Below are positions 1-32,000 of a stretch of DNA of 32,000 nucleotides, piece after piece. Numbering within the stretch: the first letter of the stretch is position 1; each line of letters begins with the position of its first letter. The stretch lies in assembly GCF_000189295.2 (NCBI RefSeq), contig NC_016803.1, forward strand, positions 3,420,001 to 3,452,000, read 5' to 3'. The translations under genes were made by a program, and so were the position numbers. Under the pieces are notes generated by a model, which did no database searches, was not told the DNA's origin, and worked only from the letters and a program-made list of their open reading frames with translations. The stretch is from Pseudodesulfovibrio mercurii. Lineage in GTDB: Bacteria; Desulfobacterota; Desulfovibrionia; Desulfovibrionales; Desulfovibrionaceae.

Positions 1-672
1 TACTGGCTGGCCGTGTCGCGCGGGGTGCGCGCGGACACCCGCTACCAGCGCAGCGGGACCTACGTGATCAACGTCGGGGGCACGGACTACCAGGTCGAGG
101 CGCCGGGCAACCTCAAGACCGAAAAACTCGTCTCCTACGAGGCGGGCTACCGTCAGGCCCTGACCCAGGACGCCCGGTTCGACCTCTCCCTGTACGTCAA
201 CGACTACTCCGAACTGCTCATGCTCGAGCTGGACAAGACCACCCACACGGCCAAGGTGACCAACTCCCTCAAGGGCACGGCCTACGGCCTGGAGGCCATG
301 TTCGAGTGGACCGCCGCCGACTGGCTGACCCTCAAGCCCTCGGTCAGCCTCATCTACCAGAACCTCTACGGCCTGGAGTCCGGGCCGGTGGGCGACTCCA
401 TGCCCGAAGAGGGGTTCGGCGGCGAGGTCAAGCTGCAGATCCTGACCAAGCCGCTCAAGGACGTGGGCTTCGACCTCTTTCTCGGCTACATCGACAGCCC
501 GGACCAGCTCCACCTGCCCGCCTACTTCAACGTGGACGCCCACGCCTCCTGGCGGGTCTCGGACGCGCTCCTGCTCGAACTCATCGGCCGCAACCTCGGC
601 GGCTCCCACGAACAGTTCTCGGAAATGGCCGTGGGCCCGAGCCTGGATTGCCGGATAACCTGGGACTTCTGA
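1..672 (+). CDS. TonB-dependent receptor / outer-membrane beta-barrel, C-terminal fragment (5' end lies outside the window)
   Basis: Frame 1 is open from base 1 (YWLAVSRG...). The translation shows alternating beta-strand-like segments (SYEAGYRQAL, FDLSLYVNDY, AYGLEAMFEW). It ends ...CRITWDF with the terminal aromatic Phe typical of OM barrels. Stop TGA is at 670-672. Confidence 0.7.
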   Translation, partial: YWLAVSRGVRADTRYQRSGTYVINVGGTDYQVEAPGNLKTEKLVSYEAGYRQALTQDARFDLSLYVNDYSELLMLELDKTTHTAKVTNSLKGTAYGLEAMFEWTAADWLTLKPSVSLIYQNLYGLESGPVGDSMPEEGFGGEVKLQILTKPLKDVGFDLFLGYIDSPDQLHLPAYFNVDAHASWRVSDALLLELIGRNLGGSHEQFSEMAVGPSLDCRITWDF

Positions 673-1208
673 TGGGTGCGCTGCGGCCGATACTCGTCGC
701 CGCCCTGGCCTGGGCGCTGCTCCTGCCGTCGCTCCCGGCCCTGGGCGGGACGCGCCTGACCGCCACCCCGGACCAGCTGCGCGCCCTGTACGTGCAGCGG
801 CTGGTCAAGTATGCGGCCTGGCCGGAGGGCGCGGGCCCGGCGCCGGGCCGTCCCTTCGTGGTCGCGGCCACGGACCCGGCCCGGCTGCGCCCCTACTTCC
901 CGGCGCCGGACAACGGCGACCCCGCCTTCGAGCTGGTCCAGTGGCCCGCCGAGTGCGACGTGCTCGTCCTGGTCGGCGCGTCCCGGCGGGAGGTCGCGGC
1001 CATCCTCAAGCGCGTGGCGGACAGGCCCGTGCTGACCATCACCCAGGACCCGGACGGCCCGGCCCTGGGCGCGATCATCAATTTCGTCATGCAGGGCGGC
1101 CGCCTCAAGCTCGAGGTCAGCCCCGAGGCGGCCCGCCGGGCCGGGCTGACCATCAGCTCCCGGCTGCTGCAACTGGCCCGCATCTACCGGGAGGCGCCCC
1201 GTGACTAA
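672..1208 (+). CDS. YfiR-family (DUF4154-like) periplasmic protein
   Basis: The ATG at 672 overlaps the upstream TGA by 1 nt (TGATG). An N-terminal signal peptide is present (MGALRPILVAALAWALLLPSLPALG). The C-terminal block GAIINFVMQGGRLKLEVSPEAARRAGLTISSRLLQLARI matches my recollection of the YfiR/DUF4154 signature. The 122-aa upstream extension of ORF 306..1208 overlaps the receptor gene and is Arg/Pro-rich, so it was rejected. Confidence 0.65.
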   Translation: MGALRPILVAALAWALLLPSLPALGGTRLTATPDQLRALYVQRLVKYAAWPEGAGPAPGRPFVVAATDPARLRPYFPAPDNGDPAFELVQWPAECDVLVLVGASRREVAAILKRVADRPVLTITQDPDGPALGAIINFVMQGGRLKLEVSPEAARRAGLTISSRLLQLARIYREAPRD

Positions 1209-2712
1209 GCCCGCGCGCCCCCCCAAGATGACCCCCCTGGGCCGGAAGATCGCGGCGGCCATCCTCGGCACCACCCTGGTGGCCCTGGCCCTGAGCTTTC
1301 TCCTCAACGCCATCCCCATGGTCAACGCCTACCGTCAGGAGGGCGTGGACAAGGCCCGCTCCCTGGCCGAGCTCATGGCCCGCTCCCTGGCCGCGCCCGT
1401 GGACTTCGACGATCCCGAGGCCGCGGCCGAGAACCTGCGCACCCTGTCCCTCAATCCCAACGTGCTCGGAGCGGCCGTGTACCTCGGCAACGCCGCGCCC
1501 TTCGCCGTGTACGGCACGCCGCCGGACTTCGCCTCCCTGGCCGGGCCGGGGGTGACCACCTCCCTGTCCGCCCTGACCGTGGCGGCCGGGATTCCCTGCG
1601 GCAGCACCGGCTGCCTGGTGGTCCTGAACGTCTCCCTGGCCGGGCAGTGGGGGCTGCTCAAGTCCTACCTGGTCAGCGGCGGGCTCATCCTGCTCGGGGT
1701 GTTCGTCTTCTGCTTCAAGCTGGCGGGCACGTTCCGGCGCAGGCTCGGCGACCCCCTGCGCGAGCTGACCGAGGCCATCGGCGACATCTCCGGCAGCCGG
1801 GACTACTCCCGCCGCGTGGACTACCGCAGCGACGACGAGCTGGGCGTGCTCGTGGCCGAGTTCAACGCCATGCTCGAGCGCATCGAGGACCGCGACGACC
1901 GCTTGAACCGGCACCGCGAGATGCTCGAACAGCGGGTCGAGGAACGGACCCTGCAACTCAAGGTCAAGCAGCTCGAACTGCTCAAGAACAACCGCCAGCT
2001 GTACAGCGAGATTCGCCGCCGCGCCCAGGCCGAGATGATCCGCGAGGAGGTGGAGCGCATCAACCGCCACGACCTCAAGTCCGGCCTGAGCCTGGTCATC
2101 GGCTACCCGGAACTGCTCCTCCAGCAGGGCGATCTCTCCGCCGAGCAGGTCAAGCTCATCAAGCGCATCCGCGCCGCCGGGTACCGCATGCTCGACATGA
2201 TCCGCAACCACCTGGACATGTTCAAGATGGAGAAGGGCGTCTACGCCCTGAACCGGCTGCCCATCGATCTGGTGGAGACCTTCTGCGACCTGGAGGAGGA
2301 ACTGGCCCCGCAGCTGAACAGCTCGGGCGTGCGGCTGGCCATCCGTCTGAAGGGGCGGGACGTGGTCGGCGACGAGACCTACTCCGTGTCCGGCGAGGGC
2401 CCGCTTCTGCGGACCATGTGCCGCAACCTGGTGCAGAACGCCATCGAGGCCTCGCGGCCGGGCGACGAGGTGGTGGTCTCCCTGGAGGACGACCACGCCG
2501 GGCGGCCCGGCCTGACCGTGACCAACCCCACGCCCGTGCCCCCGGAGGTCCGCGAGCGGTTCTTCGAGAAGTACGTCACCCACGGCAAGGAGAACGGCAC
2601 CGGGCTCGGCACCTACTTCGCCGCGCTCATCGCCCGGACCCACGGCGCGGACATCGCCATGAACACGGGCGAGGAGACCGGCACCACCCTGCGCATCACC
2701 TTCCGCCGCTAG
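1201..2712 (+). CDS. Membrane sensor histidine kinase (2 TM, ~120-aa periplasmic loop, HAMP, coiled coil, DHp, HATPase_c)
   Basis: The GTG at 1201 has GGAGG 6 nt upstream and overlaps the yfiR-like stop by 8 nt; an alternative ATG lies at 1228. The HAMP motif is DELGVLVAEFNAMLERIE and the H-box is RINRHDLKSGLS. The N-box is NLVQNAIEAS and the G-box is GTGLGTYF. Confidence 0.85.
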   Translation: MTKPARPPKMTPLGRKIAAAILGTTLVALALSFLLNAIPMVNAYRQEGVDKARSLAELMARSLAAPVDFDDPEAAAENLRTLSLNPNVLGAAVYLGNAAPFAVYGTPPDFASLAGPGVTTSLSALTVAAGIPCGSTGCLVVLNVSLAGQWGLLKSYLVSGGLILLGVFVFCFKLAGTFRRRLGDPLRELTEAIGDISGSRDYSRRVDYRSDDELGVLVAEFNAMLERIEDRDDRLNRHREMLEQRVEERTLQLKVKQLELLKNNRQLYSEIRRRAQAEMIREEVERINRHDLKSGLSLVIGYPELLLQQGDLSAEQVKLIKRIRAAGYRMLDMIRNHLDMFKMEKGVYALNRLPIDLVETFCDLEEELAPQLNSSGVRLAIRLKGRDVVGDETYSVSGEGPLLRTMCRNLVQNAIEASRPGDEVVVSLEDDHAGRPGLTVTNPTPVPPEVRERFFEKYVTHGKENGTGLGTYFAALIARTHGADIAMNTGEETGTTLRITFRR

Positions 2713-2766
2713 GCGGGCCGGATCGGCGGGGCGCGGCCGTCCGGGGCGGATTGCGGACCTTTCGCG

Positions 2767-2806
2767 AAAAAGGGGCCGCCGGAGCATGTCTCCGGCGGCC
2801 CCTTGT
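2767..2806. terminator. Bidirectional intrinsic terminator between convergent genes
   Basis: A 13-bp perfect GC-rich stem pairs ggggccgccggag (2772-2784) with ctccggcggcccc (2790-2802) around a 5-nt loop. An A5 run sits on the left (a U-run for the minus-strand RND transcript) and ttgt on the right. Confidence 0.75.
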
Positions 2807-2814
2807 CGTGCGGG

Positions 2815-5800
2815 TTATTCCGCGGGGAGGTTGTCGGCCTTGAGGTCGCTGCCCCGTTCGATGACCGCCGGGTCCCAGCGGTAGCCCTTGAATCCCTGGC
2901 GGAAGAAGAGGGAGTAGAGGACCGGGCAGAGGACCAGGGTCAGGACCGTGGCCACGGTCAGGCCGGACATGATCAGGTTGGCCATGGGCCGCCACATCTC
3001 GCCGCCCTGGAGGGAGAGCGGGACCATGCCGATGATGGTCGTGGTGGCGGTCATGATGATCGGCCGGGCTCGCTCCATGGACGAGAGCACGATGGCGTCG
3101 GCCAGGTCCAGGCCGCGCCCGCGCTGGATCTCGATGCGGTCGATGAGCATGATCGCGTTGTTCACGATGATGCCGAGCAGGGAGATCATGCCGAGCATGG
3201 CCATGAACCCGAAGGGCGAGTTGGTGGCCAGCATGCCGGTGGAGATGCCGATGATCATGGGCGGCAGGGTCAGCAGGATGATCAGGGGCCGCCGGACGGA
3301 GTTGAACTGGAAGATGAGCACCAGCACGAGCAGTCCCATGGCCAGGGGCATGTTCGCGTTGATGGCGGCCTGGGCCTCGGCGCTCTCCTCGAACTCGCCG
3401 CCGTACTCGACGTTGTAGCCCAGCGGCCAGTCGGCCTTGCCCATGAGCTGCTGCACGGCCGGGCGGACCTTGGCCAGGATGGACTGGGCGTAGTAGCCGT
3501 CGGCCACGTCGGCCTTGATGGTCATGGTCCGGCCCTGGTCGCGGCGGCGGATGTCCGAGGGCTGCCAGTCCAGGCGGGTGGTGGCCACCTGGGACAGGGG
3601 CACGCTGATGCCGGTGTCGTAGGAGTAGACGTTGAGGCTGTCGAGCTTGTCCAGGTGGTTGCGGAAGCCCTCGTCGTTGCGCAGCAGGATGGGGATGATG
3701 GTGTCGCCCTCGCGGTAGTTGGAGGCGGGCAGTCCGGACATGGCGGTCTGGAGGGACACGGCCACGTCGAAGCTGGACAGCCCGGCCTCGCGGGCCTTGT
3801 CCTGGTCCACCTGGACGATCATCTTCTTGGTCCACTGGCCCCAGTCGTCCCAGACGCGGGTGATGCCCGCCTGTTGCTCGACGAGGGGCACGATCTCGTC
3901 GCGCAGGGTGTAGAGGGTCTCGATGTCCGTCCCGGACAGGCGGATCTGGAGCTTGGCCCCCACGGGCGGGCCGTTCATGAGCTTGTTCAGGCTGTAGTCC
4001 GCGTCGGGGAAGTTGTCCTCCAGGGTCCGCCGGGTGCGCTTGATGACCTGATCCACAGACTCGATGGAGGCGGTGTTGACCACGAAGGTGGCCAGGTTGT
4101 CGTTCTTCTGTTCGAGGTTCAGGGGCAGGTACCAGCGCGGGCCGCCGTGGCCCACGAACACGCCCACGCCGGTCACGTCGGCGTCGCCCATGAGGACCTT
4201 TTCCAACCGCTCCACGCGGCGCTCGGTGGCGGTGATGTCCGTGCCGTAGGGCTGCCAGAAGTCGATGGTGAACTGGGCCCGCTCGTTGGGCGGGAAGAAC
4301 ATCTTGGGCAGGAACTGGAAGGCCCAGCCCGCGACCACGCAGCACAGGACGATGCCGGCCACGAACACGGTGCGGTGGCGCAGGGACCACAGGAGCAGGG
4401 CGCGGTAGAAGCGGTAGATCCGGCTCGTGAAGGTCTGGACGGTCAGCTTGGGCCTGAGCAGGTAGTAGCACATCATGGGGACCATGGACATGGACAGCCC
4501 CCAGGAGCAGGCCAGGGTCAGGGTGACGACCACGAACAGGGAGGAGCAGAACTCGCCCACCGGGTGGGTGGTGGCCAGGGGGATGGGCAGGAAGGCGAAG
4601 ATGGTCGTCAGCGACGCGGCCAAAAGCGGCATCCACAGCTCGGCCACGGCGCCCGTGGCGGCCTTGAGGCGATCCTCGCCCGCGGCCAGGCGGACCAGGA
4701 TGGCCTCGGACACGACCACGCCGTTGTCCACGAGGATGCCCAGCGAGATGATCAGCGAGGCGATGGAGATGCGTTGCAGCCCCACGTCGAAGTAGGGCAT
4801 GAGCGCGATGCAGCCGAGCATGGCCATGGGCACCAGGGACCCGGCGATGACGCCCGTGCGCAGCCCGGCGAAGAGCAGGATGATGACGACGACGAAGGCG
4901 AAGGACTCCAGCAGGTTGACCATGAAGTCGTTGATGGCCTTGCGGACGTAGTCGGGCTGGAACACGACCAGGTTGGTGTCCAGGCCCACGAACATGTTCG
5001 CCTTGAGCTGGTCCAGGCGCTGGGCGATGCGGTCGCCCAGCTCGGTGATGTTGCCCCCCTCGGCCATGGACACGGCCAGGATGAGGCACGGCTTGCCGTT
5101 GTACCGGGCCATGGTGGACGGCGGGTCCGAGAAGCCGCGCGAGATGTCGGCCACGTCGGCCAGGCGGACCGAGGTCTTCTTGCCCGGCGGGCGGATGGAC
5201 AGGGAGTAGATGTCCTCCACGCCCTTGAATTCGCCGGTGGGCTCGATGACGATGCGCTCGGGACCGACCATGCTCGAACCGCTGGGCTGGAGGGTGTTCT
5301 GGCTGTCGATCATCTGGGCCAGGACAAAGGGGCTGACCCCGGCGGCGGCCATGCGCGAGTTGGTGAAGTCCACGAAGATGCGTTCGTCCTGCACGCCCCA
5401 GCGCTCGACCTTGCCCACGCCCTTGAGCTTGAGCAGTTCGTCGCGCATGTCGTCGGCCGCGTCCTTGAGTTCGCGGTAGGAGAAGCCGTCGCCGGTCAGG
5501 GCGATGACGATGCCGTAGACGTCGCCGAACTCGTCGTTGACCACCGGGGTCTGGGCCTCCTCGGGCAGGTCCGGTGCGGCGTCGTCCACCTTGTTGCGCA
5601 GCTTCTGCCAGTAGGGCTGCATGTCCTTGATGGAGTCCTCGAACTCCACCTTGATGATGGACAGGCCTGACATGGACTGGGATTCCACGGTCTTGACCCC
5701 GTCGATCTCGCGGATCTTCTCCTCGAGCTTGTCGGTGACCAGTTCCTCCACCCGCTGGGGCGAGGCCCCGGGAAAGACCGTGGAGATGATCCCGACGCGG

Positions 5801-5925
5801 ATGGTGAAGTCCGGGTCCTCGCCCTTGGGGATGGAGAAGAAGGTCATCACGCCGCTGACGGCGATGAGCAGAAAGATGACGAGGGAGGTGCGGTTGTTGG
5901 TGATGCACCACTTGGCCAGGTTCAT
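2815..5925 (-). CDS. RND efflux transporter permease (AcrB/HAE-type inner-membrane subunit)
   Basis: The 1036-aa ORF starts MNLAKWCITNNRTSLVIFLLIAVSG. It has large periplasmic loops alternating with hydrophobic clusters, typical of 12-TM RND pumps. It begins 3 nt after the adaptor gene stop. Confidence 0.93.
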   Translation of the reverse strand: MNLAKWCITNNRTSLVIFLLIAVSGVMTFFSIPKGEDPDFTIRVGIISTVFPGASPQRVEELVTDKLEEKIREIDGVKTVESQSMSGLSIIKVEFEDSIKDMQPYWQKLRNKVDDAAPDLPEEAQTPVVNDEFGDVYGIVIALTGDGFSYRELKDAADDMRDELLKLKGVGKVERWGVQDERIFVDFTNSRMAAAGVSPFVLAQMIDSQNTLQPSGSSMVGPERIVIEPTGEFKGVEDIYSLSIRPPGKKTSVRLADVADISRGFSDPPSTMARYNGKPCLILAVSMAEGGNITELGDRIAQRLDQLKANMFVGLDTNLVVFQPDYVRKAINDFMVNLLESFAFVVVIILLFAGLRTGVIAGSLVPMAMLGCIALMPYFDVGLQRISIASLIISLGILVDNGVVVSEAILVRLAAGEDRLKAATGAVAELWMPLLAASLTTIFAFLPIPLATTHPVGEFCSSLFVVVTLTLACSWGLSMSMVPMMCYYLLRPKLTVQTFTSRIYRFYRALLLWSLRHRTVFVAGIVLCCVVAGWAFQFLPKMFFPPNERAQFTIDFWQPYGTDITATERRVERLEKVLMGDADVTGVGVFVGHGGPRWYLPLNLEQKNDNLATFVVNTASIESVDQVIKRTRRTLEDNFPDADYSLNKLMNGPPVGAKLQIRLSGTDIETLYTLRDEIVPLVEQQAGITRVWDDWGQWTKKMIVQVDQDKAREAGLSSFDVAVSLQTAMSGLPASNYREGDTIIPILLRNDEGFRNHLDKLDSLNVYSYDTGISVPLSQVATTRLDWQPSDIRRRDQGRTMTIKADVADGYYAQSILAKVRPAVQQLMGKADWPLGYNVEYGGEFEESAEAQAAINANMPLAMGLLVLVLIFQFNSVRRPLIILLTLPPMIIGISTGMLATNSPFGFMAMLGMISLLGIIVNNAIMLIDRIEIQRGRGLDLADAIVLSSMERARPIIMTATTTIIGMVPLSLQGGEMWRPMANLIMSGLTVATVLTLVLCPVLYSLFFRQGFKGYRWDPAVIERGSDLKADNLPAE

Positions 5926-5927
5926 GG

Positions 5928-7019
5928 TCAGCCCTCCGACGCGGCCTTGAGCAGGCGGACCTTGCGGCCCTCCTCAAGGCTGTGCACGCCCCGGATGACG
6001 ATGATGTCGCCGTCCTCGATGCCGCCCTCGATCTCGACTCCGACCGGGGTGAGCTGGCCCACGCTGACGTCGCGCCGGGTCACGGTGGAGGTTTCGGGGT
6101 TCACCACCCAGACGGCGTGGGAGCCGTCGGGCTCGCCGACCACGGCCGCCGGGGGCAGGTAGAAGGCGGCCTTGGCGTGGCCCAGGCCGGTGAAGTTGAC
6201 GTGGCCGGACATGCCGCTGCGCACCATGCGGTCCGCGTTGTCCAGGTAGACCTTGACCGGGTAGGTGGAGCCCGTGCCGGACTCCACGCCGATCTCCTCC
6301 ACCTTGCCCCGCATGGTCCGGCCCGGCAGGGCGTCGAAGGCCACGGCCACCTCGTCCCCCTCCCCGACCTGGGCGATGAGGGTGTCGGGCACGGAGATGT
6401 ACATCTTCATCTGGCGGCCCGCGTTGTAGGTGGCGACGGCCTGGCCCGCGCTGACGTTCTGGTGCACGTCGGCCTCGACCTCACCGATCCAGCCCTCGAA
6501 GGGCGCGCGCAGGGTGGTGTAGCCCAGCCGCTTGCCGGCGATGTCGAGCTGCTTGGCCGAGGCGCTGAGCTGGGCCTCGTAGGACTTGAAGTCCGCCTCC
6601 ACCTGGTCCAGTTCGCCGCGCGAGATGACCCGGCCCTCGTACAGGCGGGTGTTGCGTTCGAGGTCCGCCTTGGCACGGACGTAGTTGGCCCGGACCTGCT
6701 CCATGTTGGCCCTGGCCTGCCGGAGCTCCAGCTCGTAGTCGGACGGGTCCAGGCGGGCGATGATTCCGCCCACGGCGAACTTGCGGCCGATCTGGTTGCC
6801 GGGAAATTCGACGATCTTGCCGCCCACGCGGAAGGAGAGCCGGGTGGCCAGGGCGTCCTCGGCCGTGCCCGCGAAGGACCACAGCTTGCTGCTGTCGGTG
6901 CGCACGGCGCGGGTGGTCCTGACCGGGCGGACGGGCTCGGGCACGGGCTCGGGCTTGCGGCCGCAGGCGGCGAGCAGGGTCAGGCAGAGCACGGCGGCGA
7001 GGGGGAGGAGGCGGTTCAT
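5928..7019 (-). CDS. RND efflux periplasmic adaptor (membrane fusion protein), lipoprotein
   Basis: The start was chosen at the ATG 7019-7017 (MNRLLPLAAVLCLTLLAAC, lipobox LAAC). Coiled-coil/lipoyl/beta-barrel-type sequence is present (ELELRQARANMEQVRANYVRAKADLERN). The upstream 64-aa extension of ORF 5928..7211 overlaps tetR and was rejected. Confidence 0.9.
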   Translation of the reverse strand: MNRLLPLAAVLCLTLLAACGRKPEPVPEPVRPVRTTRAVRTDSSKLWSFAGTAEDALATRLSFRVGGKIVEFPGNQIGRKFAVGGIIARLDPSDYELELRQARANMEQVRANYVRAKADLERNTRLYEGRVISRGELDQVEADFKSYEAQLSASAKQLDIAGKRLGYTTLRAPFEGWIGEVEADVHQNVSAGQAVATYNAGRQMKMYISVPDTLIAQVGEGDEVAVAFDALPGRTMRGKVEEIGVESGTGSTYPVKVYLDNADRMVRSGMSGHVNFTGLGHAKAAFYLPPAAVVGEPDGSHAVWVVNPETSTVTRRDVSVGQLTPVGVEIEGGIEDGDIIVIRGVHSLEEGRKVRLLKAASEG

Positions 7020-7699
7020 TGCATGTTCTCCATGGGGAGGCCGAGGAGCCCCCGGATGCGGGTCTTGACGATGGCTTCGATGGCCTCGATGTGTCCCTCG
7101 TAGGACGCCCAGCCCAGCCGCTTGCAGAGCAGGAACTGGCCTTCGAGGAGCTTGATGACGGTGTTGATGATCAGGTGGCCGGTGATGATCGCGTCGGTCT
7201 CGCCCAGGCAATGGGCGGCGGTCCCCCGGACCAGGGCGGCCAGGGCGTCCAGGTTGGGATTGAAGAAGGCCGCCTCCAGCTTGGGATAGAGCTCGGTGGG
7301 GTGGACCAGCTCGCGGGAGATGATGACCGTGCCCCAGACGTAGTCGGTGGGGCCCAGGAGCCCGTCCATGATGGTGCCCATGAACCAGTCCACGACCTCG
7401 CCCCTGGCCTCGGGGGTGGCGTCGGCGTCGGCCAGCCTGGCCTCGACCTCCTCAAGGGGCGGGAAGATCTGATCGCGGACGATGACGATCTCCCGGATGA
7501 TGGCCTCGTAGAGCCCGGACTTGCCGCCGAAATGGTAGCTCACGGTGGCCAGGTTGACCCCGGCCTCGGCGGCCAGGGTGCGCATGGACACGCCGTTGTA
7601 GCCGTTCTGGGCGAACAGCCGCGCGCCGGTCCGGAGCAGCGTGGCGCGCGTCTCCTCGCCCTGGGCCTGTCTGAGGGACTTGCGTCCTTTGCTGCTCAT
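7016..7699 (-). CDS. TetR/AcrR-family transcriptional regulator
   Basis: The N-terminal HTH reads TRATLLRTGARLFAQNGYNGVSMRTLAAEAGVNLATVSYHFGGK. GGAGG lies 6 nt upstream of the ATG at 7699. The stop overlaps the adaptor start as ATGA (7019-7016), so tetR-mfp-rnd look co-transcribed. Confidence 0.9.
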   Translation of the reverse strand: MSSKGRKSLRQAQGEETRATLLRTGARLFAQNGYNGVSMRTLAAEAGVNLATVSYHFGGKSGLYEAIIREIVIVRDQIFPPLEEVEARLADADATPEARGEVVDWFMGTIMDGLLGPTDYVWGTVIISRELVHPTELYPKLEAAFFNPNLDALAALVRGTAAHCLGETDAIITGHLIINTVIKLLEGQFLLCKRLGWASYEGHIEAIEAIVKTRIRGLLGLPMENMQ

Positions 7700-7739
7700 G
7701 CCTGCCTCCGGGGATGGTCTTCAGGGTGGAAAGAGTGCC

Positions 7740-7779
7740 TGTATACGCCCGCCCTCAACTCTTTGTCAAACGTTCGTTT
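7740..7779 (-). promoter_or_regulatory. Candidate sigma-70-type promoter for the tetR-mfp-rnd operon, with an overlapping small palindrome
   Basis: On the minus strand there is TTGACA (7769-7764), an 18-nt spacer and TATACA (7745-7740), about 40 nt upstream of the tetR ATG. The palindrome AAACG-TT-CGTTT (7768-7779) abuts and overlaps the -35 and is a possible TetR operator. This rests on motif match only. Confidence 0.35.
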
Positions 7780-7790
7780 AAGATATAATG

Positions 7791-7852
7791 AGGGGGACAG
7801 TATACCTAATTATTGCGACCCGAAGAGGTGGAGTTAGGTATACTGTCCCCCT
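7791..7852. repeat. 19-bp perfect inverted repeat with a 24-nt spacer
   Basis: The arm agggggacagtatacctaa (7791-7809) pairs with ttaggtatactgtccccct (7834-7852). It sits in a locally AT-rich intergenic stretch between the potD terminator and the tetR promoter. Confidence 0.85.
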
Positions 7853-7865
7853 AATTAGGCACACG

Positions 7866-7897
7866 CAAAAGAAAGGGCCGGACGCGGGGTCCGGCCC
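7866..7897 (-). terminator. Intrinsic terminator downstream of potD
   Basis: The stem gggccggac (7875-7883) pairs with gtccggccc (7889-7897) around a 5-nt loop. On the minus strand the hairpin is followed by TTTCTTTTG (complement of 7866-7874). Confidence 0.8.
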
Positions 7898-7926
7898 TTG
7901 GGGAGGCGGTGATGAGGGGGGCGGGG

Positions 7927-8961
7927 TTACTCGTTGGAGCCCTTGAGCTTGACCCAGTAGTCCTCGTAGGTCTTCATGGCCTCGCCGATGTCGTCCTGGA
8001 ACTCGCCGCGGGAGGCGGTGGTTGCGTCGGGGTAGACGATGGGGTTGTCGCGCACCTCGGCGGGCAGGAACTCGGAGGCCACCTCGTTGGGGGTGGAGTA
8101 GCCCATCTCGGTGGAGATGGCGGCGGCCACGTCCGGGCGCAGCAGGTAGTTCAGGAAGGTGTGCGCCTCATCCAGGTTCTTGGCCCCCTTGGGGATGCAC
8201 AGGGAGTCCATCCACAGGGAGAAGCCCTCCTTGGGGTAGACGTACTTGATCTCGGGGTTCTCCTGGTTGGCCACGTAGGCCTCGCCGTTCCAGATCACGC
8301 CCACGGCGACCTCGCCGGAGAGCAGGGCCTGCTTGGGCGAGTCGGAGTCGAAGACGCGGACGTAGGGCATGAGGCCCTTGAGCTTCTCGTAGGCCTGCTT
8401 GAGGTGGGCGGGGTCGGTGTCGTTCAGGGAGTAGCCCAGGCTCTTCAGGGCGATGGCGAAGACCTCGCGCGGGTCGTTGGGCAGGAGCAGACGGTCCTTC
8501 ATCTCCGGCTTCCAGAGGTCGGCGTAGGAGGTCACGGCGCTCTCGCCCAGGGTGCCGGTGTTCACGGCGATGGCCGTGGAGCCCCACATGTAGGGCACGG
8601 AGAAGGTGTTGTCCGGGTCGAAGGGCTGGTCCGTGAACTTGGCGGAGAGGTTGGGGAAGTTGGTCAGCTTGGACTTGTCCAGCGGCAGGAGCATGTCCTG
8701 GCGGCGCATGAGGCCCACGTAGTCGGACGAGGGCACGATGAGGTCGTAGCCTTCCCCGGCCAGCTTGATCTTGGCGTACATGGCCTCGTTGCTGTCGTAG
8801 GTGGAGATGTGCACCTTGATGCCGGTTTCCCTGGTGAAGTTCTCGACCACCTCGTCCGGGATGTATTCGGACCAGATGTACAGGTACAGCTCCCCGCTGC
8901 CGGCAAGGGCCGGGACCGCGAAGGCGAGGGTCAGGACGATTGCGAGCAGTAGCTTTTTCAT
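7927..8961 (-). CDS. potD: Spermidine/putrescine ABC transporter periplasmic binding protein
   Basis: The start was chosen at the ATG 8961 (MKKLLLAIVLTLAFAVPALA signal peptide). LYLYIWSEYIPDEVVENFTRETGIKV is typical of PotD/PotF. The start overlaps the potC stop as ATGA. The 118-aa upstream extension was rejected. Confidence 0.88.
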   Translation of the reverse strand: MKKLLLAIVLTLAFAVPALAGSGELYLYIWSEYIPDEVVENFTRETGIKVHISTYDSNEAMYAKIKLAGEGYDLIVPSSDYVGLMRRQDMLLPLDKSKLTNFPNLSAKFTDQPFDPDNTFSVPYMWGSTAIAVNTGTLGESAVTSYADLWKPEMKDRLLLPNDPREVFAIALKSLGYSLNDTDPAHLKQAYEKLKGLMPYVRVFDSDSPKQALLSGEVAVGVIWNGEAYVANQENPEIKYVYPKEGFSLWMDSLCIPKGAKNLDEAHTFLNYLLRPDVAAAISTEMGYSTPNEVASEFLPAEVRDNPIVYPDATTASRGEFQDDIGEAMKTYEDYWVKLKGSNE

Positions 8962-9725
8962 GACTTCTCCTTGAGCAGCCGCCGCGACAGGAGGACGGCG
9001 GCCACGGTTATAATGATCATCACCACGCTGAGCGCGTTGACGTCCGGCTTTATGCCGAGACGGACCATGGAATATATCCGCAGGGGCAGGACCTCGTAGG
9101 TCGGCCCCGTGGTGAAGAAGGAGACGATGACGTCGTCCAGCGACAGGGTGAAGCTCAGGAGCCACCCGGCGATGAGGCCGGGCGCGGCCATGGGCAGGAC
9201 GATGCGCCGGAAGACCTGGTACTCGGCGGCCCCGAGGTCGCGGGCGGCCTCGACCACGGTGGGGTCGAACCCCTTGAACCGGGCGTAGACCGTGGCCGTG
9301 ACGAACGGCACGCACAGGGTCACGTGGCCCATGAGCAGGGTCCAGAAGCCGAGCGACAGGCCGATGCCGAGGAAGAGGACCAGCAGGGAGATGCCGATGA
9401 CGATGTCCGGCGACATCATCATGACGAAGACCCCGGCGAAGACCGCGCGGCGGCCCTTGAAGCGGTACTGGTGGAGCATGAAGGCGGCCAGGGTGCCGAT
9501 GACGCAGGAGACCGTGGACGAGACCACGGCGATGGTCACGGAGCGCAGGGCCGCGTCAATCAGGGTGGTGCCCTGGATCAGCTCGCCGTACCAGCGCAGG
9601 GTGAACCCCTTCCAGGCCAGGGAGTACTTGGAGGCGTTGAAGGAGTAGACCGCGATGACGACCAGCGGCAGGTAGAGAAAGACGTAGACCAGGGCCGCGT
9701 AGACCCGCTTGACCCATATGTTCAT
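8958..9725 (-). CDS. potC: Spermidine/putrescine ABC transporter permease
   Basis: A 255-aa polytopic protein with the EAA loop EAARDLGAAEYQVFRRIVLPM. It overlaps the potB stop as ATGA (9725-9722). Confidence 0.88.
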   Translation of the reverse strand: MNIWVKRVYAALVYVFLYLPLVVIAVYSFNASKYSLAWKGFTLRWYGELIQGTTLIDAALRSVTIAVVSSTVSCVIGTLAAFMLHQYRFKGRRAVFAGVFVMMMSPDIVIGISLLVLFLGIGLSLGFWTLLMGHVTLCVPFVTATVYARFKGFDPTVVEAARDLGAAEYQVFRRIVLPMAAPGLIAGWLLSFTLSLDDVIVSFFTTGPTYEVLPLRIYSMVRLGIKPDVNALSVVMIIITVAAVLLSRRLLKEKS

Positions 9726-10562
9726 ATGCGCACCTTCCTTCCGGCCCGGCGCACGCTCTTGTAGTACAGGGCGAGCATCAGCCCCATGATGACGGTCATG
9801 GCGATGGAGGCCGCGGCCCCGAGCGGGATGTTGCGGGCCGCCAGGAACTGGTCGCGGATGTAGTTGCCGAGCAGCATGGTCCGCGCTCCGCCCAGGATGT
9901 CCGGGATGTAGAACATGCCCAGCGCGGGCAGGAAGACGAGCATGCAGCCCGAGACGATGCCGGGCATGGTCAGGGGCACGGTGATCTTGCGGAAGGTCGA
10001 GAAGCGGCTGGCCCCGAGATCGCGCGAGGCCTCCAGGAGCTTCAGGTCCAGCTTCTCGATGGCCGCGTAGAGCGGCAGGATCATGAACGGCAGCAGGGTG
10101 TAGACCAGGCCGATGAAGACCGCCGTGGGCGTGTACATGAGCTTGAGCGGCGCGTCGATGACCCCGAGGAAGAGCAGGAACTTGTTGACCACGCCGTCGG
10201 CCTTGAGCACGGCCACCAGGGCGTAGGTGCGGATGAGCGTGTTGGTCCAGAAGGGGATCATGACCAGCAGGAGCAGGGTCTTGGTGTACTTTTTGCCCGC
10301 CCGGGCCACGATGTAGGCGAAGGGGTAGCCGATGGCCAGGCAGAGCAGGGTGGCTGTGGCGGCCATGACCATGGACTCGGCCAGCATGGACCCCAGGGCG
10401 GGCTGGAGCAGCTCGCGGTAGCTGGCGAAGGACAGGACCGGCTCGATGAGGTCGTCCGGGTGGCGCTTGAGGAAGCTGACCGCCAGGAGCATGAGGGTGG
10501 GCACGGCCCCGAACAGGACCATCCAGCCGAGCACGCCGGTGACGACCAGCCGCTTGAACAGG

Positions 10563-10573
<11 letters not shown>
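9722..10573 (-). CDS. potB: Spermidine/putrescine ABC transporter permease
   Basis: A 283-aa polytopic protein with the EAA loop EASRDLGASRFSTFRKITVPL. It overlaps the potA 3' end by 11 nt. Confidence 0.88.
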
Positions 10574-11681
<1,108 letters not shown>

Positions 11682-11717
11682 GTAGCTCCTCGAAGGATGA
11701 AGTCGCGGCGGGCGTTG

Positions 11718-12794
11718 TCAGGGCAGGACCACGGGCTGGAGCACAGCCGTGTCCGCCGGGACGGGAAGCGCGTGGCGGCGACGCAGTTTCGTTTTCAGGC
11801 ACTCGATGCCCGGGTTGAACAGGAGGTGGACCAATACGGCGGCCGCCAGCGCGACGGCCAGGACGTAGGCCCCCTCGGGGTCGTCCATGTAGGTCTCGAA
11901 CAGGGCGATGACGATGTAGTGGAGCAGGTAGAACGGATAGCTGACCTTGCCCGCGAACCGGTCCCATCGTAACCGTTTGAAGCCGCGAAAGACAAGGGGC
12001 ATGGTCAGCAGGGCCGCTCCGGGCAAAAGAAACGGCCGCAGGGGGCCGGCCGCGAGGTCGGCCGTCAGGGCCAGTCCGGCCAGGGCCGGGAAGAGCGCGT
12101 AGTCGTACCAGCGCGGGTCCGGGTCGAGCCGCCGGTGGGCGCGGTAGGCCAGGATGCCGCCCGCGAACAGCCAGAATTCCAGCGGGAAAAAGCGCTTGAA
12201 CAGGACCACGTCGGCCACCGGCGAGGCCATGACGGCCAGCTTGCAGGCCAGGCTTGCGCCCATGAGGGCGAGCAGGGTCCGGGTGCGCAGCCTGACCAGG
12301 AACGGGGCCAGGGCGTAGAAGGTCACCTCCAGGGACAGGGACCAGGCCTGGATGAGCGGGGCGTCGGACCACAGGGCCTCGCGGCTGCTGGTCACGAAGT
12401 ACAGGCCGCCCTCGGGGTGGCGGGCCAGGGAGAAGAGCAGCTCCTGGCCGACGGTGGTGGCCGAGGTCCAGGCCATGACCAGGAAGGCGGCGGGGTCGGT
12501 CATGATCGCCCGCAGGGTCTCCCGGTCGGTCAGGGAGTGGACGTCCAGGCTGGTCAGCAGCCCCAGGCTGACCACCAGGGCCAGGACGTACATGGGGTAC
12601 AGGGTCAGGAACCGGCTCAGGTAGAAGGCGCGGGCGCTGCCGTAGGTCCGATCCAGGATCAGGGCCATGTAGAAGCCGGAGATGGCGAAAAAGGTCAGCA
12701 CAGCCTCGTGGCCGTCCACCATGGGAAGGTTGTCGAAGGCCGTGAAGTGCGAGTTGAAGACCGCGAAGGCGAGCAGCAGGCGGATGAAGCCCAT
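11718..12794 (-). CDS. Acyltransferase family 3 (OafA/YrhL-like) integral membrane O-acyltransferase
   Basis: A 358-aa protein that is hydrophobic throughout. The N-terminus MGFIRLLLAFAVFNSHF...GHEAVLTFFAISGFYMALIL fits the acyltransferase-3 pattern. A perfect GGAGG lies upstream of the ATG at 12794. Confidence 0.75.
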   Translation of the reverse strand: MGFIRLLLAFAVFNSHFTAFDNLPMVDGHEAVLTFFAISGFYMALILDRTYGSARAFYLSRFLTLYPMYVLALVVSLGLLTSLDVHSLTDRETLRAIMTDPAAFLVMAWTSATTVGQELLFSLARHPEGGLYFVTSSREALWSDAPLIQAWSLSLEVTFYALAPFLVRLRTRTLLALMGASLACKLAVMASPVADVVLFKRFFPLEFWLFAGGILAYRAHRRLDPDPRWYDYALFPALAGLALTADLAAGPLRPFLLPGAALLTMPLVFRGFKRLRWDRFAGKVSYPFYLLHYIVIALFETYMDDPEGAYVLAVALAAAVLVHLLFNPGIECLKTKLRRRHALPVPADTAVLQPVVLP

Positions 12795-12812
12795 GGCGTT
12801 ACCTCCCTCTGC

Positions 12813-12837
12813 GGGAAACCGGACCGCTTTGGTCCGG
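12813..12837 (-). terminator. Weak hairpin / possible partial terminator between the SET gene and the acyltransferase gene
   Basis: On the minus strand, CCGGACC-AAAGC-GGTCCGG (12837-12819) is followed by only TTTCCC. A second short hairpin lies at 12850-12865. It may attenuate rather than terminate. Confidence 0.3.
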
Positions 12838-12883
12838 CGGGGTGTCGTACGCGGTTTTAACCGCGGCCATGCGCCTCAATCCT

Positions 12884-13528
12884 TCAGCCGTTGAACCCGA
12901 GCGGGACGGGCCTGAGGTTGTCGGGAGGGATCGCGGACGGGAGGGACGCGCCGTGGCGGCGCAGTCCGGCCACGGAGCGGTAGGGTTCCCCGCCGCAGAG
13001 ATAGGCGCGCAGCCGGTGCCTGGTCTCGTCGTCCATGAAGGCCATGAGGGGCTGGTGGACGTCGGCCACGCGGGACAGGGCGTCCCGGATGAGCCCGTCC
13101 CAGGCCGCGTGGTACCGTTCCAGGTCGTCGGGGTGCAGGGCCTTGCGGCAGCGGGTGCAGCCGCAGTCGAGGGGGATGTCCCGGCCCAGGTCGAACAGGC
13201 CGTATTCCTCGCTGATCTCCTGCCCCTTCCAGATGTCCCGCACCGCGATCTCGAAGCCGTAGGCCGTGGCCATGACGTTGGCGTCGCAGCGGTGATTGAC
13301 GTAGCGCGCGTTGTCGCGGCTGACGACGTGCACGCCGGACTCGTCGGCGTAGACGGTCTTGCCGAGGTCGCGGACCCGGTCGGGCCGGTTGGCCGCGCGG
13401 GCGGCGTAGGCCGCCTCAAGCGGGTCGCGGACGTAGACGATGGTGCCCCGCGGGATGTCCCCGGCGGCGATCACGCCGTACCCGATGGTCGGATCGACGA
13501 AGCGCACTTCGGTCATGGGATGCATCAT
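12884..13528 (-). CDS. SET-domain protein (putative protein-lysine methyltransferase) with a post-SET-like Cys cluster
   Basis: The GxG-type N-SET motif is GYGVIAAGDIPRGTIVY. The core is RYVNHRCDAN (compare the canonical NHSCxPN). The Tyr motif is GQEISEEYG, followed by DCGCTRCR (CxCxxC). Candidate starts are GTG 13537 and ATG 13528, 13525 and 13516; ATG 13528 was chosen because of the GGGAG upstream. Confidence 0.8.
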   Translation of the reverse strand: MMHPMTEVRFVDPTIGYGVIAAGDIPRGTIVYVRDPLEAAYAARAANRPDRVRDLGKTVYADESGVHVVSRDNARYVNHRCDANVMATAYGFEIAVRDIWKGQEISEEYGLFDLGRDIPLDCGCTRCRKALHPDDLERYHAAWDGLIRDALSRVADVHQPLMAFMDDETRHRLRAYLCGGEPYRSVAGLRRHGASLPSAIPPDNLRPVPLGFNG

Positions 13529-13582
13529 GGGAATCACCGCTCCCGCCGGGGCGGGAGCACGCTCGAGGTCGTCGGAACCGGA

Positions 13583-13855
13583 TTACCAGTCCTCGTCGGT
13601 GTCGTAGTCGATCTCGTCTTCCAGGGTGTAGCTGCGCACCTTGATGCGCAGCTGGTCCTCGTCCTCCACCACGACGCCTTCGGCGGTGACCCACCTGTCG
13701 ATGTACTCGATCAGGCTCTCGCCGTTCTCGTCGGGCTCGACGATGAACTCCTCCTCGCCGTCCACCAGCAGCACGACGCCGGATACGGTCTCATCATCCC
13801 AGTCCAGGGGGAGTATCTGTCCGAACAGGGAATCCTCATATACGTCGGTAGCCAT
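13583..13855 (-). CDS. Hyper-acidic small protein, no recognised family
   Basis: The 90-aa protein has 15 Asp and 15 Glu against 3 Arg and 1 Lys (counted from the translation). The C-terminal tip is LEDEIDYDTDEDW. GGGAG lies upstream of the ATG at 13855, 12 nt after the GNAT stop. It is similar to the 94-aa protein (PxxWD[DE]...VL[IL]...E.E.F[IV]VE...GVV...V.S[FY]T). Confidence 0.7.
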   Translation of the reverse strand: MATDVYEDSLFGQILPLDWDDETVSGVVLLVDGEEEFIVEPDENGESLIEYIDRWVTAEGVVVEDEDQLRIKVRSYTLEDEIDYDTDEDW

Positions 13856-13867
13856 TTTCTCCCGCTC

Positions 13868-14431
13868 CTATTGGTAGTTGTTGTCCGCGTCGTCTTCGTC
13901 GATGTTCAGCCGGTAGACCAGTCCGCCCTCCATGGGGATGAACTGCTTGCAGAACCGGTGCTGCACCGAGAAGCCGTTGGCCTCGTAGAACCGGCGGGCG
14001 TTCTCGAAGGCGCGCCCCTCGCCGGTCTCCAGGAACACGGATTTTCCCGTTTCCGCCGCCGCCCGGCGGATCATCTCGGCCACCAGGGCCGAGCCGATGC
14101 CCAGCCTGCGGAACTCGGGGTCCACGGTGATGCCGTAGAGCTCGTATTCGCCGGGCCAGTACATGATCGGGCCGTAGCAGACGAAGCCGATGATTCGCTC
14201 TCCGGCCCCGTCGTCGGCCTTGGCCAGGAGGAAGGTCTGGGCCTCCTCTCCGTTGCCGTAGGCGCAGTCCCAGGCCATGTCCTCGGCGGACAGCATGGCG
14301 TCGGCCGAAAACAGCCCGCTGGAGGCGGCCATGTTCAGGATGGTTTCCACGTCTTCGGGCGTGATGCCCGAGGAGATGCGGACCTCGCGCATGTCCTCGC
14401 GGACGCCTTCTTCTCTGGTTGTCGTGTCCAT
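13868..14431 (-). CDS. GNAT-family N-acetyltransferase
   Basis: The start was chosen at the ATG 14431 (MDTTTREEG...). Motif A is YGITVDPEFRRLGIGSALVAEMIRRA and the C-terminal motif is ARRFYEANGF. The 57-aa upstream extension overlaps the preceding gene and was rejected. Confidence 0.85.
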   Translation of the reverse strand: MDTTTREEGVREDMREVRISSGITPEDVETILNMAASSGLFSADAMLSAEDMAWDCAYGNGEEAQTFLLAKADDGAGERIIGFVCYGPIMYWPGEYELYGITVDPEFRRLGIGSALVAEMIRRAAAETGKSVFLETGEGRAFENARRFYEANGFSVQHRFCKQFIPMEGGLVYRLNIDEDDADNNYQ

Positions 14432-14457
14432 GGTGATCTCGAGGCCGTGCAGGCCCG

Positions 14458-14808
14458 TCAGGCGAGGGTCTTCGACCGCCCGCCGCGTTGCAGGTTCATG
14501 GAGGTGTAATTCATCGACGAGGTGTCGCCGACGACCTCGATGGTATCGACATTGATGGTTTCGATACCCAGGGAGTTCGTCGCCGTGCCGGTGACCTCGC
14601 AAGTCCGGCCCTCCAGGGTGGAGGGGTCCTGCTTCACGCCGAGAAGCAGGTATTCCGTGTCGCCGTCCTTGAGGACCAGGCCGAAATCGGTGTTGACCAC
14701 CAGTCCCCAGACGGTCACGGCCTCGTCCGCGGCCGAAGCCGGGGCGGACAGGGCGGGAACGAGACAGAGAACTGCGGCCAGAAGCAAGGGAATCAGTTGC
14801 TTACGCAT
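14458..14808 (-). CDS. Secreted small protein (Sec signal peptide), paralog-like to the two neighbouring small proteins
   Basis: The signal peptide is MRKQLIPLLLAAVLCLVPALSAPASA|ADE (AxA site). The mature part is VTVWGLVV...DGDTEYLLLG...CEVTGTA...INVDTIEVV. The ATG lies 3 nt after the upstream stop, with AGGA 8 nt upstream. Confidence 0.7.
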   Translation of the reverse strand: MRKQLIPLLLAAVLCLVPALSAPASAADEAVTVWGLVVNTDFGLVLKDGDTEYLLLGVKQDPSTLEGRTCEVTGTATNSLGIETINVDTIEVVGDTSSMNYTSMNLQRGGRSKTLA

Positions 14809-14811
14809 GGG

Positions 14812-15096
14812 CTATCCTGAGATGTTGTTTTCCACGGGGGTGAAGCTCTCCACGACCATGGACTCCACACCGCGTTCCTTGCGGACGACGCCGGTGAAGA
14901 CCGCCTCCGTCCTGGACAGGGACAGGAGGTTCGGGAGGCTCTTGAAGTTCTCCACGAAGATTTCCCGCTCGTCCTTGCAGGCGATCAGCACCTCGGTCAC
15001 GCGGAACTGCTCGTCCCACTGGCGCGGGACGACCATGCCCCTGACGGTGACCGTGTCGTTTCGGTGTTGTTCCTCTTGCAGCATCGCTCTTCTCAA
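14812..15096 (-). CDS. Small cytoplasmic protein, no recognised family; first gene after the sigma-54 promoter
   Basis: The ORF track starts at TTG 15096; an in-frame ATG at 15084 (MLQEEQHRND...) is at least as likely. The sequence is VTVRGMVVPRQWDEQFRVTEVLIACKDEREIFVEN...FTGVVRKERGVESMVVESFT. Confidence 0.6.
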   Translation of the reverse strand: MRRAMLQEEQHRNDTVTVRGMVVPRQWDEQFRVTEVLIACKDEREIFVENFKSLPNLLSLSRTEAVFTGVVRKERGVESMVVESFTPVENNISG

Positions 15097-15122
15097 CCGG
15101 GTGGTTTTGAAGTGGCAGGAAA

Positions 15123-15138
15123 AGCATGGAGCATGCCA
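15123..15138 (-). promoter_or_regulatory. Sigma-54 (-24/-12) promoter
   Basis: The minus strand reads TGGCATGCTCCATGCT, with GG and GC separated by the canonical 12-nt register (consensus TGGCACG-N4-TTGCW). It lies 27-40 nt upstream of the first ORF start and directly downstream of a sigma-54 activator gene. Confidence 0.7.
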
Positions 15139-15154
15139 AATCCATAATTATCTG

Positions 15155-15167
15155 AAATTCTTTGATA
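15155..15167 (-). promoter_or_regulatory. IHF-like site between the palindrome and the sigma-54 promoter
   Basis: The minus strand reads TATCAAagaaTTT against the consensus WATCAANNNNTTR (last base mismatched). It sits in an AT-rich tract at the position expected for a DNA-bending site. Confidence 0.3.
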
Positions 15168-15191
15168 AAATCATTCACCGTCAGAACAATT

Positions 15192-15212
15192 ACAGGAATT
15201 TTATATTCCTGT
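15192..15212. promoter_or_regulatory. 21-bp perfect palindrome, candidate enhancer (UAS) for the sigma-54 activator
   Basis: ACAGGAAT-tttat-ATTCCTGT has 8-bp arms. It lies 54-74 nt upstream of the -24 element, inside a 258-nt AT-rich non-coding island (15097-15354). Confidence 0.45.
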
Positions 15213-15354
15213 TTTTCGCCATGCCGGTCGGCAGGTTCGGGATAGCCTTCATTTTCGGGCCTGATGGGTGCTGAGGTGACATGAATAAACATCATATAAT
15301 CAGCATGTTGCAATTGAAAAAGAATTTTTTGTTCCGATATGGCCAAAAACGGAA

Positions 15355-16755
<1,401 letters not shown>

Positions 16756-16826
16756 GCGGATAGTGTCTCCAGCCACCTTGTACTTCGATGCCGCCCCCGA
16801 GACAATTCAAAAGTGCGCCTGCGGCG

Positions 16827-16887
16827 CCCGGGGGAAGGGGGAGAGGGAAACCCTTGAAAAGGGTTTCCCTCTCCCCCTTCCCCCGGG
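16827..16887. repeat. 61-nt perfect hairpin-forming inverted repeat (29-bp arms, 3-nt loop)
   Basis: The polypurine-rich arm cccgggggaagggggagagggaaaccctt (16827-16855) pairs exactly with the polypyrimidine-rich arm aagggtttccctctcccccttcccccggg (16859-16887). Confidence 0.9.
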
Positions 16888-16911
16888 ACCCCCCATCCCC
16901 CTCACCCTCCC
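16867..16911 (-). other. G-quadruplex-prone tract on the minus strand (C-rich, i-motif-prone on the plus strand)
   Basis: The plus strand has seven C-runs of 3-6 nt: 16867-69, 73-77, 80-84, 89-94, 97-901, 905-07 and 909-11. They are separated by loops of 1-4 nt, so the minus (sense) strand upstream of the activator gene fits G3+N1-7 repeated. The tract overlaps the right arm of the 29-bp hairpin. Confidence 0.6.
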
Positions 16912-16948
16912 AAACTTTTTATCGCCGCTACGCGGGGAGGCAACACAG

Positions 16949-16982
16949 AAAAAGGCCCCTGACCAATTCCAAGTCAGGAGCC
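16949..16982 (-). terminator. Intrinsic terminator candidate for the alpha-glucan operon
   Basis: On the minus strand, GGCTCCTGAC-ttggaattg-GTCAGGGGCC forms a 10-bp stem with 1 mismatch, followed by TTTTT (complement of 16949-16953). It lies about 210 nt downstream of the stop at 17195. Confidence 0.6.
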
Positions 16983-17091
16983 CCTCTTTCTCTTCAATCT
17001 TTGGAGCGATTCGGGCGGCGCAGCCACCCGACAGCGGCTCTCTCCCCGCGCTCGCACTAGGCTTGCGAGAGTGGTGCAGCTGTGCATTTTC

Positions 17092-17147
17092 TTCCGGGAG
17101 CTTTCACCGCAGCGTAGCCGTCTACGTGAGGATGAAAGCCCCCGGAA
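17092..17147. repeat. Nested imperfect hairpin in the long 3' region of the glucan operon
   Basis: ttccgggagctttca (17092-17106) pairs with tgaaagcccccggaa (17133-17147) at 14 of 15 positions. The 26-nt loop contains its own stem, cgtag-ccgt-ctacg. No U-run follows on either strand. Confidence 0.6.
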
Positions 17148-17194
17148 AAAATGTGCAGGTGCGCCGCTATCGGAAGCCGCTCTCCGTCTCCCTC

Positions 17195-20100
17195 CTAGCT
17201 CCACCTTATCAATCTGGGGTCGCACTTGCTTGCCAACCCCGGATGCGTCGGGAGGACGCGGACGCCGTAGCGCACGAGCCCGGACTCGGCCGGGCTGTAG
17301 GTGGCCCGGTAGAGCAGGGTGGAGCCCTCGGTGTGCTTGAGCTGCATGGGGATGCAGTCCACCACGGTCTCCTCGTCCGGGGTGGCGGCCACGAATTCGA
17401 CCACGATCTCCTCGGTCAGCAGCTGGCCCCGGTCCACCTTGGCCGAGACCGTCAGCCGGTTGCCCAGGCGGAAGACGTCGCCGCTGATGCCCTCCACCTT
17501 GACCTCCTTGATGTTCACGGTGGCGAAGCGGCCGGGGATGCGCGTGCGCCATTCGCCCAGGCCCAGGGCCAGTTCGTTGTTGTTCTTGGCGCGCAGCTTG
17601 GACAGCTCTATGGCGGGCAGGTACATGTCGTCGATGTAGTCCCGGACCATGCGGTGGGTGCCATACTGGCGGAAGGCGGTCTGCATGGACGCCTTCATGC
17701 GTTGCAGCCAGGCGTGGGGCACGCCGTCGCCGCCCCGGTCGTAGAACTCGGGGACCACCTCGGATTCCAGGGTGGCGTACAGGTTGTCCGCGTCCACGAT
17801 GTCCTGGTTGACCTGGCTCTGGTAGACCAGGCCGCTGCCCACGGCCCAGCCGTTGGTACCGTCGAAGGCCTCGTCCCACCAGCCGTCCAGGATGGAGCAG
17901 TTGGGCACGCCGTTGACCGCGGCCTTCATGCCGCTGGTGCCGCTGGCCTCCATGAGCCGGGTGGGGTTGTTCAGCCAGACGTCCGCGCCGGACACGAGCA
18001 GCCGCGCCAGGCGGATGTCGTAGCTCTCCAGGAAGATGACCCGGCCCAGGAAGTCGTCCTGCTTGGCCAGCCGGCAGATGAGGTTGATGTAGCTCGCGCC
18101 CATGGTGTCGGCCGGGTGGGCCTTGCCCGCGAAGATGATGTTCACCGGGCGATCGGCCTTGGTCAGGATCTCCTTGATCCGCTGGAGGTTGTGGAAGATC
18201 AGGGTGGGCCGCTTGTAGGCCGTGCAACGCCGCGCGAAGCACAGGGTCAGGTGGTCCGGGTTGAGCTCGTTCAGGAAGGCGTGCAGCCGGTTGGGCGGTT
18301 CGCCCTCGCGGGTCCACTGGGCGGCGATGGAGCGGCGCACCTCGTCATAGAGGCGGTGCTTGAGGGCCACGTGGGTGTCCCACAGCCGCCGGTCGTCCAG
18401 GCCGTCCAGGCAGCCCCAGTCGGTCTTTTCCAGGAGCTGGCGGTGTACGGACATGCTGCACGACTCCTCGATGTCGTGGCGGACGCGCTCGTCCAGCCAG
18501 GAGGTGATGTGCACGCCGTTGGTCACGTGGCCCACCGGGACCTCGCTCAGGATGAAGCCGCGCCACAGATCCTGCCACATGCGCCGGGACACGTCGCCGT
18601 GCAGGCGGGAGACGCCGTTGCGCTTGCAGGAGAGCTGCAGGGCCAGCACGGTCATGTTCAGGTGGTCGGCCTCCTCGGCGTAGATGTGCCCGAGGTTCCA
18701 CAGCCCGTCCCAGGGCACGCCCATCTCGTCGGCGTAGCCCCGGAAGTAGTTCTCCACCAGGGACTTCTCGAACCGTTCGTTGCCCGCGGGCACGGGGGTG
18801 TGCATGGTGAACACGGTGTTGCCCCGGACGATCTCCTTGGCCGTGGGGAAGTCCACCCCGTCCAGGAGCATGAGCTGGCGGATGCGCTCGAAGAGCAGGA
18901 AGGCGGAGTGGCCCTCGTTGAGGTGGTAGACCGACGGGACGATGTCCAGGGCGGTGAACAGCCGGATGCCGCCCACGCCGAGGATGATCTCCTGCTCGAT
19001 GCGGCCCTTGGAGGTCGGGTCGTAGAGCTTGGAGGTGATGTCCCGGTCCGAGCGGGAGTTCTCGACCACGTCCGTGTCGAGCAGGTAGAGCCTGGCCCGG
19101 CCCACGTGGACCTCCCATATCTGGGCGTACACGGTGCGGCCCGGCAGGTCCACGGTGATCATGACCTTTTCGTCGTTCCGCTGGAGCGGGGTGATGGGCA
19201 TGGTGGCGAAGTTGTTCTCGTGGTACTCGACCACCTGGTCCCCGTTGCCGTTGATGCGCTGGTGGAAGAAGCCGTTCTTGTACAGCAGGGAGATGCCGAT
19301 GAACGGCAGGTTCAGGTCGCTGGCCGACTTGATGTGGTCGCCGGAGAGCAGGCCCAGGCCGCCGGAGTAGACCGGGATGGCCTCGTGCAGGCCGAACTCC
19401 ATGGAGAAGTAGGCCACCGGGTTCTTCCAGGTGATGCCCCTGACGTCGGCCTTGGCGCTCTCGGCCATGTAGGCGTCGAACCGCTCCAGAACCGAGTTCA
19501 GGCGGCCGATGAATTCCGGGTCGTCGGCCAGTTCGGCCAGCCGGTCGCGGCGCATGGTGTCCAGGAACAGGACCGGGTTGTGGCCGCTCTCGTGCCATTT
19601 GTCCGCGTCCATCCATTCGAACAGCTCCTGGGAGTCGCGGTGCCAGACCCACCAGAGATTTTCGGCCACGTCGCGCAGCCGGGCCAGGGGCGCGGGCAGC
19701 TCGGTGACCACGGTGAAGGACCGCAGCCTCGGCTGGGTCGTGTTCACGCCCGAGAAGCTGATCTCCGCGCCGGGCGCGGCGACCATGCGCTGCACGCCCG
19801 CGATGCGTTCGGTGCGGATGTCGGCCGCGTACTCGTAGGCCTCCAGGTAGCGGGGATAGAAGTGGGCCCAGGTGGCCTCCTCGGCGATCTTGCGGGCCTC
19901 CTTGCTGCGAGAGACGCGCTCCTCGGGCGTCCAGCGGGTGAAGTCCGAGAGGTAGAGGGCCAGGTTCTCGCGCGCGGTCTCGTAGTCGTCCTCCAGCCGG
20001 TTGAGGACGTGCACGCCGGGGTGTCCCTGGGGGTGCCGCTCCATGATCCACTGGCCGAAGCCGGCCCGGTCCGAGGTCACCGTGGGCACGGCGAAGGCCG

Positions 20101-21433
20101 CGCTCTCCATGGGGGTGTAGCCCCACGGTTCGTAGAAGGACGGGAACACGGTCAGATCCATGCCCGCCAGGGCGTCGTAGTATTCCAGGTTGAGCACGCC
20201 GTCGTTGCCGTCCAGGTAGACCGGGATGAAGATGACGCAGCAGCGGTTCACGGCCTCGTTGTCCAGCTTGCGCTCGCGGCACTTCATGACCACGGGGTCG
20301 TGGTCCGCGTCGCCCAGGTGGTGGGTGGAGATGCCCGCGTACTTCTCGATGTCGTAGCGCTCCTGCTTGAGGCGGCGCCGGGCCTCGTCGCTGAAGCCCG
20401 CGTAGCCGCAGGAGACGAGCAGGAAGGCGACCACGGTGACGTCCTTGCCGGACTTGGCCAGCTCCTCGTTCAGGTCGCCCAGCCCGTCCAGGAGCAGGTC
20501 GATGCCCTTGTTGTGGAATTCGTAGCGTCCGGAGGTCGCCACCAGCAGGGTCTTGGCCGGGTCCAGGTCCCGTTCGAGGAAGTTGGCGGCCAGGTCCAGG
20601 AGCTGCTTGCGCGAACGTTTGCGGGTCTGGGCCACGGCCGTGGGGTCGGCGAACCCATCGAGGTTGAAGCCGTTGACCGTGACCACGGCCGGGTTGGTGC
20701 CGAGAAGGTTGGAGGCCTCGCGCCGGGTGATGTTGGAGACCGTGGTGAAGCAGTCCGCCTCGCGGGCCGAGACCGACTCCATGGAGTGCTTGGCCGTGAC
20801 CCCGTAGGCCTTGGCCTCCTGGGACGGCTCGATCTCTTCGAGCCGCTTGTAGATGTCCACGCCCGCCCCGGACATGGCCCGGCCGAGCATGGTGGCGTGG
20901 GTGGTCAGGACCGTGGACACCGAGGGCGCGTGCTTCTTCAGGTGGAGCACGCCCGCCCCGGACATCCACTCGTGGAAGTGGGCGTAGACGTCGGCCCCTT
21001 CGCCCACGTCCTCGCTGATTTCCTTGATGGCCATGGCCGCGGCCGTGGAGAACAGGACCGGTTCGATGTAGTCCCAGCCTCCGGCCATGGAATCCACGCC
21101 ATAGTCGTTCCACAGCTGGAACAGGAGCTTGTCGTGGGCCGGGAAGGCGTTGCGGAAGCCGATGAGCAGGACCAGCGGCTTGCCCGGGATGTCCCACTGG
21201 CCGGTGGCGGTCTCGATGCCCCAGGCCTTGAGCCGTTCCAGGGCCGGGCGGACCGTGTCGGGCGGATCGGAGGGCAGGAACCCGGGGTTGCGGTCGAGCA
21301 GCGGACCCACGGCCACGTAACGGTTGTCGAAGGCCGCCTTGGCCTGCGGGGCCTTGCTGCTTATGACGGTGTAGATGCCGCCGACCTTGTTGCACACTTC
21401 CCAGGAAACTTCGAACAGCCAGCTTTTATCCAT
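17195..21433 (-). CDS. Fusion protein: N-terminal GT3 (eukaryote-type) glycogen synthase plus C-terminal GT35 alpha-glucan phosphorylase (DUF3417-type)
   Basis: The ORF is a single uninterrupted 1412 aa. The N-terminus has LFEVSWEVCNKVGGIYTVISSKA and FPSFYEPWGYTPMES (an E-X7-E-type motif). From about aa 570 there is LPAPLARLRDVAENLWWVWH, then VAYFSMEFGLHEAIPVYSGGLGLLSGDHIKSASD, then the PLP-Lys motif EASGTSGMKAAVNG. AGGAG overlaps the GH57 stop 12 nt upstream of the ATG. Confidence 0.85.
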   Translation of the reverse strand: MDKSWLFEVSWEVCNKVGGIYTVISSKAPQAKAAFDNRYVAVGPLLDRNPGFLPSDPPDTVRPALERLKAWGIETATGQWDIPGKPLVLLIGFRNAFPAHDKLLFQLWNDYGVDSMAGGWDYIEPVLFSTAAAMAIKEISEDVGEGADVYAHFHEWMSGAGVLHLKKHAPSVSTVLTTHATMLGRAMSGAGVDIYKRLEEIEPSQEAKAYGVTAKHSMESVSAREADCFTTVSNITRREASNLLGTNPAVVTVNGFNLDGFADPTAVAQTRKRSRKQLLDLAANFLERDLDPAKTLLVATSGRYEFHNKGIDLLLDGLGDLNEELAKSGKDVTVVAFLLVSCGYAGFSDEARRRLKQERYDIEKYAGISTHHLGDADHDPVVMKCRERKLDNEAVNRCCVIFIPVYLDGNDGVLNLEYYDALAGMDLTVFPSFYEPWGYTPMESAAFAVPTVTSDRAGFGQWIMERHPQGHPGVHVLNRLEDDYETARENLALYLSDFTRWTPEERVSRSKEARKIAEEATWAHFYPRYLEAYEYAADIRTERIAGVQRMVAAPGAEISFSGVNTTQPRLRSFTVVTELPAPLARLRDVAENLWWVWHRDSQELFEWMDADKWHESGHNPVLFLDTMRRDRLAELADDPEFIGRLNSVLERFDAYMAESAKADVRGITWKNPVAYFSMEFGLHEAIPVYSGGLGLLSGDHIKSASDLNLPFIGISLLYKNGFFHQRINGNGDQVVEYHENNFATMPITPLQRNDEKVMITVDLPGRTVYAQIWEVHVGRARLYLLDTDVVENSRSDRDITSKLYDPTSKGRIEQEIILGVGGIRLFTALDIVPSVYHLNEGHSAFLLFERIRQLMLLDGVDFPTAKEIVRGNTVFTMHTPVPAGNERFEKSLVENYFRGYADEMGVPWDGLWNLGHIYAEEADHLNMTVLALQLSCKRNGVSRLHGDVSRRMWQDLWRGFILSEVPVGHVTNGVHITSWLDERVRHDIEESCSMSVHRQLLEKTDWGCLDGLDDRRLWDTHVALKHRLYDEVRRSIAAQWTREGEPPNRLHAFLNELNPDHLTLCFARRCTAYKRPTLIFHNLQRIKEILTKADRPVNIIFAGKAHPADTMGASYINLICRLAKQDDFLGRVIFLESYDIRLARLLVSGADVWLNNPTRLMEASGTSGMKAAVNGVPNCSILDGWWDEAFDGTNGWAVGSGLVYQSQVNQDIVDADNLYATLESEVVPEFYDRGGDGVPHAWLQRMKASMQTAFRQYGTHRMVRDYIDDMYLPAIELSKLRAKNNNELALGLGEWRTRIPGRFATVNIKEVKVEGISGDVFRLGNRLTVSAKVDRGQLLTEEIVVEFVAATPDEETVVDCIPMQLKHTEGSTLLYRATYSPAESGLVRYGVRVLPTHPGLASKCDPRLIRWS

Positions 21434-21445
21434 GGCTTTTTTCTC

Positions 21446-22648
21446 CTACCCCTGCCGCCTGTCCGAACCGTCCAGCCGGAGGGCGAGGTCGTTGAGCACG
21501 TTCATGTAGGTAATGAACGCCTGATGCGGGGTGTCGTACGGGTTGAAGTACTTGTGCACGTCGCCGTCGGAAAACCACTTGGTGCACATGTAGTAGAAAT
21601 GGTCGCTGGTCAGCAGCTCCCGCCAGGTGGCGATGATGTCCTCGTCCCCTGAATCCAGAACCTTGTCTTCCAGGGCGTAGGCCAGTTCGGCGGCCTGGTC
21701 CTGCATGGGGTTGCCCAGCCAGGCGGTCACGTCGCGTTCCAGGTCGGCCCAGGAGGTGAAGTAGGGCACGTCGAGCTGGGCCATGGGGTCCAGGTGCGCG
21801 GCGGCCTCGCCCGGGGTCTCGAAGACGAAGTCGTCCCGGGACAGGATCGCCTCGGGCAGCTTGCGGAAGAACTCGAAGATGCCGGTGTCGGCCCACTGGT
21901 GCTCGCCGATGGTCTCGTAGTCCATGAACAGGTTGATGATCTCGCCGCTGCCCGCCACCTTGTGGACCCAGTCCGCGTATTTTTCCACGGTCACGGGCCA
22001 CTCGCTCCACCCCCGGTCCGAGAAGCGGAAGGCCACGTCGTCGGACAGACGGTAGTTCTTGAGCAGGGCCTTGAGCTTGGAGCAGCCCGCGGGCTGGTAC
22101 ACGAAGTTGGGCGAGCGCCAGCCCAGGACCTGGTCCGCGCCCTCGGCCAGGACGGCCCGGTAGCCCATCTTCTCGATCTCCTGGGCCAGGTCGTTGCTGT
22201 AGATCAGCTCGGTGTTGCGGAAGGTCACGGGTTTGGTCCCGAAGAACTCCTCCAGGATGCGGCTGTGCATCTTGACCTGGCGGCGGAACTCCTCCTTGGA
22301 GAAGAGGAAGGCCAGGGAGTGGTAGTGGGTCTCGCCGATGAACTCCACGCAGCCGGTATCGGCCAGGGCCCGGAAGGTTTCCAGGACCTCGGGGCAGAAC
22401 TCCTGGAACTGCTCCATGGCCACGCCGGTGATGGCGTAGGAGATGCGGAACCTGCCCTGGTGTTGCTCGATGAGGTCGAGCATCATCCGGTTGGCGGGCA
22501 GGTAGCACTTTTCGGCCACCTTGCGCATGATGTCGCGGTTGGCGGCCTCGTCGCGGTAGTGGTGGCTGCGGCCCATCTGGAAGAAGGAATAGCTCTTGTC
22601 CAGCCGCATGGGCTGGTGGACCTGGAAGTAGAAGCAGACGGAAATCAT
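21446..22648 (-). CDS. Glycoside hydrolase family 57 protein (alpha-amylase-type)
   Basis: The start was chosen at the ATG 22648 (MISVCFYFQVHQPMRL, which carries the HQP region). Other motifs are GCVEFIGETHYH, FRNTELIY (candidate nucleophile Glu), MDYETIGEHQW (candidate acid/base Asp) and LTSDHFYYM. The start overlaps the upstream stop as ATGA. Confidence 0.8.
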   Translation of the reverse strand: MISVCFYFQVHQPMRLDKSYSFFQMGRSHHYRDEAANRDIMRKVAEKCYLPANRMMLDLIEQHQGRFRISYAITGVAMEQFQEFCPEVLETFRALADTGCVEFIGETHYHSLAFLFSKEEFRRQVKMHSRILEEFFGTKPVTFRNTELIYSNDLAQEIEKMGYRAVLAEGADQVLGWRSPNFVYQPAGCSKLKALLKNYRLSDDVAFRFSDRGWSEWPVTVEKYADWVHKVAGSGEIINLFMDYETIGEHQWADTGIFEFFRKLPEAILSRDDFVFETPGEAAAHLDPMAQLDVPYFTSWADLERDVTAWLGNPMQDQAAELAYALEDKVLDSGDEDIIATWRELLTSDHFYYMCTKWFSDGDVHKYFNPYDTPHQAFITYMNVLNDLALRLDGSDRRQG

Positions 22649-23931
22649 GCGCGCCCTCCGGTAAGTTGCCGGTACACGTCGAGAACCTTTTCGGCGGCCC
22701 GGTCCCATTGGATCTTCTTGAGGGTTTCCCGGCCCTGTTCAACCAGGGTCCTGGCCCGCTTCTCGTCGGTCAGGATGTCCTCGATCTCGAAGGCCAGCCG
22801 GTCCACGTCCCAGAAGTCCACCTTGACCGCGTGCTCCAGGACCTCGGCCACGCCGGACTGCTTGGAGACGATGCACGGCACGTCGAAGACCATGGCCTCC
22901 AGCGGGGTGATGCCGAAGGGCTCGGACACGCTGGGCATGACGTACAGGTCGCTCATGGCGTAGATGCGCTCCACGTCGGTGCCCTGCACGAAGCCGGTGA
23001 AGTGGAAGCGGTCGGCCAGGCGGAGTTCGGCCATGCGTTCGACCATGCGCGGGAACATGTCGCCGGTCCCGGCCATGGCGAAGCGCACGTCGTTGTGGTT
23101 CTCGAGGACCTTGGCCGCCGCCTCGACGAAGTAGTCGGGCCCCTTCTGGAAGGTGATCCGGCCCAGGAACAGGACCAGCTTCTCCTTGAACGGCTTCTTC
23201 ACGCGCAGTTGCCCCAGCCGCCGTTCCTTGGTCACGGCGTTGTGGACCACGGTGATCTTGTCCGGGTCGATGGAGTAGCGGTTGACGATGGTCTCCTTGG
23301 TGTAGTGGCTGACCGCGATGATCCGGTCGGCCGCCTCGAACCCGGCCCGCTCGATGTCGTAGACCTTCTGGTTGACGTGTTCGCCCGAGCGGTCGAACTC
23401 GAGCGCGTGGGCGTGGACCACCAGGGGCTTGCCCGAGACCCTTTTCGCCTCGATGCCCGCCGGGGCGGTCAGCCAGTCGTGGGCGTGGATGACGTCGAAC
23501 TTCTCGGTCAGGCCGAGGTGCGCGCCGATGAGGCTGTAGCGCACGATCTCGGCCATGAGGTCCTTGCCGTACCCGCCCTTGAAGTCGTTCTTGAGCTCCC
23601 CGAAGATGTCCTCGGTGGTGATCAGCTCGTTCCTTTCGAGCAGGGAATGGTATTCCCGTTCGGTCAGGTACGGTCGCAGGGGCGAGAGGACCTCGAGCAC
23701 GGACAGCCGTTCCTGGAGCTTGCGGATCTCGGTCACGCCGACCTTGGTGCGCAGCCGGTTGGCCCCGAGCAGGGTCAGGTGGCCGCCCTCCTCGTCGGAG
23801 TCCAGCCGGGGCAGGACGAACAGGATGTCGGTGCCGAGATGGGCCAGCCCCTTGGTCAGGCCCAGGCATGCCGTGCCCAGGCCGCCGGAGATGAATGGCG
23901 GGAATTCCCACCCGAACATGAGTACGCGCAT
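22645..23931 (-). CDS. Glycosyltransferase, GT4/GT5-like (putative alpha-glucan/glycogen synthase-type)
   Basis: The N-terminus is MRVLMFGWEFPPFISGGLGTACLGLTKGLAHLG. The C-terminal motif is SEPFGITPLEAMVFDVPCIVSKQSGVAEVL (GT-B E-X7-E). I cannot separate GT4 from archaeal-type GT5 by eye. Confidence 0.75.
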   Translation of the reverse strand: MRVLMFGWEFPPFISGGLGTACLGLTKGLAHLGTDILFVLPRLDSDEEGGHLTLLGANRLRTKVGVTEIRKLQERLSVLEVLSPLRPYLTEREYHSLLERNELITTEDIFGELKNDFKGGYGKDLMAEIVRYSLIGAHLGLTEKFDVIHAHDWLTAPAGIEAKRVSGKPLVVHAHALEFDRSGEHVNQKVYDIERAGFEAADRIIAVSHYTKETIVNRYSIDPDKITVVHNAVTKERRLGQLRVKKPFKEKLVLFLGRITFQKGPDYFVEAAAKVLENHNDVRFAMAGTGDMFPRMVERMAELRLADRFHFTGFVQGTDVERIYAMSDLYVMPSVSEPFGITPLEAMVFDVPCIVSKQSGVAEVLEHAVKVDFWDVDRLAFEIEDILTDEKRARTLVEQGRETLKKIQWDRAAEKVLDVYRQLTGGRA

Positions 23932-23935
23932 GGGG

Positions 23936-25894
23936 CTACTTCTCCTTGAGGAGCTTGTTCAGGCGGATGGCCTCGGCCATGGACCACGCCTGGGCCACGG
24001 CGCCCTTGGGCGCGTGCGGCGGGTTGCCCGTGTACAGCTCCGGCACCGCGCTGATGCAGAAGTCGTCGGGAAATTCTCGCAGGATCGGCTTGAAGTACTT
24101 GCGCAGGAAGGCCTTGGTTCCGGCGCGGTCCTCGGCCTGGCGCAGCAGGGCCTGGCCGAAATGTCCGGCCAGCCAGGGCCAGACCATGCCCTGGTGGTAG
24201 GCCGAGTCGCGGGAGTCGGCGTCGCCCTTGTAGAAGGGCGAGTAGGCCGGGTCCCGGGGCGAGAGGGTGCGCAGGCCATAGGGGGTCAGCAGGTGGGCCT
24301 GAACCACGCCGATGACCGCGCGCATGTGGTGGAAGTCGAGCATGGTGTGCGGCAGGGACAGGGCGAAGATCTGGTTGGGCCGGATGCGCCGGTCCTGGCC
24401 GTGCTCGTTCACCACGTCGCACAGGCAGTTGTCGCGGTCGTTCCAGAAGCGGGTCGTGAAGTGGGCGCGCAGCCGGTCGGCGGCCTCGCGGGCGCGCCCG
24501 GCCAGGACATCGTCCTCGGTCTCGGCCAGCTCCAGGAAGCAGCCCAGGGCGTTGTACCACAGGGCGTTGATCTCCACGGCCGCCCCGTGGCGCGGGGTGA
24601 CCGGGCGGCCGTAGGCCTGGGCGTCCATCCAGGTCAGCTGGGTGTGCTCGTTGCCCGCCCAGAGCAGCCCGTCCGGGTCCAGTCCGCACAGGGGCACGCG
24701 CCCGTCCAGGTGGGCGGCCACGATGTCGCGCAAGGCCGGATAGACCTTGTCCATGATGAATTTCTTCGAGCCGCGCGTCTTGAGGTATTCCTGCACGGCC
24801 CAGAAGAACCACAGGGAGGCGTCCACCGAGTTGTAGGCCAGGTGGTCGGAGTTCTGGTCCAGGTAGTTGGGCAGGAGCCCGTCGCGGGTCAGCCCGGCGT
24901 AGGCGGCCAGGACCTCCTCGCCGAAGGCCCTGCGGCCGGCGTGGAAGGTCAGCCCGGGCAGACTGATCATGGTGTCCCGCCCCCACTCGCCGAACCAGTG
25001 ATAGCCCGCGATGACCGAGGCGAAACCCGAGCCGTTGCGGATTAGGAACTGCCCGGAGAAGTACTTGAGCCACTGCTCGGGCTTGCTGCGGTCCTTGCAG
25101 GCCGCGAACTCGGCCTCGCGCCGGGCGATCTCCTTCCTGCGCTGGTGCTCCAGGTTGCCGAGCGGCTCCACCGAGGCGGCGAAGATCACGGGCTTGCCCT
25201 TTTCCAGGACGGTCTCGAACATGCCGGGGCAGAACAGGTCCTCCTGGTAGTCGAAGCCGCGCGTGCGCTCCATGAGGTATTCGATGTTGTAGACCCACTT
25301 GGGGCCGGGGAAGAACTCCGAGGTCCGGTTGGTGCCCATGTACAGGGGCGGCATGCCCTCGTAGGGCTGGATCTTGCGGCCGTTCCGCTCGGGGTAGGAC
25401 TTGGGCCGCAGGAACATGTTCTCGCGGGTCAGGGTGTGGATGTCCCGGTAGGCCAGCAGGGGGCGCAGCCGCAGGGCGGGCTTGACGTTGCCCTCAAGCA
25501 GTTCATAGCAGACCAGCACGGTGTTCTTGCCGTGGATCATGAGGAAGGACTTGCGGATCAGGGCGTCGCCGATGCGGTAGGTCGTGGCCGGGTAGAGGCC
25601 CTGGTCGAAGGAGTCCACGAACTGGTGGCCGGTGGGGTGGTACACGCCGGGGTACTTGTTGGAGGAGAGCAGGAACTCCCGGTCGTTGGCCAGGACCGAG
25701 GTCTCCAGTTTGGAAAGCAGGACGAAGCGCCCCTTGGGCTCCGTCAGGGCCGCGACCAGCAGGCCGTGGTACTTGCGCGTGTGGCAGTTGATGATGGTGC
25801 TGGACGAGTACCCGCCGAGACCGTTGACGTCGATCCATTCCTTCCTGGTCGCCGTCTCGGTGTTGACGCACTCGTCTCTGGAAATGTGCAGCAT
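23936..25894 (-). CDS. Glycogen debranching enzyme / amylo-alpha-1,6-glucosidase family (GDE_C-type)
   Basis: The start was chosen at the ATG 25894 (MLHISRDECVN...). The sequence includes EWIDVNGLGGYSSSTIINCHTRKYHGLLVAAL, GYHWFGEWGRDTMISLPGL and AYHQGMVWPWLAGHF. The stop lies 4 nt before the GT4 start. Confidence 0.8.
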   Translation of the reverse strand: MLHISRDECVNTETATRKEWIDVNGLGGYSSSTIINCHTRKYHGLLVAALTEPKGRFVLLSKLETSVLANDREFLLSSNKYPGVYHPTGHQFVDSFDQGLYPATTYRIGDALIRKSFLMIHGKNTVLVCYELLEGNVKPALRLRPLLAYRDIHTLTRENMFLRPKSYPERNGRKIQPYEGMPPLYMGTNRTSEFFPGPKWVYNIEYLMERTRGFDYQEDLFCPGMFETVLEKGKPVIFAASVEPLGNLEHQRRKEIARREAEFAACKDRSKPEQWLKYFSGQFLIRNGSGFASVIAGYHWFGEWGRDTMISLPGLTFHAGRRAFGEEVLAAYAGLTRDGLLPNYLDQNSDHLAYNSVDASLWFFWAVQEYLKTRGSKKFIMDKVYPALRDIVAAHLDGRVPLCGLDPDGLLWAGNEHTQLTWMDAQAYGRPVTPRHGAAVEINALWYNALGCFLELAETEDDVLAGRAREAADRLRAHFTTRFWNDRDNCLCDVVNEHGQDRRIRPNQIFALSLPHTMLDFHHMRAVIGVVQAHLLTPYGLRTLSPRDPAYSPFYKGDADSRDSAYHQGMVWPWLAGHFGQALLRQAEDRAGTKAFLRKYFKPILREFPDDFCISAVPELYTGNPPHAPKGAVAQAWSMAEAIRLNKLLKEK

Positions 25895-26099
25895 GATGTC
25901 CACCTGTGGAAAAGAGGTTGTGAAGATGTGAGCTGCCCCTGGAAGGGGTATTTCCGATGATTCAAGTTGATAGCAAAACCCCGCCAGTTGCAAGGGAAAA
26001 ATGTCTCCATAACGGAATATTCGCCAAACGGTACGGAATGACGTGTGGAGGCGGGAGCCGGTCGTCCGGAATGGCCGCCGGACGGGCGGCGGAACGCGT

Positions 26100-29315
<3,216 letters not shown>

Positions 29316-29423
29316 AGGGTTACCGCCGATATCGGAAAAGCGGGAAAACACGAGACGCATTGGGTCTGCACATTGTTATGGCATTCTCCGCACAGGTCAA
29401 ATGATAATCCGATTCCGGCCGAC

Positions 29424-29448
29424 GGAAACGCGGCCGCGGGGCGTTTCC
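29424..29448. other. GC-rich hairpin downstream of the second RND gene
   Basis: ggaaacgc (29424-29431) pairs with gcgtttcc (29441-29448) around a 9-nt loop. There is no clear U-run, so its function as a terminator is uncertain. Confidence 0.3.
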
Positions 29449-29495
29449 CCACGGCGCGCGGCGGCGGTCCGCGATCCCGGTCCGGGCAGGGCCGT

Positions 29496-32000
29496 CTAGT
29501 CCGTGGAGGGGTGGCTCCCGGCCCGGCCGAAGAGGCGGTTCAACCGCTGCTGGGCCGCGTCCAGGTACATGTAGTAGACCGGGGTGAAGTACAGGGTCAG
29601 GAGCTGGGAGACCAGCAGGCCGCCGACCACGGCCAGTCCCAGCGGACGCCGGGCCTCGGCCCCCGCGCCCAGGCCGAGCGCGATGGGCAGGGTGCCCATG
29701 AGCGCGGCCATGGTGGTCATCATGATCGGCCGGAAGCGGATGAGCGCGCCCTCGCGGATGGCCTCGGCCGCGCCATGGCCGTGCCCGCGCTGGGCCTCCA
29801 CCGCGAAGTCGATCATCATGATGGCGTTCTTCTTGACGATGCCGATGAGCATGATGATGCCCACGAACCCGTAGATGTTCAGGTCCTGGCCGAAGACCAT
29901 GAGGGTCAGGAGCGCGCCCACGCCCGCCGACGGCAGGCCGGACAGGATGGTCAGCGGGTGGACGAAGGACTCGTAGAGCACGCCCAGCACCATGTAGATG
30001 ACCAGGATGGCCATGACCAGCAGGACCCACAGGCCGCGCATGGAGTCCTGGAAGGCCTGGGCCTCGCCCTGGAAGCTGGTGGAGACCGAGGCCGGGACCA
30101 CCTCGGCGGCCAGCTTCGAGACCGCGTCCACGGCCGAGCCCAGGGACTCTCCCGGCGGCAGGTTGAAGGAGATGGTCGCGGACGGCAGCTGGCCCGAGTG
30201 GTTGACGGACAGCGGGCCCACGCCCAGGCCCCACTTGGCCAGGGTTTCGAGGCGCACGAGCTTGCCGTTGGCGGAGCGCACCGAGAGCATGGCCAGGGCG
30301 TCCGGGTTGGACTGGTACTGCGGGCCCAGCTCCATGATGACGTCGTAGGTGTCGGTGGGCGCGTAGATGGACGAGACCTTGCGGTTGCCGAAGGAGGTCG
30401 AGAGGGCGTCCTCGATCTGGTAGGCCGAGATGCCGAGCGCCGAGGCCTTGTCGCGGTCGATGTCGATGGCCAGCTCGGGGTTGTCGAACTCCATGTCCGA
30501 GGACACGTCCTGGATGCCGGGCAGCTCCTGCATGCGCTTTTCCATGTCCGCTGCGGCCTGGAACAGGACCTCGGTGTCGGGGCTCTGCAGGGTGTACTGG
30601 TACTGGCCCTTGGAACTGCGCCCGCCGATGCGGATGGCCGGGGGATTGGACACGAAGGCCCGGATGCCCGGCACCTGCGAGAGCTTGGCCCGCAGCCGCT
30701 GCTGGACCCCCTCGATGGGGCCGCGTTCGCTGCGCGGCTTGAGATCGACCATGAGGCGGCCGGAGTTGCCGCCCCGGTTGGGGCCGCCCCCGCCGACCAC
30801 GGACATGTAGTTCTGCACGGCCGGGTCGTTGGCCACGATCCGCATGAGCTGCTGCTGGCGCTCCTTCATGATGTCGAAGGCCACGCCCTGTTCGGCCTCG
30901 GTGGAGACCATCAGGCGGCCCGCATCCTCGGTGGGCAGGAAGCCCTTGGGGATGGCCCGGAACAGGACCACGGTAAGAATCAGGACCAGGATGGAGGCGA
31001 GCATGGTCAGCCGGTGGTGGCGCAGGGTCCAGTCCAGGGTGCGGGCGTAGAACCGGCGCAGCCCCTCGAAGCCCCGCTCGAACAGGTTGAACAGTTTGCC
31101 GTGATGCGTCTCCCCGTTGTGCGGCTTGATGATCAGGCTGCACAGCATGGGGGTCAGGGTCAGGGAGACCAGCCCGGAGATGAGGATGGAGGCGCAGATG
31201 GTCACGGCGAACTCGTGGAACAGGCGGCCCACGATGCCGCCCATGAAGAGCACGGGCAGGAACACGGCGGCCAGGGAGATGGTCATGGACACGATGGTGA
31301 AGGCGATCTCCTTCGAACCGTCCATGACCGCCTCCAGGGTGGACTTGCCCATCTCCCCGTGGCGGACGATGTTTTCGAGCATGACGATGGCGTCGTCCAC
31401 CACGAAGCCCACGGACAGGGTCAGGGCCATGAGCGATATGTTGTTCAGGCTGAACCCGTAGAGGTACATGACCGAGAAGGTGCCGATGACCGACATGGGC
31501 AGGGCCAGGCTCGGGATGATGGTGGCCGACAGTCTGCGCAGGAAGAGAAAGATGACCAGGATGACCAGGCCCACGGTGAGCAGCAGGGTGAACTGCACGT
31601 CCCCGATGGACTCCTTGATGGACTCGGAGCGGTCGTAGAGCACGTTCAGGTTGATGGCGGCGGGCAACTGGGACTGGAAGGAGGGCAGCAGGGCGCGCAC
31701 GGCCTTGACCACCTCCACGGTGTTGGTGCCGGGCTGGCGCTGGATGGCCAGGACCATGCCGGGCTGGCCGTTGTACCAGTTGCGCCGTCTGGTCTGCTCC
31801 ACGGAGTCGAACACGTCGGCCACGTCGGACAGGCGCACGGGCGCGCCCTTGCGCCAGGCCACCACCAGGGGCTTGTAGTCCTCGGCGTTCATGAGCTTGC
31901 CGCTGGAGCGGACGATGTACTCGCGCACGGGGCCGGCCACGGTGCCCACGGGCAGGTTGACGTTGCCCTTGCGCACGGCCTCGGCCACCTCGTCCACGCC
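29496..32000 (-). CDS. RND efflux transporter permease, C-terminal ~833 aa (5' end outside the window)
   Basis: The ORF is open to the window edge. The sequence is AcrB-like (VGFVVDDAIVMLENIVRH, GIVKKNAIMMIDFAVEAQR). Stop TAG is at 29498-29496. Confidence 0.92.
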   Translation of the reverse strand, partial: GVDEVAEAVRKGNVNLPVGTVAGPVREYIVRSSGKLMNAEDYKPLVVAWRKGAPVRLSDVADVFDSVEQTRRRNWYNGQPGMVLAIQRQPGTNTVEVVKAVRALLPSFQSQLPAAINLNVLYDRSESIKESIGDVQFTLLLTVGLVILVIFLFLRRLSATIIPSLALPMSVIGTFSVMYLYGFSLNNISLMALTLSVGFVVDDAIVMLENIVRHGEMGKSTLEAVMDGSKEIAFTIVSMTISLAAVFLPVLFMGGIVGRLFHEFAVTICASILISGLVSLTLTPMLCSLIIKPHNGETHHGKLFNLFERGFEGLRRFYARTLDWTLRHHRLTMLASILVLILTVVLFRAIPKGFLPTEDAGRLMVSTEAEQGVAFDIMKERQQQLMRIVANDPAVQNYMSVVGGGGPNRGGNSGRLMVDLKPRSERGPIEGVQQRLRAKLSQVPGIRAFVSNPPAIRIGGRSSKGQYQYTLQSPDTEVLFQAAADMEKRMQELPGIQDVSSDMEFDNPELAIDIDRDKASALGISAYQIEDALSTSFGNRKVSSIYAPTDTYDVIMELGPQYQSNPDALAMLSVRSANGKLVRLETLAKWGLGVGPLSVNHSGQLPSATISFNLPPGESLGSAVDAVSKLAAEVVPASVSTSFQGEAQAFQDSMRGLWVLLVMAILVIYMVLGVLYESFVHPLTILSGLPSAGVGALLTLMVFGQDLNIYGFVGIIMLIGIVKKNAIMMIDFAVEAQRGHGHGAAEAIREGALIRFRPIMMTTMAALMGTLPIALGLGAGAEARRPLGLAVVGGLLVSQLLTLYFTPVYYMYLDAAQQRLNRLFGRAGSHPSTD

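Follow-up and report, generated by a model that had tools for sequence, protein, structure and literature searches.

The window (the whole 32-kb stretch of DNA that was analysed) contains, in the genes DND132_3079-3084 of Pseudodesulfovibrio mercurii ND132, a real and uncharacterised operon under sigma-54 control. The initial annotation had proposed a string of genes driven by a sigma-54 promoter and an activator; this arrangement proved genuine, and all the features described were found on the minus strand (Table 1). Downstream of the promoter lie the genes for the mini-protein P1, the secreted protein P2sec, a GNAT acetyltransferase, the mini-protein P4, and a SET-domain protein, with gaps of about 3, 23, 12, and 45–54 nt, in agreement with the tight spacing noted for these five genes.

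Table 1. Coordinates and main properties of the features in the window.
Feature	Position	Strand	Remarks
Sigma-54 enhancer-binding activator (EBP)	15355–16755	-	Degenerate N-terminal receiver, AAA+ with GAFTGA, Fis-type HTH
UAS1, enhancer palindrome GGAAY-N5-RTTCY	15351–15365	.	Exact match; overlaps activator gene end; alignment block conserved
UAS2, enhancer palindrome GGAAY-N5-RTTCY	15321–15335	.	Exact match; conserved in alignment
UAS3, enhancer palindrome, perfect inverted repeat GGAATATAAAATTCC	15195–15209	.	Exact match
Sigma-54 -24/-12 promoter TGGCATGCTCCATGCT	15123–15138	-	GG-N10-GC spacing; single match in window; invariant in orthologues
P1, 90-aa cytoplasmic mini-protein, predicted OB fold	14812–15084	-	Invariant Cys in 'LIAC'; AF2, Foldseek, family HMM
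P2sec, 116-aa secreted small beta-protein, accessory	14458–14808	-	Signal peptide, ASA|AD
GNAT N-acetyltransferase, core	13868–14434	-	Acetyltransf_1; acidic, net -17
P4, 90-aa hyper-acidic mini-protein, predicted OB fold, core	13583–13855	-	Disordered acidic-aromatic tail, invariant terminal Trp
SET-domain methyltransferase, accessory	12884–13537	-	PF00856; post-SET Cys cluster; likely start ATG 13528
Acyl_transf_3 membrane acyltransferase, frequent accessory	11718–12794	-	Pfam 72.5 bits
potABCD, spermidine/putrescine ABC importer	7927–11681	-	NCBIfam
potA	10563–11681	-	Above NCBIfam equivalog cut-off
potB	9722–10573	-	Above NCBIfam equivalog cut-off
potC	8958–9725	-	Above NCBIfam equivalog cut-off
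potD	7927–8955	-	PotD is best match, under its own NCBIfam cut-off
Intrinsic terminator after potD	7873–7899	-	11-bp stem, 8 GC pairs, T-rich tail

Just one sigma-54 match of the TGGCATGCTCCATGCT type was found in the window, and a single match alone is not rare, with at least one such match in 21 of 100 shuffles. The promoter is significant because all 18 activator-P1 intergenic regions that were aligned, each taken from another genome, carry TGGCA-N7-TGCT unchanged; the canonical -24/-12 promoter called initially, whose spacing is correct, was thus confirmed. The enhancer motif GGAAY-N5-RTTCY gave four exact strand matches against 0.29 expected, a number reached in none of 100 shuffles. All three sites (UAS1–UAS3) were conserved in the alignment of the 18 intergenic regions, and the GAA/TTC positions of UAS3 were invariant. 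The single upstream palindrome recognised earlier corresponds to UAS3 and is present, but three sites were found rather than one. The activator, which may bind at all three, matched Sigma54_activat (231 bits), AAA_lid_14, and HTH_8 in Pfam and carried GAFTGA in its translation, as expected for the dedicated activator previously placed next door. The acidic pocket is missing from its receiver, where His, Arg, or Ser takes the place of the conserved Lys; the domain is probably non-phosphorylatable.

To define the extent of the operon and its conservation, 24 module loci, including the window, were mapped by tblastn/blastp. The operon had been taken to end at 12884, which is probably not the case, as the Acyl_transf_3 gene and potABCD continue on the same strand to the first strong terminator. 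The window contained no second sigma-54 promoter, and nothing resembling a sigma-70 site followed the P1 promoter region. Past the promoter, the minus strand had a single strong terminator-like site in non-coding sequence, the terminator after potD. The 89-nt gap between SET and Acyl_transf_3 is able to form hairpins. From this layout, a single transcript probably runs from P1 through SET, Acyl_transf_3, and potABCD to the terminator. In 11 loci besides the window, Acyl_transf_3 lies downstream of P4 or SET on the module strand, and L011 and L017 have a copy that follows potABC but is encoded on the opposite strand. In the SET-less relatives L001 and L017, potA follows P4 after 12–21 nt.

Orthologue alignment places the start of P1 most likely at ATG 15084, so that the cytoplasmic protein described initially was right as to the gene but has 90 rather than 94 residues. 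P4 is indeed hyper-acidic, with 30 D+E against 4 K+R and a net charge of -26. Structure prediction and Foldseek, which had been suggested as checks, returned OB folds for both. The P1 model (AF2 pLDDT 85) had a b1-b3/short helix/b4-b5 topology and resembled RPA32/14, Stn1/Ten1, SSB, and YgiW; in the P4 model, tail residues 82–90 were disordered. The C-terminal W of P4 was invariant in 23 sequences. Homologues of P4 formed 46 clusters at 90% identity, and a profile search extended the mini-OB family to 128 representatives. N-terminal tails in the family contain 23% Lys compared with 6% in the remaining protein. According to these models, P1 and P4 are OB folds of this broad family, which has no Pfam model; P4 has no sequence homologue in PDB.

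Of the three mini-proteins presented as paralogues, P1 and P4 are clearly homologous (pairwise BLASTP E=4e-4; both match one family HMM at 1e-12 to 1e-26), while P2sec has only a weak link to them, with E=0.022 against P1 and an hhalign probability of 9.7% against the mini-OB family. Its kinship gains indirect support from L110, where the equivalent operon position is taken by a bona fide member of the family that is secreted (hhalign 52%). P2sec also matched DUF5818 below the cut-off (21.2 versus 27 bits), as did four of seven orthologues. The proposal that this composition is undescribed in bacteria held, in that neither the mini-proteins nor the module had a description in Pfam, NCBIfam, PADLOC, PDB (by sequence), or the literature searched.

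Both enzyme calls passed HMM verification, GNAT with 57.2 bits for Acetyltransf_1 (Pfam cut-off 20.7) and SET with 36.2 bits for PF00856 (cut-off 22.4). The best NCBIfam match of GNAT was RimI (42.6 bits, under the 86.4 cut-off), PaiA scored 12.5 bits, and the nearest PDB entry was 2r7h. The SET motifs NHxC, EEYG, and post-SET CxCxxC aligned to the MLL-family (MLL3/KMT2) SET and post-SET domains. Like MLL/KMT2-type proteins, the window SET has the fold, the catalytic Tyr motif, and the post-SET Cys cluster, and its best PDB matches were KMT2C, KMT2D, and KMT2A. Unlike these and the bacterial SET proteins described so far (PMC3980110), it is no pathogen effector and occurs in a free-living sulfate reducer; its gene forms part of a sigma-54/polyamine operon, and its subfamily is found mostly outside the module.

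Across the 24 module loci, the activator, P1, GNAT, and P4 were essentially always present. GNAT was found in all 24 and P1 in 22 of the 23 loci other than the window, being undetected in L019; the L018 locus is cut off upstream. Activator identity to that of the window was 70–92% in most loci and 56% in L019. SET was adjacent in 12 of the 24 loci and P2sec was present in eight, all SET-containing, so the neighbourhood survey did not bear out co-conservation of the five genes. The evolutionarily stable unit was shown to be the activator, the enhancer sites, the sigma-54 promoter, and the acidic OB-fold mini-protein(s), with P1-GNAT-P4 as the stable cassette in the Pseudodesulfovibrio/Maridesulfovibrio lineage; the lineage-specific inserts are SET, Acyl_transf_3, RimB/RimK, and the secreted paralogue. 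Thus the sequence features initially described are all present, but they do not form a fixed five-gene unit, and SET is an optional extra, not a component of a bacterial "chromatin" kit.

Polyamine genes recurred around the module. Besides the window, 13 module loci have potABC(D) downstream, and in L001 and L017 it directly abuts P4; no potABCD was found within 8 kb in L002, L008, L009, L010, L013, L014, and L019. In L009, SpeA, agmatinase, and carboxynorspermidine-synthase-like genes follow the module. Next to distant mini-OB genes lay polyamine/diamine enzymes, ATP-grasp ligases, and GNATs, as well as unrelated SET proteins in two cases. The neighbours included deoxyhypusine-synthase fragments near the mini-OB of L103, AdoMet-decarboxylase-like and Orn/Lys/DAP-decarboxylase-like genes in the L110 operon, and a lysine-2,3-aminomutase-like gene adjoining the mini-OB in L021. 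A polyamine link is thus seen, on gene content, to appear independently in several lineages. Orthologous activators beside distant mini-OB genes were 51–52% identical to that of the window (52% in L107/L108, 51% in L110). These loci share the enhancer motif, and in them an acidic mini-OB immediately follows a sigma-54 promoter. L103 has a perfect sigma-54 promoter and enhancer motif, and L109 has the promoter with a fragmented activator gene.

Taken together, we tentatively read the region, with somewhat less than even confidence, as the promoter-proximal part of a sigma-54 operon handling polyamines (organic polycations), in which a regulator and acidic-OB cassette would serve polycation homeostasis and carry variable amine- or protein-modifying cargo. 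We infer the biochemical roles of its proteins as follows. Once the activator is switched on, PotABCD would bring in spermidine/putrescine, and GNAT would N-acetylate either the polyamine thus imported, an amine related to it, or a protein bound to a polycation. P1 and P4 would bind the polycation via their acidic-aromatic surfaces and tail, acting as a buffer or hand-off partner for the enzymes, and feedback on the activator may occur too. SET, where present, would add an N-methylation step on some target. The extreme acidity of GNAT and P4 implies a cationic ligand; polyamine binding by the OB fold is suggested by charge and conserved Asp/Glu/Trp/Tyr residues. The dissimilarity of GNAT to known polyamine acetyltransferases and its sub-threshold proximity to RimI speak against the polyamine reading, as do the seven module loci with no potABCD within 8 kb.

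By precedent, SET domains methylate lysine residues of proteins, and RimK of L011, with a RimB-like partner, scored above the S6-glutamate-ligase equivalog cut-off; together these favour protein rather than small-molecule substrates. The module may therefore be a protein-modification cassette, although we consider this unlikely: the RimI-like GNAT, SET, and, in relatives, RimK/RimB would modify a basic ribosomal or nucleoid protein presented by the acidic mini-OBs as electrostatic adaptors or chaperones, and polyamine import would be co-regulated since polyamines and ribosomes are functionally coupled. RimB/RimK are inserted in seven module loci (both in L003, L010, L011, L012, L015, and L016; RimB at a cut contig end in L026), and window-type SET directly follows GNAT-RimK-family fusions in four metagenomic loci and lies beside RimK-RimB in L033. 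Next to the distant acidic mini-OB of L020, an HU gene separates SET from GNAT, and the MLL-like SET with its post-SET motif also fits a protein substrate. Yet RimK/RimB and SET are each missing in roughly half of the module loci or more, the module has no conserved candidate gene for a basic substrate, the RimI equivalog score was not reached, and no ribosomal or nucleoid context recurs as widely as that of polyamine metabolism. Slightly more doubtful is a regulatory role, in which P1 and/or P4 would bind to the activator's pseudo-receiver and work as a feedback anti-activator or co-sensor, comparable to PspA/PspF and HycA/FhlA, with the enzymes as regulated cargo. First-gene feedback regulators of sigma-54 activators have precedents, and the deepest-conserved pairing is that of the activator, conserved far above the cargo, with a mini-OB that is the first gene after the promoter. 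The degenerate receiver, with no conserved kinase next door, points the same way. Against it, the distant mini-OB genes of L020, L021, and L022 have no adjacent activator, and a secreted paralogue could not contact a cytoplasmic one. This role is also compatible with the polyamine explanation, not exclusive of it.

It is improbable that the mini-OBs are themselves substrates or carriers, with Lys-rich N-tails methylated or acetylated and acidic C-tails extended by RimK-type ligases, or with amines built on the acidic C-terminus as in the amino-group carrier protein LysW, whose tail is EDWGE. ATP-grasp ligases, methyltransferases (SET, a class-I MTase-ATP-grasp fusion, CxxCxxCC proteins), and GNATs do recur beside acidic mini-OBs; the family N-tails are Lys-rich, and P4 ends in an invariant D-x-W after its acidic tail. 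In this lineage, however, the P4 N-terminus is acidic and Lys-free and the protein has one non-invariant Lys, no P1 or P4 Lys tracks SET presence, and the window has no ATP-grasp genes. With its small OB barrel, disordered acidic tail, and aromatic end, P4 is comparable to SSB/RPA-type OB folds with acidic C-terminal tails and to LysW, and RimK/LysX-family ATP-grasp neighbours occur in some loci; but its terminal residue is Trp rather than Glu, and its predicted OB fold with no Zn-ribbon and no EDWGE terminus rules out LysW family membership. P4 is also far too acidic to bind nucleic acid. A fixed chromatin-like module, in which an acetyl-writer, a methyl-writer, and an acidic histone-chaperone-like mimic would act on the nucleoid, seems very improbable. 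Beyond the verified enzymes, the initially proposed functional tie between SET and an acidic mini-protein found unexpected support, as two distant members adjoin SET genes of a different subfamily, giving three independent contexts, one with HU. Against it, the five-gene set is limited to one subclade, the module is absent around 76 of 80 metagenomic SET homologues (no mini-OB nearby), and no nucleoid-protein gene occurs in the window or the 23 related module loci. The chromatin-writer analogy found no direct support, the recurring, dominant context being polyamine/diamine transport and biosynthesis together with ATP-grasp ligases. A small acidic protein beside a GNAT superficially resembles GNAT toxin-antitoxin pairs, but a toxin-antitoxin pair or anti-phage defence island is effectively refuted: PADLOC matched none of the five proteins, there is no RHH or DUF1778-type antitoxin, and the chromosomal position with potABCD under sigma-54 control is stably syntenic.

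For the polyamine reading, the closest known systems pair a polyamine transporter with an acetyltransferase, as in E. coli PotABCD with SpeG and the B. subtilis blt-bltD operon. The importer of the window is likewise co-located, and probably co-transcribed, with a GNAT; unlike in those systems, the GNAT lies outside the SpeG/PaiA/BltD families, regulation runs through sigma-54 and an activator, the two OB-fold mini-proteins are obligatory partners, and SET, RimK, and Acyl_transf_3 are optional. In PspF-PspA, FhlA-HycA, and ZraR-ZraP, a sigma-54 activator is paired with a small feedback partner encoded by the first gene. The module is similar to them in its dedicated activator, which has no functional phospho-receiver, and in its enhancer palindromes, -24/-12 promoter, and small first product. 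Its small proteins are predicted OB folds unrelated to PspA, HycA, and ZraP, and any interaction with the activator would be hypothetical. RimABK is the ribosomal protein S6 polyglutamylation system of Pseudomonas, and loss of rimK in P. fluorescens increased putrescine-transporter abundance (PMC4741518, PMC7343187, PMC11957791). The window itself has no rimK, rimB, RimA, or c-di-GMP component, and the mini-OBs and GNAT lie outside RimABK, but RimK and RimB orthologues are inserted in the module of several relatives.

On the minus strand of the window, a gene for a sigma-54 enhancer-binding protein (the activator) precedes genes for two small acidic OB-fold proteins (P1 and P4, hereafter mini-OBs), a secreted protein (P2sec), a GNAT acetyltransferase and a SET-domain protein, and the same strand continues into an acyltransferase gene and potABCD. 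Exact protein look-up in P. mercurii ND132 identified P4 as DND132_3080 and P2sec as DND132_3082, both annotated as hypothetical. The first gene is present, but its most likely start, the ATG at 15084, gives 90 aa and not the 94 aa of the initial annotation.

Features of the module and its downstream genes on the minus strand of the window
Feature	Position	Strand	Remark
Activator	15355-16755	-	first in module order
Activator-P1 intergenic region	270 bp, AT-rich	-	between activator and P1
P1	14812-15084	-	90 aa from ATG at 15084
P2sec	14458-14808	-	116 aa, secreted
GNAT	13868-14434	-	Pfam
P4	13583-13855	-	acidic, 90 aa
SET	12884-13537	-	Pfam
Acyl_transf_3 membrane acyltransferase	11718-12794	-	next after SET on same strand
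potA, potB, potC, potD	7927-11681	-	after Acyl_transf_3
Terminator-like site	7873-7899	-	just after potD

The site following potD was the only strong terminator-like site in non-coding sequence past the promoter on this strand, and no sigma-70-like site was found within 7500-17200 outside the activator-P1 intergenic region. The 89-nt spacer between SET and Acyl_transf_3 (12795-12883, minus strand) contained two possible GC-rich hairpins, one of them followed by UUUCCC. No terminator was assigned to this spacer because hairpin stability did not differ significantly from that of shuffled sequences (z = -1.8), and the spacer could act as a weak attenuator. The products of potA, potB and potC scored above their NCBIfam equivalog cut-offs (544 against 482, 365 against 348, and 380 against 326, respectively), and PotD was the best match of its gene, with 396 against a cut-off of 582. 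The region 1153-7699 of the same strand, directly beyond the potD terminator, contains genes for a TetR-family regulator (7016-7699) and an RND efflux adaptor (5928-7211) as well as large ORFs further on; these appear unrelated to the module. No Rfam families or tRNAs were found in the window.

The sequence TGGCATGCTCCATGCT at 15123-15138, upstream of the first gene, has a -24 GG and a -12 GC at the exact GG-N10-GC spacing. It was the sole sigma-54 promoter match in the window, although one match by itself is not rare by chance. Its TGGCA-N7-TGCT core was unchanged in 18 of 18 aligned orthologous intergenic regions, which together with the exact spacing confirmed the -24/-12 promoter initially proposed. 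The accompanying upstream palindrome was also real and conserved, but it is one of three sites rather than a single one: inverted repeats of the form GGAAY-N5-RTTCY occur at 15195-15209, 15321-15335 and 15351-15365. Four strand matches to this motif were counted against 0.29 expected, a number reached in none of 100 shuffles. The three sites form conserved alignment blocks, are clustered in the same intergenic region in other loci, and, as inverted repeats, match the promoter distance of ~70-250 bp by which we defined upstream activator sequences. The adjacent gene product matched Sigma54_activat (PF00158, 231 bits) and a C-terminal HTH_8 domain (26 bits), and its translation contains GAFTGA. 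Promoter, enhancer sites and activator together carry the hallmarks of a predicted sigma-54-dependent system of the enhancer-binding-protein type.

The receiver domain of the activator (the N-terminal 125 residues) is degenerate, with 'TRDG' in place of the DD pocket and His, Arg or Ser in place of the conserved Lys ('YLTHP'), and it scored 20 bits against Pfam Response_reg, below the cut-off of 30. A kinase gene lies beside the activator in only one locus (L001), so there is no conserved kinase neighbour. An NtrC-type phospho-accepting response regulator was therefore rejected, and the lack of the acidic pocket, conserved Lys and kinase neighbour fits putative control exerted by a ligand or by a partner protein.

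Pairwise BLASTP showed P1 and P4 to be homologous (E = 4e-4), and one family HMM matched both in every locus with E-values from 1e-12 to 1e-26. Structure prediction and Foldseek both assigned them to the OB fold. The AlphaFold (AF2) models of P1 (pLDDT 85) and P4 (pLDDT 73, residues 82-90 forming a disordered tail) each showed a barrel of five strands, the third and fourth of which are separated by a helix. The top Foldseek matches were all generic OB folds, including RPA32/14, Stn1/Ten1, SSB, the LysRS N-domain and YgiW (TM 0.5-0.6, E about 1e-3 to 1e-2). P4 has a net charge of -26, and its orthologues retain an invariant C-terminal Trp and the motif 'LVDGEEEF'. Cys36 of P1, invariant within the highly conserved block 'VTE(V/I)LIAC..ERE', which the wider mini-OB family does not have, could have a redox, metal or thioester role. 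P1 and P4 were also searched for Lys residues tracking with the presence of SET and for C-terminal differences tracking with the presence of RimK, and none were found.

Word-seeded searches with P4, P1 and GNAT returned almost nothing named beyond Pseudodesulfovibrio, Salidesulfovibrio and Maridesulfovibrio and missed the wider mini-OB family, which was uncovered only by an exhaustive profile search (128 representatives at 50% identity, 80-135 aa, E <= 1e-3). About a third of these representatives (P0078-P0204) bear long Asp/Glu tails with interspersed Trp, Tyr or Phe; in the same set, the short tails N-terminal to the OB barrel contain 23% Lys compared with 6% in the remaining protein. Some representatives have signal peptides. 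The family had essentially no Pfam match, and no PDB sequence homologue of its profile was found.

P2sec had been grouped with P1 and P4 as a third paralogue, and this part of the proposal did not hold in the same way, since P2sec is only weakly related to the mini-OB family. It scored 21.2 bits against DUF5818 (PF19135), under the gathering threshold of 27, and four of seven P2sec orthologues matched this model at E <= 0.1 (best 2e-5). At the operon position of P2sec, the distant locus L110 encodes a signal-peptide protein that is an unambiguous mini-OB member (hhalign probability 98.6%) and that matched the P2sec profile with 52% probability. Because this secreted family member shares both position and profile match, P2sec is plausibly a divergent secreted mini-OB paralogue.

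The SET and GNAT assignments both stood, each scoring above its Pfam gathering threshold. The GNAT protein (PF00583, 57.2 bits; net charge -17) has the acetyl-CoA motif 'RRLGIGSAL'. It did not reach the cut-offs of the RimI equivalog TIGR01575 (42.6 against 86.4 bits) or the PaiA-type model NF053587 (12.5 against 250 bits), and no SpeG model was among its NCBIfam matches. The SET protein (PF00856, 36.2 bits against a threshold of 22.4) contains 'RYVNHRCDAN', 'EISEEYG' and 'DCGCTRCRK', which align with the SET/post-SET region of the MLL-type KMT2C (NHxC, Tyr motif and CxCxxC). The N, H, Y and three Cys residues were invariant in eight orthologues, and the gene product is a predicted SET-domain lysine methyltransferase. 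A role in anti-phage defence or as a GNAT toxin-antitoxin system was rejected, as PADLOC gave no match for any of the five proteins and no antitoxin partner of the RHH or DUF1778 type is present.

The conservation of the module was examined in 24 loci: the window, three genomic contexts of P4 homologues, 16 loci from GTDB genomes and four metagenome loci. GNAT and P4 occurred in all 24, the activator in all except the truncated L018, and P1 in 22 of the 23 loci besides the window. SET was adjacent in 12 of the 24 (in L009 it was distal and on the opposite strand), and P2sec was present in eight, every one of which also had SET. The neighbourhood survey thus contradicted the initial view of five co-conserved genes. 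Downstream of the module, Acyl_transf_3 followed on the module strand in 11 loci besides the window and potABC(D) in 13, with potA starting 12-21 nt past P4 in L001 and L017. RimB and RimK were inserted in seven loci (in L026, RimB lies at the contig end), and in L009 the module was followed by speA, a carboxynorspermidine-synthase-like gene and agmatinase. In L019, from a MAG labelled Acidaminobacter (a Firmicute), positions 5701-8273 carry activator, GNAT and P4, have no detectable P1, and share the sigma-54 promoter and enhancer sites of the other loci; either the regulatory cassette was transferred horizontally as a whole, or the MAG contains a binning error.

Distant mini-OBs were examined in nine distinct loci, whose contexts are anecdotal rather than statistical, and several lay in related regulatory settings with other cargo. 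In L110, an activator 51% identical to that of the window, the same enhancer motif and a perfect sigma-54 promoter lead into an acidic and then the secreted mini-OB, followed by AdoMet-decarboxylase-like, Acetyltransf_6, ATP-grasp and Orn/Lys/DAP-decarboxylase-like genes. In L107/L108, a 52% identical activator, one enhancer site and a sigma-54 promoter precede an acidic mini-OB, as do a fragmented activator gene and a sigma-54 promoter in L109. The L103 contig has two mini-OBs, a perfect sigma-54 promoter, a methyltransferase-ATP-grasp fusion and deoxyhypusine-synthase fragments; its three separate clusters of the enhancer motif (1187-1333, 4831-4845 and 8096-8243), together with the two mini-OB genes, suggest a multi-operon regulon of an orthologous activator.

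In three further loci, an acidic mini-OB is followed by a CxxCxxCC protein, SET, HU, GNAT and an M20 peptidase (L020), by SET (L022), or by a lysine-2,3-aminomutase-like gene (L021). The SET proteins of L020 and L022 (17-20% identical to that of the window) and the L020 GNAT (22%) belong to different subfamilies and were rejected as orthologues, so the co-occurrence is analogous rather than syntenic, convergent rather than inherited. This recurrent convergent neighbourhood supports the early idea that SET and GNAT enzymes act together with the acidic mini-protein. CxxCxxCC (PF03692) Cys-cluster proteins directly follow an acidic mini-OB in two unrelated loci (L002, 6267-7022; L020, 5378-6112). 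This family includes the flagellin lysine-N-methylase FliB, and by that analogy these proteins might stand in functionally for SET.

In a metagenome scan seeded from SET, only the four closest of 80 homologues (34-78% identity) carried the module, and most had no recognisable partner. One of the others lay beside RimK-RimB and an activator, and three followed C39-like peptidases. In four loci (L067, L068, L076 and L082), the SET homologue is immediately 3' of a ~650-680-aa fusion of a RimI-like GNAT and a RimK-family ATP-grasp, which is a second, independent association of SET, GNAT and ligase.

As judged from these comparisons, the putative regulatory cassette comprises the pseudo-receiver activator, the enhancer motif, the sigma-54 promoter and one or more acidic OB mini-proteins, and it predates the five-gene set and is found more widely. 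The cargo of the cassette varies, with genes for polyamine/diamine transport and synthesis and for enzymes that modify amines or proteins predominating. This context left the initially proposed analogy to eukaryotic chromatin modification unsupported. The best explanation for the module is a role in polycation (polyamine) homeostasis, in which PotABCD would import polyamine, the acidic GNAT would acetylate it, the acidic OB proteins would bind the polycation or pass it on, perhaps with feedback on the activator, and SET would provide an optional methylation step. Alternatively, the enzymes may modify a basic ribosomal or nucleoid protein, and the mini-OBs may be purely regulatory, or may themselves be substrates or carriers. 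These readings are retained mainly because the GNAT is closer to RimI than to polyamine acetylases and because relatives contain a bona fide RimK; the window itself has no ATP-grasp gene. One specific carrier, LysW, is a ~55-aa Zn-ribbon protein ending in EDWGE whose gene neighbours are LysX/Z/Y/J/K. A LysW-type amino-group carrier was rejected for P4, a Cys-free OB-fold protein of 90 aa that ends in ...DEDW.

Returning to polycation homeostasis, it is conceivable, if rather unlikely, that the acidic OB mini-proteins form a new class of polycation-handling proteins, acting as sensors or as scaffolds/carriers. As sensors, they would detect polyamines and gate the pseudo-receiver sigma-54 activator, which would amount to antizyme-style feedback in a bacterium. 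As scaffolds or carriers, they would be, or lie next to, the site where amines receive acetyl groups, SET methylates them and ATP-grasp enzymes ligate them, which, if true, would put a SET enzyme in small-molecule or polyamine chemistry and not in chromatin. The mini-OB proteins have, in our view, a moderate probability of working by a new mechanism.

The individual components (sigma-54 activator regulon, GNAT, SET and PotABCD) are all of known kinds. Consistent with the initial impression of an undescribed system, the mini-OB family, the P1-GNAT-P4 cassette and the regulon were absent from the libraries and literature searched: the DvH sigma-54 regulome paper names no regulon of polyamine or acetyltransferase genes, a review of bacterial SET proteins has nothing on operon context, and no literature mention of locus tags DND132_3079-3084 was found. 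Little is understood of how anaerobic sulfate reducers maintain polyamine homeostasis, and we know of no dedicated regulator of it in these organisms. The locus defines a testable unit (pseudo-receiver activator, GGAAY-N5-RTTCY motif and an 80-135-aa OB-fold family without a Pfam model) that recurs across lineages with differing polyamine/diamine cargo. ND132 is a genetically tractable model strain for mercury methylation, so predictions about the module are directly testable. The substrates of SET methyltransferases in free-living bacteria are largely unknown; these enzymes gain a concrete genetic context of acidic mini-OBs, GNATs and RimK-family ligases, which narrows the target search to basic proteins or polyamines.

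Elsewhere in the window, the minus strand at 17195-21433 encodes a 1412-aa fusion in which a glycogen-synthase-like N-terminal region precedes an alpha-glucan phosphorylase part (residues 673-1273; TIGR02094, 772 bits), and a GT4 glycosyltransferase gene lies at 22645-23931.

Follow-up and report, generated by a model that had tools for sequence, protein, structure and literature searches.

A glycogen synthase fused to an α-glucan phosphorylase in Pseudodesulfovibrio mercurii: a likely bifunctional, tethered enzyme encoded at the end of a conserved four-gene cluster

Why would a bacterium join, in a single polypeptide, an enzyme that builds glucan chains and an enzyme that takes them apart? 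The question is raised by a gene at 17195..21433 of a 32,000-nt stretch of the genome of the sulfate reducer Pseudodesulfovibrio mercurii (NC_016803.1:3420001-3452000; hereafter the window, with positions counted from its first nucleotide), which encodes a GT3 glycogen synthase followed by a GT35 α-glucan phosphorylase. The gene lies on the minus strand, as do all the features given below, and runs from ATG to TAG (17195-17197) as one ORF of 1412 aa. An earlier note on this DNA had proposed both the single ORF and the in-frame fusion of GT3 to GT35; the first is borne out by translation, an intact frame and a third-position GC of 0.96, the second by Pfam and NCBIfam profile searches. The length of the ORF is in itself weak evidence at 67% GC, where even the antisense strand holds a shadow ORF of 1725 aa; the GC content of the three codon positions (0.64/0.42/0.96) is a coding signature, and a database search returned full-length homologues at 43-93% identity (n=120).

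Could the fusion nonetheless be a product of sequencing or assembly, in which a missed stop codon or frameshift has merged two neighbouring genes? Such neighbours do exist: in some Bacteroidales (the Muribaculaceae loci L062, L075 and L078), split GT3 and GT35 genes lie 3-60 nt apart, in the same order and orientation as in the fusion, and encode two polypeptides rather than one. However, 76 of 80 related genome loci, independent of one another and spread over several phyla, hold one uninterrupted ORF of 1380 aa or more, and for this reason the fusion is no assembly artefact. The 120 full-length homologues also speak against a merger, as does the junction DNA (19660-19860), which has no stop codons, no homopolymer runs and linker codons of normal coding composition. 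A break near the junction, which the note had named as the outcome that would undo its reading, is in practice excluded by the 76 intact ORFs; the artefact explanation, to which we assign a vanishingly small chance, is effectively already refuted.

The N-terminal module (aa 1-545; 19799..21433) is an animal- and fungal-type GT3 synthase and not a bacterial GlgA, as had been claimed from its motifs, and profile, PDB and fold matches agree on this. The profile check that the note had suggested supports GT3: Pfam Glycogen_syn (PF05693) matches aa 8-350 and a second stretch with 322.6 bits (E = 7e-96), where the cut-off is 27. Eukaryotic glycogen synthases are the only matches of this half in a PDB sequence search, with human GYS1 at E = 9e-78, and the module aligns with GYS1 residues 26-379 and 439-610. 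In Foldseek it shares its fold with the yeast (Gsy2p), human (GYS1) and C. elegans (GYS-1) enzymes (target-normalised TM 0.71-0.81, E ~1e-42 to 1e-44), and the motifs KVGGI, HEW, GRYEFxNKG and E-X7-E are common to both. A GlgA (GT5) identity was rejected, as TIGR02095 reaches only 31.5 of the 328.45 bits required. The motifs quoted in the note, FEVSWEVCNKVGGIYTV, YEPWGYTPMES and SGTSGMK, are all found in the translation. The residues of a retaining GT-B active site are in place: E435 and E443 (E-X7-E) correspond to GYS1 E510 and E518, and R303 and K309, the Arg/Lys pair that binds the donor diphosphate, to R331 and K337. These four are at least 99% conserved in 169 full-length fusions, and at least 98% conservation holds when H154, E155 and W156 (HEW154-156) are included; E435 (codon 20129..20131, in YEPWGYTPME) is Glu in 168 of the 169.

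The regulatory elements of the eukaryotic enzymes tell a different story. Of the insert at GYS1 380-438, some 47 residues are missing. The GYS1 arginines R579/R580/R582/R586/R588/R591 align with P503/E504/R506/S510/E512/K515, so that five of the six are gone, with R506 kept and K515 standing for R591; within the family, the columns of this arginine cluster are not conserved. The phosphorylated N- and C-terminal tails are likewise absent, the latter because the C-terminus continues into the linker. Control by phosphorylation and glucose-6-phosphate, as practised by eukaryotes, is probably not used here, its sequence elements being largely missing.

The C-terminal module (aa ~578-1412) is a complete 'clade 2' GT35 α-glucan phosphorylase of the TIGR02094/DUF3417 type, again as the note had read it, down to the pyridoxal-phosphate (PLP) lysine in SGTSGMK. 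An α-helical DUF3417 domain (aa 579-685; 19379..19699; PF11897, 117.7 bits) leads into the catalytic core (aa 673-1273; 17615..19417), which matches positions 1-600 of the TIGR02094 model at 772.1 bits (cut-off 191.7); Pfam Phosphorylase (PF00343) also matches in this half. Assignment to the Thermococcales maltodextrin phosphorylases (equivalog NF041129) was rejected, since the score of 722.9 bits falls short of the 1500 required. The closest solved relative is ScGP, the 'clade 2' glycogen phosphorylase of Segatella copri (PDB 9L6I), which aligns end to end with the C-terminal 846 aa of the P. mercurii protein (E = 9e-179) and matches the module in Foldseek at TM 0.7-0.8 and ~37% identity. The C-terminal segment (17198..17566), although without a match in a Pfam search against a local copy, aligns with ScGP residues ~720-850, a domain described in PMC12912991. 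A DUF3417 helical domain, the catalytic H/RR/K and PLP lysine, an arginine at the distal AMP site and a β domain at the C-terminus are found in both proteins. ScGP K609, H316, R507, R508 and K513 correspond to K1170, H878, R1068, R1069 and K1074, invariant in all 169 fusions; Lys609 holds PLP in the cryo-EM structure of ScGP (PMC12912991), and its counterpart K1170 (codon 17924..17926) lies in EASGTSGMK. The ScGP AMP-site residue R583 corresponds to R1144, which is Arg in 115 and Lys in 42 of the 169. The difference is one of context: ScGP is a stand-alone protein of 852 aa with a free N-terminal loop, whereas in P. mercurii this loop runs via the linker into a 545-aa synthase.

These residues indicate a complete active site in each module. 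Yet two opposing activities in one protein could well end in a futile cycle, and it is worth considering whether one half, synthase or phosphorylase, could be non-catalytic, as the note had suggested, and bind glycogen or regulate the other. One of the five chains of the ScGP pentamer is without PLP, hence some copies could be inactive. However, both halves keep their catalytic residues, with 98-100% conservation in the 169 fusions, which reach down to ~35% identity (in GT35, H842, H878, R1068, R1069, K1074, E1162, T1166 and K1170 are all 100% conserved), and the few substitutions are scattered singletons that form no clade. The two halves have also evolved at an equal rate, with median identities to the P. 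mercurii protein of 45% and 46% (r = 0.99). We therefore disfavour a non-catalytic half, on the strength of this conservation, and give the idea very little credence.

How are the two modules held together? The low-confidence segment of the AlphaFold2 model, aa 553-574 (~22 residues; 19712..19777), agrees with the linker that had been placed at about aa 545-570: pLDDT falls to 30-39 between modules at ~90, with an overall pTM of 0.57. Our best reading is that a disordered linker joins synthase and phosphorylase as a flexible tether, and the model, which ends at residue 1200 and comes without PAE, may still leave room for weak contacts between the modules. The sequence of the linker is variable, but 39-47 residues always lie between the positions that match A536 and P580 in the 168 relatives compared, and so constrained a length hints at a geometry more defined than that of a plain tether.

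We consider it likely that the fusion is a real bifunctional enzyme, a synthase held by a flexible tether to a phosphorylase scaffold that binds glycogen, and that it works in a polyglucose pathway under the control of metabolites. The synthase half would lengthen the non-reducing chain ends from NDP-glucose, probably UDP-glucose, and the phosphorylase half would release glucose-1-phosphate from those ends. Rather than making a channel or a rigid complex, the fusion would tether one synthase to each phosphorylase module, and the balance between net synthesis and breakdown would be set by Pi versus glucose-1-phosphate, by NDP-glucose and by AMP. By analogy with ScGP, the phosphorylase module could be an oligomeric, AMP-responsive scaffold that wraps glycogen: ScGP forms pentamers and decamers, wraps glycogen particles and is inhibited by AMP (PMC12912991), and its DUF3417-type helical domain mediates pentamer assembly (PMC12912991, PNAS 2026). 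The oligomeric state that we infer for the fusion is an extrapolation from this ~37% identical protein, whose own assembly its authors could not reproduce with AlphaFold (PMC12912991), and the extra 62-kDa N-terminal module could block pentamer formation.

The gene neighbourhood gives this enzyme a setting. The fusion gene ends a same-strand four-gene cluster, GH133, GT4, GH57 and GT3::GT35, which is conserved across phyla. The first gene (23936..25993) encodes a 685-aa 'archaeal-type' GH133 glycogen debranching enzyme (amylo-α-1,6-glucosidase; GDE_N and GDE_C; TIGR01561, 440 bits, cut-off 364) and is syntenic in 47 of the 80 loci; the second (22645..23931), syntenic in 49, encodes a 428-aa GT4-type glycosyltransferase (Glycos_transf_1 and Glyco_transf_4). 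The third encodes a 420-aa GH57 family protein (PF03065, 250 bits) and adjoins the fusion in 55 loci; it is placed at 21446..22708, with some doubt over the precise start, since its ORF and the GT4 gene share 64 nt. Only 12 nt separate the GH57 stop from the fusion ATG, and a Shine-Dalgarno-like AGGAG (21443..21447), 9 nt upstream of this ATG, overlaps the GH57 TAG, which suggests translational coupling. About 210 nt past the fusion stop, a terminator-like hairpin (16949..16983; 12-bp stem, 7-nt loop and U-run; -25.9 kcal/mol, z = -4.3) probably closes the operon, and a consensus scan of the cluster's coding strand found no internal terminator-like site. The full trio accompanies the fusion in 45 of the 80 loci, and trio genes are co-stranded with it in 151 of 151 cases. 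Nine loci have no trio despite generous flanking sequence, which means that the fusion works outside the cluster too; the trio is likewise absent within 10 kb of all three split Bacteroidales loci. The same three families are clustered in the archaeon Picrophilus torridus, where the GT4 is flagged as of unknown role, according to the relevant part of a review (PMC11046441). That part does not mention a link to GT3::GT35, whereas in the bacteria considered here the trio is coupled to a same-strand fusion gene; what is new is the place of GT3::GT35 as the last gene of a widely conserved GH133-GT4-GH57 cluster.

From its gene content, the cluster appears to encode a glycogen pathway complete in itself, but does it make glycogen? 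Its product could be another α-glucan or oligosaccharide, formed for instance via maltose-1-phosphate, as the best solved relative of the GT4 protein is the maltose-1-phosphate synthase GlgM (6TVP, E = 2e-24), and the GH57 protein, which has no solved-structure match by sequence and matches no NCBIfam model, could act in branching or hydrolysis. However, the GlgM match is weak, the GT4 protein scoring below every family cut-off (top NCBIfam model glgA_Coryne, 143 bits against 302), and the cluster has no GlgE gene. GT3, GT35 and GH133 are, moreover, classical enzymes of glycogen. Desulfovibrio is known to store polyglucose (PMC4287179; also Stams 1983, as cited by others), and we regard a product other than storage glycogen as quite unlikely; the cluster would more probably serve this intracellular polyglucose (glycogen).

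A further possibility concerns the start of the chain. Phosphorylases are primer-dependent, and this weighs against a phosphorylase half that is mainly synthetic and turns glucose-1-phosphate into short malto-oligosaccharide primers for GT3, in place of glycogenin. Still, profile searches of the cluster genes found no glycogenin (GT8) partner, ScGP runs the reverse, synthetic reaction in vitro, and a fusion would ease the hand-over between the two sites; eukaryotic GT3 synthases require a glycogenin-made primer, as the same review states (PMC11046441). On the other hand, the synthetic kcat of ScGP is described as far below that of other phosphorylases, the GT4 protein of the cluster is at least as good a candidate for chain initiation, and the conservation of a GH133 debrancher alongside the fusion suggests that the phosphorylase serves in degradation. 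Primer supply thus seems to us an unlikely main role, and the bifunctional tethered enzyme remains our preferred reading.

Is P. mercurii exceptional in this? The phyletic survey that the note had called for shows that it is not: the GT3::GT35 fusion is a common and already catalogued architecture, with relatives in at least 598 species genomes, among them Desulfovibrionaceae, Syntrophales, Planctomycetota and many Bacteroidales. The note's statement that such fusions had been catalogued in Bacteroidetes was correct but understated, because they span several phyla and have their own KEGG entry, K16153, 'glycogen phosphorylase/synthase [EC 2.4.1.1 2.4.1.11]' (name quoted in PMC8307300). This entry is a bioinformatic label, and we found no experimental paper behind it in the literature; nor did our search return a biochemical study or measured activity for any member of the fusion family, in line with the note's view that the logic of the fusion is uncharacterised. 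The P. mercurii protein shows no architectural difference from K16153, matching it in its two modules and in length (~1405-1429 aa), and its nearest JGI homologue, which shares 93% identity over the full length of the query, goes by the product name 'phosphorylase/glycogen(starch) synthase'; by architecture and by this name, it is a K16153 orthologue. The NCBI name for proteins of this type, 'alpha-glucan family phosphorylase' only, hides the synthase half.

In P. mercurii, glycogen synthase and alpha-glucan phosphorylase are encoded by one gene (17195-21433, minus strand), which starts with ATG and runs for 1412 aa in a single uninterrupted frame with family matches to both GT3 and GT35. This is the joining of two enzymes that an earlier note on this DNA had claimed, and every motif quoted there is found in the translation. 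As the window has a G+C content of 64-71% nearly everywhere, long ORFs arise by chance; the codon-position G+C of the fusion (0.64/0.42/0.96) follows the pattern shared by the window genes with family matches, and this ORF is a real gene. A 1725-aa ORF lying opposite on the plus strand (16475-21652) does not have the composition of coding DNA, and is one of the shadow ORFs that high-GC sequence typically gives. Could the long frame instead be a product of a frameshift or of faulty assembly? That explanation is excluded for practical purposes, because 76 of the 80 best genome loci carry one ORF of 1380 aa or more, free of stops, across the match, and the junction, which the note had marked for checking, contains neither a stop codon nor a homopolymer run. 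The remaining four loci comprise one that ends at a contig edge and three from Bacteroidales/Muribaculaceae genomes (L062, 9932-14191; L075, 9501-13808; L078, 9926-14290), in which synthase and phosphorylase are two adjacent genes on the same strand, 3-60 nt apart. Such naturally split versions show that the two enzymes are partners, whether fused or not.

The N-terminal half is a GT3 enzyme and not a bacterial GlgA, as had been suspected: Pfam Glycogen_syn (PF05693) matches the fusion with 322.6 bits against a cut-off of 27, whilst the bacterial GlgA model TIGR02095 (NCBIfam) reaches only 31.5 bits, far below its cut-off of 328. A PDB sequence search with this half matched eukaryotic glycogen synthases only, namely human GYS1 (E = 9e-78), yeast Gsy2p and C. 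elegans GYS-1. Residues 26-379 of GYS1 align with residues 3-351 of the fusion, and 439-610 with 364-534; of the intervening GYS1 insert (380-438), ~47 residues are missing from the fusion. The diphosphate-binding pair R303/K309 aligns with GYS1 R331/K337, and the E-X7-E motif (E435/E443) with E510/E518. In contrast, the regulatory arginines of GYS1 (R579, R580, R582, R586, R588 and R591) align with P503, E504, R506, S510, E512 and K515 of the fusion, from which the eukaryotic regulatory arginine cluster is therefore largely absent.

The C-terminal half is a GT35 phosphorylase. DUF3417 is matched at aa 579-685, Pfam Phosphorylase (PF00343) is matched as well, and the NCBIfam model TIGR02094, 'alpha-glucan family phosphorylase', is covered whole by aa 673-1273 with 772 bits. 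In the PDB, the C-terminal 846 residues align end to end with the glycogen phosphorylase of Segatella copri (ScGP, 9L6I; E = 9e-179), the next best matches being classical phosphorylases at only ~1e-15. ScGP, a stand-alone relative whose first structure was published in 2026, is a 'clade 2' phosphorylase whose core is preceded by an N-terminal loop and a helical domain and followed by a C-terminal beta domain; it assembles into asymmetric pentamers, which wrap around glycogen particles and which AMP causes to stack into an inhibited decamer (PMC12912991). Its key residues, which are the PLP lysine Lys609, H316, R507, R508 and K513, together with R583 at the distal AMP site (PMC12912991), correspond to K1170, H878, R1068, R1069, K1074 and R1144 of the fusion. 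The new structure makes work on the fusion timely.

Is one of the halves a passenger? The earlier note had entertained a non-catalytic role for one of them, and we assessed this in an alignment of 169 full-length fusions, which reaches down to ~35% identity and combines the window protein with 76 ORFs from genomes and 92 proteins from databases. Across it, the GT3 residues H154, E155, W156, H179, T181, R303, K309, E435 and E443 are 98-100% conserved, and the GT35 residues G691, G692, G694, D699, K702, E840, H842, H878, R1068, R1069, Y1073, K1074, E1162, T1166 and K1170 are 100% conserved. The rare departures are isolated substitutions spread over different sequences, and define no clade. Measured against the window protein, the synthase half has a median identity of 45% and the phosphorylase core one of 46%, and the two sets of identities correlate at 0.99. 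Purifying selection acts equally on the active sites of both halves, which argues against a non-catalytic role for either, and we reject a degenerate pseudo-enzyme half on the conservation of catalytic residues across the 169 sequences. This equal constraint is an addition of the present analysis, as is the connection drawn to ScGP, the scaffold whose structure was solved so recently.

How, then, are the two modules held together? An AlphaFold2 model of aa 1-1200, built on a 93-sequence alignment, has a mean pLDDT of 87.5, with each module at ~90, and drops below 50 in two segments only: 344-360, where the eukaryotic insert is lacking, and 553-574, the linker, where pLDDT is 30-39. Contacts between the modules were judged indirectly, from pTM and linker pLDDT; the pTM of only 0.57 is what would be expected from two well-folded bodies without a fixed mutual orientation. 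Foldseek aligned the model with ScGP at a target-normalised TM of 0.70, despite the missing C-terminal part, and with the yeast, human and nematode glycogen synthases at 0.71-0.81. In the fusion alignment, the linker varies in sequence within a constrained length, 39-47 residues separating the equivalents of A536 and P580. This flexible yet length-constrained linker is a further addition of the present analysis.

The fusion is the last of four neighbouring genes, all on the minus strand, in the 5'->3' order GH133, GT4, GH57, GT3::GT35. The first (23936-25993) encodes an 'archaeal-type' debranching enzyme of family GH133 (TIGR01561, 440 bits against a cut-off of 364). The GT4 glycosyltransferase (22645-23931) falls below every NCBIfam cut-off, its best match being glgA_Coryne with 143 bits against 302, and among solved structures its nearest relative is GlgM, the maltose-1-phosphate synthase of mycobacteria (6TVP, E = 2e-24). 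The 420-aa GH57 protein (21446-22708) matched no PDB sequence and no NCBIfam model, and branching enzyme and amylase are both candidate identities for it; because its ORF shares 64 nt with the GT4 gene, its true start may lie further downstream. Its stop codon, which is overlapped by an AGGAG, is 12 nt from the ATG of the fusion, and inside the cluster a consensus scan of the coding strand turned up no terminator-like site. Some 210 nt past the fusion stop codon lies a strong hairpin with a U-run behind it; it is likely a terminator, and was missed by the scan because its loop is 7 nt in the fold. Across 16600-26400, the terminator scan gave fewer matches than in shuffled sequence, and a sigma-70 promoter scan gave none.

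This arrangement recurs well beyond the window. The full GH133, GT4 and GH57 trio accompanies the fusion in 45 of the 80 best loci, upstream in 37 and downstream in eight (Alistipes or Rikenellaceae), and these loci span Desulfobacterota, Planctomycetota and Bacteroidota. A further 11 loci hold a partial trio, the flank being short in 10 of them, and nine with at least 5.5 kb on each side hold none; the nine include all three split loci, none of which has the trio within 10 kb. Wherever trio genes occur, they share the strand of the fusion (151/151). Such conservation of the four-gene cluster across phyla is new from this analysis. Sections of a 2024 Chem Rev review of prokaryotic alpha-glucan enzymes (PMC11046441) describe a GT4-GH133-GH57 cluster in the archaeon Picrophilus torridus, with the role of GT4 unclear, and those sections hold no mention of a GT3::GT35 fusion.

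The fusion itself is also widespread, bearing out the earlier suspicion that it may not be unique. A protein search returned 6232 relatives at E <= 1e-10, of which the best 120 are 1279-1429 aa long, cover 91-100% of the query at 43-93% identity, and span Pseudodesulfovibrio, Desulfovibrio, Acidobacteria, Fibrobacterota, Spirochaetota, Bacteroidia, Syntrophales and Candidatus Raymondbacteria. With a metagenome protein at 93% identity, and with Pseudodesulfovibrio species as the nearest named relatives among the matches listed (76-81%), the window protein is a typical orthologue. When one genome per species was scanned, at least 598 genomes proved to contain a relative. In the best 80 of these the match spans the whole protein, and they comprise Desulfovibrionaceae, Syntrophales, Planctomycetota, Bdellovibrionales and many Bacteroidales families, including Alistipes, Rikenellaceae, Muribaculaceae, Prevotellaceae, Dysgonomonas, Paludibacter and Tenuifilaceae. 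Within the Desulfovibrionaceae there are two very different versions, one ~80% identical to the window protein (a Pseudodesulfovibrio-like group, L001) and one ~41% identical (Desulfovibrio sp. isolates and MAGs; L004, L006, L007 and L009). As the window protein is nearer to homologues from Planctomycetota (L002, 50%) and Acidobacteria (P0041, 51%) than to this second group, the sequences hint at horizontal transfer of the glycogen cluster.

CAZy lists GT3+GT35 modular proteins, and the architecture is genuine, common and already catalogued. JGI calls these proteins 'phosphorylase/glycogen(starch) synthase', and the KEGG orthologue K16153 is 'glycogen phosphorylase/synthase [EC 2.4.1.1 2.4.1.11]' (PMC8307300). 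The NCBI and UniRef names for ~1410-aa homologues are 'alpha-glucan family phosphorylase' or 'DUF3417 domain-containing' only, and name-based pathway reconstructions would therefore miss the synthase half, which is the sole glycogen synthase of such genomes. A full-text literature search, which slash-written 'phosphorylase/synthase' names could escape, found no published work characterising the fusion, and K16153 appeared there only where papers list the orthologue; looked up by its exact sequence, the window protein returned no record.

Textbook bacterial glycogen metabolism relies on GlgC, GlgA, GlgB, GlgP and GlgX. The fusion belongs to a different, compact set (GH133, GT4, GH57 and GT3::GT35), which is conserved among sulfate reducers, syntrophs and planctomycetes as well as in many Bacteroidales of the gut. 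Desulfovibrio species accumulate intracellular polyglucose (PMC4287179; also Stams 1983, as cited by a later paper), an endogenous reserve on which these sulfate reducers draw, and the four genes would probably form a self-contained pathway for it: GT3 would elongate the chains, GH57 would probably branch them, GT35 and GH133 would degrade them, and GT4 might initiate chains or serve as a second synthase. That the product is something else than glycogen is conceivable only inasmuch as the GT4 and GH57 genes are uncharacterised. The fusion has two complete active sites, a disordered tether and a place in a conserved glycogen-type cluster. It would most plausibly fix a 1:1 ratio of synthase to phosphorylase. 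By analogy with ScGP, an AMP-regulated, oligomeric and glycogen-gripping scaffold, the phosphorylase module would most plausibly also hold the synthase at the glycogen surface. Metabolites would set the direction of flux, the eukaryotic glucose-6-phosphate and phosphorylation elements being largely missing. UDP-glucose-dependent glycogen synthesis was reportedly described in Prevotella bryantii by Lou et al. in 1997, and would fit UDP-glucose as the donor. Alternatively, the phosphorylase might run in reverse and supply primer; this is possible, but is weakened by the co-conserved debrancher, by the slow synthetic reaction of ScGP and by the presence of GT4.

We can extend the scaffold reading, at the price of entering rather unlikely territory, to a self-regulating glycogen 'turnover machine', in which a pentameric phosphorylase ring would grip the particle, five tethered GT3 synthases would work on the same chain ends, and AMP-driven ring stacking would stop the breakdown of large particles; with GH133, GT4 and GH57, this would amount to an unrecognised glycogenin-independent and GlgC/GlgA-independent pathway widespread in anaerobic bacteria. 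If true, one polypeptide would control synthesis and breakdown reciprocally, as eukaryotes do by kinase cascades. How does a primer-dependent GT3 synthase begin chains without glycogenin, and how is futile cycling avoided when synthase and phosphorylase share a polypeptide? Both questions are testable with one protein.

The surroundings of the cluster also deserve a brief description. A hybrid sensor kinase (SBP_bac_3, PAS, HisKA, HATPase and receiver domains; 26100-29360, minus strand) lies upstream and a sigma-54-dependent response regulator (15355-16776, minus strand) downstream; we considered both as regulators of the cluster and set that reading aside, each being syntenic in only one of the 80 loci. 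Between the fusion and the sigma-54 activator gene are 418 nt, which contain a perfect 29-bp G+C-rich hairpin (16827-16887, minus strand), within a 96-nt stretch that folds at -80.5 kcal/mol (z = -7.8); a terminator, a repeat element and a regulatory structure are all candidate identities for the hairpin. Further away, a gene for a 217-aa bacterial SET-domain protein (12884-13537, minus strand; PF00856, E = 8e-9) sits between those of a membrane acyltransferase and a GNAT acetyltransferase. A complete potABCD spermidine/putrescine ABC transporter operon and two RND efflux systems occupy 7927-11681, 2815-7211 and 29496-31997 (all minus strand), and a TetR regulator gene (7016-7699) accompanies one of the two efflux systems.
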